The notes under the pieces: generated by a model | Told to the model about the DNA's origin: nothing | Seen by the model: only the letters and a program-made list of their open reading frames with translations | The model's database searches: none | Made by a program: the position numbers and the translations under genes | Shown: positions 1-64,000 of the stretch, piece after piece | How positions within the stretch are numbered: position 1 is the stretch's first letter | Layout: each line of letters starts with the position of its first letter | Virus record (IMG/VR): IMGVR_UViG_3300003310_000099 | Coordinates: 42,295-106,294 of that record | Length of the DNA stretch: 64,000 bases | Direction: 5' to 3' (one strand) | From: a virus | Lineage: Duplodnaviria; Heunggongvirae; Uroviricota; Caudoviricetes

Positions 1-170
1 AGCAACAGCCATGCGCCGCCTTTACGGGCACAAACCCCGTAGAACAGGGGCATGATAATACGAAGCATCCTTGAGCGATGACGGCTCAGGGATAAAACCT
101 GAGCCAGATTGGGAAGAACACTATAACCTTGGCTCAGGTTAACACCCTGAGCCAAGGTTTTTTGTTTATA

Positions 171-188
171 CCTTAGCTGTACCGAAGG
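171..188 (+). promoter_or_regulatory. conserved motif copy 1 (CCTTAGCTGTACCGAAGG)
   Basis: One of six same-orientation copies of …[AT]ACCTTAGCTGTACC[GT]A[GA]…. Lies upstream of the tRNA array. Confidence 0.4.
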
Positions 189-329
189 AAATACCGACCG
201 ATTGACGTAACTCCCGTAATGTTCTATGACTTTACGGATCGGTGTCATGAAGTTGGACGCGGGTTCTTTGAAAATTTGGTTGGGGATTCATGCCTGGCAT
301 TAAGTTGTTGAGGATGAATCCCCCTGTAC

Positions 330-400
330 GGACGATTAGTTCAATGGTAGAATGTTAGCATGACACGCTAGAGAAAAAGGTTCGATTCCTTTATCGTCCA
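330..400 (+). tRNA. tRNA, anticodon read as GAC (Val)
   Basis: Cloverleaf by eye: acceptor ggacgat/atcgtcc, T-arm aaggTTCGATTcctt, anticodon loop atGACac. Confidence 0.6.
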
Positions 401-409
401 CTCTCGAAT

Positions 410-484
410 CAGGGATTAGCTCAGCTTGGCTAGAGCGCTTGTTTTGGAAACAAGAGGCCGAAGGTTCAAATCCTTTATCCCTGA
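410..484 (+). tRNA. tRNA-Pro (TGG)
   Basis: Acceptor cagggat/atccctg, D-stem gctc/gagc, anticodon arm cttgt-ttTGGaa-acaag, T-loop TTCAAAT. Confidence 0.65.
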
Positions 485-493
485 CTGTTTATG

Positions 494-566
494 TCTCCAT
501 GATCGTAACTGGATAACGATTCTGGCTCTTAACCAGAACATCTCGGTTCAAATCCGAGTGGGGACA
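494..566 (+). tRNA. tRNA-Lys (CTT)
   Basis: Acceptor gtctcca/tggggac (one G-U), anticodon arm tctgg-ctCTTaa-ccaga, T-arm ctcggTTCAAATccgag. Confidence 0.6.
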
Positions 567-568
567 CT

Positions 569-639
569 GTGAGCGAAGCCAAATGGATAGGCGACTGTTT
601 GTGAAGCAGTTAATAGCGGGTTCGATTCCCGTCGCTCAC
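569..639 (+). tRNA. tRNA-His (GTG), G-1 encoded, C73 discriminator
   Basis: Acceptor tgagcga/tcgctca preceded by G and followed by C. Anticodon arm actgt-ttGTGaa-gcagt. T-arm gcgggTTCGATTcccgt. Confidence 0.65.
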
Positions 640-700
640 CTTGGAAATTTTAAAAAGGAGATTTTGAAATGATTTATAAACGCAGGAGTCATACAAATAT

Positions 701-774
701 GGCTCCGAAACCTTTAGCTGGATGAGGTCCAGTCTTTTAAACTGGAAAAGAGGGTTCGATTCCCTACGGAGCTA
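701..774 (+). tRNA. tRNA, anticodon read as TTT (Lys); copy 1 of a duplicated gene
   Basis: Acceptor ggctccg/cggagct, anticodon arm ccagt-ctTTTaa-actgg, T-loop TTCGATT. Near-identical copy at 3107..3180 with compensatory acceptor-stem changes (t-a to c-g). Confidence 0.6.
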
Positions 775-776
775 CT

Positions 777-1208
777 ATGAAAAAATGTAGTAATTGCAAC
801 AAAGATAAAGCTCTATCGGAATTCAATAAAAAAAGGCAAGGATTACAACCTTGGTGCAGAGAATGCAATAGGTTGCGATCAAGGTTATATTATGCTCAAA
901 ACAAAGACAATCATTTGCAGGTGATTCAATCTCGTAAAGATAAGATTTACAAAGAGCATAATAGAAAAATTAAAGAAATAAAGTCTAATGCCTGTTGTGC
1001 ATTATGCCCAGAATCGGAATCGGTTTGTTTAGACTTCCACCATTTGAGAGATAAGGATGTTCCTATAAGCAGAATAGTGCATCGAGGATATTCTTGGGAA
1101 CGTATATTAATGGAAATGAAAAAATGCGTGGTTTTGTGTTCTAATTGCCATAGAAAAGTTCATGCTGGCATCCTAACTGTGAATGAAGAAATGTTATGGA
1201 CTAATTGA
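777..1208 (+). CDS. HNH homing endonuclease with N-terminal CxxC zinc finger
   Basis: 143 aa. CSNC…CREC N-terminal Zn finger, LDFHHL and CSNCH motifs (HNH). ATG starts 3 nt after the tRNA at 701..774. Paralogous to ORFs at 7165, 12323 and 39213. Confidence 0.8.
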   Translation: MKKCSNCNKDKALSEFNKKRQGLQPWCRECNRLRSRLYYAQNKDNHLQVIQSRKDKIYKEHNRKIKEIKSNACCALCPESESVCLDFHHLRDKDVPISRIVHRGYSWERILMEMKKCVVLCSNCHRKVHAGILTVNEEMLWTN

Positions 1209-1276
1209 GGATTCGTCTAATGGTAGGACGGAAGGCTTTGAACCTTCCTGTGGGCGTTCGAATCGCTCATCCTCAG
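1207..1276 (+). tRNA. tRNA-Gln (TTG)
   Basis: Acceptor tgaggat/atcctca, anticodon arm gaagg-ctTTGaa-ccttc, T-loop TTCGAAT. Confidence 0.65.
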
Positions 1277-1314
1277 CTTGTTTTAAAATTGAGAAAAGAG
1301 TATTATAGAAAAAT

Positions 1315-1389
1315 CGGGCTATGGGCTAATTGGTAAGCCGCCTGCGTCGGAAGCAGGACAACATTTCAGTTCGAATCTGAATAGCCCGA
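1315..1389 (+). tRNA. tRNA, anticodon read as CGG (Pro)
   Basis: Acceptor cgggcta/tagcccg perfect, anticodon arm cctgc-gtCGGaa-gcagg, T-arm ttcagTTCGAATctgaa. Tandem paralog of 1424..1498. Confidence 0.55.
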
Positions 1390-1395
1390 CTGGAT

Positions 1396-1413
1396 ACCTT
1401 AGCTGTACCTAGT
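1396..1413 (+). promoter_or_regulatory. conserved motif copy 2 (ACCTTAGCTGTACCTAGT)
   Basis: Lies between the tRNAs at 1315..1389 and 1424..1498. Confidence 0.4.
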
Positions 1414-1423
1414 AAGTTGTTAT

Positions 1424-1498
1424 CTGGCTGTGGGCTAATTGGTAAGCCTCCTGCGTTGGAAGCAGGACACCATCTCAGTTCGAATCTGAGTAGCCAGA
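1424..1498 (+). tRNA. tRNA, anticodon read as TGG (Pro)
   Basis: Acceptor ctggctg/tagccag, anticodon arm cctgc-gtTGGaa-gcagg, T-arm ctcagTTCGAATctgag. Differs from 1315..1389 mainly at anticodon position 34. Confidence 0.55.
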
Positions 1499-1506
1499 CT
1501 GTAGAT

Positions 1507-1578
1507 GGCTCATTCCGCTAATGGTCAGGCGAGCGGACTTTCAATCCGCCAACAAGGGTTCGATTCCCTTATGAGCTA
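1507..1578 (+). tRNA. tRNA-Glu (TTC)
   Basis: Acceptor ggctcat/atgagct, anticodon arm gcgga-ctTTCaa-tccgc, T-arm agggTTCGATTccct. Confidence 0.6.
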
Positions 1579-1581
1579 CTA

Positions 1582-1654
1582 GTGAGTGTCGTAGTGTATC
1601 GGACAGCACGCCACCGTCCTGGTGGAAGGGCCGTTCAATTCGGTAGCACTCACT
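1582..1654 (+). ncRNA. tRNA-sized structured element (tRNA-like, fold unresolved)
   Basis: Occupies a tRNA slot in the array. Perfect 7-bp terminal pairing gtgagtg/cactcac, T-loop-like GTTCAATTC, but the internal hairpin ccacc-gtcct-ggtgg has only a 5-nt loop. Shares the 13-mer GGACAGCACGCCA with the element at 2325..2392. Confidence 0.3.
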
Positions 1655-1661
1655 GCCTATC

Positions 1662-1730
1662 GGGGGTAGTCTATGGGTAGCCGTTGGCACTTGCAATGCC
1701 GACTATGGGGATCGTAACCCCATACCTCCA
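1662..1730 (+). tRNA. tRNA-Ala (TGC) with non-canonical T-loop ATCGTAA
   Basis: Acceptor gggggta/tacctcc, 7-bp anticodon stem gttggca/tgccgac with loop ctTGCaa, T-arm tgggg-ATCGTAA-cccca. Near-paralog of 35345..35417. Confidence 0.5.
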
Positions 1731-1737
1731 CTGTTAA

Positions 1738-1810
1738 GGGCCGTAATGTTCTCTGGGGAGCGAGGATGCCTTGCAAGCAACCTGGATGAGTTCGATTCTC
1801 ATACGGTCCA
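1738..1810 (+). ncRNA. degenerate tRNA-like element (anticodon loop ctTGCaa)
   Basis: Acceptor gggccgt/acggtcc and T-arm atgagTTCGATTctcat are good, but the D-arm is poor, the variable region is 3 nt and the anticodon stem has a mismatch. Confidence 0.35.
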
Positions 1811-1816
1811 CTGAAA

Positions 1817-1838
1817 GCTTAGCTGTACTGAGTGTAAT
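1817..1838 (+). promoter_or_regulatory. conserved motif copy 3 (AGCTTAGCTGTACTGAGTG)
   Basis: Lies between the tRNA-like element ending 1810 and tRNA-Val at 1841. Confidence 0.35.
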
Positions 1839-1840
1839 AT

Positions 1841-1912
1841 CGGCCATTGTGTGAAATGGTATCACGCTTCTTTTACACGGAAGAGTCGGGGGTTCGATTC
1901 CCTCATGGCCGA
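1841..1912 (+). tRNA. tRNA-Val (TAC)
   Basis: Acceptor cggccat/atggccg perfect, anticodon arm cttct-ttTACac-ggaag, T-arm gggggTTCGATTccctc. Confidence 0.65.
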
Positions 1913-1921
1913 CTGATTGAT

Positions 1922-1994
1922 GGTGTCTGTAGTGTAGTGGTCTGCACGCCTGTTTGTGAAGCAGAAAGTGCGGGTTCGATTCCCGTCAGACACC
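1922..1994 (+). tRNA. tRNA-His (GTG), second copy, G-1/C73
   Basis: G + gtgtctg … cagacac + C, anticodon loop ttGTGaa, T-arm gcgggTTCGATTcccgt. Confidence 0.55.
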
Positions 1995-1999
1995 CTTAT

Positions 2000-2070
2000 G
2001 CCGCATTCAACTTCTAGGAGGTTATCTGGTTTTCACCCAGAGTAGACGGGAGCGTAACCCGTATGCGGTA
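2000..2070 (+). tRNA. tRNA, anticodon read as TTC (Glu), non-canonical T-loop AGCGTAA
   Basis: Acceptor gccgcat/atgcggt, anticodon arm tctgg-ttTTCac-ccaga, T-arm acggg-AGCGTAA-cccgt. Confidence 0.45.
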
Positions 2071-2075
2071 CTGAA

Positions 2076-2148
2076 CGGCCTATGTTGTAGTGGTTCTGCA
2101 AAACTGTCTGATAAGCAGTGAGTCCAGGTTCGATTCCTGGTGGGCCGA
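2076..2148 (+). tRNA. tRNA-Ile (GAT)
   Basis: Acceptor cggccta/tgggccg, anticodon arm actgt-ctGATaa-gcagt, T-arm ccaggTTCGATTcctgg. Confidence 0.65.
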
Positions 2149-2220
2149 CTGTTCTCTACCAATGGTAGATAACCACTAAAGGTTTTCCCGTTGAACCCGC
2201 CTGGCAAATCAACGGTACTT

Positions 2221-2291
2221 GCCGCCATAGTCTAATGGTAGAACGTATCCTTGGTACGGATAAAATCTGAGTTCGATTCTCAGTGGCGGCT
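2221..2291 (+). tRNA. tRNA-Thr (GGT)
   Basis: Acceptor gccgcca/tggcggc perfect, anticodon arm tatcc-ttGGTac-ggata, T-arm ctgagTTCGATTctcag. Confidence 0.7.
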
Positions 2292-2324
2292 CTGGGACTA
2301 ACATTCAAGGAAGGATGTAAAGAG

Positions 2325-2392
2325 CATGTGGCATGGTAAGGGACAGCACGCCATGTCTTACAGAGTTTGCGGCTGGCATGTTCGTCCAATTC
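2325..2392 (+). ncRNA. tRNA-sized structured element (tRNA-like, fold unresolved)
   Basis: Lies directly 5' of tRNA-Gly at 2393. Contains GGACAGCACGCCA (shared with 1582..1654) and a T-loop-like GTTCGTCCAATTCG. No clean cloverleaf found by eye. Confidence 0.25.
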
Positions 2393-2467
2393 GCGGCATA
2401 CGCATTGTGGCTGTTGCGCCTGTCTTCCAAACAGGATTTTAGAGGGGTTCGATTCCCCTATGCCGCA
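2393..2467 (+). tRNA. tRNA-Gly (TCC)
   Basis: Acceptor gcggcat/atgccgc perfect, anticodon arm cctgt-ctTCCaa-acagg, T-arm agggGTTCGATTCccct. Confidence 0.7.
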
Positions 2468-2478
2468 CTGAAATTTAT

Positions 2479-2565
2479 TCCTGGGGAGTGATTATTGGTA
2501 ATCACGCACGGCTGTTAACCGTGTAATACCGCAAGGTTATGCTGGTTCGATTCCAGCCCCAGGAG
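2479..2565 (+). tRNA. type II tRNA (17-nt variable arm) with anticodon read as GTT
   Basis: 87 nt. Acceptor tcctggg/cccagga perfect. Anticodon arm cacgg-ctGTTaa-ccgtg. Variable arm taataccGCAAggttat (GCAA-capped). T-arm gctggTTCGATTccagc. Confidence 0.55.
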
Positions 2566-2570
2566 CTTTA

Positions 2571-2864
2571 TTGGAGTTTATTATGTACGGAACAGTTGTA
2601 TCTTATATTCACCACGATAAACGTGGTGGAGCAATGGTCGAAATCATTACACAAACCGATTTTGCTGCAAATTCACAAGAAGTAAATGACTTTGGCAAGT
2701 GGGTTGCAATGATTGCTTATGGCTTTAATCTACCAAGTTGGGATTATTTTCTTGAAAAAGAAGCCAAGATGAATATATCGAGTGCTGGTAAACTCGGCAA
2801 GTTAATCGAAGAAGTGAAAGAAAATGTTAAGGTTGGTCGTATTACAATCTTGAAGGTAGAGTAA
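2571..2864 (+). CDS. hypothetical protein (97 aa)
   Basis: ORF starts 6 nt after the tRNA array. No recognisable motif. Confidence 0.45.
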   Translation: MEFIMYGTVVSYIHHDKRGGAMVEIITQTDFAANSQEVNDFGKWVAMIAYGFNLPSWDYFLEKEAKMNISSAGKLGKLIEEVKENVKVGRITILKVE

Positions 2865-3073
2865 TGTTTGCAATACAATTAACTAAGAATGTAGGGACCG
2901 AAGTTATCAGTTGGTGGTGCGAAGATGGTTTGCACAAAACTGGTTATGGGGCAGAAAGGTTTCGTAGACTTTATGCCGAAGAAGGGGAAGCTCAAAGACA
3001 CCTTGATTATTGTCGTGATTGGGCTTATCGTCATCATAGAAACACTTTAAAAGTTAGTGTAAAGGAGATTTAA
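2864..3073 (+). CDS. hypothetical protein (69 aa)
   Basis: Overlaps the stop of the upstream ORF by 1 nt (ATGA), consistent with translational coupling. Confidence 0.45.
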   Translation: MFAIQLTKNVGTEVISWWCEDGLHKTGYGAERFRRLYAEEGEAQRHLDYCRDWAYRHHRNTLKVSVKEI

Positions 3074-3106
3074 AATGTTTTATAAACGTAGGGGTCATTC
3101 AAATAT

Positions 3107-3180
3107 GGCCCCGAAACCTTTAGCTGGATGAGGTCCAGTCTTTTAAACTGGAAAAGAGGGTTCGATTCCCTACGGGGCTA
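3107..3180 (+). tRNA. tRNA, anticodon read as TTT (Lys); copy 2
   Basis: Acceptor ggccccg/cggggct, otherwise identical to 701..774. About 25 nt of upstream flank (ttataaacg[c/t]agg[a/g]gtcat) is also conserved. Confidence 0.6.
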
Positions 3181-3273
3181 CTTAATGGAAGCCTTACTTT
3201 TTGAATACGGTACGATTGCTGCATTAGCATTACTACTCGTATTATTGATTTGTAGTTTGTTTAGGAAGTAATT

Positions 3274-3346
3274 GCGGTGGGTCCAGTGCTGGTACTGGAG
3301 CCTGTCTTTGAAGCAGGAAGTCGCTGGTTCGATTCCAGCCGCCGCA
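3274..3346 (+). tRNA. tRNA-Gln (TTG), second copy
   Basis: Acceptor gcggtgg/ccgccgc (one G-U), D-stem ccag/ctgg, anticodon arm cctgt-ctTTGaa-gcagg, T-arm gctggTTCGATTccagc. Confidence 0.6.
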
Positions 3347-3348
3347 GC

Positions 3349-3669
3349 TTAGAAACGTTTCCAACCTGGATGATCCTGTCCCCAAGGAATAACCTTGCCA
3401 GGGTCGCGTTCAGAGGGTACTTGTTGTTGATATTGTTTCCATTTATCGCGGGCACCTGTTTCGCTCATATATTGTTTCAAGGCACGAATTAATGGAATTT
3501 GTAGAGCTTGTCTTAGTTGATCTACTTCAGCCTTAGCCTGTGGGGTCAACATATCATAATAGCTCTTTAATTTAGGAGGTAAATCTCTATAATCAGAGTT
3601 AAATACTCCTTTAATAAATTGACCTACGCCTTCGTCTTTACGGGTGCAGTATTCTTTGAATGTTTCCAT
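3349..3669 (-). CDS. hypothetical protein (106 aa)
   Basis: Minus-strand ORF. The overlapping plus-strand ORFs run through the tRNA and are rejected. Confidence 0.4.
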   Translation of the reverse strand: METFKEYCTRKDEGVGQFIKGVFNSDYRDLPPKLKSYYDMLTPQAKAEVDQLRQALQIPLIRALKQYMSETGARDKWKQYQQQVPSERDPGKVIPWGQDHPGWKRF

Positions 3670-3702
3670 GTTTTATTTAGGCAACTGTGATGGATTTCTA
3701 AA

Positions 3703-3774
3703 GCCGCTCTAACATAGTGGACTATGTGCCTGTGTGAAGAACAGGAAATCTGGGTTCAATTCCCAGGGGCGGCA
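3703..3774 (+). tRNA. tRNA-Phe (GAA)
   Basis: Acceptor gccgctc/gggcggc, D-stem acat/atgt, anticodon arm cctgt-gtGAAga-acagg, T-arm ctgggTTCAATTcccag. Confidence 0.6.
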
Positions 3775-3786
3775 CTATATACATTC

Positions 3787-4164
3787 ATGAGTGCAGCAAG
3801 AAGAAAATTTGCGTTTGGTTATCCTGATGGATATGGTGCGGCATTATATCCACCTGCTTATGATGCAACAGTATCTGCAACAGCTTTTTTGCAGTATCAA
3901 TTTCGTGCAGAGCAACAGGATAAAGCGCCACCAGATACAGCATTAGTAGACAAAAGTGGGGATTTAGCACAAAAAGAATACAAGGCTAAATATCCACCAG
4001 CTGATTTACCGCCCCATTCTGGTCTTTCTTCTTACAAAGGATTTGGCTATAAAGATGGCATAGGTTATATATTTTTCCAATCAGAGCCTACTGGTCCAGG
4101 TGTATACTCTTTTAAAGAGTGGTTGAGAAAAAATAATATAAACCCTGACAAATTTCCGAAATAA
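3787..4164 (+). CDS. hypothetical Tyr/Pro/Gly-rich protein (125 aa)
   Basis: The ORF-track start at 3724 lies inside the tRNA; the internal ATG at 3787 is used. Low-complexity YPPAY/GYG repeats. Confidence 0.45.
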   Translation: MSAARRKFAFGYPDGYGAALYPPAYDATVSATAFLQYQFRAEQQDKAPPDTALVDKSGDLAQKEYKAKYPPADLPPHSGLSSYKGFGYKDGIGYIFFQSEPTGPGVYSFKEWLRKNNINPDKFPK

Positions 4165-4175
4165 GGAGTTAAAAA

Positions 4176-4323
4176 TGAGTTGGGGTTCAAAAATCTTGGC
4201 GGCTGGCATTATACACAAAGTCAGCAAAGATAAGAAACCTGCTGGCGGTTGGATTGAACTAGGTTTCACGGTTTTTTGCATTTTGGCTGTTTTGGCTTTT
4301 GGAATTTGGGCTATCCTCCGATA
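4176..4323 (+). CDS. small hydrophobic membrane peptide (49 aa)
   Basis: MSWGSKILAAGIIHKVSKDKKPAGGWIELGFTVFCILAVLAFGIWAILR: a single predicted TM helix. Below the ORF-track length cut-off. Its stop overlaps a copy of the TTAGCTGTACC motif. Confidence 0.35.
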
Positions 4324-4343
4324 GCTTAGCTGTACCGAGTAGT
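4320..4343 (+). promoter_or_regulatory. conserved motif copy 4 (GATAGCTTAGCTGTACCGAGTAG)
   Basis: Overlaps the stop of small ORF 4176..4323. Confidence 0.4.
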
Positions 4344-4378
4344 CTGTGGGAAAACTTTGAGTTGTTCATAAATACTAC

Positions 4379-5017
4379 ATGATGGATTTCAAGGACTACT
4401 GTATGGCAAACACTGTCAATCTGAGTGATATTTCTTTGTTTGAATCACAGTTTTTATTCAAAGAAATGGCGGTTTTGAACCCAAACGCGATTGCGAAGAC
4501 TCAGAACGCTTTTCAGTTTATTTACGATAATAACATTCGTGGTGTTATCATTGGGGGTATGGCCGTCAGTCATTATACTCAGGACAGAAAGTTGACGCCT
4601 GATGTTGATTTTCTTACAGCGGATATCAATGCTGTGAAAGCAGCATTGCAAAAGAATCAGATGGCTTCGCGGCCTTTGGCTTCGACTGGAGATTTCGGTG
4701 GTCTTTATGTTCCTCAGTTAGATGCCGATTTTTTGGATGCTAATGAAGGTTCAGATGTAGCATTAAACCACTATATCTTGAAGACTGCGAAGACTGCAAC
4801 TATCGGGGGAGTAACTTTCCCGATTATTGATCCAGCAGTTTTGATGATTATGAAGTTCGTCATTGGCAGGGATAAAGATCAGGCTGACGCTTTCAAGTTG
4901 CTGCCAACTTTGAATAAGGCGGAATTAAAAACGCATTTGAAGGCTTTGAAGGGGGTTTTGCCAAAGGGAATGGCTAAAACCATTTGGGATGATGCTCAAT
5001 GGGCTGTTAAAGTTTAA
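4379..5017 (+). CDS. nucleotidyltransferase-fold protein (AbiEii/DUF1814-like GG…D.DF motif)
   Basis: 212 aa. GVIIGGMAVSHYTQDRKLTPDVDFL resembles the Pol-beta-type NTase signature (GG.A…R.T.D.D). Confidence 0.45.
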   Translation: MMDFKDYCMANTVNLSDISLFESQFLFKEMAVLNPNAIAKTQNAFQFIYDNNIRGVIIGGMAVSHYTQDRKLTPDVDFLTADINAVKAALQKNQMASRPLASTGDFGGLYVPQLDADFLDANEGSDVALNHYILKTAKTATIGGVTFPIIDPAVLMIMKFVIGRDKDQADAFKLLPTLNKAELKTHLKALKGVLPKGMAKTIWDDAQWAVKV

Positions 5018-5025
5018 GGGGAATT

Positions 5026-5214
5026 ATGTATAATTTTGAATATTATGAAGATAGAATGCGAGAATGGCGTTGGCGTGTGAAGCACCAAAATGGTAATATC
5101 ATTGCTGTCAGTAGTGAAGGCTACGAAAACAAGCAGGATATGTTGGATGTTCTGGATAACTTGGTCAATTTCATCAAATGCGATAGCGTTCAATGGAACG
5201 AAGTAGTAGCATGA
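5026..5214 (+). CDS. DUF1508/YegP-like small protein
   Basis: 62 aa. WRWRVKHQNGNIIAVSSEGYENKQDMLDVL matches the YegP repeat signature. Confidence 0.5.
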   Translation: MYNFEYYEDRMREWRWRVKHQNGNIIAVSSEGYENKQDMLDVLDNLVNFIKCDSVQWNEVVA

Positions 5215-5423
5215 AGTATTATTGTGACAAATCCAGACATTTGATTTGTTTACCTTATTCAATCGAGAATTTACACTTGATGGCACTTGATTTGAATATA
5301 AAACGGCACTGGTTTCATAAGACACATTATGATATTCCTAAACAGAGGATTGAAGAAATCACCGCTAAGTGTACGGTGATTTCTTCAAAAGAAATAGTTA
5401 GGATGATACGCCAAGGAAGCTAA
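5193..5423 (+). CDS. hypothetical protein (76 aa)
   Basis: ORF. Its last 14 nt overlap the tRNA starting at 5410. Confidence 0.35.
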   Translation: MERSSSMKYYCDKSRHLICLPYSIENLHLMALDLNIKRHWFHKTHYDIPKQRIEEITAKCTVISSKEIVRMIRQGS

Positions 5424-5482
5424 TCTGGTGAAAGCGCAAGTCTGAAGAACTTGATAGGTCGGATCGAAACCGACCCTTGGCA
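5410..5482 (+). tRNA. tRNA-Phe (GAA), second copy, T-loop ATCGAAA
   Basis: Acceptor gccaagg/ccttggc perfect, anticodon arm caagt-ctGAAga-acttg, T-arm gtcgg-ATCGAAA-ccgac. Confidence 0.5.
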
Positions 5483-5573
5483 CTTTCCTGTGGTTTAAAT
5501 ACTGAAATTAGGCGGCTCTAACGAGCGCTGAGAACGCCAACAGTAATTTCATGACTCAGCACACAGGAAATAT

Positions 5574-5645
5574 GGGGGAGTGTAGCGGTTTTCTACACAT
5601 TTGTTTCATAAGCAAGTGGTAACGGTTCAACTCCGTTCTTCCCTA
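5574..5645 (+). tRNA. tRNA with CAT anticodon (Met, fMet or Ile-lysidine type)
   Basis: Acceptor gggggag/cttccct (two G-U), anticodon arm tttgt-ttCATaa-gcaag, T-arm aacggTTCAACTccgtt. D-arm spacing slightly irregular. Confidence 0.5.
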
Positions 5646-5762
5646 CTATGGTGAGCCTTACCCCAACTGAGAGAGAAATTTCTAGGGACGGTCAATCCCG
5701 ATGATGAAATAGTATTTCAACTAGGTGACTCAAGGCTGAGAGGGTGACTCCTCTCAATTTAC

Positions 5763-5834
5763 TCCCCTGTCTTTCAAATGGTAGGAAAACTGGCTGTTAA
5801 CCAGTGAATCTAGGTTCGAGTCCTAGTGGGGGAG
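5763..5834 (+). tRNA. tRNA-Asn (GTT)
   Basis: Acceptor tcccctg/tggggga, D-stem tttc/gaaa, anticodon arm actgg-ctGTTaa-ccagt, T-arm ctaggTTCGAGTcctag. Confidence 0.6.
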
Positions 5835-5836
5835 CT

Positions 5837-6019
5837 ATGAAACCAATATATTCAAAAGCTGGTGATTCAGTATCTTATTTTTATAAGGATGAACGTTGTC
5901 TCGCTGTTCAGGTCGATCCTTATTTGACGATTTACTATTCACTGAAAGACAATGAAATTGTTGGTGTGAAGATCAATGGTGTTGGATGTTTTGAAGAAGA
6001 TGATGCCGCTATGGTATAA
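5837..6019 (+). CDS. hypothetical protein (60 aa)
   Basis: Internal ATG 3 nt after the tRNA is used instead of the track start at 5804. The 3' end overlaps the next tRNA. Confidence 0.35.
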   Translation: MKPIYSKAGDSVSYFYKDERCLAVQVDPYLTIYYSLKDNEIVGVKINGVGCFEEDDAAMV

Positions 6020-6075
6020 TGGTATTACGTCGCTCTTGTAAGGCGAAAATCTGAGTTCGATTCTCAGTGGCGGCT
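6005..6075 (+). tRNA. tRNA-Thr (TGT)
   Basis: Acceptor gccgcta/tggcggc, anticodon arm tcgct-ctTGTaa-ggcga, T-arm ctgagTTCGATTctcag. Confidence 0.6.
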
Positions 6076-6076
6076 C

Positions 6077-6382
6077 TTGGAGGTTTCAATGACTCAGGAA
6101 GAAATTTTAGATCGTATTGTAGAAATTATTGAAACCTATCCTACTCCACTTCCAGAAGAAGTGAAAAAGGAATGGAGTGATTTGAATGATGCGATGCGAG
6201 AACTGCATGAACCGTCTTATGGTATTGGGTTCTGGCATAAAGGTTACGAAATTGAATTATATGGTCACAAAATTTTGTACTGTAAGAAGTCAGTAGAAGA
6301 ATACAAAGATATGCTTAGAATGTTTGGTGGTGAAATGACTATCGAGCAGTATAATGACAAGTGGAGTGGAAAGGCATGTTAA
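6077..6382 (+). CDS. hypothetical protein (101 aa)
   Basis: ATG 2 nt after the tRNA. Acidic N-terminus. Confidence 0.45.
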   Translation: MEVSMTQEEILDRIVEIIETYPTPLPEEVKKEWSDLNDAMRELHEPSYGIGFWHKGYEIELYGHKILYCKKSVEEYKDMLRMFGGEMTIEQYNDKWSGKAC

Positions 6383-6520
6383 ATGAATTTGAGCAGGAGT
6401 TGGTGAAAGAAATCCTTATTGAAGCTCAAATGACGAAAGACACATTTATGCGTTCTTTCGAGCGATTAGAGAAACTGGCCCAACGGTTATTAAAAGAAGT
6501 AGATAAGAAAGAACCGACTA

Positions 6521-6733
6521 ATGATTAACTTTGAAGCCTTTGTGTTGTATTATACTGCTTTTCATGAAGGCGAACTTAATATTAAAGAATTTAAGGAAAT
6601 GTTGCTGGCAGACGTTGGGGAAGAAGGTTTTAAGGAAGCACTCGCTATTTTCAAGCAGAAAAGAGAAGAGAGGCTTGCGGCGGGTGATAAGCGGACGTTA
6701 TATGATGCAACGAAGGTGGAGAAGAAGGATTGA
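6521..6733 (+). CDS. hypothetical protein (70 aa)
   Basis: ORF. Overlapping frame 6531..6803 rejected. Confidence 0.35.
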   Translation: MINFEAFVLYYTAFHEGELNIKEFKEMLLADVGEEGFKEALAIFKQKREERLAAGDKRTLYDATKVEKKD

Positions 6734-6874
6734 ATTGGGCTTGTACGTCAATGGTAAGACTTCGTGCTTTAAGCCGATACATGGAGTCAATAGGCGTAGC
6801 TAACCTATCTTTGTCCATGATGAATGCTAGACATTCTTCAGGCAGGAACTGCACGAAAAGCGGGTTCGATTCCC
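6727..6874 (+). tRNA. tRNA-like gene with ~85-nt insertion in the anticodon region (possible intron-containing tRNA)
   Basis: 5' half gggcttg-ta-gtc-aatggtaa-gac-t-tcgtg-ctttaag…, 3' half …cacga-aaa-gcgggTTCGATTcccgc-ctagccc. Anticodon stem tcgtg/cacga pairs only across the insert. Anticodon would read TTA or TAA depending on register. Confidence 0.35.
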
Positions 6875-6883
6875 GCCTAGCCC

Positions 6884-6956
6884 ACTGGATTATGCCCCTA
6901 TGCTCGTAATTGGTAACGAACGAGTCTCTTAAACTCGGAATCAGGGTTCGACTCCC
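6884..6956 (+). tRNA. tRNA-Lys (CTT), second copy
   Basis: Acceptor gccccta/tgggggc, D-stem tcg/cga, anticodon arm cgagt-ctCTTaa-actcg, T-arm cagggTTCGACTccctg. Confidence 0.6.
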
Positions 6957-7028
6957 TGTGGGGGCACTGTTAGTCACGGAACAGTCGAAAGGCCAGGGCC
7001 GTGCCAGGGTTAAAATCCTGACGAACAC

Positions 7029-7103
7029 ATGTTCGTATTGTGGAGGATTAGATGCTGGCATCTAAACTAGCCTCTGAAGCTAGCTCTCACTGGTTCGATT
7101 CCA
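7029..7103 (+). tRNA. tRNA-Gln (CTG)
   Basis: Acceptor tgtggag/ctccaca perfect, D-stem ttag/ctaa, anticodon arm ctagc-ctCTGaa-gctag, T-arm actggTTCGATTccagt. Confidence 0.65.
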
Positions 7104-7164
7104 GTCTCCACAGCTTATATTGCATAGCTCAAAGTTATATGGTATATTTGAACCTGGAGGTTCT

Positions 7165-7518
7165 ATGCCATATAAAGATGTTGATAAACAAAAAGAGTCA
7201 CAGCAAACTTATTACCAAAAGAATAAGGATTTGTATAAAGCTAGGGATAAAGAAAGAAAAGAAGAAATAAAAACTTGGGTTAGAAATTATCGTATTTCTA
7301 AAGTTTGTGAGGATTGTGGTGAAGACCGATGGCAATGTTTAGATTTCCACCATATAGATTCGAGTAACAAGTTTTTATCTATTAGTATGATGGTGCGAAA
7401 GAAATATTCTGTAGAAAAGATTAAGAATGAAATAATGAAGTGTAAAGTTATTTGTGCTAACTGTCATCGGTGTCATCATAGCGGTAATGTTTGGGAGAGT
7501 GCTAGTCTCGGAGTGTAA
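7165..7518 (+). CDS. HNH homing endonuclease (zinc-finger type)
   Basis: 117 aa from the internal ATG preceded by GGAGG. CEDCGE…LDFHHID…CANCH motifs. Confidence 0.8.
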   Translation: MPYKDVDKQKESQQTYYQKNKDLYKARDKERKEEIKTWVRNYRISKVCEDCGEDRWQCLDFHHIDSSNKFLSISMMVRKKYSVEKIKNEIMKCKVICANCHRCHHSGNVWESASLGV

Positions 7519-7576
7519 TGGCTTCGCACACAACCCTGTCACGGTTGTAGAGCGGGTTCGATTCCCGTCGAGACTG
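7504..7576 (+). tRNA. tRNA-Asp (GTC)
   Basis: Acceptor agtctcg/cgagact perfect, anticodon arm caacc-ctGTCac-ggttg, T-arm gcgggTTCGATTcccgt. Overlaps the last 15 nt of the HNH ORF. Confidence 0.65.
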
Positions 7577-7581
7577 CTTTT

Positions 7582-7654
7582 GGTTCCGTAGTGTAATGGT
7601 GTAGCACGGCACCCTGTCAAGGTGTAAGAGCGAGTTCAATTCTCGTCGGGACCG
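7582..7654 (+). tRNA. tRNA-Asp (GTC), tandem second copy
   Basis: Acceptor ggttccg/cgggacc, anticodon arm gcacc-ctGTCaa-ggtgt, T-arm gcgagTTCAATTctcgt. Confidence 0.6.
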
Positions 7655-7663
7655 CTTAGTTTT

Positions 7664-7735
7664 GGCTCTATGGTGAAATGGATATCATCGGATGCTTCTA
7701 ACATCTGGGTCCAGGTTCGATTCCTGGTGGGGCTG
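7664..7735 (+). tRNA. tRNA-Arg (TCT)
   Basis: Acceptor ggctcta/tggggct (three G-U), anticodon arm ggatg-ctTCTaa-catct, T-arm ccaggTTCGATTcctgg. Confidence 0.55.
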
Positions 7736-7769
7736 CTAACAATACAGATTATTAAGACTATATATCTGT

Positions 7770-8147
7770 ATGCCAATGTATCCTTGCATTTGCACTCCTT
7801 ATGCTCCAGGGACTCCTGTAGATTGCAGTATTCCTGGTGTTGGTGATGCAGGTGGAATATTAGAATTACAATTATTAAATGTCCAAATGGGCATGATGGG
7901 TGTTTACGGAGGTTGCGGCCTTACTTTCTACACTTATTCAATTGCTTATAATGTGACTTTTGGTCCATCAGGGGCTTTTCAAATTCAACAATTTAATAAG
8001 CATTTAGGCGAATGGCAGATGAACATGTTCAGTGGAGTATTGTACCAGACGACTGGTGCATTAAATTCCTATGGTCCTTTTTTACCACTTGACCAGATTC
8101 CAATATTTTGGAATAATGTAGTTCTGCCTCCTACGAATGCGAGGTGA
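7770..8147 (+). CDS. hypothetical protein (125 aa)
   Basis: ORF. Gly-rich. Confidence 0.45.
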   Translation: MPMYPCICTPYAPGTPVDCSIPGVGDAGGILELQLLNVQMGMMGVYGGCGLTFYTYSIAYNVTFGPSGAFQIQQFNKHLGEWQMNMFSGVLYQTTGALNSYGPFLPLDQIPIFWNNVVLPPTNAR

Positions 8148-8150
8148 TTT

Positions 8151-8342
8151 ATGGCAAAAAAGAAGGAAGTAAAGGAAAAATTCAAGTTCGTAAAGATTAG
8201 TGAATTGCATAGTGTTTACGAAGTAGTAGAGATTCCACCTGGCGCAACTCACGTTGAATCAGAGACTGATTACAGTGGCTGTTATTACGAGAGTGATATG
8301 CCAAGTGTGAAGGTCACTTTCTACAGGAAAGAAAAGGTATGA
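8151..8342 (+). CDS. hypothetical protein (63 aa)
   Basis: ORF with AAGGAA-like RBS. Confidence 0.4.
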   Translation: MAKKKEVKEKFKFVKISELHSVYEVVEIPPGATHVESETDYSGCYYESDMPSVKVTFYRKEKV

Positions 8343-8512
8343 AAATTGCTGCTATTGTCGAATTAAACGCTCAAGAACTCAAGTATCTTCTTCACGCTCT
8401 TACTAAACTTGATGCACACTACAATGTAGGGTCCAGGGATTTTAATCGTGAAGAGATGCATGAGAAGCTACAGACGAAGCTTGAAAAAGCAGCTTCGTCT
8501 GGTTTAAAATAG
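8339..8512 (+). CDS. hypothetical protein (58 aa)
   Basis: ATG overlaps the upstream stop. The 3' end contains a 9-bp perfect hairpin gacgaagct…agcttcgtc. Below the track cut-off. Confidence 0.3.
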   Translation: MKIAAIVELNAQELKYLLHALTKLDAHYNVGSRDFNREEMHEKLQTKLEKAASSGLK

Positions 8513-8583
8513 CCCTACTGTTGGTGGGTACAACGGGAAGCCTCCAAAACTTCTGCTTGCGGGTTCGATTCCTGCTAGGGCTG
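8511..8583 (+). tRNA. tRNA-Trp (CCA)
   Basis: Acceptor agcccta/tagggct, D-stem gttg/caac, anticodon arm gaagc-ctCCAaa-acttc (31–39 mismatch), T-arm gcgggTTCGATTcctgc. Confidence 0.55.
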
Positions 8584-8590
8584 CTTTTAT

Positions 8591-8661
8591 AGGTGCGTAG
8601 TGTAATGGTAGCATATCAGTCTCCAAAACTGCTGGTGGGCGTTCGACTCGCTCCGCACCTG
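8591..8661 (+). tRNA. tRNA, anticodon read as CCA (Trp), second copy
   Basis: Acceptor aggtgcg/cgcacct perfect, anticodon loop ctCCAaa with a weak 4-bp stem, T-arm gggcgTTCGACTcgctc. Confidence 0.45.
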
Positions 8662-8670
8662 CTTATTTAT

Positions 8671-8743
8671 TCCTCAATAGCTCAATAGGTAGAGCGCAAA
8701 GCTGTTAACTTTGATGTTCTAGGTTCGAGTCCTAGTTGAGGAG
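8671..8743 (+). tRNA. tRNA-Asn (GTT), second copy
   Basis: Acceptor tcctcaa/ttgagga perfect, anticodon arm caaag-ctGTTaa-ctttg, T-arm ctaggTTCGAGTcctag. Confidence 0.65.
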
Positions 8744-8749
8744 CTTTTT

Positions 8750-8974
8750 ATGCCTGACGACAACATTATTGACATGCGGGATTTTACTCCTGAAGACCAT
8801 GAACGAGTCAAAGAGAACTTGTTGAAAAGTTCTTATCTTTGTCCCAAATGCAAATCTTTACATTTGACAAGTGAGGATGTGGCTGGTAGAGTCTGCTGTT
8901 CATCTCCTGGTAAGTTTTATTGCGAAGGCATCTTATACAAAGTCAAAGATTTGGATGAAATTTATGAAAATTGA
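8750..8974 (+). CDS. hypothetical zinc-ribbon protein (74 aa)
   Basis: CPKC…CC motifs. Confidence 0.4.
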   Translation: MPDDNIIDMRDFTPEDHERVKENLLKSSYLCPKCKSLHLTSEDVAGRVCCSSPGKFYCEGILYKVKDLDEIYEN

Positions 8975-9134
8975 AATAGTTTCTGCGGGTCAAGGCAAAG
9001 GTCATCCAAAAAAAAGATGTTCTTGGTGTGACAAGAAGCTTAAAAAGGATGAAGGTATCGCTACCTGTACTCACACAGAGTACGTCACACTTTGCGAAAA
9101 GTGTTATAGAAAAGCTGGCAATTCAGTTAGGTAA
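8955..9134 (+). CDS. hypothetical Cys-rich protein (~59 aa)
   Basis: Internal ATG of track ORF 8871..9134. CSWC…CEKC motifs. Confidence 0.35.
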   Translation: MKFMKIEIVSAGQGKGHPKKRCSWCDKKLKKDEGIATCTHTEYVTLCEKCYRKAGNSVR

Positions 9135-9336
9135 TTGGCTTTGCACTTCCAGGGAACTCTGGACTTATATTGCCTAAAGGCTGTGGTCGCTTAATCTTAT
9201 ATTGAGCAACTTGGGTGTCTTTAACAGGCATCATACGATTAGGATTGATTGGCACTTGTTTTGGGTTGGGTCCAACAGGTGTGGTCATTTGTTGTGGGCC
9301 AGGGTCTAATCCTTCGAGCCATTGCTTGAAATTCAT
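9127..9336 (-). CDS. hypothetical Pro-rich protein (69 aa)
   Basis: Minus-strand ORF in an otherwise plus-strand region. Low confidence. Confidence 0.3.
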   Translation of the reverse strand: MNFKQWLEGLDPGPQQMTTPVGPNPKQVPINPNRMMPVKDTQVAQYKIKRPQPLGNISPEFPGSAKPIT

Positions 9337-9353
9337 GCATTATATAGGTTTCT

Positions 9354-9596
9354 ATGATTACTATTATTCGTTGTTCTCAATGTAAAAAAGAGCTTTCGAT
9401 TGCTTGTGAAGGGTTTGATGGTAAGTCACTATTCATAAGCCTTGATATTCAAAGGCATTACGACATGTGTAAGGAATGCCACCACATCAAGGATGTAAAA
9501 TATACTCAATGTTTTTGTTCAGTCCAGTGTTTGAAGAATTGGATTGCGAGCGACCTTGACAAATATGTTGAAGATAAAGTAATGTGGGGCCAATAA
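9354..9596 (+). CDS. hypothetical Cys-rich protein (80 aa)
   Basis: CSQCKK…CKECHH zinc-finger-like motifs. Confidence 0.45.
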   Translation: MITIIRCSQCKKELSIACEGFDGKSLFISLDIQRHYDMCKECHHIKDVKYTQCFCSVQCLKNWIASDLDKYVEDKVMWGQ

Positions 9597-9862
9597 TGGA
9601 TGAATTGTACTTTTGTTTACGTTTAACGGAAAATGAGCATTACATTGCTTCATGGGACTTTCAAAAAAAGTGTGAAGAGTTAGGGCTGACTTTCGTTTAT
9701 TACAGGAAGTTGAAGGAAGGTCATGTGCCGCTGTATCGTGAGGTCAAGGTGAAGGGTGATAGGTTGCTAATTAATCAGTTTAAGAAATTCATGAAAGACA
9801 AGTTTTATGATTGGCAGGTTGAGAGGAATCCACACAAGGTTGACAGATTAACGCCACCGTAG
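9584..9862 (+). CDS. hypothetical protein (92 aa)
   Basis: Overlaps the upstream ORF by 13 nt. Confidence 0.45.
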   Translation: MGPIMDELYFCLRLTENEHYIASWDFQKKCEELGLTFVYYRKLKEGHVPLYREVKVKGDRLLINQFKKFMKDKFYDWQVERNPHKVDRLTPP

Positions 9863-9923
9863 TATAATGGTAGTACACAACTCTCGTAAAGTTGGAGTTT
9901 GGGTTCGATTCCCAGCGGTGGCT
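9853..9923 (+). tRNA. tRNA-Thr (CGT)
   Basis: Acceptor gccaccg/cggtggc perfect, anticodon arm caact-ctCGTaa-agttg, T-arm ttgggTTCGATTcccag. Confidence 0.65.
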
Positions 9924-9939
9924 CTCACAGGAGACTTTC

Positions 9940-11223
9940 ATGTTCGACTTCCTTAAGAATAAGACCATTTACCACAATAAGTACAAGACTAATTCAAAAG
10001 CAGTGATTATCTCCTGCTATTTTAATCCTCAGAAGTCACCTTATAGACTCAAGGCATTTAATGTTTGGTATGAGTCTATCAAGCATCTGAATCATCGAAT
10101 TGTTGAATGTGTGATTGGCGAAGCAGAGCCACAGTTGCCAGAGAATGATTATATCCAAAGAATTTATACGCCTAACCTTCTTTGGCATAAAGAATCCTTG
10201 CTAAATAACATCGTTGAAAGCTTACCCGAAGAATACAGGTATGTATTTTGGGTTGATGCGGACGTGCTGTTCACTAATAACAATTGGTTGATTGACAGTG
10301 TGGAAGTATTGCAAACTGCTAACATTGTGCAGCCTTTTGAATATTGCGTCCATATGGAAAAGGATGAATTAACTCCTTCCATTAATGTTGAGGCTCATAA
10401 GGCACAAGTGCAAGACGGAACTTATCTTAAAAACCGTAGGGTTTGGCGAAGTTTCTGTGCCAATTATGGCAAGCTTTCCAAGAAGGATAGTGAAACTTAC
10501 CACCTGCACGGTCATGTTGGGTTTGCTTGGGGTGCAAGGCGTGAAATTTTGGATCGTGTACCTTTGTATGATAAAGCTTTAATTGGTGGTGCGGACCATA
10601 TTATTGCACATGCTGCGGTTGGTGAAGTCAAGCATAAGTGCATTATGAATGCTTTCGCAGACAATATCGAAGAGATTGTCGATTGGTCCAGGGAGTTTTA
10701 CTTGGCGGTGCAAGGTAAAGTGGGTTATGCTCCTGGCGACCTGTACCACATTTGGCATGGTGACATTGACAAGAGAGAGTATTTGAAGCGGATTAAGGAT
10801 TTTACGCCAGAGACGAAAAACATTAACATGAAGGACAAGAATGGTCTTTATGTCACGCATAAGGAAGACCATAAGTATATCAAGAATTACTTCAGGAAGC
10901 GTGAAGTTAGTGAATCTGGAACTTACTATGAGGATGATGGATTCTTGGAGTCGATGGCTCTAGGGTACATGACAGATTCGACTATGATGGGTACATTGCT
11001 TGGCGGAAATCTGCCAGGTGCAATGATTGGTGATATGCTGAATAATGCGGATGAAGTGGATGAAGCACCAGCGGTTACGCCTTACAATGAAGTGCCAGCA
11101 GTGCCGCCTCCACCGCCGATGCCTCCAATACCAGTGCCTATGCCGATTCAAATTCCAGAAACGGTGCAGGAAGCAGAGTTATTGCCGATGCCGCGAGAAG
11201 TAGAACCAGACAACTTCTCATGA
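9940..11223 (+). CDS. putative glycosyltransferase (DxD motif) with Pro-rich C-terminal tail
   Basis: 427 aa from the ATG after AGGAG; the track start lies inside the tRNA. YVFWVDADVLF resembles a GT-A DxD motif. C-terminus PPPPPMPPIPVPMPIQIP. Confidence 0.45.
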   Translation: MFDFLKNKTIYHNKYKTNSKAVIISCYFNPQKSPYRLKAFNVWYESIKHLNHRIVECVIGEAEPQLPENDYIQRIYTPNLLWHKESLLNNIVESLPEEYRYVFWVDADVLFTNNNWLIDSVEVLQTANIVQPFEYCVHMEKDELTPSINVEAHKAQVQDGTYLKNRRVWRSFCANYGKLSKKDSETYHLHGHVGFAWGARREILDRVPLYDKALIGGADHIIAHAAVGEVKHKCIMNAFADNIEEIVDWSREFYLAVQGKVGYAPGDLYHIWHGDIDKREYLKRIKDFTPETKNINMKDKNGLYVTHKEDHKYIKNYFRKREVSESGTYYEDDGFLESMALGYMTDSTMMGTLLGGNLPGAMIGDMLNNADEVDEAPAVTPYNEVPAVPPPPPMPPIPVPMPIQIPETVQEAELLPMPREVEPDNFS

Positions 11224-11247
11224 GATACCTTAGCTGTACCTAGTGGT
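11224..11247 (+). promoter_or_regulatory. conserved motif copy 5 (GATACCTTAGCTGTACCTAGTGG)
   Basis: Immediately after the stop of the glycosyltransferase gene. Followed by hairpin gtgttctgaaacac. Confidence 0.4.
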
Positions 11248-11280
11248 GTGTTCTGAAACACAAAACAAAGGGGGGCTTCA

Positions 11281-11571
11281 ATGCGGTACTCACTGGCTTT
11301 AGTTTGTTTGCTAATTGTTTCGCCTTGCTTTGCTGACAACTTTTTTTCTGTTCTGAAGAAGGACCAGAAAGTTGGGTTGCAAGAAACACCGAATGGCTAT
11401 CACATCAAGGTTTTCAAGAATTTTGGTGAGGACACAGCACCTTACAAGGTGATTGAAATTGGTGATAATTATATTGTGATTGAAGATGCAATCGGCGTGA
11501 ATGAGATTCGGATTCCGATTTACTCTATTAAGTCGATTACAACTGTGAAGTTTCCTCAAAAGGCGAAGTGA
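11281..11571 (+). CDS. secreted protein with N-terminal signal peptide (96 aa)
   Basis: MRYSLALVCLLIVSPCFA hydrophobic N-terminus after an AAGGGGGG RBS. Confidence 0.5.
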   Translation: MRYSLALVCLLIVSPCFADNFFSVLKKDQKVGLQETPNGYHIKVFKNFGEDTAPYKVIEIGDNYIVIEDAIGVNEIRIPIYSIKSITTVKFPQKAK

Positions 11572-11960
11572 TGTGGGACAGCGAAGGAAGGTTAGAGTAT
11601 GGGCCTGGATTGAGGGCTGTAGTTTGGGTTGAGCAAAACATTTCAGATTTATACAGAAAGTTGATTCCTAAGTATTATTACGCTCAACCCCAACTATACC
11701 CAGCACACATCACAGTTGTCAGGTTGAGACTTGAAACTGCTAAAAACATGGAAGTTTGGAACAAATATAATGGAGAGTTGATTCCATTTAGCTATGATAG
11801 TTCAATTCGTTTTGATGGAACTTATTTTTACCTGAATGTCCAGAGCGAGAGAATCGGGGACATTCGTGAAGAGTTAGGATTGCCAAGGTTTCGTTTTGGA
11901 GATTTAGGTGCGGACAAACGGTGTTACCATGTGACAATTGCAAATGTCAAAAATACTTAA
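11568..11960 (+). CDS. 2H phosphoesterase superfamily protein (LigT / Acb1-like fold)
   Basis: 130 aa with two H-Φ-T-Φ motifs (AHITVV, YHVTIA) about 73 residues apart. This is the hallmark of 2'-5' RNA ligase / cyclic phosphodiesterase enzymes. Confidence 0.6.
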   Translation: MMWDSEGRLEYGPGLRAVVWVEQNISDLYRKLIPKYYYAQPQLYPAHITVVRLRLETAKNMEVWNKYNGELIPFSYDSSIRFDGTYFYLNVQSERIGDIREELGLPRFRFGDLGADKRCYHVTIANVKNT

Positions 11961-12126
11961 TTGGGCTTTTTCTTTATTCAAGAAGAAAAGAGAGCTTATA
12001 CATAATGTATATCCTTCATATGAATTGCCCTGTGACTGGTGTTATCGAGTAAGGAGAACAACGATAAACGAAGTGAAGGAACGGATGGTAAGAATTTGTT
12101 CGGAGTGTAAAAATGAGAGACGATAA
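11938..12126 (+). CDS. hypothetical zinc-ribbon protein (62 aa)
   Basis: CDWC…CSEC motifs. Confidence 0.35.
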   Translation: MQMSKILNWAFSLFKKKRELIHNVYPSYELPCDWCYRVRRTTINEVKERMVRICSECKNERR

Positions 12127-12274
12127 AGCGAGTATCGAACAAGCTGATGGCTATTCTGGTGGTAGTTGGCATCGTTTTCTCAAGAAGAGAAAGTTGAGAA
12201 AAGAACGACGCCGTGCTAAAAAGAATCCTGAATGCCAATCAGCTTATCGAAGATATAAAGGTTATGAGTTATAA
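12113..12274 (+). CDS. small basic protein (54 aa)
   Basis: K/R-rich ORF. Below the track cut-off. Low confidence. Confidence 0.25.
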   Translation: MRDDKASIEQADGYSGGSWHRFLKKRKLRKERRRAKKNPECQSAYRRYKGYEL

Positions 12275-12322
12275 ATTCTACGAATTTATGGATTTTTCAT
12301 AGTAGCCCTACTACCATAAGAT

Positions 12323-12808
12323 ATGGTTTTATGTAGCAAGTGCAAAAAAGATAAATCTGCTTCGGAATTTAATTTCAATAGTTCCAAAAATCGGTTGGAA
12401 TATCACTGTAAAGAGTGTCATAGTGAATATTTGAAAGAACATTATAAGAAAAATAAAGATTATTATAAGTCCAAAGCCAGCAAAAGAAATAAGTTGGTTA
12501 AACAAGAAAATAAAGTTAGGATTTTTGAGTATTTGCAAAATCATGCTTGTGTTGATTGTGGAGAAAAAGAGCCTATATTTTTAGATTTTGACCATGTAAG
12601 GGGTAAGAAACGATGTAGTCTTTCTAAGCTTGTTAGGGGAGGCTATGCGTGGGAAATAATTCAACAAGAGATAGACAAGTGCGAAATTCGCTGTGTGAAA
12701 TGCCATAGAGTAAAAACATACAAGCAGTTTGGTTGGTATGGTTGGTGGGAAGATATGGCCCGTGGGTGTGATGGATTAGCACATCACTCTACGAAAGTGA
12801 AAGAATAG
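12323..12808 (+). CDS. HNH homing endonuclease (zinc-finger type)
   Basis: 161 aa. CSKC…CKEC, LDFDHV, CVKCH motifs. Its last ~17 codons are encoded by the tRNA-Arg gene at 12757..12829. Confidence 0.75.
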   Translation: MVLCSKCKKDKSASEFNFNSSKNRLEYHCKECHSEYLKEHYKKNKDYYKSKASKRNKLVKQENKVRIFEYLQNHACVDCGEKEPIFLDFDHVRGKKRCSLSKLVRGGYAWEIIQQEIDKCEIRCVKCHRVKTYKQFGWYGWWEDMARGCDGLAHHSTKVKE

Positions 12809-12829
12809 GTTCAAATCCTATACGGGCTA
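12757..12829 (+). tRNA. tRNA-Arg (ACG)
   Basis: Acceptor ggcccgt/acgggct, anticodon arm tcact-ctACGaa-agtga, T-arm ataggTTCAAATcctat. Overlaps the 3' end of the HNH ORF. Confidence 0.6.
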
Positions 12830-12836
12830 ATATGAA

Positions 12837-12908
12837 GCGCCTATAGCATAATGGCAATGCGCGACGTTGCCAACGTCGAAACTGTGGGTTCGAGTCCCAC
12901 TAGGCGCT
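12837..12908 (+). tRNA. tRNA-Gly (GCC)
   Basis: Acceptor gcgccta/taggcgc perfect, anticodon arm cgacg-ttGCCaa-cgtcg, T-arm gtgggTTCGAGTcccac. Confidence 0.65.
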
Positions 12909-12912
12909 CTTT

Positions 12913-12984
12913 GCGGGTGTAGCATAATGGCGATGCACTTGCTTCCCAAGCAAGATATTGTGGGTTCGAGTCCCATCACCCGCT
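12913..12984 (+). tRNA. tRNA-Gly (CCC)
   Basis: Acceptor gcgggtg/cacccgc perfect, anticodon arm cttgc-ttCCCaa-gcaag, T-arm gtgggTTCGAGTcccat. Confidence 0.65.
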
Positions 12985-13012
12985 TTGTCCTTTTAATATA
13001 GGGAGTATTAAA

Positions 13013-13195
13013 ATGAAGTGTGCAACATGTTGTTCTGTATGTAAGAAGAAGTGTGCCGAGCTTCATGAATGTGATTGTGCAGAATACTCCGATCTTTGCC
13101 CAGAATGTTGGCAGAAAGTTCCAACCCGTCACCGAGAAGAAGTTTGTATAGTGGATTGGTTGGATTACGATAAGGATATGGTTGATTTAAATTAA
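13013..13195 (+). CDS. hypothetical Cys-rich protein (60 aa)
   Basis: 10 Cys in 60 aa (CATCCSVCKKKC…CDC…CPEC). Confidence 0.4.
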   Translation: MKCATCCSVCKKKCAELHECDCAEYSDLCPECWQKVPTRHREEVCIVDWLDYDKDMVDLN

Positions 13196-13200
13196 CCAGT

Positions 13201-13271
13201 GCGGCTATGATGTAGTGGTAGCCTGTCTGCTTGCCATGCAGGACGTGCGGGTTCGATTCCCGCTAGCCGCT
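13201..13271 (+). tRNA. tRNA (anticodon uncertain, possibly GCC)
   Basis: Acceptor gcggcta/tagccgc perfect, T-arm gcgggTTCGATTcccgc. Anticodon arm tctgc-ttGCCat-gcagg; D-arm unclear. Confidence 0.5.
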
Positions 13272-13273
13272 TT

Positions 13274-13480
13274 ATGAGAAAAGAAAGTCAAGAAGAATAT
13301 TTTTCCCGTATGGATGAGGTCTTTTTCCTTCAATATCATTTAGGCATGAGATATGACAAGATTAAGGCAATGTCAGACCATGACCGTAAACTGACTATTG
13401 AATTGTTTTGTAAAGAAAACAATAAAAAAAAGTCTACTTTGCTTTTTCCAAGAAAAGGATTGCCAGATGACCCGTCCTAA
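13274..13480 (+). CDS. hypothetical protein (68 aa)
   Basis: ATG 3 nt after the tRNA. Confidence 0.4.
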   Translation: MRKESQEEYFSRMDEVFFLQYHLGMRYDKIKAMSDHDRKLTIELFCKENNKKKSTLLFPRKGLPDDPS

Positions 13481-13622
13481 ACTCGAAAAGCCTGTTAAGT
13501 GCTTGGGTTGTGGTGGTCAGATGAGGTTAAGGAAAAGACCTAGAGGATACATCCTAGTGTGCAAGAATGCTCCTAAATGTAGGAAGGTTGCAGCTTATGA
13601 AGTATGTGAACCTAATAGTTAA
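13467..13622 (+). CDS. small zinc-ribbon protein (51 aa)
   Basis: CLGCGGQM…CKNAPKC resembles topoisomerase-type zinc ribbons. Internal ATG of track ORF 13398..13622. Confidence 0.35.
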   Translation: MTRPKLEKPVKCLGCGGQMRLRKRPRGYILVCKNAPKCRKVAAYEVCEPNS

Positions 13623-13776
13623 TGTTGGCAGTCTTGACGAAGATGAATGTGAAGCGATTGAAGCTGAAATCAGTGAATTGCTTGAGCGTCATAACATGAA
13701 GCTGCATTCAACTTCATCAACGCCAAAGCAAGGTTACAGAGAAGAGGAATTGCAGTTTTACCCGAACGATATGTAA
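13597..13776 (+). CDS. hypothetical acidic protein (59 aa)
   Basis: Internal ATG of track ORF 13567..13776. Confidence 0.35.
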   Translation: MKYVNLIVNVGSLDEDECEAIEAEISELLERHNMKLHSTSSTPKQGYREEELQFYPNDM

Positions 13777-13777
13777 T

Positions 13778-13850
13778 GGCCCGTTCGACTTCTAGCTGAG
13801 GTCGGTAGCCTCTCAAGCTACATAGATGGGGGCAGAACCCATACGGGTCA
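13778..13850 (+). ncRNA. tRNA-like gene, anticodon loop ctCTCaa, aberrant T-loop GGCAGAA
   Basis: Acceptor ggcccgt/acgggtc, D-stem gact/ggtc, perfect anticodon arm gtagc-ctCTCaa-gctac. The T-arm atggg-GGCAGAA-cccat lacks T54/Ψ55/C56. Confidence 0.35.
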
Positions 13851-13851
13851 C

Positions 13852-14106
13852 TTGGAGATTGATATGGAACTTAAACTTTTCAAGTTGAAGAAGTATATAT
13901 CTCCTGAATGGGGAAATACTTACGACATTGACACTTATTACTACATTTCAAATGATGTAATAAAGGTTCTTGAAGAGATAGATGAGGTCCACGGCTGGGA
14001 GTTGAGTGGTTCTGATGGCAAGTGGACTTACGATCATTACTATGATATGGATCGTGCAGAGTTGAAGGTGGTTTTGGAAGAGGTTAAGTGTAATATTGTG
14101 ATATAA
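13852..14106 (+). CDS. hypothetical protein (84 aa)
   Basis: ATG 2 nt after the tRNA-like gene. Confidence 0.45.
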   Translation: MEIDMELKLFKLKKYISPEWGNTYDIDTYYYISNDVIKVLEEIDEVHGWELSGSDGKWTYDHYYDMDRAELKVVLEEVKCNIVI

Positions 14107-14223
14107 TGAGTAGGGTCGAAATTGGCCGTCTGAGAGCGTTTGCACGACGTACTCCTCGGACCTTTCCATAACTGATCTATATGATTTATTTGGGTGCAAC
14201 TGGATAAATCTCTACTCATTTAT

Positions 14224-14295
14224 GGCCCATTCGTCTAGCGGCTAGGATAACTGGCTTTCAATCAGTTGACAGGAGTTCGATTCTCCTATGGGCTA
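14224..14295 (+). tRNA. tRNA, anticodon read as TTC (Glu), third copy
   Basis: Acceptor ggcccat/atgggct, anticodon arm actgg-ctTTCaa-tcagt, T-arm aggagTTCGATTctcct. Confidence 0.55.
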
Positions 14296-14491
14296 CATTG
14301 AAGAGTGGTTTAAATGTTGGTGTACATGTAAAGCCGTGAATTGGGTATATGCTGGCGATCCTATGGACCAGACTATACCCGATGTTCACGGCTTTATTTG
14401 TTTTAAATGTGGTGCAGAGAATGAATTTGATAATCTGGACCTATTTGAAGACGATGAAAGGTATTTTAAGGAAGGTTTAGAGCATCCATAG
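14288..14491 (+). CDS. hypothetical Cys-rich protein (67 aa; start uncertain)
   Basis: The track start overlaps the tRNA 3' end; the alternative internal Met is at 14363. CWCTCK…CFKCGAE motifs. Confidence 0.35.
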   Translation: MGYIEEWFKCWCTCKAVNWVYAGDPMDQTIPDVHGFICFKCGAENEFDNLDLFEDDERYFKEGLEHP

Positions 14492-14503
14492 CTATATTAG
14501 TGT

Positions 14504-14689
14504 ATGGAAAAAGTAGATTTTGTTATAATAGACACTGACGGAATTCATGAAACTCTGGCATGTCCCAAATGCGGTAATGTCTTCGATATTGACGCTCATA
14601 CTGAGTTAAATCTAATATTTGACAAGACTTATATGGGTCTGCTTGCAAAATGCACAGACTGCGGAGTTCTCCAAAAGGGTGATGAATGA
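14504..14689 (+). CDS. hypothetical zinc-ribbon protein (61 aa)
   Basis: CPKCGN…CTDCG. Confidence 0.4.
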   Translation: MEKVDFVIIDTDGIHETLACPKCGNVFDIDAHTELNLIFDKTYMGLLAKCTDCGVLQKGDE

Positions 14690-14738
14690 TTTATAAAGGT
14701 AAAGTTTGGAAATACCAACTTTTCAAAGAGGTTAGTAT

Positions 14739-14912
14739 ATGAATCAGGACTATATGCGTGGTAAACTCCTAGATTACTATTCCACTTTAAACGTGGAAGG
14801 TAAGATTACGGAGTCAGAAATGGAAGATGAAATGGATAAAGTTTCATTTCATATGACGGAGCAACAGATCGAAAGAAAGTATAAGCAATTGAAAAAGCTT
14901 AAAGCTATATAA
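14739..14912 (+). CDS. hypothetical protein (58 aa)
   Basis: Below the track cut-off. Acidic. Confidence 0.3.
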   Translation: MNQDYMRGKLLDYYSTLNVEGKITESEMEDEMDKVSFHMTEQQIERKYKQLKKLKAI

Positions 14913-14916
14913 TTGC

Positions 14917-15318
14917 ATGATTTCATTTAACGTATGGCTAGAAGCAAAACAAGGCTTATATCAGCAGTTATTGGCACTTAGACCGTTGATAGCTCAAGCT
15001 GCACAGAAAATTTATAATGAATGGGATCAGGAAGATGAATGCGACGTAGGTGGTATTTGTGACGAAATAGCGAATGCCACGTCTGGTATAATTGTAAATC
15101 GCATCAGGAATATAAATGTTACGGATGGCGGGCATGATGGTGACGATCATGCTTGGACGATTGTGTATAATAACTCTGAGTCTTATGGGGTAGACATACC
15201 GCCTCATGTCTATGAAACGGGTGGTGGTTATTGCTGGAAGAAGATACCAGGGGTTATTATACAGCCTAACCACGTCGAAGTTTGGGATTTAGGAATTCAT
15301 CCAAGGGAATTCCAGTAA
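14917..15318 (+). CDS. hypothetical protein (133 aa)
   Basis: ORF. Confidence 0.45.
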   Translation: MISFNVWLEAKQGLYQQLLALRPLIAQAAQKIYNEWDQEDECDVGGICDEIANATSGIIVNRIRNINVTDGGHDGDDHAWTIVYNNSESYGVDIPPHVYETGGGYCWKKIPGVIIQPNHVEVWDLGIHPREFQ

Positions 15319-15323
15319 GACAC

Positions 15324-15351
15324 TTTACAAAACGTAGTTTTGTGTTATACT
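15324..15351 (+). promoter_or_regulatory. sigma70-like promoter P1 (-35 TTTACA, 16-nt spacer, extended -10 TGTGTTATACT)
   Basis: Matches the TGn-TATAAT architecture. The same 14-mer TGTGKTATACTGAG recurs at 19691. The predicted start site coincides with the ATG of the ligase gene, giving a leaderless mRNA. Confidence 0.5.
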
Positions 15352-15357
15352 GAGCGT

Positions 15358-16458
15358 ATGAACAAACTACCTCCACTTTACTCCCGTCGTTCCGATGGGA
15401 AAATTCAAATTTGGGAAAAAGAGATTTCGGGCAATAAGTACCGAACTCACTCTGGCATTAAAGACGGCGAAATCGTCGTTTCTGAATGGACAGAATGTGT
15501 AGCAAAGAACGTCGGCAAGAAAAATCATATCACCGCCGAACAACAAGCGACCATCGAAGCCAAGGCCGATTGGCAAAAGAAGAAGGACAAAGGTTATAAG
15601 GAAGATATCAACGACGTTGATAACTATACTTTTTTTGAGCCTATGCTGGCTAAGGTCTGGCAAGATTACAAAGACGAAGCTGTTTTTCCTGCCTATGTCC
15701 AACCAAAGTTGGACGGAATGCGTCTTATTGCCAACAAAGAAGGTCTATGGACCAGGAATGGAAAGGAATATAAGTCCATTCCTCACATCTACGAAGCATT
15801 AAGACCTTTATTTAAATTTAATCCGAAGTATATCTTCGATGGGGAAGTCTACGCAGACAAATTTGCTAATGACTTCAATAAGATTTGTTCCTTAGCTAAA
15901 AAAACTAAGCCAACAGCGGAAGATATTGCGGAATCGGCAGTCAGTATCGAATACCATATTTATGATTTTCCTTATTGGGAAGATGTTTTTAGTAAGCGAC
16001 ATGCTGAGTTGCTGAAAGTGTCAAAGCATTTCAAGCATGATAAACTAAAATTGGTTGATACGCATGAAGTGAGTTCTCATAAAGAAATTGACGGTCATTA
16101 TGAGAACTTTGTCGAGCTTGGCTATGAAGGCTTGATGGTTCGTATTGACGCTCATTATGAAAATAAGCGAACCAAGTCCCTGTTGAAATACAAGGAATTC
16201 AAGGATGATGAGTATGAGATTTTGGATGTAGTGGAGGGTATTGGCAATAGGAGTGGTGGTGCTGGTGCGCTTGTTTGTAAGAACAAGGATGGCAGCACTT
16301 TTCATTCCAATATCAAGGGCAATCGTGAATTTTGCAAGGCAATGCTTATCAATAAGAACGACTATATTGGCAAAATGGCCACTATTCAGTTCTTTAATTT
16401 GACGGTTGATGGCGTGCCACGTTTCCCCTATTTTTTGAGAGTCCGCGACGATGGATGA
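15358..16458 (+). CDS. ATP-dependent DNA ligase
   Basis: Motif I KLDGMR, motif III FDGEVY, motif IV EGLMVR, motif V LLKYK, followed by an OB-like C-terminus. The ORF-track TTG start at 15340 is replaced by the ATG at 15358. Confidence 0.8.
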   Translation: MNKLPPLYSRRSDGKIQIWEKEISGNKYRTHSGIKDGEIVVSEWTECVAKNVGKKNHITAEQQATIEAKADWQKKKDKGYKEDINDVDNYTFFEPMLAKVWQDYKDEAVFPAYVQPKLDGMRLIANKEGLWTRNGKEYKSIPHIYEALRPLFKFNPKYIFDGEVYADKFANDFNKICSLAKKTKPTAEDIAESAVSIEYHIYDFPYWEDVFSKRHAELLKVSKHFKHDKLKLVDTHEVSSHKEIDGHYENFVELGYEGLMVRIDAHYENKRTKSLLKYKEFKDDEYEILDVVEGIGNRSGGAGALVCKNKDGSTFHSNIKGNREFCKAMLINKNDYIGKMATIQFFNLTVDGVPRFPYFLRVRDDG

Positions 16459-16810
16459 ATTATATAAGTATTTTGAAGATGTTAAGTTTTCAGCCATGCT
16501 TAATGTTTGCAGTGGTTTTAACTGTGTAAAGCATGGGTTGGATATTGATATAAATGTTAATAAACTGATTTGGGAAATGGATGAATGGGAATTTCAGTTA
16601 GAACTCTATGACAGAATCCATGAATTATTGTCTGTTAGTGGTCTTGAAGAGTTTGAACATCCATATGATATGGCAATAACCGCCTATCTTTTTGCATTAA
16701 GTAAGCGTAATATGCCATTGGCGGTACTGTGTTCCAGGTTTGTCAAGGACGTTCCAAGGCTTTTCTGGGCCTATAAAATGGCTAAGGAGTTGAGGGTTCG
16801 GGATGAATGA
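16451..16810 (+). CDS. hypothetical protein (119 aa)
   Basis: ORF overlapping the ligase stop by 8 nt. Confidence 0.45.
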   Translation: MDELYKYFEDVKFSAMLNVCSGFNCVKHGLDIDINVNKLIWEMDEWEFQLELYDRIHELLSVSGLEEFEHPYDMAITAYLFALSKRNMPLAVLCSRFVKDVPRLFWAYKMAKELRVRDE

Positions 16811-17477
16811 TTTACCCCCTTGGCGAAGATGGTTTGAAGTCTTTATTCGTTTCCTTATATTCTATAGCATTTTCAGTTTCTATGCAGAAGTAGATTTCGC
16901 CAAAGAAGATACAAGTAGTGGGTTCTGGCTCTGGAGTGAGCGAGTTGTAGCTATCATATTCACTATTGAATACATTTTAAGATGGAGTTGGTCCCCGCAC
17001 GGCTGGAAATGGCCTTTCACTTTCTATGCTGTCGTAGATTTACTCGCAATTCTACCTTTCTACATAGGATTCTTTGTCCCATCCCACCACTTGGGCGTCA
17101 TACGGTCTTTGCGTGTTCTAAGACTGTTGAAGCTAACTAGGTACAGTTTAGCTTTGGACAGGTTTTTAGACAGTTTCAGAAGAGTTAAGGATGAATTAAC
17201 GATCATCATGGTGTTTTTGATGATTGTAGTCTTTTTAGGGGCTACTCTTCTGTATGAGTTTGAGCATCCTGTTCAGCCTGAAAAAATCTCCTGTTTAGCA
17301 GACGCAACTTGGCTATGTTTCATCACCATAGCGACTATTGGTTATGGTGACATATACCCAATGACTTGGCCTGGAAGGATTATAGTGATGATTGTGTGTG
17401 TATTGGGGCTTGGTATTTTTGGTTCATTCGTCAGTCTTTTAGGCAGTTCCGTAATATGCAGGGATAAGAAACCTTAA
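16803..17477 (+). CDS. voltage-gated potassium channel (6-TM, Kv-like)
   Basis: 224 aa. S4-like VIRSLRVLRLLKLTRYS has Arg/Lys every third residue. The pore has the canonical K+ selectivity filter TIATIGYGD. There are hydrophobic segments before and after. Confidence 0.8.
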   Translation: MNDLPPWRRWFEVFIRFLIFYSIFSFYAEVDFAKEDTSSGFWLWSERVVAIIFTIEYILRWSWSPHGWKWPFTFYAVVDLLAILPFYIGFFVPSHHLGVIRSLRVLRLLKLTRYSLALDRFLDSFRRVKDELTIIMVFLMIVVFLGATLLYEFEHPVQPEKISCLADATWLCFITIATIGYGDIYPMTWPGRIIVMIVCVLGLGIFGSFVSLLGSSVICRDKKP

Positions 17478-18025
17478 ATTCCAATTTTTTTCATTTGTTC
17501 ATTATCCCTATCGTTTGGTTTTAGATAAGCACCCATGAAGTAATCTGCCAGAGGAAACACTACGTTGTAGTTTTTACCTGGGTAGGTGTGGTGCATCCAA
17601 TGATAGCGAGCCAGGAATTTATAGATTGCAGTATTTGAGAACCATGAATATTTTGGTCGGTGCATTTCGCTGTGAACTATATTCCAGATTAAGTGGTGTA
17701 CTATTACTGTGAAGAAGAAAACAATTGCGAAGGTTGAGGATATAAACCAGAGTGGTATGCAGACAATAAATGCTAAGAACGCGCCGAGTTTTACGTCTAG
17801 TTCTATATCTATGTCCCTCCCGTATGGATCGGGTTCATAGTTAAAATCTTCGTAATATTTTCTATGGTGTAGAAAACTGTGCTGCTCATAGGTTTTATTT
17901 AAAAAAGGGATGCAGCGGTATATAAAACTAGGTAGTCTGCGTTTGTGCATGAGCCAACGGTGTACAAAGTATTCTATGAAAGACATGATGACGATGCTTA
18001 AAACTAGACTAGCAAATATTAGCAT
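17474..18025 (-). CDS. fatty-acid hydroxylase / sterol-desaturase family membrane di-iron enzyme
   Basis: 183 aa. Histidine boxes HRWLMH, HHRKY, HSEMH and HWMHH lie in hydrophobic segments. Confidence 0.65.
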   Translation of the reverse strand: MLIFASLVLSIVIMSFIEYFVHRWLMHKRRLPSFIYRCIPFLNKTYEQHSFLHHRKYYEDFNYEPDPYGRDIDIELDVKLGAFLAFIVCIPLWFISSTFAIVFFFTVIVHHLIWNIVHSEMHRPKYSWFSNTAIYKFLARYHWMHHTYPGKNYNVVFPLADYFMGAYLKPNDRDNEQMKKIGI

Positions 18026-18367
18026 GGAGACTCCTTCTCATCCGTATATACGCTTGACAAAGTGAGTTCCTGTGCTATATTATCAATGTGACAGCCAAAA
18101 AAGGAGGAGTTATGCTCTAGGTAGAAAATTGCGATTGTGTATTCCATTTCAACAAGGCGAGTCTTGCCGACCCAAACGTTCCAGCTTGGGTGTTAAAGGC
18201 AAAGGGTGAAACATATTATGTTACCCATGTAACATCGAATGCTCCTTGGTCTACCAAGGAAACGCCTGACAATTCGCATACGAAGGGTAGTTTGAAATTT
18301 AAGCGTGTGAATGTCATTATTCACGAAGATAATTCGGCTGAAATATTTGAAGTTTAGGAGGCATAAA

Positions 18368-19687
18368 ATGCCTAATAAAGTGAAGATTACTGGCGGTCCT
18401 AGTTTTTCTTGGTATGTCGTAACTTTCGTTTTATTCATCTGGGATTTTTACTACGGTCTAGTTTGGTTAATCACCAATCTAGTAACCGTAGTTTCCATTT
18501 ATATTTATCTTCGCTACAAGCATGTCCCAATTATTAAGAGTTTACTTGATACCGACTGGTACAAGTTTACGATGGGGCAGGTAGTTTTCCACAATTTCCC
18601 TTACACAAATGTCGAATACGCCTTTATTAACCGTGGGAAGACTCAGTTCCCAGAAGGTTTCGCTGATGCACTGCGTAAAGAACTTAAAGCTCTGAGTAAG
18701 CTTAAGTTAAGGTACAAAGAAATCCAGTGGCTTGCTGAGAACTGGTGTATGAGTGGGGATTATGTGGAATTTCTGACTGATTTTAGGTTTAATCCTGAAC
18801 AGGTTAAGATTTCGCAGAGCAGTGGCGACCTGGATATTAAGATTAGCGGACCTTGGAAGGAAACAATTCTTTGGGAAGTGCCTTTGATGGCAATTATCAG
18901 TGAATTGTATTTCAAAATGACTGAAAGAACTTGGGATGAAGATGCCTTTGTCAGGAAGACTGAAAATAAAGGTAACAAAATGCAGAATGCTGGAGTTGCT
19001 TGGAGCGATTTCGGCACCCGACGTAGGTTTTCTTTCGCTGTGCAGGATAAACTTAATTCGGTTATGCGGCACTTTCATGAAGGATTCAAAGGCACAAGCA
19101 ATCCTTACTTTGCCATGAAGTATAATTTAACCCCTATTGGCACTTATGCTCATGAAGCTGTGATGGCTATGCAGATGTTTTATGGTGCCAAGGATTCTAA
19201 CCGAAAATGGATGGAGTATTGGTGCAAGGAATACGATGGCTACATGCGAATCGCTCTTACTGATACTCTTACTACCGATGTTTTCTTGAGGGATTTTGAC
19301 TATAAAACAGCAAATGAGTTTGCTGGAGTTCGTCAGGACAGTGGTGATCCGTTTGAATTTGGTGAAAAACTGATTCAGCATTATGAGAAATTGGGCATTG
19401 ACCCAAAAACTAAGAAAATCGTGTTTAGTGATAGTTTGGATGCTGATAAGGCAGTGGCTTTGCACGAAAGATTTTCTGACCGTATTCAGTGTGTGATGGG
19501 TATTGGCACACATTTGACTAACGATTGTGGGCATAAACCACTGAATATGGTTATTAAGCTGACTGCTGTTGAAGGTATGCCAGTAGTGAAGCTGTCGGAC
19601 GACAAAGGCAAGCACACTGGTATTCCTGAAGTAATTGATAAGGTCAAGGAAGAATTGGGTATCAACAATAAGCTTGTCATTGTGTGA
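18368..19687 (+). CDS. pncB: nicotinate phosphoribosyltransferase (PncB-like)
   Basis: LLDTDWYKFTMGQVV and SDFGTRRR motifs are typical of the NAPRTase family. AGGAGG RBS upstream of ATG 18368. An N-terminal ~45-aa hydrophobic extension is present. Confidence 0.75.
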   Translation: MPNKVKITGGPSFSWYVVTFVLFIWDFYYGLVWLITNLVTVVSIYIYLRYKHVPIIKSLLDTDWYKFTMGQVVFHNFPYTNVEYAFINRGKTQFPEGFADALRKELKALSKLKLRYKEIQWLAENWCMSGDYVEFLTDFRFNPEQVKISQSSGDLDIKISGPWKETILWEVPLMAIISELYFKMTERTWDEDAFVRKTENKGNKMQNAGVAWSDFGTRRRFSFAVQDKLNSVMRHFHEGFKGTSNPYFAMKYNLTPIGTYAHEAVMAMQMFYGAKDSNRKWMEYWCKEYDGYMRIALTDTLTTDVFLRDFDYKTANEFAGVRQDSGDPFEFGEKLIQHYEKLGIDPKTKKIVFSDSLDADKAVALHERFSDRIQCVMGIGTHLTNDCGHKPLNMVIKLTAVEGMPVVKLSDDKGKHTGIPEVIDKVKEELGINNKLVIV

Positions 19688-19701
19688 ATTTGTGGTATAC
19701 T
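19674..19701 (+). promoter_or_regulatory. sigma70-like promoter P2 (-35 TTGTCA, 16-nt spacer, extended -10 TGTGGTATACT)
   Basis: The 14-mer TGTGGTATACTGAG is shared with P1. Located 33 nt upstream of the pncA ATG, which has an AGAGAGGTGA RBS. Confidence 0.5.
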
Positions 19702-19733
19702 GAGAGTAGAACAACCTTAAAGAGAGGTGAAAC

Positions 19734-20534
19734 ATGGCGAAGAAGATTCATCTGGTTATCATTGACCCACAGGTAGATTTCTGTGACCCCAAGGGCAACC
19801 TTTATGTCAAGGGTGCTGACAAGGACATGGAACGCTTGGCGGGCATGGTCAAAAAGCTGAAGCGTAAGATTGATGACATTCACATCACACTCGATAGTCA
19901 TCACTTAGTACACGTTGCTCATCCAATCTTTTGGAAGGACTCTGCGGGCAACAATCCTGGTCCATTTACCATCATCAGTGCGGAAGATGTTCGCAAGGGT
20001 AAATGGACCACCACGAAGCCAAGTCTTTACAAGCGAGCCAAGGATTATGTTGAAACCCTTGAGAAGAATGCTCGCTACCCTCTCTGTATCTGGCCACCGC
20101 ACTGTTTGATCGGGTCGGTTGGGCAGACTGTTTATCCCGCTCTTTATGAAGCGGTGATGGAATGGTGTAAGGATTTTGCTGCTGTTGATTTCGTTACTAA
20201 GGGCAGCAACATCCTCACCGAACACTATTCAGCTATTGTGGCTGACGTGCCTGATCCAAATGATCCTGGCACTCAGATTAACGTCAATTTCCTCAATACC
20301 ATCAATGAAGCTGATTTGGTACTTCTTGCTGGTGAAGCACGAAGTCACTGTCTGGCCAATACTGGCCGCGATGCTTGTAACTACTTCAGCGATGATTCGC
20401 TGGTGAAGAAGCTGGTATTGCTCACGGATGCAACGAGTGACGTGACAGGTTTTGAGAGTCTTGGCGAGCAGTTCGTGAAGGATATGGTTGCTCGCGGTAT
20501 GCAGGTGACTACCACTAAGGACTTCTTAGCATAA
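19734..20534 (+). CDS. pncA: nicotinamidase (PncA, isochorismatase family)
   Basis: IIDPQVDFC matches the VDxQNDF signature of nicotinamidases and isochorismatase hydrolases; catalytic Cys candidate in PPHCLIGS. Confidence 0.7.
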   Translation: MAKKIHLVIIDPQVDFCDPKGNLYVKGADKDMERLAGMVKKLKRKIDDIHITLDSHHLVHVAHPIFWKDSAGNNPGPFTIISAEDVRKGKWTTTKPSLYKRAKDYVETLEKNARYPLCIWPPHCLIGSVGQTVYPALYEAVMEWCKDFAAVDFVTKGSNILTEHYSAIVADVPDPNDPGTQINVNFLNTINEADLVLLAGEARSHCLANTGRDACNYFSDDSLVKKLVLLTDATSDVTGFESLGEQFVKDMVARGMQVTTTKDFLA

Positions 20535-20582
20535 TTTTATGGGAGGTACTGGACGTTTATATGGCGTCCAGTACCTCATAAG

Positions 20583-20792
20583 GTGTCCATAATGACAATT
20601 GAAGAAGCCGCTAAATCTTTGTACGATCATTTAACGAGCAATCCTGATGATGCAGGTGTTTTCTGCGTCTATCCATCAAATGATGGCAGACTTCGGGTGG
20701 ACGTAAATTTCATTTATAGAATACCAGAAGTAGAGTTAATTAAGGAATGGGAAGGGTTTTCTGTATTTATTGGACGTAGGAGTTGCTGGTAA
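20583..20792 (+). CDS. hypothetical protein (69 aa)
   Basis: ORF. Confidence 0.4.
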   Translation: MSIMTIEEAAKSLYDHLTSNPDDAGVFCVYPSNDGRLRVDVNFIYRIPEVELIKEWEGFSVFIGRRSCW

Positions 20793-20983
20793 TGACTGCT
20801 GAACAATGGATGAGAGATAATCTGCCTACCAACCAGACTATCAGTCGGGATGCGGTAGAGATTCTGATTAAGTTGGCTTGGAATGAAGCAACTAAATCTG
20901 TGAAGGAACGGATCAAGGGTTCTGGTTGGCAACCGCCCAAAGAAATCATTGGTCCATATGAGATTGATTGTTTAGATTATTAG
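20783..20983 (+). CDS. hypothetical protein (66 aa)
   Basis: ORF overlapping the upstream stop. Confidence 0.4.
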   Translation: MLVMTAEQWMRDNLPTNQTISRDAVEILIKLAWNEATKSVKERIKGSGWQPPKEIIGPYEIDCLDY

Positions 20984-20992
20984 GAGAAAGAC

Positions 20993-21193
20993 ATGCGTTT
21001 CACTGTAAACGAAACTGAAGCAGGGATTGTTGCACCAGCTAAGGACATTTGCAAGGTGCAAGATTGTAAGAATCATCGCTTCGCAAGCAAGCGTCCTTAT
21101 CCTTTCTGCAAGAAGCATTCTGGATTGCGAACTCAGTTGTCGAAGAAGAAGTTCAGGGAATTGGACGGCAATAACGAGTTGGTAGTTCTATGA
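20993..21193 (+). CDS. hypothetical protein (66 aa)
   Basis: ORF. Confidence 0.4.
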   Translation: MRFTVNETEAGIVAPAKDICKVQDCKNHRFASKRPYPFCKKHSGLRTQLSKKKFRELDGNNELVVL

Positions 21194-21495
21194 AAACTCC
21201 AGAAAGTCGCACTAAGACAGAATTCAAGGTTAGAAAGCTTGAATTCTGTATGGGCGACAATGACATTGTTGATATGCAGTGCGGCGGTCCTGCGCGTTTA
21301 TCCTTTTGGGTGTTTTCTTCACTTTCGGAGAAAGCCCTTAAAGGAGTTGCAGAGAATGCCGAAGTACAGAATGCAGTGAGACAACACGGCGGCGATGGTA
21401 GTTTTTATATAACTAATTCTCAATGGGCAGAGAAATTCTGTCAAACTGAAGATGAAGTTAAAGAAAACGTATTACGATTGGTCAAACAATTTTAA
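21190..21495 (+). CDS. hypothetical protein (101 aa)
   Basis: ORF with ATGA overlap. Confidence 0.45.
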   Translation: MKTPESRTKTEFKVRKLEFCMGDNDIVDMQCGGPARLSFWVFSSLSEKALKGVAENAEVQNAVRQHGGDGSFYITNSQWAEKFCQTEDEVKENVLRLVKQF

Positions 21496-21507
21496 AGGAG
21501 AACTAAC

Positions 21508-22251
21508 ATGCCAAAGTTCGATGAAGTGATGGAAAGTCGTAAGGTTCCTGGTACGCATTTCGGCTATACAGGAACCCGTCTCAATGACCTCACTGGTGCA
21601 ACCGAGTATACTCTTTGCACCATCGTCCTTGACGAAAGTGGCTCCACTGACAGTTTCCGCACTGAAATGGAAAAGTGCATTCAGGAAATTGTCAAGGCTT
21701 GTCGTTATAGTCCCCGTGCCGATAATTTGATGCTGCGTTTGGTAGCATTTGGCACGAATTACCGTGAAGTTCATGGCTTTAAGTTGCTTCAGTCCTGTAA
21801 TCCACAGGATTATGACAACTGCTATAAGCCAGGTGGCTCCACAGCGTTGTTTGATGCGGCTTGTGACGCCATTGAAGCTACCAAGGACTATGCAAAGCAG
21901 TTGAGTAATAACGACTACCTTTGCAACGCTTGTGTCTTTGTTCTCACTGATGGCGATGACAATGCAAGCAAGTTCAACGCCAACAATGTCAAGGATTCAC
22001 TGAATAAGTGCGTCACAAGCGAAGCCTTGGAAAGCCTGGTGTCAGTCTTGATTGGTGTGAACGTTAATGTCCAGACCATCGCTGACTACTTGAATAACTT
22101 CCACAAGCAGGCTGGGTTCACTCAGTATGTTGAGTTGAACAACGCAAGCGAGAAGACTTTGGCCAAGCTCGCTGCGTTCGTCAGCAAGAGTATTTCGAGT
22201 CAGTCTCAGGCTTTGGGGTCAGGCTCGAAATCGCAGTCGCTTACGTTCTAG
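21508..22251 (+). CDS. von Willebrand factor type A (vWA) domain protein
   Basis: MIDAS motif IVLDESGSTD, plus GGSTAL and VLTDGDDN motifs. Confidence 0.75.
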   Translation: MPKFDEVMESRKVPGTHFGYTGTRLNDLTGATEYTLCTIVLDESGSTDSFRTEMEKCIQEIVKACRYSPRADNLMLRLVAFGTNYREVHGFKLLQSCNPQDYDNCYKPGGSTALFDAACDAIEATKDYAKQLSNNDYLCNACVFVLTDGDDNASKFNANNVKDSLNKCVTSEALESLVSVLIGVNVNVQTIADYLNNFHKQAGFTQYVELNNASEKTLAKLAAFVSKSISSQSQALGSGSKSQSLTF

Positions 22252-22321
22252 AAACCAATTAATTTCTAGGATAAATTCATAATTTCCTTCCAAAATTAAC
22301 CCATTCTATCTATAATAGATT

Positions 22322-23362
22322 GTGGTTATTTGGAAGGAAATTATGAAAACTGGAGACAAAATAAGTCATTGGGAAATCCTTGAATATATTGGCAAAAATA
22401 AGCACGGATTAAATCTTTGGCGGTGTCGATGTAACTGTAGTGCTGAAAGAGTATTAACTACTTCTTATCTCAATATGCAAAAGGATAGAGGATATCGTTT
22501 TTGCAGAAAATGTCACGGAAAAGAAGAAGATAAAGAATTCATTGCTGAATACATTGGCAAGAAAATTGGCACTTGGACAGTTTTGGCATTGAAAGGCAGA
22601 AACAAATACAGAACCAGAAAGTGGTTGTGCAAATGTGATTGCGGCGTCGAGAAACTGTTTACAACCTGCTATTTGTCTGGCAGATATAAACGAAAAGCTA
22701 CTACTTGCAAATATTGTGAGTTGAAAAATCTGGAATTAGAGAACCGCACGACCGATTATCTACCGCAGCGATTTTGGCAAAAGTTTCTCAATGTCGCAAG
22801 GAAAAGGAACATCGCCGTATTAATTACGAAAGAGCAAGCATTTAATAAGTATAAAACACAAGATGGTCGGTGCAACTTATCAGGGTTGCCTTTATATTTC
22901 ACTAAATTAACAGGCAGGTATTGGAGATACACCAACGCATCTATTGACAGGATCGACTCGACAAAGCCATATACTTTGGATAACATCCAATGGCTTGAGA
23001 AGCGAATCAACATGATGAAGCAGGCGTATTCTCAACACGAATTTGTTGCCTTGTGCAAGTTGGTTGCAAAAACGGACAAAGTTCACTTTAACGAAGTTCA
23101 ATGGGATGGAGAAGACCCACAGTTACTTCGAGATATTGAGAAGCATACAACCCAGGAAAACATGATTTGTTTAAATTGCGGTCAAAACGAAGCGATTTTC
23201 CATCCAAGACTATGTAGCGACTGTTGTGATTTATTACAAGCCATGAACAGGTGTTATAATGAGCAAAAAAGAAAAGAAATTGGTAAAACTGATCCGCAAA
23301 CGGAAAGACCAGATGGAGAATCAGCAATACAAACTAAGAAAAATAAGGATCAAAAAGCATGA
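22322..23362 (+). CDS. HNH_3-like homing-endonuclease-like protein with repeated Zn-finger modules
   Basis: 346 aa. Two CRCNC…CRKCH / CKCDC…CKYC modules. C-terminal NASIDRIDSTKPYTLDNIQWL resembles the HNH_3 (DHID…N) motif, but His is replaced by Arg. Confidence 0.45.
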   Translation: MVIWKEIMKTGDKISHWEILEYIGKNKHGLNLWRCRCNCSAERVLTTSYLNMQKDRGYRFCRKCHGKEEDKEFIAEYIGKKIGTWTVLALKGRNKYRTRKWLCKCDCGVEKLFTTCYLSGRYKRKATTCKYCELKNLELENRTTDYLPQRFWQKFLNVARKRNIAVLITKEQAFNKYKTQDGRCNLSGLPLYFTKLTGRYWRYTNASIDRIDSTKPYTLDNIQWLEKRINMMKQAYSQHEFVALCKLVAKTDKVHFNEVQWDGEDPQLLRDIEKHTTQENMICLNCGQNEAIFHPRLCSDCCDLLQAMNRCYNEQKRKEIGKTDPQTERPDGESAIQTKKNKDQKA

Positions 23363-23601
23363 TTAGTTGTATTTGTGGGCATCCAGTCCATGCTAATATA
23401 GGTGGATGTGGCGTATGTCGTAACTCCGATTGTAAGTGTGAAAAACTAACACCATTCCCAACTACGAAAGAGTGGGGACAACGCACAGTTGGGCAATTTC
23501 TCTGTCCCCGATGCGGTGAAGACAAATTGGAGTTGGTTAACGAAGGCTTGCTGTTTTGTTATAAGTGTGCTTGGCAGAAAAGGTGTGACACACATGCCTA
23601 A
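23359..23601 (+). CDS. hypothetical Cys-rich protein (80 aa)
   Basis: CICGH…CGVCRNSDCKC…CPRCG…CYKC. Confidence 0.4.
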   Translation: MISCICGHPVHANIGGCGVCRNSDCKCEKLTPFPTTKEWGQRTVGQFLCPRCGEDKLELVNEGLLFCYKCAWQKRCDTHA

Positions 23602-23869
23602 ACAATTTGAAAAAGGCAAGCGATACCGTTTTGGGGTAAAAGGCAGCTTGGTATATGAAGCTACTTTTGATGGAAGTGAATTTGAGCCAGAAATGTATCG
23701 TTGGAAGGATGTGGTAATGTATTCTTATCCTTCCACAACACCACCATCAATGGCCACGGAAATTATCCAACAACCATATGTGAGTTGTCGAAAGTCAATG
23801 TGTCCAAGACCACCAGTTACAGATGGATATTGTCAATTACATGAAAGGGAGCTAAAAAATGAATCGTAG
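23594..23869 (+). CDS. hypothetical protein (91 aa)
   Basis: Internal ATG overlapping the upstream stop (ATGCCTAA). Confidence 0.4.
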   Translation: MPKQFEKGKRYRFGVKGSLVYEATFDGSEFEPEMYRWKDVVMYSYPSTTPPSMATEIIQQPYVSCRKSMCPRPPVTDGYCQLHERELKNES

Positions 23870-24287
23870 ATCATGGTTTGTAGCAGCATTAGCATCGGTG
23901 GCTAGTCTATTTGGGTCCAAGGCTCAAGCTGTGCCTATTACCAGTCATGGTAATGAGGAAATTGGTTATTGGTTGGAGAAATGGCACGAAGATGTTTGTG
24001 ACGGTGAACGTGTTATTAGGGGACTAGCATATATTTACCTAGAGCATTATGTTCCATATTGCAAAAGGGTAGATGGAGTTCATAACGAATTTGTTTCTTG
24101 CCCTAGTCATATTGAATACGGAAAGGTGTATGGTAAAATGGTTTTTACTATAAAGTATAAATCAGACGGTTCAATTAGTTCGACAGAATTTAATAAAACC
24201 AGTGAAAGTCTGATTGTTCCAACCAATGTACACGTTTTCCGTGACAGCTTGATTGCCAATCTACATCAGAGAAAGGTCTTCAAATGA
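23859..24287 (+). CDS. secreted protein with twin-arginine (Tat-like) signal peptide
   Basis: MNRRSWFVAALASVASLFGSKAQA. Paralog of the next gene. Confidence 0.5.
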   Translation: MNRRSWFVAALASVASLFGSKAQAVPITSHGNEEIGYWLEKWHEDVCDGERVIRGLAYIYLEHYVPYCKRVDGVHNEFVSCPSHIEYGKVYGKMVFTIKYKSDGSISSTEFNKTSESLIVPTNVHVFRDSLIANLHQRKVFK

Positions 24288-24706
24288 ATCGTAGATCATG
24301 GTTTAGCGCGGCACTAGCATCGGTGATGGGGTTGTTTGGTTTAAAGCCACTTTTTTGTGCTGAGATAGATGAAAAGTCTCAGCGTATTCTTCAGGTGCAT
24401 GGCCCATTGATACAAACGCCAACTATAAAGCAAATTGTTGAGTCCATTGATTACACTCCACTATGCGATTATATTGCATGGGATATATGCAAGGGTATAA
24501 AGAGCGATAGTATCCCAAATATATCAAGCTATCTTCAAACGTTGGTATCTGAGTTTAGGAAAAATCACACACAAGAAGAGTGTAATCAATACTTGTGGGA
24601 ATATCATCATTTCCTAAGAGGTGATTGGCCGACGCCAATACCACCTGAATTGGCCCCGCACGCTGTTTTGAAGAAATTCCAGAGTGGTATAACTAATGAA
24701 ATTTGA
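24284..24706 (+). CDS. secreted protein with twin-arginine (Tat-like) signal peptide, paralog
   Basis: MNRRSWFSAALASVMGLFGLKP. Confidence 0.5.
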   Translation: MNRRSWFSAALASVMGLFGLKPLFCAEIDEKSQRILQVHGPLIQTPTIKQIVESIDYTPLCDYIAWDICKGIKSDSIPNISSYLQTLVSEFRKNHTQEECNQYLWEYHHFLRGDWPTPIPPELAPHAVLKKFQSGITNEI

Positions 24707-24732
24707 AGACCTGACAGTAGAGAGATTCAGGA

Positions 24733-25176
24733 GTGTGTCGTATATACATTATGATATTCTCCCAATGGTTAGAAGCTAGCAAGAACATTAATGGCTTTGT
24801 GACAAACATTGAAGAAGATACAGTTAATAACCAGAACTTCCGAAAGGTTTTGTATACTTCCAAATACAGTCAATTAGTGCTTATGTCACTAAAGCCGAAA
24901 GAAGAAATTGGTATGGAAACTCATGGAGTTGACCAATTTTTTCGCATAGAAGAAGGTAATGGGGAAGTAATCCTGAATGGGGAGAAGCACCCAATCAAAA
25001 GTGGCAGTGCGATGGTTATTCCTGCTGGCACCAAACATAATGTAATCAATACGTCAAAAACCGAAGCTTTGAAGATTTATACAATTTATTCGCCACCGCA
25101 CCATAAAGATGGCGTCTTGGTCAAAACTAAATCTGCACAGAGGCCAGAAGAATATGACGGAAAAACAAGTTTCTAA
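24733..25176 (+). CDS. cupin-domain protein
   Basis: HGVDQFFRIEEGNGEVILNGEKHPIKSGSAMVIPAGTKHNVIN matches the cupin_2 two-His motif pattern. The start may be 24751. Confidence 0.55.
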   Translation: MCRIYIMIFSQWLEASKNINGFVTNIEEDTVNNQNFRKVLYTSKYSQLVLMSLKPKEEIGMETHGVDQFFRIEEGNGEVILNGEKHPIKSGSAMVIPAGTKHNVINTSKTEALKIYTIYSPPHHKDGVLVKTKSAQRPEEYDGKTSF

Positions 25177-25450
25177 AATTAATGTCGCAGAGACAATGCG
25201 TAATTCTCTCAAAAAACTCAGGGCTGGTCTTGATGATATCAAATTCCCCGAAATCAGACCAGAATGTGAGGAAGAATGGGATGAGAATTACGCAGTTGTG
25301 CAAAACGTTTATTACGATTACCCCGAATCCGATTACTTTGACCACGACCGATTCCGCCAAGACTATGAAAACATAGTTAAAGCAATTTTCCCTGATTGCA
25401 AGGTGAAGTTTTATTGGCAGTCTCAAGAAATTGAGGTTTCAAAATGGTAG
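25154..25450 (+). CDS. hypothetical acidic protein (98 aa)
   Basis: Internal ATG of track ORF 25109..25450. Confidence 0.4.
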   Translation: MTEKQVSKINVAETMRNSLKKLRAGLDDIKFPEIRPECEEEWDENYAVVQNVYYDYPESDYFDHDRFRQDYENIVKAIFPDCKVKFYWQSQEIEVSKW

Positions 25451-25836
25451 CCAAATTAAGTGAATCCGATATCACAGCGGCGATTGATGCGCACAAACTT
25501 TATGCTGCCGCATCTCAAAAAATCACTGACCGAATGAATTATATTGTTCGTCGTTGTATTGAAATTGCTGGTGGAAAACTAAGCTGGTGGGATTGGCAAT
25601 GCGATGGTGAGTATGAGGACAGAACCAGCGGCGATTTCATGGAGTCTTATGATAAAGACCAGCTTACCATTCGTGCTGAGTGGGATATCAAACGAGAGAT
25701 AATCTTCATTGATAAAAACGGCTCAGAATGGGGATTAGAAGATAGCTTCCCCACTCGTTGGCTCTACGAAGATTTTGAGGAAGAATTTACCAATGGCTTG
25801 GAAGCCTATAAGGAAAAAGAAACAGCGGGCCGCTAA
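25444..25836 (+). CDS. hypothetical protein (130 aa)
   Basis: ORF. Confidence 0.45.
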   Translation: MVAKLSESDITAAIDAHKLYAAASQKITDRMNYIVRRCIEIAGGKLSWWDWQCDGEYEDRTSGDFMESYDKDQLTIRAEWDIKREIIFIDKNGSEWGLEDSFPTRWLYEDFEEEFTNGLEAYKEKETAGR

Positions 25837-25941
25837 TGCTAAAGAAGCTAAGAAAAAGAATGAAGAGAAAAAGAAAGCATTGATTGCCGCAGCAGCATCT
25901 AAATTGACCAAAGAAGAGAAAAAACTTCTGGGAATAAAGTA

Positions 25942-26772
25942 ATGTGTGCAGATATTTTCTATACAATTGGGGCAACTCATCAAGTCTGCCAGGATTTTGC
26001 CCTGACTGATGGCAAATCCTATGTGATCGTTTCTGATGGTTGTTCATCTGCAAAAGACTCTGATTGGGGTTCAAGACTCCTTGCTAAAGCGTTAGAAGAG
26101 TCTTTCAGGGAGAAATCCAGACTGAAATTGGATGAGATTCCTGTGTCGTTAATTAACAATGCTGTTAAACTTGCAGAGTGCTATACTGCTTTGTTAAAGA
26201 TCGACAAGGACTGTCTGGCAGCTACTTTAATGGCAGCTTACAAGACAGATAAAGGCATTCATGCTTTCATTAGTGGGGATGGCAGTATTGTAGCTAAATT
26301 TGGCGATAGCCTGCAAATTATTGACCATAGCTATGATAGTGGCGCACCATACTATCTTTATTACACCCTGGATGACGGCTTAAAGTATGGCTATAGCCAA
26401 GCTTTTGGCAATGGTGAACTTCACATTGAAAAGAGCATTGTTGAAGTGAATCGTGGTCGTAGAACTATAAGGGAAACACTTTCTGGTCCTAGTATGGTTA
26501 GAACGACTTCTCATTATTTCTTTCCCAAAGAAGAATTTACTTGTGTTGGTATAATCACTGATGGCTTGAAGTCATTCGTCAAACAGGTGAAAAAACACAC
26601 TAGTATTACAAACGAATCAGTGCCTTTTGAGAGTTTTGTTGGCGATTTGTTCAGTTTTAAGACGCATGAAGGTCAGTACGTTCATCGTCGTTGTCAGCGT
26701 GCTTTCAGGGAATTTCACAATCAAGGCATCAAGCATAATGACGATTTTGCTATGGGAGTGATAGGACATTGA
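25942..26772 (+). CDS. PP2C-like (PPM family) protein phosphatase candidate
   Basis: 276 aa. VSDGCSSAKDSDWGS, ISGDGSIVA and C-terminal NDDFAMGVIG resemble the PPM motifs DGxGG, GDSR and DN-t-vvv. Assigned by motif only. Confidence 0.45.
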   Translation: MCADIFYTIGATHQVCQDFALTDGKSYVIVSDGCSSAKDSDWGSRLLAKALEESFREKSRLKLDEIPVSLINNAVKLAECYTALLKIDKDCLAATLMAAYKTDKGIHAFISGDGSIVAKFGDSLQIIDHSYDSGAPYYLYYTLDDGLKYGYSQAFGNGELHIEKSIVEVNRGRRTIRETLSGPSMVRTTSHYFFPKEEFTCVGIITDGLKSFVKQVKKHTSITNESVPFESFVGDLFSFKTHEGQYVHRRCQRAFREFHNQGIKHNDDFAMGVIGH

Positions 26773-26951
26773 AAGAAATAAATGAATTAAAAAACCGCCC
26801 TATGGATATTGTCGCCCTCGAACAACTAAGGGCGATGCATGATTATTATCTTAGCAAGATGGTTGATTATGCCACAATTGACTATATTGGAGAAAAGGAT
26901 ATCCGTCAACTTAGAGAAATCTATGCCAAGAAGGAAGCAGCAAAGCCATGA
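26769..26951 (+). CDS. hypothetical protein (60 aa)
   Basis: Sits between the phosphatase-like and kinase-like genes, overlapping both by 4 nt. Confidence 0.4.
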   Translation: MKEINELKNRPMDIVALEQLRAMHDYYLSKMVDYATIDYIGEKDIRQLREIYAKKEAAKP

Positions 26952-28624
26952 AAGTCTTTATCAAGGGTAAAAACAAGCCGATTGAATTAAATAATGCAGA
27001 CTTTCTTGCTGCTGGTGGTGAAGGCAAGATTTATGTTAAAGGCGACACCGTATATAAAATATGCGAATCTGGCAAAATGATTCCTGAAGGGAAATTTGCT
27101 GAACTTTCCGTCTTGTCTGACCCTCATATCATCAAACCCGAACAAATCCTCGTAGATGCCAAGAACCAAAATGTTGGCTATACGATGAAATTCATTCAGG
27201 ACAGTTACACGCTTTGCCAAATCTTCACCAAAGCATTTCGTCTAAGAAACAATATTAAGCACGATACCGTGATTGATCTTGTTCGACAAATGCAGAGAAC
27301 AATTCAGCATATCCATAATCACAATATTCTCCTTGTGGATGGCAACGAGTTTAACTTCCTTTTGGATAACAAGTTCAAGGAAGTGTATTTCATTGACGTG
27401 AACAGCTATCAGACTCCACACTATCCTGCTATGGCTATTATGGATAGCATCAGGGATAGACACGCTCACAATAAATTCAGTAAACTTACAGACTGGTTCT
27501 CGTTCGCTATTGTTTCATTTCAGATGTTTATCGGCATTCACCCTTATAAGGGCAAGCATCCGAAACATACTGATATCGACAGCAGAATGCTCCATAATGT
27601 CTCGGTATTTGACAAGGATGTAGGTTTCCCTGTGGCGGCTTGTCAGCCTTTCACAGTGATACCAGACGCTTATTTGCAGTGGTATAAAGCGGTTTTGGAC
27701 AGAGGTGAGCGTATTCCGCCACCTAATGATTTGATTGCTACGGTCCATGTTATTGTGCCAGTGGTCAAGCTTGTTGGGGGTAAAAGCTTGTCTATCGACA
27801 AATTACGCGAGTTTACTTCCAACATTATGGGATATTATCACTCGTCTGGCACGGAAGTTTTTGTGACCGACAAGAAAATCTATGTCAATAAGGACGAATT
27901 TGACAACAACGGCAACAAGACCGTGATTGGTTTCACCAGAACCAATATGCCTATTGCTGCTTGGCTTGATGGCGGTTATGTCAAATTGCATGATATTACC
28001 AAGAACAAGTTGATTAATTTCTCTTGCTCTGGTAGTAAGATCATGGACATTGAAGGTCGTATTTATGTCCAAAACGGCATGAACATTATTGAAATTGTGT
28101 TCACCGAAATTAAGGACAAGATTATTGCCTCACCACATATTGTGGCTAATGTCCTTGAGCAAGCGACACGGTTCTATGATGGTGTAGTGATTCAGAACCT
28201 GTTTGATGCTTATTATGCATCTATTTTCCCAATGACCAAGAATTGTCAGCAGATTGCTTTAAGGGAACTGGATGGTCTGCGGGTTATTGATGCGAAGTAT
28301 GAAGGTAAGATTTTGATGGTAGTGGCTGTTGATAAGAAGGGCCACTATAACCGCTTTACCTTTGCTTTCAAAGATGACTGGAAGTATGATATTGCTAAAA
28401 AGGAAAATATCACTTATACTGGTTTGAACTTCACCGTATTGGATAATGGCGTTTGTATCCATATTGATGAAGATGAGAATATTGAAATTTTCAACAAACT
28501 GAGCAATGCCAAGGTTGTTACGGATGATGCGATCAATAATGATATGTTGCTATATCATAAAGGTGCAGCGGTTCTGTTTACCAAGGACAACGCCATTTAC
28601 TCTGTTGCAATGAGAAAACCATGA
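26948..28624 (+). CDS. protein-kinase-like protein with large C-terminal domain
   Basis: 558 aa. Gly-rich loop AAGGEGKIYV, Lys in VYKI, catalytic-loop-like HNHNILLVDGNEFNFLLD, DFG-like FIDVNSY. Confidence 0.5.
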   Translation: MKVFIKGKNKPIELNNADFLAAGGEGKIYVKGDTVYKICESGKMIPEGKFAELSVLSDPHIIKPEQILVDAKNQNVGYTMKFIQDSYTLCQIFTKAFRLRNNIKHDTVIDLVRQMQRTIQHIHNHNILLVDGNEFNFLLDNKFKEVYFIDVNSYQTPHYPAMAIMDSIRDRHAHNKFSKLTDWFSFAIVSFQMFIGIHPYKGKHPKHTDIDSRMLHNVSVFDKDVGFPVAACQPFTVIPDAYLQWYKAVLDRGERIPPPNDLIATVHVIVPVVKLVGGKSLSIDKLREFTSNIMGYYHSSGTEVFVTDKKIYVNKDEFDNNGNKTVIGFTRTNMPIAAWLDGGYVKLHDITKNKLINFSCSGSKIMDIEGRIYVQNGMNIIEIVFTEIKDKIIASPHIVANVLEQATRFYDGVVIQNLFDAYYASIFPMTKNCQQIALRELDGLRVIDAKYEGKILMVVAVDKKGHYNRFTFAFKDDWKYDIAKKENITYTGLNFTVLDNGVCIHIDEDENIEIFNKLSNAKVVTDDAINNDMLLYHKGAAVLFTKDNAIYSVAMRKP

Positions 28625-29067
28625 GAATTTTATTAGTTATATTAGCATTAGCTTGTATTAGTGCTGACAAGAAGAAAGAACCGCGTGTTATCGACATTTA
28701 CATATATGAAACACGTCAATTAAACAATACAACCACCTTTTACTCATGGATAAGTGATACAGATGGCGGTGATTGTGAAGTAGAAGGCACTTGCCCAGAG
28801 ATTGAGATTGGCTGGCTCCAATGTGGAGCGATGTATATTGAAAATAAGGGTGGTGCCAAGGGGAAGGGTATTTCTGGGCAATCAATGGTTTTGGTTACTA
28901 TTGCAGAACCTGATGACAATTGGGTTGATGGTGGCAGTGGTAAGTCAGTCAAAATATGGTTTGGCAAGCTTGACAATGGGAATTGGGATGGTAAGATTTA
29001 TATAGAGGTTCCTCACAAGTCAACATATAAAGTTCGCAGAACTGTGAATATTAGGAGAGAGCCATGA
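28621..29067 (+). CDS. lipoprotein (signal peptide plus lipobox LALAC)
   Basis: MRILLVILALACISADKK. Confidence 0.55.
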   Translation: MRILLVILALACISADKKKEPRVIDIYIYETRQLNNTTTFYSWISDTDGGDCEVEGTCPEIEIGWLQCGAMYIENKGGAKGKGISGQSMVLVTIAEPDDNWVDGGSGKSVKIWFGKLDNGNWDGKIYIEVPHKSTYKVRRTVNIRREP

Positions 29068-29735
29068 GTGATGAAACTGAAGAGTTGAAGGCACAAGAAG
29101 AGGCTAAGTGGGATTTAATCCAAGCCTTGGAATTAGAGTCTGTAAAAGACCGTATTCTCAAGAAGAAAGGTTTTTGGTGGAAATTAACCAAGAACAATCT
29201 GGATAGTGTTGAGTTGGAATATAGACAATTCCTGTATTTAGCTGCGGTCAATCCTACCGAAATAGTTGTGCCTTGGTCAGAAGCATTGGATGAATTCTGG
29301 CATAATCATATCTTGGATACAGCCAAGTATGAAAAGGACTGTATGGCCATCTTTGGTAAGATGTTCCACCATAATCCTCACTTGCCAGTTGGAAGCAAAG
29401 AACAGGTTGAGGGTTATAACAATACTAAGAAGATGTATAAGGAATCTTTTGGGGGCCGTTCTTCCTCATCTGAGGTTCCTGGTTGTAGCTCTATGTTTAT
29501 TGCTGTGTTCTGTGGAAGCGATCCAGTAGTTCATGAGTCTAATAATCATGAATCTAATGGCCACGAATCTAGTCATAGTCACTCATCTGATTGTAGCCAT
29601 TCAAGTCACTCTGATAGCGGCGGTCACTCATCTTCTGACAGTGGTGGGCATTCAGACGGTGGTAGCAGTAGTGCAGCAAGTTGCGGGGGTGGGTCTTGCG
29701 GGGGTGGAGGAGGTTGCGGTGGGGGTGGCGATTAA
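29064..29735 (+). CDS. protein with WHNHILDT-containing domain and His/Ser/Gly/Cys-rich low-complexity C-terminal tail
   Basis: 223 aa. The C-terminal 70 aa is HESNNHESNGHESSHSHSSDCSHSSHSDSGGHSSSDSGGHSDGGSSSAASCGGGSCGGGGGCGGGGD. Confidence 0.5.
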   Translation: MSDETEELKAQEEAKWDLIQALELESVKDRILKKKGFWWKLTKNNLDSVELEYRQFLYLAAVNPTEIVVPWSEALDEFWHNHILDTAKYEKDCMAIFGKMFHHNPHLPVGSKEQVEGYNNTKKMYKESFGGRSSSSEVPGCSSMFIAVFCGSDPVVHESNNHESNGHESSHSHSSDCSHSSHSDSGGHSSSDSGGHSDGGSSSAASCGGGSCGGGGGCGGGGD

Positions 29736-29762
29736 TTTTATTAAATTTTACTATATAAGTAT

Positions 29763-30023
29763 ATGACAAAGGAAGAATGCAAGAAGTTGTTGGTTGATAA
29801 AATTGGTGCTGTTGGTGGCGCACGGGCTGATGAATTGGTAGCTTGGCATGGTTTTTACCAAACTCCAGGTTTCTCTGAAATTTTTCATCCTGACTTCTTG
29901 CAGCAAATGATTACAGAAGGTATGATTATTGAAGTGAAGTATACTCTTCCAGGTGACAAAAATTTTAGTTTTTTACTTCCCAAAGGAACTAAAGTTATTA
30001 TAATAGGGCATCATGAAAATTGA
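29763..30023 (+). CDS. hypothetical protein (86 aa)
   Basis: ORF. Confidence 0.45.
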   Translation: MTKEECKKLLVDKIGAVGGARADELVAWHGFYQTPGFSEIFHPDFLQQMITEGMIIEVKYTLPGDKNFSFLLPKGTKVIIIGHHEN

Positions 30024-30043
30024 ACCTTAACATGGGTTCAAAA

Positions 30044-30118
30044 CGGGGATTAGCTCAGCTTGATTAGAGCGCTGGTTTTGGGAACCAGAGGCCGTGAGTT
30101 TAAATCTCACATCCCCGA
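30044..30118 (+). tRNA. tRNA-Pro (TGG), paralog of 410..484
   Basis: Acceptor cggggat/atccccg, anticodon arm ctggt-ttTGGga-accag, T-arm gtgagTTTAAATctcac. Confidence 0.6.
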
Positions 30119-30172
30119 CTTGATTTTAACCAAATCATATGGATAATTTCCTTAATAGTCATAAATAGTTGT

Positions 30173-30628
30173 ATGAATATATTAACTAATTATTTCTATA
30201 AGGGTACATTTGCTCAGGACTTAACGTCCACTGCTGTAACAGTCAATGCTGTTAATTACTGGACCCTGGTAGCGGAAGTTGCAATTTTTTATGGTCAATA
30301 TCAAGGGGCAGATCAGCCTTTGGCTATACAGCCAATCAACATGCCCCCTATAACCAATGTTGAATTTACAGCAGATTTCTACAGAGTGGGTGGTTCCAAG
30401 TATGCACCAGCAAGATTAATTAATGTAGTGCCGATTTATGAAGTTGATAATATGAGGAATTGTTTGGGCACTAAGTTTACATTTGTGAGTCCAATCGTAG
30501 CCCCAGATGACTGTGTTTATGACTATCAATTAGTCTGGTCTACTAGTGGGATTGAAATGTCCTATGGTCCTAACCTTATTAATATTGCCGCACAGAGCGG
30601 TACAACAAACCCAGAATCGCTTTGCTAA
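30173..30628 (+). CDS. hypothetical protein (151 aa)
   Basis: ORF. Its C-terminal 18 codons are duplicated downstream at 30672..30780. Confidence 0.45.
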   Translation: MNILTNYFYKGTFAQDLTSTAVTVNAVNYWTLVAEVAIFYGQYQGADQPLAIQPINMPPITNVEFTADFYRVGGSKYAPARLINVVPIYEVDNMRNCLGTKFTFVSPIVAPDDCVYDYQLVWSTSGIEMSYGPNLINIAAQSGTTNPESLC

Positions 30629-30671
30629 AGAGAGGCAAGCTCGATTAATTTTAAGATTGCGATCATCCTTA

Positions 30672-30780
30672 TTGTCTTGTGTGGTCTACTAGCAATATTG
30701 AAATGCCGTATGGTGCCAATCTAATTGTGATAGATGGACAAAGCAATTACAGTGACTCCTGGTGGCCTTGTGACTAAATA
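30672..30780 (+). pseudogene. start-less duplicated fragment of the 3' end of gene 30173..30628
   Basis: LVWSTSNIEMPYGANLIVIDGQ… versus LVWSTSGIEMSYGPNLINIAAQ… with about 75% nucleotide identity over ~55 nt. There is an in-frame stop upstream and no ATG. Confidence 0.4.
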
Positions 30781-30793
30781 GAGGACATAGGAC

Positions 30794-31156
30794 ATGCGAA
30801 TCTCTGGTACGCCTTTCAGTGATACTGACCCTATAGGGGATGCAAGAAAGAAAATCGGCCCAGAACTTTTTGAATTTTTGTCCAGAGTCGGTGCTATAAC
30901 TAGAGCCGACCTGGACAAAAATCATTCTATCGACATACTTTTCGCCAATACGGTTGAAGAACTTGGTGAATATGCTGCTGCCAGAACCGTAGAGAAAGGT
31001 GTCAAGAAGAAGAAGCTCAAGGAAAATTCTACGGTTGAAGCGGTAGACCTAATCATTTGTTCATTATCTCTTTTCTTCGCCAATGGTGGCACAATGCAAG
31101 ATTTGTGCAAGATTGGCCAAGAAAAGTTGAATAAGTGGGAAGAGAGAGTAAAATGA
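30794..31156 (+). CDS. possible MazG-like all-alpha NTP pyrophosphohydrolase (120 aa)
   Basis: NTVEELGEYAAA … EAVDLIICSLSLF resembles the MazG EExGE…D pattern. Weak. Confidence 0.35.
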   Translation: MRISGTPFSDTDPIGDARKKIGPELFEFLSRVGAITRADLDKNHSIDILFANTVEELGEYAAARTVEKGVKKKKLKENSTVEAVDLIICSLSLFFANGGTMQDLCKIGQEKLNKWEERVK

Positions 31157-31323
31157 CACCGTTGGACAAGCTCAAACAATGGGCCAAGACGCTCAATTTT
31201 GATCCAGATTGGCAAACAAAAGTCGATGCACAAACATCAATTGAAGATTTAGAAAATATGGTTTGCCATCTTACTGCTGAAATCGGTTATCTAAATCTAC
31301 AATACCTTTCACAGTTGATGTAA
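31135..31323 (+). CDS. hypothetical protein (62 aa)
   Basis: ORF. Confidence 0.35.
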   Translation: MGRESKMTPLDKLKQWAKTLNFDPDWQTKVDAQTSIEDLENMVCHLTAEIGYLNLQYLSQLM

Positions 31324-31324
31324 T

Positions 31325-31576
31325 ATGAGTTGGAATTATAGAGTGATGAAGCATGTTGACAAAAACCCGCTTCATCATAAAAATACAGAAATACCAGAAA
31401 CAGAAACTTGGTATGCAATTCATGAAGTCTATTACCATGAAAACAAGGTTGGTTATACAACTAACCCCATTCCTTTAAGTGCCGATACTATCGAAGACCT
31501 GGAATCTGTTTACAGGATGATTGGCGAAGCTTTCAAAAAACCAATTTTAGATTACAAGGAGAACGACAATGGGTGA
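31325..31576 (+). CDS. hypothetical protein (83 aa)
   Basis: ORF. Confidence 0.4.
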   Translation: MSWNYRVMKHVDKNPLHHKNTEIPETETWYAIHEVYYHENKVGYTTNPIPLSADTIEDLESVYRMIGEAFKKPILDYKENDNG

Positions 31577-32453
31577 GAACACTTTGAAGGCGGGCTGTTT
31601 TACAATAGTTGGGGCAGGTATTCTTTCTGTGTTGGCGTTCGGTTTTTGGTTTTTGAACAGTAGTAATCCAGACACACCAGCAGGTTATGTTGGGTATCAG
31701 ACCCAAGGCGCGATGTTTGGGCAAGGTTCTTTCTATGGAACTCAGAAAGGTCCAGCATCCCCAGGCCGTACCTGGATGCTTAAGAGTTTCCCTGTAAGTA
31801 TTACCCCTTATACTTATGGTGAAGATTTTTCTGGTGAAAGTGAAGTCCTTTCTAAGGACAATTTGAAAATCAATTACAGAGTCCATTTAGTCTGGCGTAT
31901 CAAGGAAGATGCTGTAAAGGATGCAGTTGAAAAGTATTCCACCATTGACACAACTGGCAAGGCACAAGACCCAGAAAAAGTTGTCAAGGATATTTACAAC
32001 AACTATCTCAAAGAGCCATTCAGGACTTTTAGCCGTGACGAAGTGCAGAAGTTAGAATGGCAGAGGATCAAAGAACAGCAGGTTGTTATTGGCAACAACA
32101 TTAAGAACAATATGCTTGCTCTGACAAAGGACGCACCTTTTGAAATTATTAGCGTGAATGTAGGCAATATTCAATATCCCAAGGTTGTATCCGATGCAGT
32201 TGCTGATAATCTCGCCACTACTCAGCATTTGGAGAAGGAGAGAAAGGATGCGGAGCGTCGTATTGTGCAGGCTGAGGCTATCGCAAAAGCTATGGATATC
32301 ATCAATCAGAAGTTAACTCCTAATTACCTACAGCATGAGGCTATTGAGGCACAGAAGGCTATGGTTAATAGTCAAAATCACACTGTAATCTACATTCCTG
32401 TGGGCAATATGGGTGTCCCACTTGTTGGAACCTTGGATATGAGTAAAAAATGA
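31569..32453 (+). CDS. SPFH/band-7 (prohibitin/HflK-like) membrane protein
   Basis: 294 aa. N-terminal TM helix, then an SPFH-like region and an Ala/Glu/Lys-rich coiled coil (RIVQAEAIAKAMDIINQKL…AIEAQKAMV). Confidence 0.6.
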   Translation: MGENTLKAGCFTIVGAGILSVLAFGFWFLNSSNPDTPAGYVGYQTQGAMFGQGSFYGTQKGPASPGRTWMLKSFPVSITPYTYGEDFSGESEVLSKDNLKINYRVHLVWRIKEDAVKDAVEKYSTIDTTGKAQDPEKVVKDIYNNYLKEPFRTFSRDEVQKLEWQRIKEQQVVIGNNIKNNMLALTKDAPFEIISVNVGNIQYPKVVSDAVADNLATTQHLEKERKDAERRIVQAEAIAKAMDIINQKLTPNYLQHEAIEAQKAMVNSQNHTVIYIPVGNMGVPLVGTLDMSKK

Positions 32454-32576
32454 ATGAAGAAGTAGAAGCTTTGAAGAAAGAGAATGCACAGTTAAAGGTT
32501 GTAATCAAAGAGTTGAGAAATCAACTCGAAGCCTACAAATATCAATCCAAACGGAATTATTACTTGGAGCAAGACC

Positions 32577-32903
32577 ATGTGTCCTATCCAGACGAAGACA
32601 GAGGTAGAGAATAAGAGGGATACACAATATAATGGAATTTATGTTAGATTCCATTATATAGAAGGTAATGGCGGCTTTATTAAGATCAGAAAGAAAACCA
32701 GAAAGGCAGAAATTTGTCCAATCTGCCTCAAGGCATTAGAAGAATCTGACAATCTTTATCTGGTCATGAGCAACCAAGCTGGTATTCCTAATCGGGTCTT
32801 GCACGAAGACTGTGTGACTTCTCCACAGGAAACGATCAACAAACTTGCTGATTTGTATAAAGAAGCAAAAATTATGCACAAGCAATTTTGGCATTGGTTC
32901 TAA
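32577..32903 (+). CDS. hypothetical protein (108 aa)
   Basis: ORF. CPICLKAL motif. Confidence 0.4.
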   Translation: MCPIQTKTEVENKRDTQYNGIYVRFHYIEGNGGFIKIRKKTRKAEICPICLKALEESDNLYLVMSNQAGIPNRVLHEDCVTSPQETINKLADLYKEAKIMHKQFWHWF

Positions 32904-32910
32904 ATAATGT

Positions 32911-33453
32911 ATGGCAGAAACTAGAAAAGCTCATGACCGTAGGGTAAGAGAAAATTGGTTTGAGAAGTATGCCCCTCCTTATAAATCAGGGATTGATTTA
33001 GGATGTGGGCATGACCCATTAAATCAAACATTCCGAAGATTTGACTGTGCTTTTGGTGATGGTGATGCTCAATTAATGCATGGAACGATGGATAATCAGT
33101 TCCATACGGTGTACGCCAGTCACCTTTTGGAGCATGTGGTAAATCCTATTGAAGCAGTTTTTAACTGGTTCAGGATTTGCAGGAGTCCAGGGCATGTAAT
33201 CATTTGTGTGCCTCATAGAGATTTATATGAGAAGAAGAAAACCCTTCCAAGCAGGTGGAATGGCGACCACAAAACATTCTGGTTGCCAGAGAATGGGGAA
33301 GGGCCAGTAACGATGGGCTTGAGGAATGTGATCTTGCAAGCAGTGCCCAATGCTGATATAGTTTCTTTGAGAGTGTTAGATGAAGGTTGGGTCCAAAATG
33401 GGGATGGTCATTCTGGTGGAGAATATAGCATAGAAGCTATTATTAGAAAATGA
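32911..33453 (+). CDS. class I SAM-dependent methyltransferase
   Basis: Motif I GIDLGCGHD. Size typical of the Methyltransf_11/23 family. Confidence 0.65.
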   Translation: MAETRKAHDRRVRENWFEKYAPPYKSGIDLGCGHDPLNQTFRRFDCAFGDGDAQLMHGTMDNQFHTVYASHLLEHVVNPIEAVFNWFRICRSPGHVIICVPHRDLYEKKKTLPSRWNGDHKTFWLPENGEGPVTMGLRNVILQAVPNADIVSLRVLDEGWVQNGDGHSGGEYSIEAIIRK

Positions 33454-33839
33454 AACATTTAATATTGGTTTTGGCTTTGTTTACTGTAGGTTGCGGAGAT
33501 GTTAGAATTCCGCATAGACAAATTATAATACAAGGAAGGGATACAGTTCAGATCGCTCCAGCCCCTGAAGTTTCCGTTGAAATAGAAACTTTGAAGACTG
33601 AGTACAAGGAAGTGTGGCAGTTGATTAAAGAGACTGATGAAGAATGGGTTCAAGTTCGTAAAAAGATGGATGAAGTTGCAGTAAAGATGGTGATGGCAAA
33701 AACCGCTGAAGAATCTTTTGATTATGCTAAAGAACATGCGGAACTCAGTCGGCGTGAAAAGATTCTTTGGAAACAATGGGGTGATGCCCTCGAAAAGAGA
33801 CGCAAGATAATTGAAAGAATAGAGCGATTGGTTAAATAA
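33450..33839 (+). CDS. secreted/lipoprotein-like coiled-coil protein (129 aa)
   Basis: MKHLILVLALFTVGCGD N-terminus. Confidence 0.45.
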   Translation: MKHLILVLALFTVGCGDVRIPHRQIIIQGRDTVQIAPAPEVSVEIETLKTEYKEVWQLIKETDEEWVQVRKKMDEVAVKMVMAKTAEESFDYAKEHAELSRREKILWKQWGDALEKRRKIIERIERLVK

Positions 33840-33911
33840 GGCTCGCTAGTGTAATGGACAGCGCACAACGCTTCGAACGTTGAGGTAGGGGTTCAATTCC
33901 TCTGCGGGCTA
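33840..33911 (+). tRNA. tRNA-Arg (TCG)
   Basis: Acceptor ggctcgc/gcgggct, anticodon arm caacg-ctTCGaa-cgttg, T-arm aggggTTCAATTcctct. Confidence 0.55.
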
Positions 33912-33913
33912 CT

Positions 33914-34147
33914 ATGACGTTAGTGCTTAGTTATGAGATTGATTTTCAAGATTCGGCTGGTAACTTACTAAATGCCGATGCGGATGTTAATTTCCCAAAT
34001 ATACTAGAAGGGCCACAATTCCCAGAAAACGCTTGTGATGAAACCGCCAGAAGGTACTTAATTAGTAAAATTTTGGCTGAAGGTGGTCGAGTTATCAAGT
34101 TGAGTAAGGCTGGGCATAAGTGGAAAGAATATGAAGAAGGTGATTAA
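33914..34147 (+). CDS. hypothetical protein (77 aa)
   Basis: ATG 3 nt after the tRNA. Confidence 0.4.
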   Translation: MTLVLSYEIDFQDSAGNLLNADADVNFPNILEGPQFPENACDETARRYLISKILAEGGRVIKLSKAGHKWKEYEEGD

Positions 34148-34363
34148 ATGGAACAAGGTACTATTTTAGCGGTTCATTTTAAATCTGATGAATATTTGCA
34201 GTTTATAAATTTCTGTTTTTCTAATGTATTAATATCAGGGGCACAGGTCAAGGTTATTAATGCGATTCCTGTAGAAACAGTTGTATTTATAACATTAGCA
34301 GCACCAGGCATTGATAGGATTGACCGAGCGGTTGTAAAATTTCACGGGCACATAGTCCTATGA
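34148..34363 (+). CDS. hypothetical protein (71 aa)
   Basis: ORF. Confidence 0.4.
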   Translation: MEQGTILAVHFKSDEYLQFINFCFSNVLISGAQVKVINAIPVETVVFITLAAPGIDRIDRAVVKFHGHIVL

Positions 34364-34707
34364 ACATCCCTTATACAATTAAAAGCGGACCAACTACTGG
34401 TGAAACTGAATGGCATTACATCCATGACTTCTTTAATGGATTTGGATACTGCAAAAATGAACAACATGTTTGGCTAAATGACTTGCATTTTCTTGGGCTA
34501 ACAAGTGTTAGGGCTGAGGAATTAGATGATATTTATTTAAAACTTCAGCCTTTTATTGAAGAAAGATTGGGAAAAATACAAAAATGGCATGAGGAGCATC
34601 CTTTTAAGATTCCGACTACTTTCAGGGTGCCAAATATCAAAAAACAATATCCACAGTTACTTGCGGAGGATTTGTGTAAGGATAGTTTGAAACATGATCT
34701 TGACTGA
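34360..34707 (+). CDS. hypothetical protein (115 aa)
   Basis: ORF. Confidence 0.45.
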   Translation: MNIPYTIKSGPTTGETEWHYIHDFFNGFGYCKNEQHVWLNDLHFLGLTSVRAEELDDIYLKLQPFIEERLGKIQKWHEEHPFKIPTTFRVPNIKKQYPQLLAEDLCKDSLKHDLD

Positions 34708-35326
34708 GAAGTTTGTTTGGTTTCACATTGGCAAGACAGCAGGGAAAGCAACCATAAGACTTTTTAAATATGTGCTGGATGAAATAGGAGAAAGTTATGA
34801 GCAGCTTAAGTTTCATCATATATTAACATCAGATGATCCGAGGGTTGAAAATAAATTACTTGTAAGTAATATAAGACGTTTGCCAGAATGGTACTTAAGT
34901 TATGCCCACCATAGAAGAATCATTGACAACGTTCCAGTTCCTCCAGCCGATTGTTTTGTAGAAGGAGACTACACTAATTGGTTTTATGGTGGTAGTGGGC
35001 ACGACATGACGGGAAATGATATACATGTTCCTTTTCGTATTTTGGCTGATTCATACTTGAAACACATGCGTTTATTGGGCGAGCATTTTCATTGGATTAG
35101 AGCAGAGTATTATCCAGAAGATGCTTTAAAGTTTCTGAAGAAACTTTATCCAATTGGTGAGGCTCTTAAAAAAAGGGTTTACGATAATTTTGTGGTAAAA
35201 GAAGAACATGAATATGCCCACAATGTACGAGATTTTTTCACCAATGAACAAATAAATATGATGTATATCAATAATCCTTCATGGGCGGAATTGGAACGAC
35301 AGTATTACGGAGATTATTTCGCCTAG
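34694..35326 (+). CDS. hypothetical protein (210 aa)
   Basis: ORF. Confidence 0.45.
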   Translation: MILTEKFVWFHIGKTAGKATIRLFKYVLDEIGESYEQLKFHHILTSDDPRVENKLLVSNIRRLPEWYLSYAHHRRIIDNVPVPPADCFVEGDYTNWFYGGSGHDMTGNDIHVPFRILADSYLKHMRLLGEHFHWIRAEYYPEDALKFLKKLYPIGEALKKRVYDNFVVKEEHEYAHNVRDFFTNEQINMMYINNPSWAELERQYYGDYFA

Positions 35327-35344
35327 TTTACTCTAATATCATCT

Positions 35345-35417
35345 GGGGGTCTAGCTCATTTGGGAGAGCGTCTGGTTTGCAACCAGAAGGTGAGGGGATC
35401 GTAACCCCTGACCTCCA
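35345..35417 (+). tRNA. tRNA-Ala (TGC) with non-canonical T-loop ATCGTAA
   Basis: Acceptor gggggtc/gacctcc, D-stem gctc/gagc, anticodon arm tctgg-ttTGCaa-ccaga, T-arm agggg-ATCGTAA-cccct. Confidence 0.55.
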
Positions 35418-35419
35418 CT

Positions 35420-36007
35420 ATGGAAAAATTAAATAGAAGAGAATTACTTAGTGCTGCAATTCCTGCTGCACTAGGAGCTACAGCAGTAGCAACCGTCTCA
35501 GAATTACCTGCGGCAATTATAGGAACACAAGCTGTTCCCCCTATTAATATGGGTCTTGGCGAACTTGGAAGTGCTAAGAACACTTTTGTTCGAGAATTTA
35601 GATTCTTGTTTTGGTTCGACCATATGGGTTCAGAATTTAATCATTCTATAAATTTCGATAGAGTGAAGAAAGAGATTAAGTTCAAGAACTACGAAATATA
35701 CAGGGATGGCAAGGTCTTGCTTCAGGATTGGCTTGATGCTATGGTAAATGGTGCTTTCCGAAGTGAAACAATGACTTTGGCAACGTATGATGGTTGTGGT
35801 GTAGAACTGTATCGTAAGAGATTTACAGGTTTAAAAGTCAAGGGCTGTGTTAGCACTTTTAATTGTGCTTCATCTGAATGTTCTATGCCAGAAATATGTT
35901 TGTCTTATGAAACTTATGAGGACGTTCCTGTTGGAAGTGAAAAACACCCGACACAGGTAAAGCCAATCCAGGTAGACCATTTGAACGGTAGGACTTGGAG
36001 AGATTAA
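35420..36007 (+). CDS. secreted protein with twin-arginine (Tat) signal peptide
   Basis: MEKLNRRELLSAAIPAALGATAVA. ATG 3 nt after the tRNA. Confidence 0.5.
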   Translation: MEKLNRRELLSAAIPAALGATAVATVSELPAAIIGTQAVPPINMGLGELGSAKNTFVREFRFLFWFDHMGSEFNHSINFDRVKKEIKFKNYEIYRDGKVLLQDWLDAMVNGAFRSETMTLATYDGCGVELYRKRFTGLKVKGCVSTFNCASSECSMPEICLSYETYEDVPVGSEKHPTQVKPIQVDHLNGRTWRD

Positions 36008-36146
36008 TGGACCTTGAAGAACAACTTGCCGAAAGTTTCAAAGCCTTACATGATTTCATAGAACACAGCATGTGGGTGTATGATAATTTAGGTGGCAGGC
36101 TGATTGTCGAAGAAATGAAACAAATCAACCCAAAGTTTGATAGTGG

Positions 36147-36219
36147 GCGCGATTAACTCAGCGGCTAGAGTGCTTGCTTTACACGCAAGAAGTCGGGGGT
36201 TCGAATCCCTCATCGCGTA
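36147..36219 (+). tRNA. tRNA-Val (TAC), second copy
   Basis: Acceptor gcgcgat/atcgcgt, D-stem gctc/gagt, anticodon arm cttgc-ttTACac-gcaag, T-arm gggggTTCGAATccctc. Confidence 0.6.
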
Positions 36220-36221
36220 TT

Positions 36222-36410
36222 ATGCTAGACGATAAATTAGATCGGTTTGACTCAATAGCATTGTTCTGCTGCACGAATGATTTCTATAAGAGATTGCCTG
36301 TTGGTCAAGCTGTAGAGAAGTTGCCTGAAGCCACAAAGGAATTCCTTAGAACGCTGAAGTCCGATGACTTCAAGAATCTAAGGTTTGATTATGTGAAAGG
36401 ATTGCTGTAA
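36222..36410 (+). CDS. hypothetical protein (62 aa)
   Basis: Internal ATG 3 nt after the tRNA; the track start lies inside the tRNA. Confidence 0.4.
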   Translation: MLDDKLDRFDSIALFCCTNDFYKRLPVGQAVEKLPEATKEFLRTLKSDDFKNLRFDYVKGLL

Positions 36411-36868
36411 TGCCAATGGTTTTATTGTGCATTTTGACCACTCTTCTAGGTCTTGCTGGAATAATTTGGCTTATTTTTTGCATTATTGATCGTAATAAAG
36501 ACCAGTTGCCTTTGCCATCTATGATGATAATTGTGGCATTGGGCGGTCTTATATGGGTGCTTATTAGTGCTACCATGCCGCTTGAAATTGCCCGTGAAGA
36601 AATCTACAATCCTGTTGTTGCCAATTATGAAAACGGTACAAGAATCCAGACAATCCGTGTTCACTCAGAAATCATCAATATTAACAACATTTTTGGCGGC
36701 TATCTCGCAGAAGATAAAGCTGTTAAAAAGGTTTACTACCGAGAGTGGTATGCAGGTCTGTGGTATCAGATCGAAACTAAGTATTTTATAGTAGATAAGA
36801 AAAAAGAGGATGTGGGTAAGGAAAGTCCTAAACAACCTAAACTTGAAGGTCAGTCTTCTTCACCGTAA
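36410..36868 (+). CDS. membrane protein (2 TM helices)
   Basis: 152 aa with two N-terminal hydrophobic helices. Confidence 0.45.
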   Translation: MPMVLLCILTTLLGLAGIIWLIFCIIDRNKDQLPLPSMMIIVALGGLIWVLISATMPLEIAREEIYNPVVANYENGTRIQTIRVHSEIININNIFGGYLAEDKAVKKVYYREWYAGLWYQIETKYFIVDKKKEDVGKESPKQPKLEGQSSSP

Positions 36869-37031
36869 GTGTATACTTTTGGGTGAAAATGCTGTTCATT
36901 ATGAAAAGCACATCAACTAAATCATAATCAACATTGACAATAGTGCCGTACATACCGAAAAACCTTAGATCATTACCAATGTATTTGACTCTTTTACCTA
37001 TTTTATAACGGTCTAACCAAAAGTTTTTCAT

Positions 37032-38000
37032 ATGTTTTTCAATCCACTGCTACCAATTGAAGAAGCTTGTACCCTTCCATCTATTTATTACACCAAGCCT
37101 CTTGATGAGTCCAAGATTTTTAACAGGTCTTGGCAATTTGTTGGACACACCTATGCTTTACAGAATATAGGTGATAGCTTCACTTCACAGATAGCCAATG
37201 AACCACTCTTAATTGTCAAGAACGAGAATGGCATTGAAGCCTTGTCAAATGTGTGCAGACACCGTGGCACCATACTATCCGATGGTGGTAGTTGTAAAAA
37301 ATTAGTATGTCCTTACCACGGCTGGACCTACTCACTGACAGGTGAATTGTTGGGCTGCACTGAATTTGAAGGCGTCAATATCAATAAACACAATAATGGC
37401 TTGCCTAAGTTTGAAGTTCTAGTGCGGGAGCCGTTTATATTCGTCAATATAAATAACAGATATGGAACGTCATTCGATTTGCCAGAGTTGGATTATTGGT
37501 TCCATAGTACCAAGACCTACGACATAAAATGCAACTGGAAGGTATATGTTGATAACTATTTAGATGGTGGTTATCATATAAAGTACGCTCATAAGTCTCT
37601 TGCCAAGGCTGTTAATGATGCTGAGTACAAGACTTCCATTAATGATATGATTGTCACTCAAACCGCACCGTTAGATGGTAGTGATTTAAGAAAAGGCACT
37701 GCTCAATATATTTGGGTGTTTCCTAACTTCATGGTCAATATCTCCGATGAAGCAATGGACACCAATTTGGTCATACCTGTCGATAAGGATAATTGCAAAG
37801 TCGTATTTGATTTCTACTTTAAATGTGCAGGGAACATAGCTCAAAGCTTAGAGCTTTCAGAGAAGATTCAGCAGGAAGATATTGAAATATGTGAGAGGGC
37901 ACAACAGGGAATGAAGAGTAATTTTTATGAATCTGGGAGATTCGCAAAAAGAGAAATTGGTGTTTATCACTTCCACAAACTTATAAACTTATATTTATAA
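37032..38000 (+). CDS. Rieske [2Fe-2S] non-heme iron oxygenase, alpha-subunit-like
   Basis: Rieske motif CRHRG…(17 aa)…CPYHGW, followed by a catalytic-domain-sized C-terminus (322 aa). Confidence 0.7.
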   Translation: MFFNPLLPIEEACTLPSIYYTKPLDESKIFNRSWQFVGHTYALQNIGDSFTSQIANEPLLIVKNENGIEALSNVCRHRGTILSDGGSCKKLVCPYHGWTYSLTGELLGCTEFEGVNINKHNNGLPKFEVLVREPFIFVNINNRYGTSFDLPELDYWFHSTKTYDIKCNWKVYVDNYLDGGYHIKYAHKSLAKAVNDAEYKTSINDMIVTQTAPLDGSDLRKGTAQYIWVFPNFMVNISDEAMDTNLVIPVDKDNCKVVFDFYFKCAGNIAQSLELSEKIQQEDIEICERAQQGMKSNFYESGRFAKREIGVYHFHKLINLYL

Positions 38001-38380
38001 TGGTATACTACTTATTTTTTCTACATTGGGTCGGTGATTTCGTATTTCAACATCGCTGGATGGCTAATAATAAGAGCCATAATCGGTGGGCGTTGATGCT
38101 ACACTGTTTTGTGTATTCTGCCACTTTAGGTGGTGGCTTATACTGGTTGCGGCCTGAATATGTTACTTTGCCAGAGTTTGGTTTGTTTATATTCTTTAAC
38201 CTTTGCGCTCATTACTTGACAGATTCGATTACAAGCAAAATTACGTCTTATTTGTATAGTAAACAGCAATTTTATTTGTTCTTTGTTGTGATTGGCCTCG
38301 ATCAATTAATACATATTTCAACTCTATTATTGAGTTGTCAGTTTATAATTGAAAGGGCGGGTCACAAATGGCTAATATAA
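38000..38380 (+). CDS. hypothetical membrane protein (126 aa)
   Basis: Four hydrophobic segments. HWVGDFVFQHRW motif. Confidence 0.45.
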   Translation: MVYYLFFLHWVGDFVFQHRWMANNKSHNRWALMLHCFVYSATLGGGLYWLRPEYVTLPEFGLFIFFNLCAHYLTDSITSKITSYLYSKQQFYLFFVVIGLDQLIHISTLLLSCQFIIERAGHKWLI

Positions 38381-38799
38381 AGAAGTATAAGAGGCTAAGG
38401 AAAGTGGGCTATACCATACTTGGTCTTTATAAGATGGGTAAGTTGGATGGTATGACCCCAGACGAAATAGTAGCGATGTTAGACAAGGTATTGACGGATT
38501 ACGGCCATGATAGAATAGTTAAGTTTATGCGGAGAATGGAGTTTGGTGAAGAAGATTGCATGATCTGCCAGAAGATTTTTGTAGATAAGCCAGGAGAATG
38601 GTGTAGTCAAAATTGTCCAGAGTGCCAGAAGAACATTAATGAAATGTGGGAAAAGATTCATGATGAGTTGGGGGATGAGGAATTAAATTCAGAAGAAATG
38701 GGGAGTATGTTTGCTCTGGTTACACTTGGGGCAATTGCGAAATCGGTGGAGCGAGATAGCTTAGCTGTACCGAGTGAAATAAAGCCTCCTGTTGCATAA
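38368..38799 (+). CDS. hypothetical protein (143 aa)
   Basis: CMICQK…CPECQK zinc-ribbon motifs. The 3' end contains a copy of the TTAGCTGTACC motif. Confidence 0.45.
   Translation: MANIKKYKRLRKVGYTILGLYKMGKLDGMTPDEIVAMLDKVLTDYGHDRIVKFMRRMEFGEEDCMICQKIFVDKPGEWCSQNCPECQKNINEMWEKIHDELGDEELNSEEMGSMFALVTLGAIAKSVERDSLAVPSEIKPPVA
38754..38780 (+). promoter_or_regulatory. conserved motif copy 6 (GAGATAGCTTAGCTGTACCGAGTG)
   Basis: Within the last 15 codons of ORF 38368..38799. Confidence 0.4.
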
Positions 38800-38806
38800 A
38801 TAATTC

Positions 38807-39121
38807 ATGAACTTCCATGAATTCGTTAGAAACAAAGATGTTGAGTTTTGCGAAGAACGCAAAAAAGGTGCTGCCAAGATAGCTAGAGAAGCGACCGCAA
38901 AAGGTGGATATGCTCGCTTGACAGGATGGCATTTTAGTGCTAAATTACCAGAGTACACTCAATGCACAAATGACATTGGTAACAAGAACAAGGATTACTA
39001 CAAACAAAAGATGATTAGTTTCCTGAAAGCGGCAATGTCTTCGACTAATCAGAAACATTTTCAGGAATTAATGGGGAAGGCAGAAGTTTGGGGCGAAGTG
39101 TATTTTGAGTTGAAGCACTAA
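38807..39121 (+). CDS. hypothetical protein (104 aa)
   Basis: ORF. Confidence 0.45.
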   Translation: MNFHEFVRNKDVEFCEERKKGAAKIAREATAKGGYARLTGWHFSAKLPEYTQCTNDIGNKNKDYYKQKMISFLKAAMSSTNQKHFQELMGKAEVWGEVYFELKH

Positions 39122-39123
39122 TT

Positions 39124-39207
39124 GTCTGCGTGGTCGAGTGGTTGATGGCATCAGACTGCAAATCTGACGGGCGCAAGCCCCGCGTAGGTTCGAATCCTAC
39201 CGCAGAC
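39124..39207 (+). tRNA. type II tRNA (16-nt variable arm) with anticodon read as GCA
   Basis: 84 nt. Acceptor gtctgcg/cgcagac perfect. D-stem gtc/ggc. Perfect anticodon arm tcaga-ctGCAaa-tctga. Variable arm cgggcGCAAgccccgc. T-arm gtaggTTCGAATcctac. Confidence 0.55.
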
Positions 39208-39212
39208 TTTAT

Positions 39213-39629
39213 ATGGAAAAGAAGTGTCCCAAATGTGGAGAGGTTAAAGATCAGTCACAATTTAGGACAAGTGTAAGCAGAAAGAGTGGGTTGCAGTCTT
39301 ATTGCATAATTTGTGACAAAGAAAAACAGAGACTTCATTATTTGCAAAACAAGGAACGGTATATTAAGAAGTCTCACGAAACTGCAAGAAGGAAAGCCAA
39401 TTGGTGGAAACAGTATAAGAAAACTTTAAAATGCAATAGGTGCCCAGAAAGCCATCCTGCATGTTTGCAATTTCATCATGTTGATCCTTCTAAAAAAGAG
39501 GTTGCTATATCAAAAGTGGTTAGATTTTGGAGTATTAAACGTATTATGCAAGAATTAGAAAAATGCGAAGTCATATGCTCTAATTGCCATTTTAAGGAAC
39601 ATTGGATAGATATACCTGACGACTCTTGA
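39213..39629 (+). CDS. HNH homing endonuclease (zinc-finger type)
   Basis: 138 aa. CPKCGE…CIICD, LQFHHVD and CSNCH motifs. Starts 6 nt after the type II tRNA. Confidence 0.8.
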   Translation: MEKKCPKCGEVKDQSQFRTSVSRKSGLQSYCIICDKEKQRLHYLQNKERYIKKSHETARRKANWWKQYKKTLKCNRCPESHPACLQFHHVDPSKKEVAISKVVRFWSIKRIMQELEKCEVICSNCHFKEHWIDIPDDS

Positions 39630-39638
39630 GGAATAGCT

Positions 39639-39818
39639 ATGAAAGAATACTATTTAGTGCCAGTAGAAATGATTAAGTCGCTTAATGAATTGAAAAAAAG
39701 CATGTCGTACATGCGAAGTCATAACACTGGCTCTGGTGAGCATAGGGGAGATGTGGCTGCTAGAATTGAATTATATGAAAAAATTAAGCAATGTAAAAAG
39801 ATTGAGTTAGAGGATTGA
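39639..39818 (+). CDS. hypothetical protein (59 aa)
   Basis: Below the track cut-off. Confidence 0.3.
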   Translation: MKEYYLVPVEMIKSLNELKKSMSYMRSHNTGSGEHRGDVAARIELYEKIKQCKKIELED

Positions 39819-39822
39819 AAAT

Positions 39823-40023
39823 ATGATTCCAGGTGAAGCTCAAGCAGCGATGCGGGGCCGTGATGCACATGATGCGTTTTTGAAACGCCACCACCGCGTT
39901 GAATTCTTTAATAGCATAAAAGAAGTAAGTGTAGATACCCTAAAAGGATACATCGCAAGAATCCAAGAAGAAATTGATTTACGAGAAAAGCAGGAAATAG
40001 AACGTCATAATTACAATATATAG
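39823..40023 (+). CDS. hypothetical protein (66 aa)
   Basis: ORF. Confidence 0.4.
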   Translation: MIPGEAQAAMRGRDAHDAFLKRHHRVEFFNSIKEVSVDTLKGYIARIQEEIDLREKQEIERHNYNI

Positions 40024-40033
40024 GGTTTGAAAT

Positions 40034-40201
40034 ATGAAGGTGTTTATATTAGATAATCACGATGCCAGGTGGGTGCTATACGGTAATGATGTATTGCAGT
40101 CGCTCGGATATGAGTTAGAGAATATGGAACCTGGCGACGATATCAGTATTGAATGTAAGGAAATGACGGAAGCAGAAGTAGAAGCAATACCAGAAATGTA
40201 A
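40034..40201 (+). CDS. hypothetical acidic protein (55 aa)
   Basis: Below the track cut-off. Confidence 0.3.
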   Translation: MKVFILDNHDARWVLYGNDVLQSLGYELENMEPGDDISIECKEMTEAEVEAIPEM

Positions 40202-40204
40202 GAA

Positions 40205-40284
40205 TGGTCCCGTAGTCTAATGGAGAGGCAACAGTTTCCTAAACTGTGGCGCAAGCCAATGCAGGTTCGAATCCTGTCGGGACT
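40205..40284 (+). tRNA. type II-like tRNA (13-nt GCAA-capped variable arm) with anticodon read as CCT
   Basis: Acceptor ggtcccg/cgggact, D-stem gtc/ggc, perfect anticodon arm acagt-ttCCTaa-actgt, variable arm ggcGCAAgccaat, T-arm gcaggTTCGAATcctgt. Confidence 0.5.
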
Positions 40285-40287
40285 ACT

Positions 40288-40362
40288 TGGGGTAACAATG
40301 GGCGGTAAGATCATAAACCGAATAGGATTGATTTTATTGAGGGTTCGATTCCCTCTTACTCC
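40288..40362 (+). ncRNA. degenerate tRNA-like element (no foldable anticodon arm)
   Basis: Acceptor ggggtaa/ttactcc and T-arm gagggTTCGATTccctc are intact, with D-stem atg/cat. The 24-nt central region has no 5-bp stem with a U33-containing 7-nt loop. Confidence 0.3.
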
Positions 40363-40365
40363 ATT

Positions 40366-40551
40366 ATGAAACTTGAAAACGTTATAAGTTCCTATGTTGC
40401 AGCAGACCTTATAGCAAAGGTTTATGATGCGCCAAAGGACGCTGTTACTTTTGATAAGATGATTGTTGTTTTTAGCAGTCCTGCTTGCAAAAATATCAAA
40501 ATGGTCACTCTTTACGACACAAGAACTCAAAAAGTGACTGGCTCCTATTAA
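40366..40551 (+). CDS. hypothetical protein (61 aa)
   Basis: ATG 4 nt after the tRNA-like element. Confidence 0.35.
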   Translation: MKLENVISSYVAADLIAKVYDAPKDAVTFDKMIVVFSSPACKNIKMVTLYDTRTQKVTGSY

Positions 40552-40817
40552 TGAAAATACTATCAGTAGAACACGATCCCAAGCATTTGCTTTTGGTCGA
40601 TGGCAAATGGGTAATCAATGGTGCCTACGATCTTATTCATCATAAAGATGGTTCATTTGGCAATCATGTCAATGATATTAAGGCTTATTTTGTGATGGAT
40701 GCTTTGCCGACATGGTTAAGGGGAAATTGGGATTATAATACGGTACTGGACAAGGCTGAGAAATACATTGAGTCGCACAAAAGCCAATTTACTCACTTGA
40801 GGTTTGAAATGTTATGA
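40551..40817 (+). CDS. hypothetical protein (~88 aa)
   Basis: Internal ATG of track ORF 40485..40817, overlapping the upstream stop (TAATG). Confidence 0.4.
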   Translation: MKILSVEHDPKHLLLVDGKWVINGAYDLIHHKDGSFGNHVNDIKAYFVMDALPTWLRGNWDYNTVLDKAEKYIESHKSQFTHLRFEML

Positions 40818-41023
40818 CTAAGCAAGAAATGGAATTGTCGCAAGCTTTTACTGATTTAGAATTTAAAATGAGAGAATTGAGAACGGCGTGGACTATTAGT
40901 AAGACTTTGGGACCACAAAAACATGCTTATTGGGATTCTTGGTTGGAACCAGCAGAGAAAAGTCTGGCAAATTTCAAGGCAAAGTTCTATAATATCATGC
41001 TAGAGATTGAAGAACCTGAATAA
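40814..41023 (+). CDS. hypothetical protein (69 aa)
   Basis: ORF with ATGA overlap. Confidence 0.4.
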   Translation: MTKQEMELSQAFTDLEFKMRELRTAWTISKTLGPQKHAYWDSWLEPAEKSLANFKAKFYNIMLEIEEPE

Positions 41024-41111
41024 ATAGTGTATTGATGAAGCATGGCCTACCCAGGCTCACAGGGGAACGCTGCTCTGCGGGATAAGCAGATATAAAACAC
41101 CCGCAACGAAT

Positions 41112-41183
41112 GGCCCTATGGCGTAATGGACAGCGCGACAATCTTCTAAATTGTAGGTCCAGGTTCGATTCCTGGTAGGGCTA
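41112..41183 (+). tRNA. tRNA-Arg (TCT), second copy
   Basis: Acceptor ggcccta/tagggct, D-stem gcg/cgc, anticodon arm acaat-ctTCTaa-attgt, T-arm ccaggTTCGATTcctgg. Confidence 0.6.
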
Positions 41184-41631
41184 CTTCTAACAAGTTATGG
41201 TCAAATTCCCAATGACAATTAGGACATAATGCTAAAAGGTTGCTGGGGTGGTTTATGACACTAACCATAGTTTCTAGTGCAAAAGAACTAATACTCTTAA
41301 TGTGAGCGACTTCAAAATGTTTACAATAGCCACAGTTTTGACAATTTTTAATACCTAATTTTTTCATCACCGCCCTGGCTCTTGTGCGTACTAAAGCAAA
41401 TGCAGAAGATTTATGATGTTTAATATAAATGACTTCACCTAATGTTTTATCAGTGCGTTGAACTTTACAGTTTTTGCAGTATCTTCTATTTGTAGAAATC
41501 ATGCATCGACAACTTTTGCATGTACCCTCTAATTTACGTCTAGGGAATTTTCTATTGTTGAAGGATACCGAACAGTTCATTGAACAAAATTTAGGATTTT
41601 TGGTTTCTTTTTGGCAATTTGTACAAATCAT
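41146..41631 (-). CDS. HNH endonuclease (minus strand)
   Basis: 161 aa. CTNCQK…CSMNC zinc finger, VAHIKSIS…LCPNCHWEFDHN (HNH). Its last 12 codons are antisense to the tRNA-Arg 3' half. Confidence 0.7.
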   Translation of the reverse strand: MICTNCQKETKNPKFCSMNCSVSFNNRKFPRRKLEGTCKSCRCMISTNRRYCKNCKVQRTDKTLGEVIYIKHHKSSAFALVRTRARAVMKKLGIKNCQNCGYCKHFEVAHIKSISSFALETMVSVINHPSNLLALCPNCHWEFDHNLLEVALPGIEPGPTI

Positions 41632-41720
41632 TTTTCACTCCTTGGTGAATAATTGTAGCAAATTGCCAATTGTTTTGCTAGTATATATCATATGTCCCTG
41701 TAGCTCAGTGGAATAGAGCA

Positions 41721-42239
41721 ATGGATGAATCCCTGCCAGGGATACTGATGATTTCTCCAATTCAATCATTTCTTGCACATTGGTTCGGTTGCAGTGTTCT
41801 ATTAGCTGCAATTCTTGGGCTATGGTTTGGCGACGAACAATTTACTTGGTCCAGAACAACTCATAATTTAGTCTTTGTCAGCTTGCTTTTAGTTGGCTTT
41901 ACTGTTGCGACTTTGTTGAATTTCAAACGTATAAAGGAGCAAATCATGGGCGTAGACTTCTTCCCTTGTGATTCTTGTAGTGAATCAATCTGCGACTGTG
42001 GTGATTATGTTCAATGTAATGATGGGTGTTATCGTAGATGGTGTGATTTGAAGTGTGCCAAAAAAGATGGTTTTCGGTACGAGGATGAAGACCATGAAGA
42101 AAAATCTTGTTCATTTTGCAGAAATGAAGCAGCGGAAGATTCTGACCTTTTCAACTTCTTACTGAAGAAGTATAATCTCAAGAGAGATACAGTTCTCAGT
42201 GAGTATTTAGAAAAACAGAAAGAGGCTGAAAATGGATAG
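41721..42239 (+). CDS. membrane protein with Cys-rich cytoplasmic domain (172 aa)
   Basis: Two TM segments, then CDSCSESICDCGDYVQCNDGCYRRWCDLKC. The start codon sits inside a tRNA 5'-half remnant. Confidence 0.45.
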   Translation: MDESLPGILMISPIQSFLAHWFGCSVLLAAILGLWFGDEQFTWSRTTHNLVFVSLLLVGFTVATLLNFKRIKEQIMGVDFFPCDSCSESICDCGDYVQCNDGCYRRWCDLKCAKKDGFRYEDEDHEEKSCSFCRNEAAEDSDLFNFLLKKYNLKRDTVLSEYLEKQKEAENG

Positions 42240-42438
42240 TCCACTGTACATTAAACTTTGTGACAAGCCATTTCACCACAATATTGATGTAAATGATCGT
42301 GGCAGTGTTATTCTTGACATTGCCGAAGACGGGGATATAATAGGTGTTGAAATCTTGAATCGTGGTTATAAAATAACCACTGATGATGGTCTGTCACTTA
42401 TAAGTGACTATTATGGTGGGAACAATGAACAAGATTGA
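42232..42438 (+). CDS. hypothetical protein (68 aa)
   Basis: ORF. Confidence 0.4.
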   Translation: MDSPLYIKLCDKPFHHNIDVNDRGSVILDIAEDGDIIGVEILNRGYKITTDDGLSLISDYYGGNNEQD

Positions 42439-42592
42439 AGTTGAATTAACGGAAGCATTGATTAAAATTGAGCATGATGCGGCGAAGATTGCTGCTTATC
42501 ATGGCAGTGGCGGTCTTGTCCAAGCGTTAACCAAAGATTTGGCTGATTTTAAAGTCATATTATTTAAGTTGTTAGCAGAGGAGAATGAATAA
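42404..42592 (+). CDS. hypothetical protein (62 aa)
   Basis: ORF. Confidence 0.35.
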   Translation: MTIMVGTMNKIEVELTEALIKIEHDAAKIAAYHGSGGLVQALTKDLADFKVILFKLLAEENE

Positions 42593-42890
42593 AATGTGGC
42601 CAGGTTTTCCAGCACCAACAGCACCGCCTGCACAAACACCAAAACCTAAAACGATAGGCACACCTATCTATCCTCCTAGTGGGCAGATGCCGCCTATAAT
42701 ACATGTTACGCCGATTAATATACCTCCAACTATAACAATCACTAGTGATCCAGCACCACAGAGTATGAAGTCTATATTTCATGAGTTTGCTGGTATTAAA
42801 GAACCTGACAGATGTACTTGTGATATCATGAAATTAATGGCGGTTGGTTGTAAGTGTGGTCAATTTCAAAGAGAGCAGAGCAAGAAATGA
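42585..42890 (+). CDS. Pro-rich protein (101 aa)
   Basis: PAPTAPPAQTPKPKTIGTPIYPPSGQMPPIIHVTPINIPPTITI. Confidence 0.4.
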   Translation: MNKMWPGFPAPTAPPAQTPKPKTIGTPIYPPSGQMPPIIHVTPINIPPTITITSDPAPQSMKSIFHEFAGIKEPDRCTCDIMKLMAVGCKCGQFQREQSKK

Positions 42891-43156
42891 AAGTCACACC
42901 TGAAATTCTTTTAAGCATGGGGTTTTATGAAACTCTCGATGGTGCAGGTGGCATAGTTTACTCTTTAAGATTACACCATGCTTTATTTACTGTTGAGAAA
43001 TTTCACGATTATTGGAAATTTTGCAATCACAGTAATGGGCACTGGCACTCTATTACTGATGTAGAAGAAATGATCCCGTTTGCTTTCCATGACGGTTATG
43101 ATGCTGGCGTATATGACACGAAGAGGCAAATGCGGGAATTTCTAGGCTGCAAATAA
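42854..43156 (+). CDS. hypothetical protein (100 aa)
   Basis: ORF. Confidence 0.4.
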   Translation: MWSISKRAEQEMKVTPEILLSMGFYETLDGAGGIVYSLRLHHALFTVEKFHDYWKFCNHSNGHWHSITDVEEMIPFAFHDGYDAGVYDTKRQMREFLGCK

Positions 43157-43161
43157 TCCAC

Positions 43162-43189
43162 TTTACAAAGTCGGAATTTGTGGTATATA
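43162..43189 (+). promoter_or_regulatory. sigma70-like promoter P3 (-35 TTTACA, 16-nt spacer, extended -10 TGTGGTATATA)
   Basis: CTTTACAAA…TTTGTGGTATATA has the same architecture as P1 (CTTTACAAA…TTTGTGTTATACT). The predicted start site is ~3 nt before the 5' end of the type II tRNA at 43199. Confidence 0.5.
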
Positions 43190-43198
43190 TAAAGTAGA

Positions 43199-43286
43199 CG
43201 GAGCGAGCTTCGGTAAGCACGCGAGTCTTATAAACTCGTAGCCTCTGATTAAGGCGCGGTTTAGGGTTCGACCCCCTACGCTCCGA
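43199..43286 (+). tRNA. type II tRNA (21-nt variable arm) with anticodon read as TAT
   Basis: 88 nt. Acceptor cggagcg/cgctccg perfect. Perfect anticodon arm cgagt-ctTATaa-actcg. Long variable region tagcctctgattaaggcgcgg. T-arm tagggTTCGACCcccta. Confidence 0.5.
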
Positions 43287-43289
43287 TTC

Positions 43290-43502
43290 ATGAAGAACTT
43301 TTGGTTGGATATTATAGATCGGGCTTTAAGATGCTTAGGATATATGCCCGATACAATTAGTAGCTTAATGCCCGATGAAAAGGAAGCTATTATAATTGAA
43401 GAATATCTCTTTATTTTAAGAGAAGATGACGAAGATTGTAGCCCGCTTTCTTTGGAAGAAATGGCGGAATACATAGTCGATTATAAAAGGGGCGCAGTTT
43501 AG
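43290..43502 (+). CDS. hypothetical acidic protein (70 aa)
   Basis: ATG 4 nt after the tRNA. Confidence 0.4.
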   Translation: MKNFWLDIIDRALRCLGYMPDTISSLMPDEKEAIIIEEYLFILREDDEDCSPLSLEEMAEYIVDYKRGAV

Positions 43503-43970
43503 ATGGAAGGTCTTACGAAGGAAGAACAGGCCACCAATTTTGACACCTGTTTACACATTCAGAACGTTCAGCACTATATGCATATCCTTATCAAAGATAT
43601 GCTGGATCGTATCGAAGAACACGATCAAAGCAAATTAAGGCATCCTGAAGTCGAAGCATTTACAGAACACACTCCTAAGTTAGCTGGTCTAACCTATGGC
43701 AGTCCTGAATTCGAGGCTTGTAAAAAGGCTATGGGACCAGCTTTAGCTCACCATTATGCTAATAATAGACACCATCCAGAGCATTTCAAAAATGGCATCA
43801 TAGACATGAATTTGGTTGATTTAATTGAAATGTTTTGTGACTGGAAAGCAAGTTCAACCAGACACAATGATGGCAATATTCGCAAGAGCATTGAAATCAA
43901 CGGCAACCGATTTAATCTGTCGCCGCAATTGATTAAGATTTTTGAGAATACAGCAGAACTTTTTGATTAA
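43503..43970 (+). CDS. hypothetical His-rich protein (155 aa)
   Basis: HHYANNRHHPEHF motif. Confidence 0.45.
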   Translation: MEGLTKEEQATNFDTCLHIQNVQHYMHILIKDMLDRIEEHDQSKLRHPEVEAFTEHTPKLAGLTYGSPEFEACKKAMGPALAHHYANNRHHPEHFKNGIIDMNLVDLIEMFCDWKASSTRHNDGNIRKSIEINGNRFNLSPQLIKIFENTAELFD

Positions 43971-43984
43971 ACCCTAAATAGAGT

Positions 43985-44425
43985 ATGAGTTTCAAACAAT
44001 ATCTCTTATTCCATGAAATGTCTTATGCTTTACTACCAAGGAAAGTAAGTGTTAGTGGAATGGATATGCCGTGTCCTGGTAAGATTGCTGTTGATTCCAT
44101 AGATATGCGTTTTGAGGATTATGAGGAAGGCAGGCGATTTTTACCTGATAAGCCATTTTGGGCTATTTTGCCTGGGTCTGACACATATTTAGTTTACCAC
44201 GGCAATAAAGCACCATTTGGTTCATCAAAAACAGATTTGATGAATGCTATGACAGCCGCTCCATATATTGAAGAGTATGAAGCCGCTCCTAGAGATTGGT
44301 GGAAATGGGCAGAAGGTTCTTCTGGCAATGATCGACTAAAACTAGCGTACAAGCTACGCGATGGGGAGAAAGCGAGTCAAGACGGCTGTGAACATGAACC
44401 AGCTATAACACAATATGCATACTAA
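43985..44425 (+). CDS. hypothetical protein (146 aa)
   Basis: ORF. Confidence 0.45.
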   Translation: MSFKQYLLFHEMSYALLPRKVSVSGMDMPCPGKIAVDSIDMRFEDYEEGRRFLPDKPFWAILPGSDTYLVYHGNKAPFGSSKTDLMNAMTAAPYIEEYEAAPRDWWKWAEGSSGNDRLKLAYKLRDGEKASQDGCEHEPAITQYAY

Positions 44426-44633
44426 ATGGTGTCTTGTTAATCACAATGGCAATCGAGGATTTGGTGGCGATATCGCTACCTTTGCGTCATTTCTAGGTAG
44501 AGTTTACCCCTTGAAAGTGGGTCTGTGGCGTTGGGAAATCCGTGAATTGCCCAGCAGAAAGCTAATCTTCATCGGTTCAGCCAAAACGAGAGAGTTAGCT
44601 AAAACAATTGTAGAAACCAAGGTGAAATCATGA
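44415..44633 (+). CDS. hypothetical protein (72 aa)
   Basis: ORF. Confidence 0.4.
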   Translation: MHTKWCLVNHNGNRGFGGDIATFASFLGRVYPLKVGLWRWEIRELPSRKLIFIGSAKTRELAKTIVETKVKS

Positions 44634-44959
44634 TGAATCGCAGAAATCTGTTTGGCGTTCTGTTTGGCGGCATTGCATCAGCTTTAGGTTTGGGTTGCGG
44701 CCCAAGAACTCCTGATAAACGCAGAGTAGAAGAGTCGGTTACAGAAGAAACAGTCCGTAGAATTCAAGCTGCAAATCATTTAAGAGATGCCAAGTTAATG
44801 TCAGACCATGACATACTGACCAAGTGGCTGAAGTATTCAGATGAAGAAGCAACCGAGATGCTTGCTAAACTCAAAATTCAGAAGTTGGAAGAACTCAAGT
44901 TACAGATTCTCGCACAGAATCCATGTGGTTTGATGGTTAAACTCCCTGGTGAAGCATAA
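44630..44959 (+). CDS. protein with Tat-like N-terminus (MMNRRNLFGVLFGGIASALGLGCG), 109 aa
   Basis: RR-x-LF motif followed by a hydrophobic stretch ending in LGC, which may be a lipobox. Confidence 0.45.
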   Translation: MMNRRNLFGVLFGGIASALGLGCGPRTPDKRRVEESVTEETVRRIQAANHLRDAKLMSDHDILTKWLKYSDEEATEMLAKLKIQKLEELKLQILAQNPCGLMVKLPGEA

Positions 44960-45372
44960 TGCTAAGCAGAGTAGCTTGGAAATCGTATAAAAAGGATGGA
45001 GGCATAGGACGTGCCTCCATCAATCATTATACGGCTGACAATAAGAAGACTTTGTGCAATAAGGATATTCCTGGCACAAGTGAAGTGCATTGTTATGATG
45101 CATTCGGCCCGACTGATTGCGAGCGTTGTCTTAACAGAAAGTCTTTGGCAGAAGATGCAATGAAGAAGGCATCTGAAAAGCCTGCTCATTTTAAGCAAGT
45201 TGTTGAAGAGTGTGGTGGTAACTATGAATTCAAGGATGGTGTTCATAGTGCATGGTGGGACGCATACGGCGACAAAAAGAACCTGTATATTGCCTACGGG
45301 CGTCTTACGTCAATGATTAGTGTTGGCGATAGTCTTAGCTTAACTGAAAATTGGTTGTATTTCAAACAATGA
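44959..45372 (+). CDS. hypothetical protein (137 aa)
   Basis: ORF. Confidence 0.45.
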   Translation: MLSRVAWKSYKKDGGIGRASINHYTADNKKTLCNKDIPGTSEVHCYDAFGPTDCERCLNRKSLAEDAMKKASEKPAHFKQVVEECGGNYEFKDGVHSAWWDAYGDKKNLYIAYGRLTSMISVGDSLSLTENWLYFKQ

Positions 45373-45722
45373 GAATTATGAAAACCAAAGTAAAATTAAT
45401 TCGACTCAGGCAGGAAACAACGGAGGTCGAGGTTGAAGTTCCTGACATTCTCTCTATTGAGGGGGATAATGACCAAGAACTTTATTATAATTTGTCCAAA
45501 GCTATTCTTGAACGCGCAAGGGCAAATGCCAAGGATTGGAAGTCGGGCGATTGTTCGGAAGCTTCTTTTAACAACCAGTACATTGACGAATTGGACGTTA
45601 ATGAGAACATCTGTATTTGTGGACATACTTATCATAGGCATTTCGATTCATATGAAAATATGCGGCCCGTTGGCTGCAAATATTGCGGTTGTGATTGTTT
45701 TGTAGGAAAATCCGATGAATGA
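45351..45722 (+). CDS. hypothetical zinc-finger protein (123 aa)
   Basis: CICGHTYHRH…CKYCGCDC. Confidence 0.45.
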   Translation: MVVFQTMRIMKTKVKLIRLRQETTEVEVEVPDILSIEGDNDQELYYNLSKAILERARANAKDWKSGDCSEASFNNQYIDELDVNENICICGHTYHRHFDSYENMRPVGCKYCGCDCFVGKSDE

Positions 45723-45891
45723 GTATGATAGGCGGCAAGTCTGGATGGAACGTTTGAGTAAAGAATTCAGGGATTATGAGAATCACCACGATTCTCATAG
45801 ATTTCTTTCTTCCATTGCACAGATGTTGACTTTGAGGGACAAAAGAGTGTATGATTTGACAGAAGCAATTAAGGACATGTTGGATAAATAA
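45718..45891 (+). CDS. hypothetical protein (57 aa)
   Basis: Below the track cut-off. Confidence 0.3.
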   Translation, partial: NEYDRRQVWMERLSKEFRDYENHHDSHRFLSSIAQMLTLRDKRVYDLTEAIKDMLDK

Positions 45892-45894
45892 ATC

Positions 45895-46101
45895 ATGCGT
45901 GACCCACAAAGAATTCCAGAAATCATGCCTTTACTCCAAAGTGTCTGGGCGGAAGCACCCGATTTAAGATTAGGACAATTACTCTGTGCATTGTGTTATT
46001 TAGCATCAAGCACAACTGACGTGTTTAACATGGAAGAGGATCAACTGTTACTTGGAATTCAAAGATTTCATGAAGCTCGCCTCAATCGACCCACAGAATA
46101 G
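45895..46101 (+). CDS. hypothetical protein (68 aa)
   Basis: ORF. Confidence 0.4.
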   Translation: MRDPQRIPEIMPLLQSVWAEAPDLRLGQLLCALCYLASSTTDVFNMEEDQLLLGIQRFHEARLNRPTE

Positions 46102-46110
46102 GAATTCGAT

Positions 46111-46470
46111 ATGTCAGAAGACCCGCGATATGTAGTCAGCTTACAGACCGTGGATGATAGGTCTTGTTATAAAGACTTTTTCGAAACTAATAAGCTTGAA
46201 GAGGCAAAAAAAGAAGCTGACGAAACTGCCGAGAGAAGCCAAAGATCAACACTTGTGTTTGACAGGAAATTTGGTACGATATACAAGAAGGAAATCGTCA
46301 GACCAAATGATACAGTTGTCAAACCTGTTGCAAAGCCACAACCTACCAGAGTTGTTAAGAAATCACCTGTAGAAGAACCGCTAGAGACTCCTCCTGCAAA
46401 GAAAAGGGGTCGGCCCAAAAAGGAAGTTAAGGCTAAAAAGCAACAAACTCCTAATGAAGATTACTTCTAA
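46111..46470 (+). CDS. protein with AT-hook-like basic C-terminus (119 aa)
   Basis: PAKKRGRPKKEVKAKKQQ contains a GRP AT-hook core. Confidence 0.45.
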   Translation: MSEDPRYVVSLQTVDDRSCYKDFFETNKLEEAKKEADETAERSQRSTLVFDRKFGTIYKKEIVRPNDTVVKPVAKPQPTRVVKKSPVEEPLETPPAKKRGRPKKEVKAKKQQTPNEDYF

Positions 46471-47078
46471 TGCTTCAAGCCGAAAAAGACATGTTGAAGA
46501 GTATAGTCGAGAAAATTGTTTCACCAAGCACAGAGACTATACCAGATGAAGAAAAGGACATGTTGAAGAGTATTTTGGTTAAAATATTATCACCAAAAGA
46601 TGAAGATGACATGCCTGTATTACGGGACGCAATACAAGGTGCTAGAAATAAAGGCAGTCTTATGTCAATTGACCAAGCCCTGAAAGAAAGATTAGAAAGT
46701 CTTCCTGCGAAAAAATGGAAGTCGCATGAGCATTTTAAGATCATTTGTGAGTTTTTGTTGTCACCATTGTTGCCTGAATTAATCGAAGCCAACAATGTCA
46801 TGCACCGTGTTCATGTTTCAAAGACAGAAGGTCGTATTCTATCTGTATCTCTCCAATATGAAAAACCTAAGAAATCAGGGATGCTTTATCGTCTATTCAG
46901 GTACATTAAGCCTTGGGCAACTGGCTTAAGCATCAAGAATGATGATTATCGCATGTTTGTATGCGAATATTACAAATATAGTTATTTTGCATTGGCAGAA
47001 CAACTAAAAAATCTTTATTATGAAAAACTTCATGGTGCGTTCCATGTTGGTTTTGCTCTAGTTGATAAAACTAAGTAA
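46470..47078 (+). CDS. hypothetical protein with tandem KDMLKSI repeat (202 aa)
   Basis: EKDMLKSIVEKIVSP and EKDMLKSILVKILSP direct repeats near the N-terminus. Confidence 0.45.
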   Translation: MLQAEKDMLKSIVEKIVSPSTETIPDEEKDMLKSILVKILSPKDEDDMPVLRDAIQGARNKGSLMSIDQALKERLESLPAKKWKSHEHFKIICEFLLSPLLPELIEANNVMHRVHVSKTEGRILSVSLQYEKPKKSGMLYRLFRYIKPWATGLSIKNDDYRMFVCEYYKYSYFALAEQLKNLYYEKLHGAFHVGFALVDKTK

Positions 47079-47088
47079 GGAGAGACTT

Positions 47089-47481
47089 ATGACGCAGGAA
47101 GAAATTTTCTCAAAAGTGAAAACTGTTATTGTTGAATCTTTGGGTGTGGATGAGGATGAAGTCACTTTAGATTCCAAGCTTGCTGCTGATCTAGGTGCAG
47201 AATCCATCGACTTCTTGGACATTACATTCAGGCTGGAAAGACAGTTTGGATTCCGAATCCCTCATAATGAACTCTTCCCAACAGATATTTTCAAGGATGT
47301 TGATGATTGTGTAAAGGATGGCAAAGTCACACCTAAAGGCATCGACCTGTTGAAAAGCAAGATTCCTTTTGCCAACTTTACTGAATGGGAATCTAATCCA
47401 CAGTATAACACTGTCACAGACGCTTTCACTGTAAGCACTTTGGTTAAGTATATTGGTCTTCAGCAAACTGTCATTAGTTAA
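47089..47481 (+). CDS. acyl-carrier-protein-like protein with C-terminal extension
   Basis: LAADLGAESIDFLDITFRLERQFG matches the ACP phosphopantetheine-attachment motif (DLGxDSLD…); Ser in GAES. 130 aa, so longer than a canonical ACP. Confidence 0.5.
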   Translation: MTQEEIFSKVKTVIVESLGVDEDEVTLDSKLAADLGAESIDFLDITFRLERQFGFRIPHNELFPTDIFKDVDDCVKDGKVTPKGIDLLKSKIPFANFTEWESNPQYNTVTDAFTVSTLVKYIGLQQTVIS

Positions 47482-47607
47482 GGAGAACTTTATGTACTAC
47501 TTATTTACGGAATGTCCTGATGGGGATTGGGAACTGATTGCTGAATCTCGTAGCTTGCAATATATTTCTAAATTGGAAGCTAAATTGGAAAGTCAAGGTA
47601 TTATAAC

Positions 47608-48384
47608 ATGTATGACGGGTTGGTAAACCAAATACATTGCTGTGATTACCTTGAACTACTGAACCAGATTAATGATAACTCTGTAGATGTTATCATTAGT
47701 GATCCTCCTTTTGGTATTAATTATCAAAATAATTATACCAAAAGCCAGCATCAAGTCTTAAAAGGCGATGAGGCTAAGTTCTCTTATTTAGAATTCGGTA
47801 GGGAAGCTTACCGAATTCTAAAAGAGAATACTGCCATATTTGTCTTTACTGGTTGGAGCGAGTACCCAGAACACTACAAACAGTTAGAATCTTGTGGTTT
47901 CTCTATGAAGGAGCCACTGATCTGTCAGAAAAGGGCTTCTGGCAAGACTGATTTGTATGGGTCTTTTCAAACCAATTCTGACTGGATTATATTTGCCCAT
48001 AAAGGCAGATTCAAATTCAAGAAAACCAATCTAATTAAAAATAAAAAAGCTGGTGTTGTGCCGAATAAGGGTAGACAACCAGTGCCAGAGTACAAGACTA
48101 GGTTTCCAAGTTGTTGGTTTGGTGAAGAATATCCCTGGTCGAGTGAAAATTCTGCTTATCAGAAAGCGAACAATATTTACCATCCAACGATAAAAGGCTT
48201 GGAATTTTGCAAGTGGTTAATTCTATTATCTACAGAGCCTGGCGATCTGGTGGTAGACCCATTTGTGGGATCGGGCACTACTGCGGTGGCTGCTTCTATA
48301 TTGTCAAGGGACTTTTTGGCAAGTGAGATAAATACTGATTTTTTTGAAATAGCAAAAAAAAGACTTGGTTCCTTGACATTGTGA
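47608..48384 (+). CDS. DNA methyltransferase (N6-adenine or N4-cytosine, beta class)
   Basis: Motif IV IISDPPFG precedes motif I DPFVGSGTT. No adjacent restriction endonuclease recognised, so probably an orphan methyltransferase. Confidence 0.8.
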   Translation: MYDGLVNQIHCCDYLELLNQINDNSVDVIISDPPFGINYQNNYTKSQHQVLKGDEAKFSYLEFGREAYRILKENTAIFVFTGWSEYPEHYKQLESCGFSMKEPLICQKRASGKTDLYGSFQTNSDWIIFAHKGRFKFKKTNLIKNKKAGVVPNKGRQPVPEYKTRFPSCWFGEEYPWSSENSAYQKANNIYHPTIKGLEFCKWLILLSTEPGDLVVDPFVGSGTTAVAASILSRDFLASEINTDFFEIAKKRLGSLTL

Positions 48385-48400
48385 AAATTCGTAGTATATT
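48373..48400 (+). promoter_or_regulatory. sigma70-like promoter P4 (-35 TTGACA, 16-nt spacer, -10 TATATT)
   Basis: Consensus -35 hexamer. Upstream of small ORF 48416..48592. Confidence 0.45.
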
Positions 48401-48415
48401 TACTTAGGTGCTTTA

Positions 48416-48592
48416 TGAAAATGGAAACTTGCATTGAGGTTGCGGCGAGAGTTTGGTGCGATAAGGCATTTCAGCATGTTGTGATGGACCCTGATGCAGC
48501 CATGAAAATTGCAAATATTTTGTATTTTGTGGCGAACGCGGACGAATCGAGACGTGTCAATGCATTATTGGAAAATACAACTGACGCATAGT
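48416..48592 (+). CDS. hypothetical protein (58 aa)
   Basis: Below the track cut-off. Follows P4. Confidence 0.35.
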
Positions 48593-48757
48593 GAAGTGTA
48601 TTGGTCTTCAAGCATATGCTATAGTCTTTCTTCGGTGCCCAAAGAAGCAGTTCTTGACGGGCATATGCTCAACGCATTTCTTCCTACTGTCCTGAGTGTT
48701 GAGAAGATTACAAAAGAGCAATACAACGAATTCATGTGGGACTGATATATAGTTTGC

Positions 48758-48829
48758 GCCACTTTGGCAGAGCGGTGATGCACTGGTTTTGTAAACCAGA
48801 CTAGCTGGGTTCAACTCCCAGAGGTGGCT
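48758..48829 (+). tRNA. tRNA-Thr (TGT), second copy
   Basis: Acceptor gccactt/aggtggc, D-stem gca/tgc, anticodon arm ctggt-ttTGTaa-accag, T-arm ctgggTTCAACTcccag. Confidence 0.6.
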
Positions 48830-48831
48830 CT

Positions 48832-49059
48832 ATGGATTTTAAGAATAGGAAATACCACAAATTGAAAATTGTAGCCAACGAACCAAAGGATATTTGGTTG
48901 AGTGATGGTGAGGGATTCTTGGTCCAAAAGGAAGATGAAGTGATGGACACTAGCCTCATCCCTGGCAATTACTTTGTGGAATTCGGTCTTGGTAACAAGC
49001 GATATCCCATCAAATTGGATGGAGATTTGGAATTTAAACAATCTGATTTTGGGGAATAA
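48832..49059 (+). CDS. hypothetical protein (75 aa)
   Basis: ATG 3 nt after the tRNA. Confidence 0.4.
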   Translation: MDFKNRKYHKLKIVANEPKDIWLSDGEGFLVQKEDEVMDTSLIPGNYFVEFGLGNKRYPIKLDGDLEFKQSDFGE

Positions 49060-49287
49060 ATGGAGATTGACGCAACAGAAGTAATTGATTATGATTCTTG
49101 GCGAGAAGGTTTATGTGGTGCTTCGGAGCTAGTGGGGCGTGCATTAGTGGTCATGAGTCAGTCTATCGTTGAACCAAACAATGTTCAAGGGGAATTGGCC
49201 CTTGCGTTTTTGAAAAAAGCGGTACAAGAGTTAGAAGAAACTGTGAACACGAACATGAGCAAGCAAGGAGTTGCAACGACCGATTAA
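49060..49287 (+). CDS. hypothetical protein (75 aa)
   Basis: ORF. Confidence 0.4.
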   Translation: MEIDATEVIDYDSWREGLCGASELVGRALVVMSQSIVEPNNVQGELALAFLKKAVQELEETVNTNMSKQGVATTD

Positions 49288-49315
49288 TTGCCTAAGTCGC
49301 AAAGGAGCGATTACC

Positions 49316-49714
49316 ATGTCTGAGATGCTTTTGGATGAGCAAAAAACCATTCCTGTTACCGAGAATTTGAAGACCGCCATTCTTACACTTCTTGAGAATG
49401 GTGGGCAGTTGAACATGGATGCCGATCTAGCGTGCTATTCCACACATGATGGCTACTACTTCGTGGAATATTTTTTCAATGAGGATACAGTCAAATCATT
49501 GAATCTTACTGCACACGAAAAGAAACTTCTGGAAGAGGAAGAAGAGTTGATCGAAATCTTCGACAGCCCAAGTGAAGCTGTTGATTTCTACCTCAGATTG
49601 ACGAATGGCCGAATGATTCCTCTCCCAGACCATTGCCGTAACAGGAATGGCAAGAAAACAATCAAGGAAAGAATTCAGGAAGTAGAAGTATTGGAGAAGG
49701 ATAATTACTTCTAA
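49316..49714 (+). CDS. hypothetical acidic protein (133 aa)
   Basis: Internal ATG of track ORF 49271..49714. Confidence 0.45.
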   Translation: MSEMLLDEQKTIPVTENLKTAILTLLENGGQLNMDADLACYSTHDGYYFVEYFFNEDTVKSLNLTAHEKKLLEEEEELIEIFDSPSEAVDFYLRLTNGRMIPLPDHCRNRNGKKTIKERIQEVEVLEKDNYF

Positions 49715-49754
49715 GTTACTAAATAAATACAGCAGGTAAATCCTGCTGTATTTT

Positions 49755-49826
49755 GCGGCTGTAACTCAATGGTAGAGTCCGAGTTTTCCAAACTCGTTGT
49801 TGTGGGTTCAAGTCCCATCAGCCGCT
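49755..49826 (+). tRNA. tRNA-Gly (TCC), second copy
   Basis: Acceptor gcggctg/cagccgc perfect, anticodon arm cgagt-ttTCCaa-actcg, T-arm gtgggTTCAAGTcccat. Confidence 0.65.
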
Positions 49827-49829
49827 CTT

Positions 49830-50078
49830 ATGAGAAATCACTGGACCGATAAGATAGCAATCAAAAAATATTTAGAGTTACTAACGAAAGAGATATCAAG
49901 TCTTTGCGGTGCAGACCCTGTTCTAGTCAGGGCAACCCTTGAAAAAGAGGTTGCCGTCAATCCATTTACCCCTGAAGAAATAGATCAGTTTATGAAGCTC
50001 AGTGATGACGAAATCATCGCTGAAGCTAGACGAATACATGCGTTTTTAACGACTGATTCGAGTTGCGGACTATGGTAG
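49830..50078 (+). CDS. hypothetical protein (82 aa)
   Basis: Internal ATG 4 nt after the tRNA. Confidence 0.4.
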   Translation: MRNHWTDKIAIKKYLELLTKEISSLCGADPVLVRATLEKEVAVNPFTPEEIDQFMKLSDDEIIAEARRIHAFLTTDSSCGLW

Positions 50079-50089
50079 GAGTATTAAAA

Positions 50090-50262
50090 TGCCAAAAGGT
50101 AAGCAGCTTTTTCAACTAGTCATTGTTGGATTAAGTTTTATTGCTCTTGTGAGCAGCGCAATAGTAGCATGTGTTCTACATGATAAAGACATATTTATTG
50201 GCACTGCTTTTGGTATAGCCGCAGTTGGTTTTTGGTCTTGGATAGGCGATGTTTGGAGTTAA
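50090..50262 (+). CDS. small membrane protein (57 aa, 2 TM)
   Basis: MPKGKQLFQLVIVGLSFIALVSSAIVACV…GIAAVGFWSWIG. Below the track cut-off. Confidence 0.35.
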
Positions 50263-50759
50263 GCTACTTTACGTTTTCTGTATCTAAGTTTCATCATTGC
50301 AAATCTTGCCCAGAGTCTTTTGGCTGGTCGTAGGAAGTAGTGGCCGACAAAACCACCTATCTTCTTCATGCCCAGCCTTTTTCTTATTACATTCTCCAAA
50401 TTAGTCAATTGACACTCAACTCTTGTGGTTGAGAAGAACCATATAAATGTCATGGAAGGCAATGCAAGATACCAAGGTGCATAAATTGGTAGCAGAAAGA
50501 ATGAGAATAATACGCCGATAACCAACAAGATATGAAACACAACAAGAACATAAAAGCAAATCCAAAGCCATAAAGGTGCAGGCGGTAGCGGCTTATCAAC
50601 AACTGCTCTTAAACCAGAAAGGAACTTTTTAGTAATTTCGTTTTCACTATTTTTACCAATTTCCTCATCGAGTTTAATAAGCAGTTCTTTAAGTTTGTCT
50701 TCTGGTAGAAATGTTTGGGTAATTGTTACGATACGGAGAGAGTCATCGTTTACAGCCAT
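50259..50759 (-). CDS. membrane protein (166 aa from internal Met)
   Basis: Minus strand, with three hydrophobic helices. The track start at 50879 would overlap the divergent map gene, so MAVNDDS at 50759 is preferred. Confidence 0.4.
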   Translation of the reverse strand: MAVNDDSLRIVTITQTFLPEDKLKELLIKLDEEIGKNSENEITKKFLSGLRAVVDKPLPPAPLWLWICFYVLVVFHILLVIGVLFSFFLLPIYAPWYLALPSMTFIWFFSTTRVECQLTNLENVIRKRLGMKKIGGFVGHYFLRPAKRLWARFAMMKLRYRKRKVA

Positions 50760-50865
50760 TTGGTTCTCCTTTGAACTATATAGTAATATCACCTTGTTGT
50801 TTTTGGCAACAGGAAATTGAAAAAATCCACTTGTGCAAATTTTCAATAAATGCGACAATTCAGGC

Positions 50866-51642
50866 ATGGACAAAATCATTATAAAAAACCAGAAACAAAT
50901 AGTTGGTATTGATAAAAGTTGTCGGTTAGCCGCAGCTGTGCTTCAACATGTCAAAGGGTTTGTGGTTCCTGGCGTCACCACCGAAGAACTTGATAAAATA
51001 GTAGATGACTATATCAGGTCTAAAGGGGCTACGCCAGCAACTTATAATTATAGAGGTTTTCATCATGGACAACCCAACTATCCAAAAAGTTCGTGCATTT
51101 CAGTAAATGAGGAAGTATGCCATAGCGTACCAGATAGTAGAATTCTTAAAAATGGTGATATCGTCAGTATAGATGTGACCACTATATTGAATGGTTATTA
51201 TGGTGATACCTGTATTACATTTCCAGTAGGTGAAATATCTGAAGATGCCAAGCATTTACTTAAAGTGACTGAAAAATGTTTAGATATAGGAATTAGACAA
51301 GTTGCTCCAGGTCGTAGAACTGGTTTAATTGGCCATGCGATTCATCAATATGCAATTTTGCAAGGCTGTACGGTTGTAGAGCAGTTTTGCGGGCATGGTG
51401 TTGGGTTGGAATTCCATGAAGCGCCCCAGATTCTTCATGTTGCAAAGAAGGAAGATGGGGTTATAATGGTGCCAGGGATGGTGTTTACTGTAGAACCCAT
51501 GATAAATCTAGGTGGCCCAGACGTAATTATGGATGACGTAGATCAATGGACTGTCAGAACAACAGATGGAAGCTTGTCAGCGCAATTTGAGCATACAATT
51601 TTAGTCACCGATTCTGGTTTTGAAATTTTGACCTTACCATGA
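50866..51642 (+). CDS. map: methionine aminopeptidase, type I
   Basis: 258 aa. Metal-ligand context D(IVSID), GHGVG, FTVEPM and EHTILVTD is typical of MetAP1 / the M24 family. Confidence 0.8.
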   Translation: MDKIIIKNQKQIVGIDKSCRLAAAVLQHVKGFVVPGVTTEELDKIVDDYIRSKGATPATYNYRGFHHGQPNYPKSSCISVNEEVCHSVPDSRILKNGDIVSIDVTTILNGYYGDTCITFPVGEISEDAKHLLKVTEKCLDIGIRQVAPGRRTGLIGHAIHQYAILQGCTVVEQFCGHGVGLEFHEAPQILHVAKKEDGVIMVPGMVFTVEPMINLGGPDVIMDDVDQWTVRTTDGSLSAQFEHTILVTDSGFEILTLP

Positions 51643-51881
51643 TCTATTGCATACTAATAGCTAACTGTTTAGCAATGACATTGGGTTTTTATCTGGCATA
51701 TGACCAACAGTTCACCACAGGGATCGTTTGCTTTTTAATCTCATTTATCGGGTTCAGACAGCTTTGTATAGAACTAGATAAGCCCAAGAAAAAACGTAAA
51801 AAGAAACCCAAAATGGTAAGACCAAAACAGAAAATGTCTATAGAATCACAAATTAGACTCGATAAGTTCTCCATGAATTGA
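51639..51881 (+). CDS. small membrane protein with basic tail (80 aa)
   Basis: TM-rich N-terminus, then KPKKKRKKKPKMVRPKQK. Confidence 0.4.
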   Translation: MIYCILIANCLAMTLGFYLAYDQQFTTGIVCFLISFIGFRQLCIELDKPKKKRKKKPKMVRPKQKMSIESQIRLDKFSMN

Positions 51882-51888
51882 GGATGAT

Positions 51889-52641
51889 ATGCTAGAAATT
51901 ATTGGTTTAATTTTGATCGTCCTGGTCAGTGTACATTTAGTCGTCTCTGCAAGGAGAGGTGGCAAAACTGTCTTTATGGGTAAGTCTGAAAGCATAGACT
52001 TCAATAAAGATATTACAACAATGGTTCCATTGCCGTTGGCTGCTGCCACTTGTAGTCATCATTGGGATATTATTGATGATAAAATGCTCGATATGCCTCA
52101 TGAAAAAAAACATGTACTAGTATTACAATGTCGCACTTGCGGCTCATTAGACAAGACAGTGGCGGTGACAAGTGCGGCTCCCAAACCTTTGCCGCCTCCT
52201 CCACCGCCACCATGCAACCACAATTGGATTGCTAACACTGATAGCACTCTTGACGTAGCCCATGAGAAGAAAATCGTTGTAATCTTGACATGTCAAAATT
52301 GTGGTGCTATAGATAAGACAGTAGAAACAACTAGTAAGCCTCCTGCTGTGCCACAACCGCCATTGCCGAAGAGTGAATGTCGGCACAAGTGGGAAGCCGA
52401 GAAGAGGGTGGTGTTGGATTCTGCTTACGAGCAAATGCTTGAGAGTATTAAGGTCAAAACAAACAATTACGGTAGCTCCAAGAAGGTCGATCCTAACAAG
52501 GAATTGGACCTGGACCTAAATAATGCTCCAACTTGGATGTTTAAAAAAACGTATGTTTGTGTTAGGGTATGTACGGTCTGTGGTGAACTAGACAAGACCA
52601 TCGCTTCAAATTTTGAAGAAGGAGAGGAACCAGATGAATGA
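51889..52641 (+). CDS. membrane-anchored protein with four degenerate Cys/His repeats separated by poly-Pro linkers
   Basis: N-terminal TM helix. Repeats of the form C-x-H-x-W…HEKK-[IV]-V…C-x-x-CG-x-[IL]-DKT-[IV]. Linkers PKPLPPPPPPP and PPAVPQPPLP. Confidence 0.45.
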   Translation: MLEIIGLILIVLVSVHLVVSARRGGKTVFMGKSESIDFNKDITTMVPLPLAAATCSHHWDIIDDKMLDMPHEKKHVLVLQCRTCGSLDKTVAVTSAAPKPLPPPPPPPCNHNWIANTDSTLDVAHEKKIVVILTCQNCGAIDKTVETTSKPPAVPQPPLPKSECRHKWEAEKRVVLDSAYEQMLESIKVKTNNYGSSKKVDPNKELDLDLNNAPTWMFKKTYVCVRVCTVCGELDKTIASNFEEGEEPDE

Positions 52642-52816
52642 GTTTACTTGGCCTTGGGAATGGGATTGGAATTGGTGGCTTGTTGGCATTTTTGCCGTAG
52701 GCTTGTTTGTTCTTGGCTTACTCCTATATCTTATCAGTTTCCCTGGTATTAGTGCTGTGGTAATTGGTGGTGTCCTTGGAGGCTTTGCCTCTGCATATGA
52801 TTGGTTTGAACGATAA
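52613..52816 (+). CDS. small membrane protein (67 aa)
   Basis: Trp-rich N-terminus (WPWEWDWNWW), then two TM helices. Confidence 0.4.
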   Translation: MKKERNQMNEFTWPWEWDWNWWLVGIFAVGLFVLGLLLYLISFPGISAVVIGGVLGGFASAYDWFER

Positions 52817-52828
52817 ATAGGTGTTTAA

Positions 52829-53257
52829 ATGAATTTTCATAAATTTTTAGATTTAGTAAAAAATAGTCCATCTATGGATATGCATATTATGCTTCCTGAT
52901 GGGACTTTTGTTCCTTCTCATTTCCATGTAACAGAAGTTGGAAAAGTAAATAAAAAGTTCATAGATTGTGGCGGTACACACAGAGAAGTTAATTCCTGTG
53001 TCCTACAAGTATGGGTTGCGCACGATGTTGACCATCGTTTAAAATCAGATAAATTAGCAAAAATACTAAACCTAGCTCAGCCAGTGTTAGGTGCAGAAGA
53101 TTTGCCTTTAGAAATTGAATATGGTGGTGAGTATGTATCGCAATATCCTGTTGGAAGTGTTGAAATAACCCCTAAAGGACTATTACTTTTACTTGGCTCA
53201 AAACACACAGAATGCCTTGCACCTGACAAGTGTGGGGTTAGCGGTTGCTGTAATTAG
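52829..53257 (+). CDS. hypothetical protein (142 aa)
   Basis: ORF. Confidence 0.45.
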   Translation: MNFHKFLDLVKNSPSMDMHIMLPDGTFVPSHFHVTEVGKVNKKFIDCGGTHREVNSCVLQVWVAHDVDHRLKSDKLAKILNLAQPVLGAEDLPLEIEYGGEYVSQYPVGSVEITPKGLLLLLGSKHTECLAPDKCGVSGCCN

Positions 53258-53266
53258 GAGTTTGTA

Positions 53267-53623
53267 ATGCAAGATTTTAGCAGAAATATGGGCGACCATA
53301 TTCTTTTTACTCTGTTACAACTATCAGACGATAAGAACAACAGAGATGGTCTGTCAACCGAAATGTCTGGCCATGTAAAAGAAGATATAGAAGCTTTCGC
53401 TGCCAAACCTTATTCAGATCAGGAATTGTACGATTTTCTTGATAAAATCTCACAAATTCCTGTAACGAAGTTTAAGGATGGCGACCGACAATTCTGCATT
53501 GGCCACATAAGCAGTTTTATGCAGGCTGTGTGTTCTGTAAAACAATTTTACATAAGGCCAGAAGCTGGTGAAAAGAAACCTCTCGACAGAGAGGCTTGTA
53601 GAAAGAGTTTGGAGAAATCATGA
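53267..53623 (+). CDS. hypothetical protein (118 aa)
   Basis: ORF. Confidence 0.45.
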   Translation: MQDFSRNMGDHILFTLLQLSDDKNNRDGLSTEMSGHVKEDIEAFAAKPYSDQELYDFLDKISQIPVTKFKDGDRQFCIGHISSFMQAVCSVKQFYIRPEAGEKKPLDREACRKSLEKS

Positions 53624-54054
53624 ACACTACAATGATCCTTGGATTTAATAAAGAAAACAGATTCCTGTCTAATTTCTACCCAGCTACGGTTGAGCTAGAT
53701 GGCCTGGAATACAGTTCGACCGAACATGCTTACCAAGCAGCAAAAACCATTGATCCTGCTGAAAGACGTAGGATTCGAGAGTCCCAGAAGCCTGGTGATG
53801 CCAAAAAGCTTGGCAAACAGGTCAAAATTCGCACGGATTGGGAACAAGTAAAATTCCAGGTTATGGAAGACTTAGTAAGGCAAAAATTTACTAAACACAA
53901 AGAGTTAAAGGAAAAACTCTTAGAAACAGGTGACAAATACTTAGAAGAGACAAACACCTGGGGTGATGTAATTTGGGGAGTATGTAAAGGAAAAGGTGAA
54001 AACCATCTTGGCAAAATCTTAATGAAGGTAAGAGACGAGCTTAAAACTCCCTGA
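53620..54054 (+). CDS. NADAR (YbiA-like) domain protein
   Basis: FLSNFYP…EYSSTEHAYQAAK…PGDAKKLGKQVKIRTDWEQVKFQVMEDLVRQKF…GENHLGKILMKVR matches the NADAR / YbiA signature along its full length. Confidence 0.8.
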   Translation: MNTTMILGFNKENRFLSNFYPATVELDGLEYSSTEHAYQAAKTIDPAERRRIRESQKPGDAKKLGKQVKIRTDWEQVKFQVMEDLVRQKFTKHKELKEKLLETGDKYLEETNTWGDVIWGVCKGKGENHLGKILMKVRDELKTP

Positions 54055-54373
54055 GATACCTTCTCTTGAGTTCTTCATAATTCTTTTTAGACCTATAAGT
54101 TTGTCTTAATAGGCTTAGAACTATAGTTGTGAAGAAATTATATGCCACGCCTTTGGTTCTGTCATATCTTGGCAGTTTCTCCCAGCATATCATGACACCT
54201 TCTTGAATGGCGTCATCATTGTCAATAATTTTGGTATTGAAATATTTAACAACATGTTCAGCGAGCCAATAAAATGCCTCGCTGAGCTTTTCTTTATCTA
54301 TTTTACCATCCAGGTAATCGCAAACTGCTTTTTCAAATTTGGCATCTGTCATTCTTAACCAATAATTTTTCAT
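54041..54373 (-). CDS. sigma-factor-like protein (ECF region-2-like)
   Basis: DDAIQEGVMICWEKLPRYDRTKGVAYNFFTTIVLSLLRQTYRSKK parallels ECF sigma region 2 (D…QETF…W..L..F…F..WL..IA.N…D..RR). Only 110 aa. Confidence 0.4.
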   Translation of the reverse strand: MKNYWLRMTDAKFEKAVCDYLDGKIDKEKLSEAFYWLAEHVVKYFNTKIIDNDDAIQEGVMICWEKLPRYDRTKGVAYNFFTTIVLSLLRQTYRSKKNYEELKRRYLREF

Positions 54374-54376
54374 AAC

Positions 54377-54595
54377 TTAAGAGAGTTTGACTATATCTTT
54401 AATTACCTTTTCTAGCAATTTTCCTCTCTTTTCTTCTGATACATTATGAATTAGACCATTGAGTTTAATGACCCACTGTTCTAATTGATTAACAATTAAG
54501 GCGTAATCTTGACTGACATTTAATTCTACATTGCTGTTTGTGAGAGCGGCTACCTCTTCATCTTTGTTCTGCGTGAGCCATTCGTTAAATTTCAT
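54377..54595 (-). CDS. hypothetical protein (72 aa)
   Basis: Minus-strand ORF adjacent to the sigma-like gene. Confidence 0.4.
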   Translation of the reverse strand: MKFNEWLTQNKDEEVAALTNSNVELNVSQDYALIVNQLEQWVIKLNGLIHNVSEEKRGKLLEKVIKDIVKLS

Positions 54596-54743
54596 ATTTT
54601 ATATATTAAGCTTATATATTTTAAATGAAGAATTTTTGGCTCGACCGCAGAAAAGAACGACAAAGTAAAAGAAATAGAAACATTAATCTTGCTGATTTCA
54701 ACAAAAAACTTCTTGCAAAGATGATCCAAGCCAGGAAGAAACC

Positions 54744-55178
54744 TTAAGCGAACACAAGTGCAGCAGAAACAACGTTGAAATAAAGTGGATGTTTTAACCC
54801 CATAGCAATATCCTCATTCTCATTTGCAGTTTCACGAACGTCTATTTCATGATACATAATTTCCAAGAATATTTTTTTCTTCCAGAGTGGTTCCCTGGTC
54901 CACTGTACCAGTTTTTGCAACATGCCATTAATATGGTCCTTATTCTTGGCGATTGCCGAGCCTTTTGCTTCAAGATTTAGTTGTGTGCCTTGAGTAGCTT
55001 TTTCTTCGTTGATAAGCTCAAATTTGATTTCATTGATGCCAAATCCATTAACTCTTGGTGTTTGACTCAAAGTTTCGTTAATAACAATCTGTATTTCCCT
55101 CATTGCTTCTCGGCCATCTGGGGAAATACCCTCTGTTAATATCTCATTTCTTTTATCGACATAATGCTGGAAGTCCAT
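54744..55178 (-). CDS. hypothetical protein (144 aa)
   Basis: Minus-strand ORF, divergent from purC. Confidence 0.4.
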   Translation of the reverse strand: MDFQHYVDKRNEILTEGISPDGREAMREIQIVINETLSQTPRVNGFGINEIKFELINEEKATQGTQLNLEAKGSAIAKNKDHINGMLQKLVQWTREPLWKKKIFLEIMYHEIDVRETANENEDIAMGLKHPLYFNVVSAALVFA

Positions 55179-55222
55179 ATTGAATATATACTATTGACTC
55201 GCCTCATTTTTTTTGATACTAT

Positions 55223-56119
55223 TTGATTATGAATGGTATTTACAAAACAGAAATTCCGAATTACACCTCCAAGAGAGGCAAAGTGCGAGACACTTATTCT
55301 CTTGGTGACACCATGTTAATCATCATAACCACTGACAGAATCAGTGCTTTTGACCATGTATTCCCTGAAACCACTATCCCTGATAAGGGGAAAGTTCTTC
55401 AGGGAATTTCTTGTTATTGGGCTGAGGCTTTAGACCTTAACTACCATTTAATTAGTACAGATTTAAACCGCCTCCCAGAAGATTTTAGAAAACCAGAATT
55501 TGAAGGCCGAGCAATGTTGGTGGAGAAGGCTGAAGTAATTCCTTTTGAGTGTGTTGTGAGGGGATTTTTGGCTGGGTCCGCTTGGAAAGAATACCAACAA
55601 ACAGGCTCAGTCTGTGGTATAGCTTTGCCAAAAGGCTTGAAAGAGAACCAACAGCTTATTAAGCCTATATTTACTCCAGCAACAAAGGCAGACAATGGAC
55701 ATGACCAAAATGTGACTTTTGATTATATGTCCAGTAAAATCGGACTTGATCTAGCTGCCGAATTAGAAGCCATGAGCTTGGAGATTTATACGGATGCAGC
55801 ACAGGTAGCTTGGCAAAACGGCATTATAATAGCTGATACTAAGTTTGAATTCGGTGTCATGGCTCATGCAAGCAATACTTTAATGCTCATAGATGAGGTT
55901 TTAACACCTGATAGTTCACGTTTCTGGCCATTAGAAGACTATAAATTAAACGCCCCTATTAATTCATTTGATAAGCAATTTGTAAGGGATTGGGTTGAAC
56001 AATCTGGTTGGGATAAGAATAGTGAGCCACCTCCACTGCCAGAAGAGGTAGTGACTAAAACTAGGGATAAATACTTAGAGGCTTATGAGAAGATTACAGG
56101 GGTGAGTTTATGCAAGTAA
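55223..56119 (+). CDS. purC: phosphoribosylaminoimidazole-succinocarboxamide synthase (SAICAR synthetase, PurC)
   Basis: GKVRDTYS…LIIITTDRISAFD…IADTKFEFG motifs are typical of the PurC family. 298 aa. Confidence 0.8.
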   Translation: MIMNGIYKTEIPNYTSKRGKVRDTYSLGDTMLIIITTDRISAFDHVFPETTIPDKGKVLQGISCYWAEALDLNYHLISTDLNRLPEDFRKPEFEGRAMLVEKAEVIPFECVVRGFLAGSAWKEYQQTGSVCGIALPKGLKENQQLIKPIFTPATKADNGHDQNVTFDYMSSKIGLDLAAELEAMSLEIYTDAAQVAWQNGIIIADTKFEFGVMAHASNTLMLIDEVLTPDSSRFWPLEDYKLNAPINSFDKQFVRDWVEQSGWDKNSEPPPLPEEVVTKTRDKYLEAYEKITGVSLCK

Positions 56120-56352
56120 TAAAACCAGTCCAAACAACTGCAATTGTAGATGTTATTTGCGACATTTGTGATAAGAGTTGTTGTGGTGTGGGTGGTTATG
56201 AATATGTGGCCATAGAACATATGTGGGGTTACTATTCTAATAAGGATGGCACGAAGACTGAGTGTGATATTTGTGAAAGTTGTTTTGCCAAGGTGCAAGA
56301 TTTTATTGTTAATACTTTAAAGGGGAAGGTGAGAGAAATCTCATTTGATTAA
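56110..56352 (+). CDS. hypothetical zinc-finger protein (80 aa)
   Basis: CDICDKSCC…CDICESC. Confidence 0.4.
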   Translation: MQVIKPVQTTAIVDVICDICDKSCCGVGGYEYVAIEHMWGYYSNKDGTKTECDICESCFAKVQDFIVNTLKGKVREISFD

Positions 56353-56354
56353 TT

Positions 56355-56627
56355 ATGTTTATTTGTACATTTTGTAGAAAATCAGTTCCAGCAGGCACAC
56401 ACTGTAAAAAAGTAGTTACAAAGACAGTGATGTTCCAACATCCACATCGTCCAAGGGTACACAAGAGATGGGGTGTGGATAAGCAAGGAAAACCAAGGAT
56501 TGAGTGGATTGATGATAAAGGTGGTGTAGGTCCACAAATCGTGCAGGAAGTCGCTGCATGTCCAGAGTGTGGTGCAGAACAAGAAAGGAAGAAAGCGGCA
56601 GCACAACAAAATTTGAGGTTAATATGA
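56355..56627 (+). CDS. hypothetical zinc-ribbon protein (90 aa)
   Basis: CTFCRK…CPECG. Confidence 0.4.
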   Translation: MFICTFCRKSVPAGTHCKKVVTKTVMFQHPHRPRVHKRWGVDKQGKPRIEWIDDKGGVGPQIVQEVAACPECGAEQERKKAAAQQNLRLI

Positions 56628-57349
56628 AAGGTGTAATACTTTGTGGCGGGTCAGGAACCCGTCTTAAACCGCTCACTAACATTATAAATAAGCATTTATT
56701 GCCAGTTTATAATCAGCCAATGATTTATTACCCTATTCGTACATTAGTGAATAGTGGTATAAGAGACATAATGTTGGTTTGTGGAGGAAACAATGCAGGT
56801 GATTTTCTAAGAGTTGTAGGCAATGGCCAAGAATTCGGGCTTAAACATGTAGCTTACACCTACCAAAAAGAAGCTGGGGGCATTGCCCAAGCTCTATCCT
56901 TGGCAGAAGATTGGGTTAATAATGAACCTGTATGCGTAATTCTTGGTGATAATATCATTCACCAACCTATTTCTAATTACGTCGATATGTTTACAAATAA
57001 CCCAGATTATGCAAGGATTTTCTTAACTGAAGTAGATCACCCAGAATGGTATGGAGTTGTTAGTCTTAATGACAAAGGTGATGTAGTCAAGATTACTGAA
57101 AAACCAAAGTCTCCAAAGTCAAACTTGATTGCGGTCGGGTTATACATGTACGAAGAAACAGTATGGAAATACATCAAGTCTCTTACTGTTTCAGCTAGAA
57201 AGGAACTAGAAGTAACTGATTTAAACAATGTTTACTTAAAGAATCGCAAGTTGAAGGCTCACAAACTTGATGGTTTCTGGGGTGATGCTGGGGAAAGTAT
57301 TGATACTTACCTTAATACTTGCATTAAGGTAAGAGAAATATTTAAATAA
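56624..57349 (+). CDS. sugar-phosphate nucleotidyltransferase (RmlA / glucose-1-phosphate thymidylyltransferase-like)
   Basis: GVILCGGSGTRLKPLT signature (GxGTRLxPLT). The internal ATG at 56624 is preferred over the track start. Confidence 0.7.
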   Translation: MKGVILCGGSGTRLKPLTNIINKHLLPVYNQPMIYYPIRTLVNSGIRDIMLVCGGNNAGDFLRVVGNGQEFGLKHVAYTYQKEAGGIAQALSLAEDWVNNEPVCVILGDNIIHQPISNYVDMFTNNPDYARIFLTEVDHPEWYGVVSLNDKGDVVKITEKPKSPKSNLIAVGLYMYEETVWKYIKSLTVSARKELEVTDLNNVYLKNRKLKAHKLDGFWGDAGESIDTYLNTCIKVREIFK

Positions 57350-57363
57350 GTTTAAATATAGGT

Positions 57364-57591
57364 GTGGATATATTAGACGAGAAGATAGTTCACCAGAACG
57401 GCCCTTACAAAAGGGTCAAACGTTGGATTAGAGGAATATATCCAGAATTAGGCATAATACACAAAGGACTCACAGGCTGGGAAACAGTTGTTGAGAAAGA
57501 TGTGATTGTGCCTAATCACACTTTTATTGTGGTGGAGAGTAAGTGTAACTCGCAGGAGGCGATTGCCAACCATGAAGATACCACCCAATGA
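57364..57591 (+). CDS. hypothetical protein (75 aa)
   Basis: Last plus-strand ORF before the strand switch. Confidence 0.4.
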   Translation: MDILDEKIVHQNGPYKRVKRWIRGIYPELGIIHKGLTGWETVVEKDVIVPNHTFIVVESKCNSQEAIANHEDTTQ

Positions 57592-57861
57592 TATTGCCTT
57601 CGTTGCTAAAAACTGTAAGAGGCGTCACTATTACGCCTCTTTCTTGAGCCTCTTGAATAGCAGCAGCGCAAGTTTTCCAGTTCTCTTCTAAGTCGAATCT
57701 TGGGTCGAATTTTAAGGTCACTTCGGGAACCAATGTCATAATGGTTAGTCTCCAAATACAGCCATAATTAACAAACACACAATTACAACGACACCTAATA
57801 CCATAGCTATTTGAACTTCTTTGTCCAAAGCATGGAATGCATTTATAAGTTCAGTCATGTA

Positions 57862-58230
57862 CTAATAGAGTTTCAAATCTCCAGTTATTTCGTTAATTTT
57901 AGACTCTTCATGAGGCCCAATTGCCAACGCAGTCCTAGTAGGCACCCCATCAAATTCAGTCTTGCCAGCATCCGTAACCATATGCACAGTAAGACCTTTC
58001 AACTTAGCCCTATTGAAAACATCCAGTAGTTCCTCTTCGCTATTAACTTGTAGGGTTATTTTAGTGAAGGAACCATCGAGCCATTCTCGTTGTTCATTGG
58101 TTAAGTGTTTCTTGCTGCGCATAGCTTCGCTCATCCAAATCATGGCAGCGTGGGCACCTTGGGCAATTTCCTTGCCTCTGCGCATTTTCAGATCACGGCG
58201 TATCACTATTACTTGTTTGACTTCCTGCAT
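57862..58230 (-). CDS. peptidyl-tRNA hydrolase, PTH2 family
   Basis: VIVIRRDLKMRRGKEIAQGAHAA…GLTVHMVTDAGKTEF…LAIGP…GDLKLY is colinear with archaeal/eukaryotic Pth2 (…RTDLKMGKGKIAAQCSHAA…DAGRT…LGIGP…GHLKLY). Confidence 0.8.
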   Translation of the reverse strand: MQEVKQVIVIRRDLKMRRGKEIAQGAHAAMIWMSEAMRSKKHLTNEQREWLDGSFTKITLQVNSEEELLDVFNRAKLKGLTVHMVTDAGKTEFDGVPTRTALAIGPHEESKINEITGDLKLY

Positions 58231-58606
58231 CGTTCACCCTTTTTGCAAGACTTTCGATATGGGCATTCAGCCTTTTATCTAGTTCGTTCTTAGCTTTTTC
58301 TAGTTCTAAAGCTTGCTTTCTAACCACTTCTAAACCTTCTTGCTGCCACTCATTGACACGTTTCTGTGCTTTTAATAGCAATAATGAAGGCAGGGCTTCA
58401 ACCTTTTCACTATCAACGCTTATCCAACTGACAGCAGCACCATGATGTGAACCACCATCACTACGGACTGATTCAACATGGAAAGCCCAATTATCTTTTT
58501 GTTTTTTGAAGACAATACGATAAGTGGTTTCTGGGAAAATACCTTCCAAGAAACTGATAATTTCAGCGCATTGTTCTTGCCAATTCATGAAGGTATCCTT
58601 TACCAA
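58193..58606 (-). CDS. hypothetical coiled-coil protein (137 aa)
   Basis: Minus-strand ORF. Confidence 0.4.
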   Translation of the reverse strand: MVKDTFMNWQEQCAEIISFLEGIFPETTYRIVFKKQKDNWAFHVESVRSDGGSHHGAAVSWISVDSEKVEALPSLLLLKAQKRVNEWQQEGLEVVRKQALELEKAKNELDKRLNAHIESLAKRVNDAGSQTSNSDTP

Positions 58607-58938
58607 TCGTCCCCAATTTCTTCAGAAAAATCACAGCCGCCAAGCTGAGTCCATTTGCATTTCAATGTAAGACTTGTACCCATATTCCAGTTTCTTTGCT
58701 CAAGAACCAAACGCCCACTACCACATTTAGGGCATTTATCATAGTTTGGAGCTTCGTTATATTTAGCCATTCGTGCATATTCGGTTGGAGTAGGGATGAA
58801 CATCCAACAGCGATGCCCTTCTGCTTCACGTTTTGCAGTTTCACACTGCTCAGCAAGCATCTTGGCAAATTCTTTTTGTGTTTCAGTGTCTGCTTCTTCA
58901 AGCAGAATTGCCTTCAACTTATTAGGATCATCACTCAT
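58600..58938 (-). CDS. hypothetical zinc-ribbon protein (112 aa)
   Basis: CPKCGSG…CKW. Confidence 0.4.
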   Translation of the reverse strand: MSDDPNKLKAILLEEADTETQKEFAKMLAEQCETAKREAEGHRCWMFIPTPTEYARMAKYNEAPNYDKCPKCGSGRLVLEQRNWNMGTSLTLKCKWTQLGGCDFSEEIGDDW

Positions 58939-59143
58939 GGTTGTCTCCGTATTCTTCCGTTACCAGTTGTTTGAGTTCCATGATGGCGGGCGGGCCATAC
59001 TTCATAAACAATAGATTTGCAAAATCAATCACTACATTGGGATGACAGTCATGCACTATCATTGAAGCAACTATCTTTTTCTGACAGGGAATATCCAGAG
59101 TATGTTCATCTTCCCATGTTAGTAGTAAATCACTTGCATTCAT
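58931..59143 (-). CDS. hypothetical protein (70 aa)
   Basis: Minus-strand ORF. Confidence 0.35.
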   Translation of the reverse strand: MNASDLLLTWEDEHTLDIPCQKKIVASMIVHDCHPNVVIDFANLLFMKYGPPAIMELKQLVTEEYGDNHE

Positions 59144-59616
59144 TATTTTTTCCTGACTGCTTTAGCCCATTTCGGTAGTTTACTTAAAACTAGGTCTTGT
59201 ACTTCCTTGAACTCATTGGGGATTGCCCAAAGTTTATATAAATGCTGAAAACAGACATAGATTCCTATTCTAAATAACCTCAATTCTTCTTCCAAGAGCA
59301 TGTCTTTTTCATCCCATAGTTTATATTTGTCTGATAAACTATGGGATATGGCAACATACTCTTTTACTCGCTTATGATGCAAAGGTGTCATGGGCCAGGG
59401 CTTACGGACAGTTTTCCATCTAATTACCAGACAATTCTTGTAGTTCTGTGGGCGTGTGTAAATAAAATCATATTTAATAATGAACTGATGCTGAGCTTCA
59501 GAAAGTTCGCGTCGATTTTTAATCATATACTCAACGCGACTGTTCATTCTCTTGCATCCTTTCGGCAGTCTCCCCAAGCAAGCTTGTCCATTCAATATAT
59601 ACGCCAAGTTCTTCAC
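59143..59616 (-). CDS. hypothetical protein (157 aa)
   Basis: Minus-strand ORF. Confidence 0.4.
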   Translation of the reverse strand: MKNLAYILNGQACLGRLPKGCKRMNSRVEYMIKNRRELSEAQHQFIIKYDFIYTRPQNYKNCLVIRWKTVRKPWPMTPLHHKRVKEYVAISHSLSDKYKLWDEKDMLLEEELRLFRIGIYVCFQHLYKLWAIPNEFKEVQDLVLSKLPKWAKAVRKK

Positions 59617-59848
59617 TCATCCTTCCCAAATCTTCCTCTTCAAGGAAAGCAAAATCCCCAAAAGATGATTTGTCGCTAATCCATGCATTCTTGACGCCAA
59701 TAGCCTTGAGGATTTTATCAACATAAGGCTTTAATTCAGGTTTATTGACCGTTTTCTGCGGTGTTAACCTGATTTTTTTACCTTTTATTGACTTTTCCTT
59801 GGACAGCATTTCAATGATATCGTCAGGGGTAATCGGTTCGTCTTTCAT
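59531..59848 (-). CDS. hypothetical protein (105 aa)
   Basis: Minus-strand ORF overlapping its neighbour. Confidence 0.35.
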   Translation of the reverse strand: MKDEPITPDDIIEMLSKEKSIKGKKIRLTPQKTVNKPELKPYVDKILKAIGVKNAWISDKSSFGDFAFLEEEDLGRMSEELGVYIEWTSLLGETAERMQENEQSR

Positions 59849-59849
59849 G

Positions 59850-60143
59850 TTAATAATCTAGATAATTCCCTTTTTCTGTCTCGTAAAACTTACCATCAAG
59901 GAGCTTGATCTTTAAGTCATGGTGGGTGATTTTATAATCTTTGAATATTGTCCCACCTTTTTCGTCCCGCTTATGCTTGCCATTTTCATCGTATTCATAG
60001 ATGCGGAATGCAACGATGGTGTCTTTACACTCTACAATTTCATTGCCGTGCTTGTTCTTTTTGCCCGTATGAACGGCTGTAGAAAAATCTGGATAGATTA
60101 GGAGGAACCCTTCTTGCCCCGTTGCGTCTTTGCCTTCTGGCAT
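59850..60143 (-). CDS. hypothetical protein (97 aa)
   Basis: Minus-strand ORF. Confidence 0.4.
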   Translation of the reverse strand: MPEGKDATGQEGFLLIYPDFSTAVHTGKKNKHGNEIVECKDTIVAFRIYEYDENGKHKRDEKGGTIFKDYKITHHDLKIKLLDGKFYETEKGNYLDY

Positions 60144-60289
60144 TTTTCACCTTTGATTACTTCTTTTGTGTAATCTTCAATCATTTCAGTCACTTCAACA
60201 ATAAACTCTTCGGCAGATTCTGGATCGTAGTCTTCATAACCATTGAAGGTCCAGGCAATTTGTTCGGCTAATTCTCTAGGGGTTTTCAC
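60098..60289 (-). CDS. hypothetical acidic protein (63 aa)
   Basis: Minus-strand ORF. Confidence 0.35.
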   Translation of the reverse strand: MKTPRELAEQIAWTFNGYEDYDPESAEEFIVEVTEMIEDYTKEVIKGEKCQKAKTQRGKKGSS

Positions 60290-60292
60290 GGA

Positions 60293-60481
60293 TTATTTTC
60301 CTTGCTCCCTTTTCAGTTTATCAAAATCCCACTTCAAATTATTATGGTCTGCTTCCAACCAATTAAGTCGTTTTTCTAAGGCATCCACCCTACTACAACC
60401 AGCCAATACGAGTGACCCAAGCAAAAATAAAACCACAATTAAACCACAACCATCGTCGTTACGCATTTTAGTACCCTTCAT
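60293..60481 (-). CDS. small lipoprotein (62 aa)
   Basis: LLGSLVLAGCSRVD has a lipobox (LAGC). Confidence 0.4.
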   Translation of the reverse strand: MKGTKMRNDDGCGLIVVLFLLGSLVLAGCSRVDALEKRLNWLEADHNNLKWDFDKLKREQGK

Positions 60482-60959
60482 CTACAAGGTCTTCTCGTAG
60501 ACCAGTCAAAACTTCACCGAGCCAATTAGTGCCACGCCATTTATCCCTATCCCGTGCATCAGGGTCATCTTCACTCAAACCAATGCCCCAAATACAATCG
60601 TATGGACTAGCTTCTACCAGAGTCGTTCCTCTGGTAGCTATCAACTTATCCAACAACTCAGGATTTTGAGTGAACTTGGCATAGTTTCCTTCGTAAACAT
60701 ATTCTCTAGCCACATTATTCCATCGTTCTGCATCAAAGCCTTTAACCCTTCTCCCTAGTTTCTTTTGTTCCCTTGGGTGGTCAGCTTCCATGATACGGTC
60801 AAGCGTATCATCATCTTTAAACAGTTTGGCTTTCATAGCCATCATGTATTGTTCAGCACAATTGTAAGTTATGCCATCAATTTCAAATTCGCATTCTTCC
60901 CATTGGGAGAAAGGTCCATCCCAAAAGAAAGTGAATCTCTCAGCCTGCTCGCTCTCCAT
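60468..60959 (-). CDS. NADAR (YbiA-like) domain protein, second paralog
   Basis: FFWDGPFSQW…AEQYMMAMKA…HPREQKKLGRRVKGFDAERWNNV…KFTQNPELLDKLIATRGTTLVEASPYDCIWGIGLSEDDP…GTNWLGEVLTGLRE. Confidence 0.75.
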   Translation of the reverse strand: MESEQAERFTFFWDGPFSQWEECEFEIDGITYNCAEQYMMAMKAKLFKDDDTLDRIMEADHPREQKKLGRRVKGFDAERWNNVAREYVYEGNYAKFTQNPELLDKLIATRGTTLVEASPYDCIWGIGLSEDDPDARDRDKWRGTNWLGEVLTGLREDLVDEGY

Positions 60960-61341
60960 AACCTTCTCTCATATGATAATTAGGGTCATAATTAGGAATG
61001 CCACACGCTTCCGCTCTTAATCTATGCCATTCTGGTGAATTGACTGGATGTGTCAACCACTCGCCAATAGGCTCTTTGTGAAGCCAAATCTCATTGGGTG
61101 TATCAGGGCAATGTGAATCCAACACAGTTAATTGTAAACCAAAGTTTTCAGCTATAATCCTGACTTCATCAATATACCAAGTCTGCTCTTTGGTTGGACG
61201 TAGCATACAAGCTTTGCATACGCCTAGATACACTTTTTCAGCTTGACCAGCAGCAAAACCATAACAGAAGTATTTATAATGCTCTAAAGAGCCATTATAA
61301 CGTTCTCTTAATGGCTGTGTAACTTTAGCTAGAACTTTCAT
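60940..61341 (-). CDS. hypothetical protein (133 aa)
   Basis: Minus-strand ORF. Confidence 0.4.
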   Translation of the reverse strand: MKVLAKVTQPLRERYNGSLEHYKYFCYGFAAGQAEKVYLGVCKACMLRPTKEQTWYIDEVRIIAENFGLQLTVLDSHCPDTPNEIWLHKEPIGEWLTHPVNSPEWHRLRAEACGIPNYDPNYHMREGYGERAG

Positions 61342-61708
61342 CTAAATTTACCTCACCAATTCCCTTGTTCCTGGGAATGTTAATTGCAATTGCAGTGTTT
61401 TCGTTATAATCGGGGTGTATGTCGTTAATCAAGTACCGCTTATTGCTACCCATTTCCATCAATAAAGCGTGCCAGAATAAACCATGCGACCTTAATTGAT
61501 TTTCAGTTGCTTCTCTGGTGCTATTAGGTCGGCCAGTGGTTAAAACGATCTTATAACCGCCTTTATCCCACTCGTTGAACTTTTCAACAACACCTGGCAA
61601 TAATTCAATGCCAGGTGCTATTAGTTTTGTACAATTGCCTTTTTCAGCAACTTTAAATATACACCCGTCTATATCACAGAATATTACCGACTGCTTTGTA
61701 TTTTTCAT
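61325..61708 (-). CDS. HAD-superfamily phosphatase-like protein
   Basis: N-terminal DxD motif VIFCDIDGCIF, later KIVLTTGRP, consistent with HAD motifs I and II. 127 aa. Confidence 0.5.
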   Translation of the reverse strand: MKNTKQSVIFCDIDGCIFKVAEKGNCTKLIAPGIELLPGVVEKFNEWDKGGYKIVLTTGRPNSTREATENQLRSHGLFWHALLMEMGSNKRYLINDIHPDYNENTAIAINIPRNKGIGEVNLDESSS

Positions 61709-61727
61709 TATATATTCCTTATTAAAT

Positions 61728-61820
61728 GGGCTGTGAGGGATTCGAACCCCCGACCAAGGGATTAATCGTGGGTGATAGCCCCGTTGAGTCCCCTGCTCTA
61801 ACCACTGAGCTAACAGCCCT
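61728..61820 (-). tRNA. tRNA gene (minus strand) with ~20-nt insertion in the anticodon loop; anticodon read as CAA (Leu) if the first loop nucleotides are used
   Basis: Reverse complement gggctgt-ta-gctc-agtggtta-gagc-a-gggga-CTCAAcggggctatcacccacgattaa-tccct-tggtc-gggggTTCGAATccctc-acagccc. All arms are canonical except a 27-nt anticodon loop. Confidence 0.45.
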
Positions 61821-61825
61821 GCCTT

Positions 61826-62476
61826 TTACTTCTTTTCAAGTGGCAGACTTGTCACTTTAATGGTGAATTGATACTTATTGATTGTCAAAGCTCGATCATT
61901 TCTCTCATGTAAATTATTTGCAGCATTGAGCAACTGCATTGTGCCAACCTCATATTCGTAAAGAGGATGAAACTTACTAATAATCTGCTCAAGTATTTGG
62001 TTCATATCTTCCTGATACAATGTTCTAACTGTCAAAGTATAGAATATGCAGATGCTGGGTGCAGTAAAGTTGAAATCACCACGATAGATGTTAATAAGCG
62101 GAAGCCTTAATATATCAGGAATTTCAACTTTTACAGTTCTGTCCCGTAAAGCTTCCATTATAGGATCATTTTTCAACTTCTCAAACTGTGGATTACTCGT
62201 ATGCCCAATATGGGGTGCAGTAATAAAGTCGGTAGTAATAAAGTCTGCCTTCTCATCTGTTGCCCAAATAACAGGAACAGTGTGTGCTTCACCACATTCA
62301 TCAATCACAACCGTATCTTTAAAGGCATTCATAGTGTGTTCGTCACACTGACGAAGCCAACGGCACCATTTCTTAACATCAAATTTGGATTTTTCCTTGG
62401 CTGGCAAACTTTGACCTAAGCCAAACATGCCAAGGAAAGAAGCCAATGCCTGCATGAAAAATCGTCTATCCATCAT
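61826..62476 (-). CDS. secreted protein with twin-arginine (Tat-like) signal peptide
   Basis: MMDRRFFMQALASFLGMFGLGQSLPA. 216 aa. Confidence 0.5.
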   Translation of the reverse strand: MMDRRFFMQALASFLGMFGLGQSLPAKEKSKFDVKKWCRWLRQCDEHTMNAFKDTVVIDECGEAHTVPVIWATDEKADFITTDFITAPHIGHTSNPQFEKLKNDPIMEALRDRTVKVEIPDILRLPLINIYRGDFNFTAPSICIFYTLTVRTLYQEDMNQILEQIISKFHPLYEYEVGTMQLLNAANNLHERNDRALTINKYQFTIKVTSLPLEKK

Positions 62477-62859
62477 AAAGCGTCCTTATCCGAATAGATG
62501 CCTGTACCATCACAGACAACACATTTCCTATCTATCCCCCAAAACTTATCTTCTCTGTAGTCGCTATCAGCTTTACAACGAGGACAAACATCCCCATTTT
62601 CATATTTGGGGTCAATTCTTTTTATATCAGTATTCCAGCCTTGCCGAGTCAAAGGATATCTGGACTCAATACCACATGCTTCGCGTGTTTCTGCTTTCCA
62701 CCAGAAAAAAGAGCCACAGAACCCACACATAAACTCAACTCTACTCAAATCATCCAGGTTCCTCATCAAAGTCGTTATCTTATTAGACTTCGTGTTGCCC
62801 ATCCTGCATACAGGACAGGAAGAAGGTTGCATTACTCTGCCCAAGTTTAATCCCACCAC
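62473..62859 (-). CDS. hypothetical Cys-rich protein (128 aa)
   Basis: CPVC…CGFCG…CPRC…CVVCDG. Confidence 0.4.
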   Translation of the reverse strand: MVGLNLGRVMQPSSCPVCRMGNTKSNKITTLMRNLDDLSRVEFMCGFCGSFFWWKAETREACGIESRYPLTRQGWNTDIKRIDPKYENGDVCPRCKADSDYREDKFWGIDRKCVVCDGTGIYSDKDAL

Positions 62860-63365
62860 ATTCTGACAACGGTTTTGCCGTTAATTATGTTAGAACTGAA
62901 TTCGTTGGGCCTACACCCATTCACATACTCGGTAAATTGCAACATTTCAGTAAATGAAGTTTCTGGCAATACGAACACAATGGTTTCGTCATTATTACAC
63001 CAGGAACTAAAATCCCTATCTGAGCGGTGAACATCAACATATTTGATGTTCAGTCCTTCAAACATTTCATTAATATATTTGTGGTCAGGGTTACAATTGA
63101 CATTCTCTTGAATCTTCAATTCCGAGTCTACAAGAGTGTATTCAACCATATCCTTACCCATCAGTATGTCTCTAACTTTCAAAAGACCATCATTGCCCAG
63201 GTTATCATTGATGACTTCTTCTATTTCAGAAATCATTTCTTGATAGTCTTGGACAATGCTGATTAATTCTTCATTGGTTAATTCTGTCAGTTGCTTTTGC
63301 ATCTTTTGCTTTCTTCCAAAATTCCGACCGTTGCCAACCCTCACGCCACCCAGCATTCCAAGCAA
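62847..63365 (-). CDS. hypothetical protein (172 aa)
   Basis: Minus-strand ORF. Confidence 0.4.
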   Translation of the reverse strand: MLGMLGGVRVGNGRNFGRKQKMQKQLTELTNEELISIVQDYQEMISEIEEVINDNLGNDGLLKVRDILMGKDMVEYTLVDSELKIQENVNCNPDHKYINEMFEGLNIKYVDVHRSDRDFSSWCNNDETIVFVLPETSFTEMLQFTEYVNGCRPNEFSSNIINGKTVVRMWWD

Positions 63366-63461
63366 TATTCAACATCGTCAATATTTCTGCTGGATACTGA
63401 TTGTAGTGAGGCTGTCTTTCCAGCCATTGTGCAAAGCAACTGCACGGTTCTTGCTTGTCCA

Positions 63462-63848
63462 TTAAGCAGCCTTCTTATATTCCTTGAAGATTTCATACAG
63501 ACTTCTGTTGTCGTTCTGCATTTCAATTTCATGAGGCTGGACTGCACCATGCTTGATAGCATACGACTTGAACTGTTCCTCATTATTGAGGATCATCAAA
63601 TATCGCATAATGAGGCTATCCGTTGGAGGGAAGCCACCTTGCAACACTACACAGTATCTATCAACCATGATACCACGGTTATAGACCTTTGTAAAGTCAT
63701 GACCAGGGAATATCTGATAGATCAAACCACTCTTGGCTATAACAGATATAAAGCCCTTTTTAAGGAAGGATTTATAACGATCATCGCCCAATACTCTATG
63801 CAAGGTTTCCCTTGCACGAATCTCACGCAAATCCTTGGTGAAGCCCAA
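63462..63848 (-). CDS. hypothetical protein (128 aa)
   Basis: Minus-strand ORF. Confidence 0.4.
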   Translation of the reverse strand: MGFTKDLREIRARETLHRVLGDDRYKSFLKKGFISVIAKSGLIYQIFPGHDFTKVYNRGIMVDRYCVVLQGGFPPTDSLIMRYLMILNNEEQFKSYAIKHGAVQPHEIEMQNDNRSLYEIFKEYKKAA

Positions 63849-64000
63849 AGGCTTGGCATGAGTGTAGATTGGTGGGGCAATTCTTTGACGCAGCAGTTCC
63901 TTGATACGTTGTTCAAGGGTCTTGGCTGGTGTGGCAAAATAGCCAGGAACGCTGGTATTATAATAGATACCAATTGTTGGGATTGTAGCTGTTGCTGCGC

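Follow-up and report, generated by a model that had tools for sequence, protein, structure and literature searches.

The window analysed here, a 64-kb stretch of viral DNA, is identical in sequence to positions 265308-329307 of the 596,394-bp JGI contig Ga0071082_100015. With default settings, ARAGORN identified 49 tRNA genes within it, 48 on the + strand and one on the - strand, with 38 of these calls falling in the first 15 kb. When anticodon-loop insertions were permitted, a gene at 6737-6885 was added, bringing the total to 50, and the low-threshold mode returned a further, pseudogene-like call at 1584-1653. The Rfam RF00005 gathering score was reached at 43 sites in the window, or 44 with the site at 8511-8583 (30.7 bits). 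No ARAGORN call was made in 20 dinucleotide-preserving shuffles of the window. The genes other than the atypical, long-arm and interrupted ones were as follows (coordinates, strand, gene, ARAGORN score, Rfam bits).

330-401, +, tRNA-Val(GAC), 116.7, 66.0
410-485, +, tRNA-Pro(TGG), 119.7, 67.3
493-567, +, tRNA-Lys(CTT), 108.8, 51.8
569-640, +, tRNA-His(GTG) with encoded G-1:C73, 112.0, 55.4
1206-1277, +, tRNA-Gln(TTG), 119.3, 58.4
1315-1390, +, tRNA-Pro(CGG), 89% identical to 1424-1499, 119.8, 55.3
1424-1499, +, tRNA-Pro(TGG), 116.6, 51.2
1507-1579, +, tRNA-Glu(TTC), 108.6, 61.2
1841-1913, +, tRNA-Val(TAC), 105.6, 47.7
1923-1995, +, tRNA-His(GTG) with G-1:C73, 113.3, 61.7
2076-2149, +, tRNA-Ile(GAT), 112.7, 56.5
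2221-2292, +, tRNA-Thr(GGT), 117.5, 62.9
2393-2468, +, tRNA-Gly(TCC), 111.0, 45.4
3273-3348, +, tRNA-Gln(TTG), 108.5, 42.9
3703-3775, +, tRNA-Phe(GAA), 111.3, 55.7
5410-5483, +, tRNA-Phe(GAA) with T-loop ATCGAAA, 103.0, 56.0
5574-5646, +, tRNA-Met(CAT), 102.7, 38.2
5763-5835, +, tRNA-Asn(GTT), 111.3, 51.7
6005-6076, +, tRNA-Thr(TGT), 116.7, 65.2
6894-6967, +, tRNA-Lys(CTT), 111.9, 56.0
7504-7577, +, tRNA-Asp(GTC), 114.5, 52.4
7582-7655, +, tRNA-Asp(GTC), 116.0, 62.3
7664-7736, +, tRNA-Arg(TCT), 121.1, 49.2
8511-8584, +, tRNA-Trp(CCA), 107.7, 30.7
8591-8662, +, tRNA-Trp(CCA), 117.1, 58.7
8671-8744, +, tRNA-Asn(GTT), 119.5, 70.4
9853-9924, +, tRNA-Thr(CGT), 120.4, 63.9
12756-12830, +, tRNA-Arg(ACG), 109.0, 52.5
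12837-12909, +, tRNA-Gly(GCC), 124.1, 70.1
12913-12984, +, tRNA-Gly(CCC), 120.1, 67.2
13201-13271, +, tRNA-Gly(GCC), 109.9, 58.4
14224-14296, +, tRNA-Glu(TTC), 115.6, 58.1
30044-30119, +, tRNA-Pro(TGG), 111.6, 64.3
33840-33912, +, tRNA-Arg(TCG), 116.8, 56.0
35345-35418, +, tRNA-Ala(TGC) with T-loop ATCGTAA, 116.5, 55.6
36147-36219, +, tRNA-Val(TAC), 116.9, 67.1
41112-41184, +, tRNA-Arg(TCT), 120.0, 68.4
48758-48830, +, tRNA-Thr(TGT), 118.2, 55.5
49755-49827, +, tRNA-Gly(TCC), 114.0, 67.3

Alongside these we found atypical genes, genes with a long variable arm, two genes interrupted in the anticodon loop, and degenerate copies.

701-775, +, atypical tRNA-Lys(TTT) with A8 and a weak T-stem, ARAGORN 104.9, Rfam 23.3 (below threshold)
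3107-3181, +, atypical tRNA-Lys(TTT), duplicate of 701-775, ARAGORN 105.3
1662-1731, +, atypical tRNA-Ala(TGC) with G3:U70 and T-loop ATCGTAA, ARAGORN 100.0, no Rfam score
1738-1811, +, atypical tRNA-Ala(TGC), ARAGORN 110.5, Rfam 25.0 (below threshold)
7039-7114, +, atypical tRNA-Gln(CTG), ARAGORN 108.9, Rfam Sec model only at 29.1 (below threshold)
2479-2566, +, tRNA-Asn(GTT) with long variable arm ACC-GCAA-GGU, ARAGORN 120.7, Rfam 31.8
39124-39208, +, tRNA-Cys(GCA) with U73 and long variable arm GGGC-GCAA-GCCC, ARAGORN 120.3, Rfam 57.2
40206-40286, +, tRNA-Arg(CCT) with added variable arm GGC-GCAA-GCC, ARAGORN 119.1, Rfam 53.5
43199-43286, +, atypical tRNA-Ile(TAT) with long variable arm and 3-bp D stem, ARAGORN 116.7, no Rfam score
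6737-6885, +, tRNA gene whose anticodon loop is interrupted by a structured 76-nt insertion, Rfam 43.3 bits, ARAGORN intron mode 107.8
61727-61819, -, CAT-anticodon tRNA (Met or Ile2 type) with a 20-nt hairpin in the anticodon loop, Rfam 61.5
1584-1653, +, degenerate Gly-TCC-like remnant lacking U33, ARAGORN low-threshold mode only, 97.7
1999-2069, +, perfect tRNA-like cloverleaf as minimum-energy fold (z -2.25), anticodon loop of Glu type (UUC), T-loop AGCGTAA

Six ARAGORN calls (beginning at 701, 1662, 1738, 3107, 7039 and 43199) fall below the Rfam threshold, and each of the weak calls that was folded (701, 1662 and 43199) adopts a cloverleaf as its unconstrained minimum-energy structure. 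In all 50 genes position 33 is U and position 37 a purine, as had been claimed from the sequence, and their discriminators and special identity elements are consistent with bacterial rules, including a G-1 that pairs with C73 in both His genes (again as first read), G3:U70 in Ala, U1-A72 with G73 in Asn and Gln, and U73 in Cys. The window thus contains about 50 real tRNA genes at very high density, and neither program returned far fewer than about 40 calls (ARAGORN 49-50, Rfam 44); between 6 and 10 of these genes are atypical or degenerate, and they may lack a role in translation. The sequence-only reading had counted about 55 tRNA or tRNA-like genes and a 21-gene array at 330-2565. The tools recover 17 genes in this array (330-2566), the others being degenerate tRNA-like remnants, and both of the higher figures arise because 2-4 such remnants were included. 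The remnants at 1584-1653, 1999-2069 and 2293-2392 have no Rfam score; 1999-2069 is called by neither Rfam nor ARAGORN, and 1584-1653 shares a D-arm-like motif with part of 2293-2392. The anticodons read by eye agreed almost exactly with those of ARAGORN, although three Ala and three Asn genes were not fully counted, Arg(CCT) and Ile(TAT) were omitted, and Cys, which had been thought missing, is represented at 39124-39208.

The less ordinary features of this set are the long-arm class I tRNAs, the anticodon-loop interruptions and a conserved 3' trailer, with 41 of the 50 genes having C74-U75 after the discriminator. An added long variable arm is present on four class I tRNAs of the window. The minimum-energy fold has five arms both for Asn(GTT) at 2479-2566 (U1-A72, G73; z -3.8) and for Ile(TAT) at 43199-43286, where z is only -1.4. 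For the interrupted genes, the anticodon of 6737-6885 is uncertain (ARAGORN reads TAA), and 61727-61819 scores 114.5 in ARAGORN's intron mode and 101.4 by default, where it is read as Val(AAC). Several other elements accompany the tRNA genes.

125-159, +, strong hairpin resembling an intrinsic terminator (14 bp, T run), immediately upstream of the island
172-182, +, motif CTTAGCTGTAC, copy 1 of 6
777-1208, +, HNH homing-endonuclease-like ORF between two tRNA genes (phrog_2255, E 7e-29)
2571-2864, +, 97-aa ORF similar to the N-terminal portion of elongation factor Ts (Pfam EF_TS, 28.0 bits against a cut-off of 27 bits)
7120-7518, +, second HNH endonuclease-like ORF between tRNA genes (phrog_2255, E 8e-24)

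The remaining copies of CTTAGCTGTAC lie at 1398, 1818, 4325, 11229 and 38760; all six are intergenic and on the + strand, against 0.69 expected in the window, making the motif a candidate phage promoter or processing signal. Transcription would run along the + strand, probably yielding multi-gene precursors for trimming by RNase P and 3'-end enzymes of the host, and CCA addition must be post-transcriptional, because no tRNA gene of the window encodes it.

With its ~50 bacterial-type tRNAs, the window's island covers 17 amino acids, those whose tRNAs normally have short variable loops. That Leu, Ser and Tyr genes are lacking, as noted at the outset, is true of the window only: about 160 kb away on the same contig, a second island, adjoined by Mre11/Rad50-like genes, carries 5 Leu, 4 Ser and 1 Tyr tRNAs and no others, so the phage repertoire has no such gap. 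Our scan covered ~103 kb of the 596-kb contig, and the total count and the strict split apply within that scope. The same two-island split was found in five relatives (LR756511.1, L115, L116, L107 and L113). Under standard wobble rules, the two islands combined can read all 61 sense codons. Taken together, these data make it probable that the principal tRNA island of a ~596-kb huge phage lies in the window, as part of a two-island set that provides the phage with its own tRNA pool and that has grown by duplication and decay.

Codon-usage compensation, in which tRNAs serve codons that are frequent in the phage (40% G+C) and poorly served by the host pool, is the classical account of phage tRNAs, and the phage genes do prefer A/T-ending codons; furthermore, larger huge-phage genomes carry more tRNA genes (PMC7162821). 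We nevertheless regard it as unlikely here. Instead of being selective, the set is complete, and copy number is unrelated to amino-acid use, with four Pro genes for 3.9% of codons. The set also reads codons that are rare in phage genes (CCG, GGG, ACG, CGA and AGG), through Pro-CGG (CCG being 10% of Pro codons), Gly-CCC, Thr-CGT, Arg-TCG and Arg-CCT, and this reach into rarely used codons supports a phage-owned pool.

The internal duplications proposed from the sequence were borne out for only a few recent pairs. The Lys(TTT) genes at 701-775 and 3107-3181 are 97% identical and, as claimed, show compensation in their acceptor stems (T:A to C:G), and the other recent pairs are Pro CGG/TGG (89%) and Thr GGT/TGT (84%); most same-anticodon pairs, however, are only ~70% identical, no nearer than unrelated tRNAs. 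An anticodon shift in one recent paralogue pair, together with the decayed remnants, suggests that local duplication, accompanied by anticodon shifts, and the decay of old copies would underlie the island's growth and turnover, probably aided by the homing endonucleases between tRNA genes. Phage tRNA segments are amplified by a homing endonuclease in T6 (PMC13096335), but the analogy is indirect, because SegB is a GIY-YIG enzyme and the window ORFs are HNH-type. The two HNH ORFs placed exactly between tRNA genes, the three remnants, the two interrupted genes and an additional 78-nt tRNA-like unit in a variant from another sample (L089) could also be read as mainly selfish or neutral accumulation, in which homing endonucleases and recombination copy tRNA segments and many copies are decaying passengers. 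This is improbable, as most genes score 50-70 bits and retain all identity elements, same-anticodon paralogues are old yet intact, and the overall content and two-island layout are kept in LR756511.1 despite a ligase protein identity of only 70%.

Still less probable is that the long-arm subset is charged by a class II-type synthetase such as SerRS, mis-decoding Asn, Cys, Arg and Ile codons as allo-tRNAs do. Mis-decoding tRNAs of this kind occur in nature, and PMC7609411 gives a long variable arm plus G73 as the identity set of SerRS, both of which Asn(GUU) at 2479-2566 possesses. But the added arms are short (3-4 bp), the cognate identity sets are retained (GUU, G73 and U1-A72 in Asn; GCA and U73 in Cys), U1-A72 with G73 is kept in 46 of 76 viral examples, and each of the long-arm tRNAs shows a canonical 7/5 acceptor/T-stem, unlike allo-tRNAs. 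They can be aligned to ordinary class I tRNAs of LR756511.1, whose 73-nt Cys tRNA matches the window's Cys gene apart from the extra arm. LR756511.1 also has related copies of the long-arm Asn tRNA and the interrupted CAT-anticodon tRNA, and class I tRNAs with an added long arm are common across viral tRNA arrays.

Finally, a non-phage origin, in which the stretch would be a mis-assembly or belong to a bacterial chromosome or plasmid as a tRNA array unit, is hardly tenable: dense arrays are borne by mycobacterial plasmids and chromosomes (PMC12803027), similar ones are present in some GTDB genomes, and artefacts are known among IMG assemblies of such size (PMC7162821), but the sequence recurs on independent contigs of a second sample (L089, L091 and L118), the content is phage-like (HNH endonucleases, a T4-type ligase, a weak gp15-like match and many small ORFs on one strand), and the layout matches a curated circular 595-kb phage genome.

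The tRNA density, which had been placed at the extreme end for phages, is so only roughly, since it has precedents and equally large sets are known in huge phages: Xanthomonas phage XacN1 has 56 tRNA genes within a 66-kb repeat (PMC5852040), complete huge-phage genomes have up to 67 (PMC7162821), and LR756511.1, a curated and complete 595-kb genome, has 63 by ARAGORN. The island most likely serves as a self-sufficient tRNA pool for the phage. The tRNA-cleaving defences PARIS, retrons and Septu are neutralised by phage tRNAs (PMC12409363, PMC11555353, PMC13096335, PMC10264068), and a pool of its own would both offset the cutting of host tRNAs by such nucleases and keep phage translation running once host tRNAs have been broken down in the course of takeover.

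In the window ARAGORN called 49 tRNA genes, 48 of them on the + strand and the last, 61727-61819, on the - strand, and it added a fiftieth (6737-6885) once insertions in the anticodon loop were permitted; it called nothing in 20 dinucleotide-preserving shuffles of the window. The Rfam model RF00005 reached its curated threshold at 43 sites, to which a more permissive run added 8511-8583 at 30.7 bits, giving 44 sites in the window at or above the gathering score of 29 bits (30.7-70.4 bits). The tool-supported set comprises 50 genes, and the high-confidence set 44. Six ARAGORN calls (starting at 701, 1662, 1738, 3107, 7039 and 43199) fall below the RF00005 threshold, as do three remnants; for those sub-threshold calls that were folded, the predicted cloverleaf was the unconstrained minimum-energy structure. 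The remnants (1999-2069, 1584-1653 and 2293-2392) receive no Rfam score. The first has a perfect cloverleaf fold and a Glu-type UUC loop, but its T-loop reads AGCGUAA; the second is pseudogene-like and was called by ARAGORN only in its low-threshold mode; and a D-arm-like motif of the His genes recurs in the second and in part of the third. The figure of about 55 tRNA or tRNA-like genes put forward in the sequence-only reading was generous but fair, with 50 tool-supported genes and a remainder of degenerate units, while its 21-gene array (330-2566) comes down to 17 genes called by the tools, the extra units being degenerate and without an Rfam score.

Features that had been read directly from the cloverleaves held up, with U33 and purine 37 present in all 50 genes and G-1:C73 in both His genes. 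The same reading had found no Leu, Ser, Tyr or Cys genes; the first three classes are indeed absent from the window, but a Cys(GCA) gene lies at 39124-39208, and genes for Arg(CCT) and Ile(TAT) had also been overlooked. The T-loop starts with TTC in 46 of the 50 genes, with ATC in three and with TTT in one. A54 is found in the T-loop of three genes (ATCG(T/A)AA), and two of the A54 T-loops sit in Ala-TGC tRNAs that retain G3:U70.

T-loops with A54 (ATCGTAA, ATCGAAA, AGCGTAA)
1662-1731: tRNA gene
5410-5483: tRNA gene
35345-35418: tRNA gene
1999-2069: remnant

Leu, Ser and Tyr account for 8.1%, 5.6% and 4.1% of window codons, and amino-acid usage in the window's ORFs is normal, yet the window lacks tRNAs for all three. 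The whole sequence of LR756511.1, a curated huge-phage relative, was scanned for tRNAs, and its Mre11-like gene was then traced to the window's own contig by protein search, by cluster listing and through P0124; a metagenome scan with the Mre11-like protein of LR756511.1 had not brought up this contig. A second island was found there, at ~99.7-105.6 kb of Ga0071082_100015 (positions 2119-8094 of the stretch L117), 160 kb from the window and adjoining Mre11/Rad50-like genes. It holds ten tRNA genes, five for Leu, four for Ser and one for Tyr, and no other tRNAs. That class II tRNAs had simply escaped detection in the window is ruled out, as ARAGORN readily finds such tRNAs in relatives and in L117, and a genome devoid of Leu, Ser and Tyr tRNAs is ruled out by the ten-gene island on the same contig. 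With the second island the repertoire is therefore complete: given standard wobble, and with U34 reading all four codons of Pro and of Ala, we infer that the two islands together read all 61 sense codons.

The two-island split is conserved across a clade of roughly 590-kb phages. LR756511.1 carries a tmRNA along with 63 tRNAs. Its class I tRNAs, about 50 in number, occupy 177-291 kb, and a cluster at 427.7-437.5 kb, beside Mre11-/Rad50-like genes, consists solely of six Leu, two Tyr and four Ser genes, with one further Leu gene at 6.3 kb. Four other relatives also have an island of Leu, Ser and Tyr genes only ahead of the Mre11-like gene (15 genes in L115, eight in L116, seven in L107 and four in L113), and P0003 and P0035, which belong to other relatives, mark extra examples. 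The tRNA classes are mixed in L055, a locus of a more distant relative. In the second island, three Leu tRNAs measure just 75 nt and have a variable loop of 5 nt, which gives them a class I shape; the islands therefore segregate by amino acid and not strictly by shape. Leu tRNAs of 75-76 nt with a 5-nt variable loop are also seen in L107 and L115.

Short Leu tRNAs of the second island (positions in L117)
5185-5259, - strand: Leu tRNA, anticodon CAA
5265-5339, - strand: Leu tRNA, anticodon TAG
5786-5860, - strand: Leu tRNA, anticodon TAA

The window is identical to positions 265308-329307 of the public JGI contig Ga0071082_100015 (596,394 bp, sample 3300005058), and near-identical pieces were found in a second sample. 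Immediately upstream of the window there is a single further tRNA (CAT), and the 9 kb before it are free of tRNAs. The 51 tRNAs of the window and its immediate upstream, together with the ten of the second island, bring the total to at least 61 in ~103 kb scanned, inside the published huge-phage range of up to 67 per genome (PMC7162821). The contig is far longer than 200 kb and its closest annotated relative is a curated complete phage, LR756511.1, or SR-VP_PHAGE_COMPLETE_CIR-CU-CL_42_23, a circular genome of 595,163 bp (Al-Shayeb et al. 2020, PMC7162821); the earlier size record was a circular phage genome of 596 kb (PMC7162821). The gene set is very dense for a phage, as had been thought from the sequence, at a density that is within the known range. 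Xanthomonas jumbo phage XacN1 carries 56 tRNA genes, for all 20 amino acids, in ~66 kb, which is essentially the density of the window (PMC5852040). Unlike those of the window, the XacN1 genes sit in long direct terminal repeats of a 385-kb genome; relatedness between the two was not detected, and the abstract of that report describes no two-island split (PMC5852040).

The phage of the window resembles LR756511.1 in genome size (about 0.6 Mb), in having an island with about 50 class I tRNAs and a separate one, for Leu/Ser/Tyr, by Mre11/Rad50-like genes, and in the lack of encoded CCA, the C74-U75 trailer and the interrupted CAT tRNA. Their ligases are nevertheless only 70% identical as proteins, and nucleotide similarity is limited to one tRNA. 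A 390-kb IMG/VR contig is closer (ligase 86%) but unannotated, and its tRNA order is partly syntenic with the window. When window positions 1-15000 were compared with the phage collection by nucleotide search, the sole match was 77 nt of tRNA, so the phage has no close sequenced relative there. LR756511.1 also has three extras not seen in the window, in which ARAGORN found no suppressor tRNA.

Additional RNA genes of LR756511.1
179588-179661, - strand: CTA-anticodon (amber-reading) tRNA
341280-341632, - strand: tmRNA, tag ANPEFAMAA
290614-290689, - strand: tRNA with a possible 4-base anticodon

Four genes of the window combine anticodons of class I tRNAs with a variable arm of at least 10 nt, the length expected of class II, and all four fold into five-arm minimum-energy structures.

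Class I tRNA genes with an added variable arm
2479-2566, + strand: Asn-GTT, arm ACC-GCAA-GGU
39124-39208, + strand: Cys-GCA, arm GGGC-GCAA-GCCC
40206-40286, + strand: Arg-CCT, arm GGC-GCAA-GCC
43199-43286, + strand: Ile-TAT, long variable arm

The nearest known type is the allo-tRNA. Allo-tRNAs and selC*-type tRNA-Cys (Mukai et al. 2017; PMC7609411) likewise join a long arm to an anticodon that is not for Leu, Ser or Tyr, but allo-tRNAs have an 8/4 or 9/3 division between acceptor and T stem and Ser or Ala identity (PMC7609411), whereas the window's Asn, Cys and Arg genes have identity elements that match the anticodon. All four have a 7-bp acceptor stem and a 5-bp T stem, which rules out allo-tRNAs. 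An origin from Leu, Ser or Tyr tRNAs by mutation of the anticodon was rejected in view of the Asn and Cys identity elements and of alignments with LR756511.1 tRNAs of class I. If the inserted arm is set aside, the Cys, Arg and Asn genes can be aligned to tRNAs of ordinary length in that phage, while Ile-TAT aligns poorly with its counterpart. The anticodons (GTT, GCA, CCT and TAT) lie outside class II, and in the first three genes the discriminator and the first acceptor-stem pair agree with Asn, Cys and Arg identity, respectively; since these identity elements match the anticodons, we interpret the four genes as tRNAs of class I onto which an arm has been grafted. Unlike those of the window, the Cys, Arg-CCT and Ile-TAT tRNAs of LR756511.1 have a normal length, and it is Thr-UGU that carries such an arm there (GUC-GAAA-GAC).

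We looked for this architecture more widely by scanning IMG/VR for GUU anticodon loops whose distance from the T-loop is that of class II tRNAs, and 80 matching loci (L119-L198) were listed. Among these listed matches, at least 76 are called by ARAGORN as Asn(GUU) tRNAs of 79-94 nt, of which at least 46 have U1-A72 and G73, at least 21 have G1-C72 and G73, and at least 28 have a GNRA loop on the arm. The 74 distinct variable regions among the listed matches fold better than their shuffles (mean z -2.6), and 36 of the 74 are individually significant at p<=0.05, against about four expected by chance. Long versions of other isotypes occur in the same listed loci, for Ile-UAU (9/18), Thr-UGU (11/34), Met/Ile-CAU (12/57) and Cys (6/32). 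In GTDB genomes only 22 of 120 pattern matches (L238 onward) are real tRNAs, and most of these sit in dense arrays (10-36 tRNA genes per 8 kb), among them arrays of Mycobacterium, Micromonospora and Verrucosispora. Bacterial tRNA arrays and at least 76 viral contigs thus carry the long-arm Asn version, which is apparently undescribed in the literature searched; the long-arm class I type is not mentioned in the searchable reviews of non-canonical tRNAs and of tRNA identity.

Mycobacterial tRNA array units, known from chromosomes, plasmids and phages, are accessory arrays for 19-20 amino acids (PMC12803027; Morgado and Vicente 2018). Their tRNAs differ from those of the host in the D, anticodon and variable arms and have been proposed to act as anti-defence devices (PMC12803027). 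Arrays of this type in GTDB genomes share with the window the Asn tRNAs with a long variable arm; unlike the two islands of this phage, they are on bacterial replicons and smaller, and a class split is not reported for them. In tRNAs for Lys, Thr and Asn, the PARIS nuclease AriB cuts between nucleotides 40 and 41. Because this site, on the 3' strand of the anticodon stem, adjoins the exit point of the added arm, it is conceivable that the arm would protect against tRNA-targeting nucleases.

A second departure from the ordinary cloverleaf is found within the anticodon arm. The CAT-anticodon tRNA at 61727-61819 (-; Rfam 61.5 bits) has a 20-nt hairpin in its anticodon loop, and the hairpin of its counterpart in LR756511.1 (L093, a piece of that genome, 20337-20430, -) is homologous, measures 21 nt and sits 3 nt further upstream; excising either hairpin restores a CUCAUAA loop. 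At 6737-6885 (Rfam 43.3 bits) a structured insertion of 76 nt lies between the D arm and the T arm. In its intron mode ARAGORN also found two tRNA-like genes of LR756511.1 (L092, another piece of that genome, 39133-39258 and 41310-41437, both -) with inserts of ~40-55 nt (53 nt in one); both have the linker AGCATACAAACA and a second hairpin, whose loop measures 7 nt. Minimum-energy folds flank the 61727-61819 hairpin with a symmetric 5x5 internal loop and give a multi-branch insert at 6737-6885; on inspection by eye, a clear bulge-helix-bulge (3-nt bulges, 4 bp apart), the junction motif of protein-spliced tRNA introns in archaea and eukaryotes, was not seen in either fold. Group I introns can be dismissed, as they need ~200 nt or more with a P1-P9 core and the inserts measure 20 and 76 nt. 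The Rfam intron families gave no match to the window's inserts even at E up to 10. Further relatives of the interrupted CAT tRNA were sought through the gp15-like protein, which returned only distant relatives, and through a DNA pattern, which gave six chance matches and no tRNA. We know of no means by which bacteria splice short insertions out of tRNA genes, and no known bacterial splicing route fits the hairpin insert of the CAT tRNA.

A strong terminator-like hairpin (125-159) stands ahead of the start of the main island, and the motif CTTAGCTGTAC occurs six times in the window, always on the + strand and intergenic, against 0.69 copies expected by chance. Its extended consensus is gATA(C/G)CTTAGCTGTACyNAGT, and three of the six copies adjoin tRNAs. 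A seventh copy (L117 7990, -) is found in the second island, flanked by two tRNAs whose orientation it shares, and the motif was not found in relatives. It is a candidate phage promoter or processing signal.

Copies of gATA(C/G)CTTAGCTGTAC in the window
172, + strand: motif copy
1398, + strand: motif copy
1818, + strand: motif copy
4325, + strand: motif copy
11229, + strand: motif copy
38760, + strand: motif copy

CCA is encoded by none of the 50 window genes, and in 41 of them the discriminator is followed directly by C74-U75. The same trailer is found in 53 of 62 genes of LR756511.1, in all ten of L117, in 14 of 15 in L115 and in seven of eight in L001, another relative's locus, while L055 has C-A after the discriminator. 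The transcripts must therefore be trimmed at the 3' end and receive CCA as they mature, and the uniform C74-U75 suggests a common 3'-maturation route or signal.

Turnover within the island is visible in its paralogues. The Lys-TTT pair at 701 and 3107 is 97% identical, with one compensatory acceptor-stem change, as had been reported from the sequence; the adjacent Pro-CGG and Pro-TGG genes are 89% identical and appear to be a tandem duplication followed by an anticodon shift, and the Thr-GGT/TGT pair is 84% identical, while pairs with the same anticodon are mostly just ~70% identical. Upstream of each Lys-TTT copy stand AAGGAG and an ORF of 18 codons that extends into the tRNA (668-724 and 3074-3130, +); with three non-synonymous and two synonymous differences, there is no support for this ORF as coding. 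L089, a near-identical contig from the second sample, has one extra tRNA-like unit of 78 nt (11221-11298, corresponding to window ~1996) between His and the Glu-like remnant, and to judge from this variant the array's copy number differs between populations. The recent pairs, the decayed remnants and the extra unit together speak for birth-and-death turnover.

Phage T4 has eight tRNA genes and T5 about two dozen, against 60 or more in the phage of the window. HNH-type ORFs at 777-1208 and 7120-7518 are each wedged exactly between tRNA genes and abut them on both sides, and a third lies at 22322-23362. As in T4-/T5-like clusters with SegB (PMC13096335), tRNA genes of the window are interleaved with homing-endonuclease genes, here less than 1 kb away. 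A SegB enzyme proper is rejected, since SegB is of the GIY-YIG family and the window's ORFs match HNH families instead. Also inside the island, at 4379-5017 (+), is an ORF for a DUF2204-type nucleotidyltransferase, whose homologues have neighbourhoods without tRNAs. Directly 3' of the array, a 97-aa ORF (2571-2864, +) resembles the N-terminal part of elongation factor Ts (Pfam 28.0 bits, cut-off 27).

The other neighbours form a gene set typical of accessory regions in very large phages, with a T4-type ATP-dependent ligase, HNH endonucleases, NAPRTase, a PP2C phosphatase with kinase, an SPFH protein, SAICAR synthetase, an ion channel, methionine aminopeptidase, NADAR, a DNA methylase and a weak match to T4 gp15. 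Relatives of the ORF at 41721-42239 were not found in IMG/VR.

Selected protein-coding genes
Window 16803-17477: ion channel
Window 18311-19687: NAPRTase
Window 25942-28624: PP2C phosphatase and kinase
Window 50833-51642: methionine aminopeptidase
Window 60468-60959: NADAR
L090 14247-14615: peptidyl-tRNA hydrolase 2
L117 13137-16499: intein-containing ribonucleotide reductase, after the second island

The discriminators and special identity elements of the tRNAs fit bacterial rules, including G-1:C73 in His, G3:U70 in Ala, U73 in Cys and Gly, and U1-A72 with G73 in Asn and Gln (for Asn, see PMC9976931), which makes charging by host-type synthetases plausible. The set is complete, not selective, and it covers codons that the phage itself seldom uses; both features favour a self-sufficient pool over simple codon compensation. 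Such a pool would sustain translation once host tRNAs had been degraded or cleaved. Published findings agree with this: phage tRNAs neutralise the PARIS, retron and Septu nucleases and have cleavage-resistant changes (PMC12409363, PMC11555353, PMC10264068, PMC13096335), and under such nuclease pressure phage tRNA segments are amplified by a homing endonuclease (PMC13096335). One joint reading would hold that arm-grafted class I tRNAs (Asn-GUU foremost, also Thr-UGU, Ile-UAU, Met/Ile-CAU, Cys and Arg-CCU, often with a GNRA loop) are an undescribed type in phage and mobile-element arrays, which keep cognate identity and use the arm as a shield or decoy against tRNA-targeting defences, alongside a conserved Leu/Ser/Tyr island and anticodon-loop inserts that need removal; we offer it tentatively and think it unlikely as a whole. 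The region is one more example of a known huge-phage pattern, in which near-complete decoding sets bear on the host-independence of translation in very large phages, and on their arms race with tRNA-cleaving immune systems.

What the first reader, a model, noticed from the sequence alone, without database searches (positions are those of the whole stretch)
6727..6874. Two tRNA genes interrupted in the anticodon region (about 85-nt and about 20-nt insertions)
At 6727..6874 a canonical 5' half (acceptor, D-arm, anticodon 5' strand tcgtg, loop ctttaag…) and a canonical 3' half (…cacga, 3–4-nt variable region, T-arm gcgggTTCGATTcccgc, acceptor ctagccc) are separated by about 85 nt. The anticodon stem can form only across the insert. 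At 61728..61820 on the minus strand every arm is canonical, but the anticodon loop is 27 nt: CTCAA followed by a hairpin-forming ~20 nt. Bacterial and phage tRNA introns are normally large group I introns, so short inserts are unusual. The first gene's anticodon reads UUA (an ochre-suppressor-like reading) or UAA (Leu), depending on stem register.
Basis: seen in the sequence. Interest (0 to 1): 0.65.

Follow-up and report, generated by a model that had tools for sequence, protein, structure and literature searches.

The report
Short hairpin introns in megaphage tRNAs
Two transfer-RNA genes of a ~596-kb bacteriophage are split in the anticodon loop by short inserts (76 and 20 bases) that match no known tRNA intron type. 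Comparison with related phages shows that at least the 20-base case sits in a working gene, so bacteria infected by these phages probably carry out an undescribed kind of tRNA splicing.

Summary
Both pass Rfam's tRNA threshold (43.3 and 61.5 bits).

- **tRNA#1** is a class-I tRNA. Its register gives anticodon UAA (reads UUA/UUG), not an ochre-suppressor UUA. A 76-nt insert follows G37.
- **tRNA#2** is a CAU (Met/Ile2-type) tRNA: CUCA|20-nt hairpin|UAA.

Neither insert matches a group I intron or a known ribozyme, and neither forms an archaeal bulge-helix-bulge.

The window comes from a 596-kb phage contig related to the 595-kb phage LR756511.1. In that lineage the same CAU tRNA carries 14-37-nt inserts at 32/33, 34/35 or 35/36. 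Arg(UCU) and Thr(UGU) tRNAs carry ~21-nt hairpins where orthologues are uninterrupted.

Nine interrupted CAU genes, spliced in silico, show strong compensatory covariation, so they are functional genes. LR756511.1 carries a homologous intron with the same ends (ACGGG...CGAU), shifted 3 nt. This suggests that the intron itself carries the recognition signals.

The best reading is protein-dependent excision and ligation by unknown enzymes. The closest precedent is the "enigmatic" tRNA introns of Lak megaphages. tRNA#1 has no diverged orthologue, so whether it functions is open.

The parts
6737..6773 (+). tRNA#1 5' exon: acceptor GGGCUUG, U8 A9, D arm CGUC-AAUGGUAA-GACU, U26, anticodon stem CGUGC, loop nucleotides U32 U33 U34 A35 A36 G37 (anticodon UAA)
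   Evidence: Infernal alignment; ARAGORN -i. There are two stem mismatches, U6.U67 and C10.U25.
6774..6849 (+). tRNA#1 intervening sequence, 76 nt, at 37/38 in the best register. It is predicted to fold as a three-way junction: closing GCC/GGC, a long hairpin CAUGGA...UCCAUG with an inner AUAGG/CCUAU, and a hairpin GAAUG-CUAGA-CAUUC, followed by a 6-nt tail.
   Evidence: It occurs only once in the window and fetched loci. No Rfam hit at E<=10. It is retained with 2 substitutions in strain L055, one of which changes A-U to G.U in the inner hairpin.
6850..6884 (+). tRNA#1 3' exon: U38, anticodon stem GCACG, 4-nt variable loop AAAA, T arm GCGGG-UUCGAUU-CCCGC, acceptor CUAGCCC, discriminator A
   Evidence: The spliced sequence folds as a cloverleaf at minimum free energy.
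61785..61819 (-). tRNA#2 5' exon (GGGCUGU UA GCUC AGUGGUUA GAGC A GGGGA C32 U33 C34 A35)
61765..61784 (-). tRNA#2 intervening sequence, 20 nt, ACGGGGCUAUCACCCACGAU. It is a hairpin with a hexaloop CUAUCA and a bulged A, and it splits the anticodon between A35 and U36.
   Evidence: Homologous introns: L068 (ACGGGGUUGUCACCCACGGU, same position) and LR756511.1 (ACGGGUUUAUCAACCCGCGAU, at 32/33).
61727..61764 (-). tRNA#2 3' exon (U36 A37 A38, UCCCU, variable UGGUC, T arm GGGGG-UUCGAAU-CCCUC, acceptor ACAGCCC, discriminator A)
   Evidence: Covariation of the exon cloverleaf across nine interrupted relatives.

Best explanation
Both loci are tRNA genes of a ~596-kb Mahaphage-like bacteriophage, each carrying a true intervening sequence in the anticodon loop. 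They belong to a phage-restricted class of short tRNA inserts. This class is distinct from group I introns and from archaeal/eukaryal BHB introns.

**Proposed mechanism (inferred, not shown).**
1. The pre-tRNA folds as a normal cloverleaf, with the intron forming its own stem-loop projecting from the anticodon loop.
2. A protein endonuclease, phage-encoded or from the host, recognises that intron hairpin. In the 20-23-nt class the hairpin has a 4-6 bp stem and a hexaloop ending in A.
3. The endonuclease cuts at set distances on either side, 1-3 nt on the 5' side and usually 5 nt on the 3' side. The cuts are therefore independent of where the hairpin sits in the loop.
4. The two exon halves stay held together by the tRNA body. 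They are end-healed and sealed by an RNA ligase of the kind large phages carry for anticodon-loop repair.

**Products.** tRNA#2 would become a CAU tRNA (Met, or Ile2 if C34 is lysidinylated). tRNA#1 would become a class-I tRNA with anticodon UAA that reads UUA/UUG.

**What is shown.**
- The interrupted genes exist.
- The tRNA#2 family is under selection as a tRNA.
- The intron ends are conserved while the intron's position shifts.
- Known self-splicing and BHB signatures are absent.

**What is inferred.** Excision itself, the enzymes, and the exact junctions.
For: 1. **The genes are real tRNA genes.** Scores are 43.3 and 61.5 bits against a threshold of 29.
2. **The interrupted CAU gene is functional.** Nine interrupted CAU genes were spliced in silico: window, LR756511.1, L029, L041, L043, L046, L044, L045 and L023.
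   - 97.9% of stem cells pair.
   - 10 of 21 pairs show changes on both sides (38 cells).
   - 0 of 500 shuffles reach the observed covariation score.
   - Slid controls pair in 50% of cells or fewer.
   - The search pattern did not constrain stem pairing.
3. **Window versus L068.** The exons differ at 4 of 73 positions, including one compensatory pair. The intron differs at 3 of 20, all in unpaired positions.
4. **Same intron, different position.** The window has CUCA|ACGGGG..CACGAU|UAA. LR756511.1 has C|ACGGGU..GCGAU|UCAUAA. Both yield CUCAUAA only if the same intron unit is removed.
5. **Presence/absence between orthologues.** Arg(UCU) carries a 21-nt insert in L034-36 but not in L033. Thr(UGU) carries a 21-nt insert in L043 but not at window 48758-48830.
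6. **The introns of L046 (CAU) and L043 (Thr) resemble each other.** They share 12 of 21 bases with two compensatory stem pairs, and both sit at 34/35.
7. **A regular architecture.** Most 20-23-nt introns have a hexaloop hairpin and a 5-nt 3' flank.
8. **The inserts are restricted to phage-like sequence.** The same degenerate CAU-tRNA pattern finds 5 real cases in metagenome contigs and 1 (in two contigs) in IMG/VR. It finds none in 185,579 species genomes, where all 8 hits are masking or duplication artefacts. The uninterrupted anticodon arm occurs in at least 120 viral contigs.
9. **Sealing enzymes exist in the clade.** LR756511.1 encodes an RNA ligase (PF09414, 55.7 bits) and a CCA-adding/poly(A)-polymerase-family enzyme. 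The 590-kb relative encodes a tRNA-ligase-type cyclic phosphodiesterase domain (PF08302, 27 bits against a cutoff of 23). Jumbo phages commonly carry Rnl1, Rnl2 or RtcB (PMC7824862).
10. **The tRNAs would be useful.** UUA+UUG make up 52% of Leu codons and AUA 20% of Ile codons in window ORFs.
Against: - No endonuclease candidate was identified.
- No RNA ligase, RtcB or polynucleotide kinase was found in the 64-kb window.
- No orthologue of the LR756511.1 ligase appeared on the 596-kb source contig among the top 120 hits.
- The hairpin-ruler regularity is not universal. L043-CAU, L044, L023 and L045 depart from it, and L045's 14-nt insert has no predicted hairpin.
- There are no RNA data, so excision is unproven.
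- tRNA#1 has no diverged orthologue.
- tRNA#1 has two stem mismatches.
- tRNA#1 sits where relatives carry tRNA-Ala(GGC). Its functionality rests only on 0/72 exon changes against 2/76 intron changes in one near-identical strain.
- A UAA anticodon on a body without a long variable arm is atypical for bacterial tRNA-Leu.
Confidence: 0.55

Rival explanations
1. The inserts inactivated the genes. On this view these are tRNA pseudogenes, tolerated because the phage carries 50-65 partly redundant tRNAs. The inserts come from a hairpin-generating mutational process that also puts hairpins into variable loops.
For: - Isoacceptors are redundant. A second CAU tRNA lies at 5574-5646, and L034 has a second Arg(UCU).
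- Small GCAA-tetraloop hairpins also sit in the variable loops of Asn, Cys and Arg tRNAs in the window and are missing from orthologues. This fits a general insertion process.
- tRNA#1 has U6.U67 and C10.U25 mismatches, no orthologue and no similar phage tRNA.
- A tRNA-like remnant at 40289-40370 shows that tRNA decay does occur in this genome.
Against: - For the tRNA#2 family this is excluded by strong compensatory covariation of all variable stems across nine interrupted genes.
- The intron is retained across lineages whose neighbouring gene is only 61-66% identical.
- For tRNA#1 the only data are 0/72 exon changes against 2/76 intron and 5/213 neighbouring-ORF changes in L055. That sample is too small to decide.
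Confidence: 0.15
2. The inserts are never removed. The RNAs act as tRNA-like molecules with an extra arm, for example as decoys for host anticodon nucleases or as regulators, rather than as decoding tRNAs.
For: - Host defences often cut anticodon loops, and phages counter this (PMC7824862).
- In the 32/33 class the whole UCAUAA segment stays contiguous 3' of the hairpin.
Against: - In the window the insert splits the anticodon itself (35/36), and in L046, L044 and L043-Thr it sits at 34/35. Yet removing the insert always regenerates exactly a 7-nt loop with the orthologue's anticodon. A decoy has no need for that.
- Acceptor, T and anticodon stems covary as in working tRNAs.
Confidence: 0.1
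3. The inserts are removed by RNA catalysis: a new, very small self-cleaving or self-splicing motif, possibly using the tRNA body as a scaffold.
For: - Bacterial tRNA introns known so far are self-splicing group I introns in Leu(UAA), fMet/Ile(CAU) and Arg tRNAs (established knowledge; PMC3984707 listed). These are the same anticodons as here.
- The 76-nt insert of tRNA#1 is in the size range of small ribozymes and folds into a three-way junction.
Against: - No Rfam family gives a hit in either insert, even at E<=10. That includes group I/II introns, hammerhead, twister, pistol, hatchet and HDV.
- 14-23 nt is below any known ribozyme.
- Intron sequences diverge fast apart from the stem.
- The fold z-score of pre-tRNA#1 is only -2.0.
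Confidence: 0.07
4. The inserts are archaeal/eukaryal-type introns, cut by an EndA/Sen-like splicing endonuclease at a bulge-helix-bulge and joined by RtcB.
For: - Introns at variable, non-canonical positions are typical of archaeal BHB introns (PMC4090602, listed).
- tRNA#1's best junction is the canonical 37/38.
Against: - A search for hBHBh' (4-bp central helix, two 3-nt bulges, flanking helices of at least 2 bp) found no motif at or near any plausible junction. It covered the window tRNAs, L029, L034, L023, and LR756511.1's CAU tRNA and D-region inserts.
- Minimum-free-energy structures put the junctions in symmetric internal loops or inside helices.
- No RtcB signature was found in LR756511.1 or the window by motif scan.
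- The host phylum inferred for this clade is bacterial.
Confidence: 0.05

Closest known systems
'Enigmatic' tRNA introns of Lak megaphages (Devoto et al. 2019, Nat Microbiol; PMC6784885)
   Same: - Both occur in a >500-kb phage. Lak belongs to the Mahaphage clade; for the window phage that placement is inferred, not tested.
- Inserts sit in the anticodon loop of otherwise canonical tRNAs.
- There is no Rfam match.
- Related genomes differ in whether the insert is present.
- The mechanism is unknown.
- tRNA#1's 76 nt is close to the Lak range of 79-114 nt.
- Lak introns start with a small hairpin carrying an A-rich hexaloop (for example CAGG-AAACAA-CCUG). This resembles the short hairpin introns here, for example AGGUU-AAACA-AACCU in L034.
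   Different: - Lak introns sit at about 36/37 and contain a tRNA-like minihelix with a GGTTCGAATCC T-loop.
- Neither window insert has such a minihelix.
- The 14-37-nt hairpin-only introns are not in that paper. Nor are the shifts between 32/33, 34/35 and 35/36, or the covariation evidence for function.
Archaeal/eukaryal protein-spliced tRNA introns (BHB motif, EndA/Sen endonuclease, RtcB or Trl1 ligase)
   Same: - The introns are short (about 11-100 nt).
- They lie in or near the anticodon loop, and in archaea also at other positions.
- Exon halves are held by the tRNA body and rejoined by a protein ligase.
- A Trl1-type phosphodiesterase domain and an RNA ligase occur in relatives.
   Different: - There is no bulge-helix-bulge.
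- The host is bacterial.
- No EndA homologue was seen.
- Recognition seems to reside in an intron hairpin rather than in a BHB or in a distance measured from the tRNA body.
Bacterial group I introns in tRNA-Leu(UAA), tRNA-fMet/Ile(CAU) and tRNA-Arg(CCU) genes
   Same: The same tRNA species (UAA and CAU anticodons) and the same general site, the anticodon loop.
   Different: - Those introns are roughly 200-350 nt or longer and are self-splicing ribozymes with a P1-P9 core.
- The inserts here are 20 and 76 nt with no group I signal.
- tRNA#1 lacks the long variable arm of bacterial tRNA-Leu.
Phage T4 anticodon-loop repair (PrrC cleavage, Pnkp end healing, Rnl1 sealing) and the jumbo-phage RNA repair gene sets
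   Same: This system supplies the second half of the proposed pathway, sealing a nicked anticodon loop inside an intact tRNA body. Ligase, phosphodiesterase and CCA-adding genes are present in relatives.
   Different: That system repairs damage and removes nothing. No link between these enzymes and the interrupted genes is shown here.

Membership tests
tRNA gene (Rfam RF00005) | Cloverleaf with acceptor, D, anticodon and T arms, scoring above the curated threshold | tested here: met
   43.3 bits (6737-6884) and 61.5 bits (61727-61819), against a threshold of 29 and over the full model 1-71. The spliced forms fold as cloverleaves.
tRNA gene (functional, under selection) | Compensatory substitutions that keep the stems across diverged homologues | tested here: met
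   Met for tRNA#2 only: 10 of 21 pairs change on both sides, 97.9% of cells pair, and 0 of 500 shuffles match. tRNA#1 is inconclusive because only a near-identical strain is available.
Ochre-suppressor tRNA (anticodon UUA) | Positions 34-36 read UUA in the register that fits the tRNA model | tested here: not met
   Infernal and ARAGORN both place the stem at CGUGC/GCACG, giving U34 A35 A36. The alternative register lacks nucleotide 26 and leaves a 3-nt variable loop.
Bacterial tRNA-Leu | Class II body with a long variable arm | tested here: not met
   The variable loop is AAAA, 4 nt. Canonical class II Leu tRNAs, including UAA, exist in the related genome LR756511.1. The amino-acid identity of tRNA#1 is therefore unknown.
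Group I intron in a tRNA gene | Intron of roughly 200 nt or more with a P1-P9 catalytic core, detectable by RF00028 | tested here: not met
   The inserts are 76 and 20 nt. There is no Intron_gpI hit at E<=10 with permissive filters.
Known small self-cleaving ribozymes (hammerhead, twister, pistol, hatchet, HDV-like) | A match to the family covariance model | tested here: not met
   No such hit at E<=10 in 6650-6950 or 61650-61900.
Archaeal/eukaryal BHB tRNA intron | Two 3-nt bulges separated by a 4-bp helix, with the splice sites inside the bulges | tested here: not met
   A custom scan found no hBHBh' at any junction that would restore a tRNA. It covered 10 pre-tRNAs: 5 and 5.
Archaeal/eukaryal BHB tRNA intron | Presence of an EndA/Sen-type splicing endonuclease | not tested
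   Only 64 kb of the 596-kb genome was available. Pfam scans of window ORFs showed none. LR756511.1 was screened only with simple motifs.
Lak-megaphage-type tRNA intron | Non-self-splicing insert in the anticodon loop of a tRNA of a >500-kb phage, present in some related genomes and absent in others | tested here: met
   The source contig is 596,394 bp. Presence/absence among orthologues is shown. There is no Rfam hit.
Lak-megaphage-type tRNA intron | Intron of 79-114 nt holding a tRNA-like minihelix with a T-loop (GGTTCGAATCC), preceded by a small hexaloop hairpin | tested here: not met
   The Lak sequences were read. tRNA#1's 76-nt insert has no T-loop motif. tRNA#2's insert consists only of a hexaloop hairpin.

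The most novel reading that the evidence does not exclude
Megaphages of this clade use a protein-based tRNA splicing pathway inside bacterial cells. The pathway is neither group I nor BHB/EndA. An endonuclease reads a small hexaloop hairpin carried by the intron and cuts at measured distances from it. The intron can therefore sit at, and move between, any position of the anticodon loop, and perhaps the D region, and can spread between different tRNA genes. A phage RNA ligase then reseals the loop. This would be a third, previously undescribed class of tRNA intron and the first protein-dependent tRNA splicing in the bacterial world.
Probability: 0.35. Interest if true: 0.85.

Novelty: new variant of a known kind. 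Interest (0 to 1): 0.66.

Why it matters
Bacteria are thought to lack protein-dependent tRNA splicing, and their few tRNA introns are self-splicing ribozymes. Functional phage tRNA genes split by 20-nt hairpins imply that something in the infected cell cuts and rejoins tRNA precisely.

This study supplies a defined substrate set:
- one tRNA family with introns at three loop positions;
- a homologous intron that has shifted by 3 nt;
- intron-free orthologues as controls.

With these, the question first raised for Lak phages becomes directly testable by RT-PCR, by cyclic-phosphate or 5'-OH RNA sequencing, or by in-vitro processing.

Two practical points follow. Standard bacterial-mode tRNA annotation misses or mislabels these genes: default ARAGORN skipped tRNA#1 and called tRNA#2 'Val(AAC)'. 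Phage tRNA inventories and codon-supply analyses may therefore be incomplete. An enzyme that excises a hairpin-tagged segment and reseals RNA could also be a useful tool.

Tried and rejected
1. **Exact or gapped DNA patterns.** Patterns from both genes found nothing in IMG/VR. The 3' exon of tRNA#1 found nothing in the metagenome collection. The source contig is not in either collection.
2. **Neighbour-gene synteny for tRNA#1.** Homologues of the upstream 70-aa ORF are followed by tRNA-Ala(GGC), not by a tRNA#1 orthologue.
3. **Insert as a repeated or mobile DNA element.** blastn-short found no second copy in the window or in the loci fetched by then.
4. **BHB motif.** Absent.
5. **Simple junction rules.**
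   - "The last exon base pairs with the last intron base" holds in about 6 of 11 cases.
   - "The first and last intron bases pair" holds in about 8 of 12 cases.
   - Both counts were made by hand from the structures. Neither rule is universal.
6. **Pfam on concatenated ORFs.** The run worked, but the GS linkers gave spurious Serglycin hits and sensitivity was low.
7. **HAD phosphatase next to tRNA#2 as an end-healing enzyme.**
   - It gives only sub-threshold PNKP-type hits.
   - It is not syntenic in L029.
   - The single-sequence AlphaFold model is unusable at pLDDT 39.8.
8. **RNA ligase on the source contig.** The LR756511.1 ligase was used as query, and no hit from the source contig appeared among the top 120.
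9. **E. coli comparison to name tRNA#2 as Ile2.** The ranking was dominated by full-length tRNA-Lys matches and was not informative. The resemblance to Ile2 therefore rests on my recollection of ileX, and the gene is reported as 'CAU (Met/Ile2-type)'.
10. **Similarity between tRNA#1's 5' half and an LR756511.1 tRNA (c291310-291437).** Infernal parses the latter as a tRNA with a 55-nt D-loop insert, so homology is unclear.
Full report
**What is in the window.** The 64-kb window is phage-like. It holds small, mostly co-oriented ORFs, including NAPRTase, an ATP-dependent DNA ligase, an HNH endonuclease and SAICAR synthetase, and about 50 tRNA genes. A protein next to tRNA#2 is 100% identical to one encoded on JGI contig Ga0071082_100015, which is 596,394 bp long. 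The window corresponds to about positions 265,308-329,307 of that contig. Many window genes are 66-75% identical at the DNA level to the 595-kb uncultured phage LR756511.1. The Mahaphage clade of Al-Shayeb et al. 2020 contains the largest phage genomes and the Lak phages and is predicted to infect Bacteroidetes. Placing this phage in that clade is my inference.

**Checking the observation.**
- tRNA#1: Rfam's tRNA model matches 6737-6884 (+) end to end at 43.3 bits, with 79 unaligned bases in the anticodon loop.
- tRNA#2: the model matches 61727-61819 (-) at 61.5 bits, with 24 unaligned bases.
- With intron detection on, ARAGORN reports tRNA(UAA) with a 76-nt intron after position 37, and tRNA(CAU) with a 20-nt intron between 35 and 36.
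- Without intron detection it misses the first gene and mislabels the second as Val(AAC).
- The features recur in independent data. tRNA#2 is identical in a second sample (L028). tRNA#1 with its insert is in a near-identical strain from another run (L055).
- As a control, ARAGORN -i on 120 unrelated viral contigs (433 tRNAs) gave one spurious 3-nt call.

**Anticodons.** For tRNA#1, both programs place the anticodon stem at CGUGC/GCACG, with U26 and a 4-nt variable loop. The loop then begins U32 U33 U34 A35 A36 G37, so the anticodon is UAA. The UUA 'ochre' reading needs a register without nucleotide 26 and with a 3-nt variable loop. The tRNA is class I, so it is not a standard bacterial tRNA-Leu and its charging identity is unknown.

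LR756511.1 keeps its class II Leu/Ser/Tyr tRNAs in a separate cluster. That explains why the window has none.

For tRNA#2, only CUCA + UAA restores a 7-nt loop with a purine at 37 and the CAU anticodon. The spliced sequence matches 216 uninterrupted phage tRNAs over at least 80% of its length. The identical uninterrupted anticodon arm occurs in at least 120 viral contigs.

UUA/UUG make up 52% of Leu codons and AUA 20% of Ile codons in the window's ORFs. Those ORFs cover about 82% of the DNA under the standard code.

**What the inserts are not.**
- No Rfam family other than tRNA gives a credible hit in either region at E<=10. This includes group I/II introns and the small self-cleaving ribozymes.
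- A scan for the archaeal helix-bulge-helix-bulge-helix motif found nothing at any junction that would restore a tRNA, in ten pre-tRNAs from this clade.
- The inserts are not copies of a repeated element.

**Relatives of tRNA#2.** The gene next to tRNA#2 encodes a T4 gp15-like protein, and its homologues led to syntenic tRNAs. A degenerate pattern for this tRNA type found more in metagenomes and IMG/VR. All are CAU tRNAs with an insert:

| Position | Locus and insert length |
|---|---|
| 35/36 | window 20 nt, L068 20 nt, L023 37 nt |
| 34/35 | L046 21 nt, L044 34 nt |
| 32/33 | LR756511.1 21 nt, L029 23 nt, L041 22 nt, L043 23 nt, L045 14 nt |

The same pattern run over one genome from each of 185,579 bacterial and archaeal species returned eight hits. 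All were masked-N duplications or tandem partial tRNAs. Within the limits of that pattern, the inserts are therefore confined to phage-like sequence.

**The interrupted genes are functional.** When the nine distinct CAU genes are spliced in silico and aligned:
- 97.9% of stem cells form standard pairs;
- 10 of 21 pairs show changes on both sides;
- no shuffle out of 500 reaches the observed covariation;
- sliding the partners by 1-3 columns drops pairing to 50% or less.

The acceptor, anticodon and T stem positions that vary were not fixed by the search pattern. Between the window and L068, the exons differ at 4 of 73 positions, two of which form a compensatory pair. The intron differs at 3 of 20, all unpaired. 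These are working tRNA genes, so the insert must be removed or otherwise neutralised. Because it splits the anticodon in several of them, removal is the only simple reading.

**The intron carries its own boundaries.**
- Window: GGGGA-CUCA|ACGGGGCUAUCACCCACGAU|UAA-UCCCU.
- LR756511.1 orthologue: GGGGA-C|ACGGGUUUAUCAACCCGCGAU|UCAUAA-UCCCU.

The intron is clearly homologous, with the same ends ACGGG...CGAU and one compensatory change in the stem, but it sits 3 nt further 5'. Both precursors give CUCAUAA only if that same unit is excised.

Most 20-23-nt introns share one layout: 1-3 unpaired bases, a 4-6-bp stem, a hexaloop ending in A, and five unpaired bases before the 3' junction. The hexaloops are CUAUCA, UUGUCA, CUGAUA, GAGACA, CAGACA and CAAAGA.

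The introns of L046 (CAU) and L043 (Thr-UGU) share 12 of 21 bases with two compensatory stem pairs, and both lie at 34/35.

Exceptions exist. L044 and L023 have longer hairpins, L043-CAU has a weak one, and L045 has none predicted.

I infer that recognition lies in the intron hairpin, with cuts measured from it. This is a hypothesis, not a result.

**Other interrupted tRNAs in the clade.**
- Arg(UCU) in L034-36 has a 21-nt hairpin that its L033 orthologue lacks.
- Thr(UGU) in L043 has a 21-nt hairpin that the window orthologue (48758-48830) lacks.
- LR756511.1 also has two tRNAs with 53-55-nt inserts in the D-loop/position-26 region.

**tRNA#1.** No diverged orthologue was found. Homologues of its upstream ORF are followed by tRNA-Ala(GGC). 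The spliced sequence has no phage match. The only comparison is with strain L055: 0/72 exon changes, 2/76 intron changes (one A-U to G.U in a predicted stem) and 5/213 in the neighbouring ORF.

The 76-nt insert is predicted to form a three-way junction and lacks the hexaloop-hairpin layout. The gene has two stem mismatches. Whether it is functional therefore remains open. I put about 0.45 on spliced-and-functional and about 0.25 on pseudogene for this gene alone.

**Enzymes.**
- No RNA ligase, RtcB, kinase or splicing endonuclease was seen in the window.
- LR756511.1 encodes an RNA ligase (PF09414, 55.7 bits, with a PHA02142 OB domain), a weaker second ligase-like ORF and a CCA-adding/poly(A)-polymerase-family enzyme.
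- The 590-kb relative and L069/L070 encode a domain of the fungal tRNA-ligase cyclic phosphodiesterase type.
- Jumbo phages commonly carry Rnl1, Rnl2 or RtcB, interpreted as anticodon-loop repair (PMC7824862).
- Sealing capacity is therefore plausible, but the endonuclease is unknown.
- A HAD phosphatase ORF lies 18 nt downstream of tRNA#2. It has only sub-threshold similarity to polynucleotide-kinase phosphatase domains and is not syntenic in L029.

**Comparison with what is known.** The closest precedent is Devoto et al. 2019. Lak megaphage tRNAs carry 79-114-nt 'enigmatic' introns at about 36/37 with no Rfam hit. Those introns start with a small A-rich hexaloop hairpin and contain a tRNA-like minihelix.

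The window's cases are the same kind of thing in the same broad clade, but they differ in three ways:
- hairpin-only introns of 14-37 nt;
- several positions within the loop for one orthologous tRNA;
- evidence here for purifying selection on the exons.

They are not members of the group I class or the BHB class.

**Verdict.** I rate it a new variant of a known but unexplained kind, with interest 0.66. The most novel reading not excluded is a hairpin-guided, protein-dependent tRNA splicing pathway operating in phage-infected bacteria (probability about 0.35).

Noticed in passing
window 2479-2566, 39124-39208, 40206-40286, 43199-43286 (+): Four tRNAs that ARAGORN calls Asn(GUU), Cys(GCA), Arg(CCU) and Ile(UAU) are 81-88 nt long because a small hairpin sits in the variable loop. 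Three of the hairpins have a GCAA tetraloop, for example GGGC-GCAA-GCCC. Orthologues in relatives lack them: Cys is 73 nt in LR756511.1 and Arg(CCU) is 73 nt in L034. Small hairpin insertions therefore also occur at a site where they need not be removed.
   Followed up: partly
window 40289-40370 (+): A tRNA-like remnant lies directly after tRNA-Arg(CCU). It has a 7-bp acceptor stem and a perfect T arm (GAGGG-TTCGATT-CCCTC). Neither ARAGORN nor the Rfam tRNA model calls it. It could be a decayed tRNA or one with an unusual interruption.
   Followed up: partly
window 61325-61708 (-): A 127-aa HAD-superfamily phosphatase ORF starts 18 nt downstream of the interrupted tRNA#2. It has weak, sub-threshold similarity to polynucleotide kinase-phosphatase (RNA end-healing) domains: PF25109 at E 3.5e-4, PDB 4xrp Pnkp1 at E 0.0017. 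It is not at this position in L029, and the AlphaFold single-sequence model was unusable.
   Followed up: partly
LR756511.1 c289133-289258 and c291310-291437 (L061 40133-40258, 42310-42437): Two tRNAs of the related 595-kb phage carry 53-55-nt structured inserts in the D-loop/position-26 region. Both inserts end in AGCAUACAAA. Infernal scores one at 50.6 bits with a 55-nt D-loop insertion. Neither has a BHB.
   Followed up: partly
LR756511.1 c179588-179661: ARAGORN calls a tRNA with anticodon CUA (amber-reading, labelled 'Pyl') in the related phage. No such tRNA is in the window.
   Followed up: no
L068 960-1652: In a relative, a 5' fragment of the CAU tRNA (GGGCCTGTAGCTCAATGGTCAGG) lies right after the gp15-like gene. 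A 179-aa ORF follows, and then the complete interrupted tRNA. This looks like a gene insertion that duplicated part of the tRNA.
   Followed up: no
window 777-1208, 7120-7518, 12323-12808, 22322-23362 (+): ORFs with zinc-finger/HNH-like motifs are scattered through the tRNA array. 22322-23362 matches PHROG HNH/endonuclease VII families. For the others, the CxxC...HH motifs were seen by eye in the translations, and Pfam gave only a non-significant HNH hit (E 0.5) for 7120-7518. If these are free-standing homing endonucleases that cut tRNA genes, inserts in the anticodon-loop DNA could give immunity to cleavage. That would be a possible selective reason for the introns.
   Followed up: no
L038 11685-12788: An IS605 OrfB/TnpB-like gene (Cas12f-like TNB domain) lies inside the tRNA region of a related phage contig.
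   Followed up: no
window 52-64 kb (as L027) and relatives: There are several NADAR-domain ORFs and a PTH2 peptidyl-tRNA hydrolase. Relatives carry SIR2 and an RF-1-type release factor. This is a rich set of translation- and NAD-related accessory genes around the tRNA arrays.
   Followed up: no
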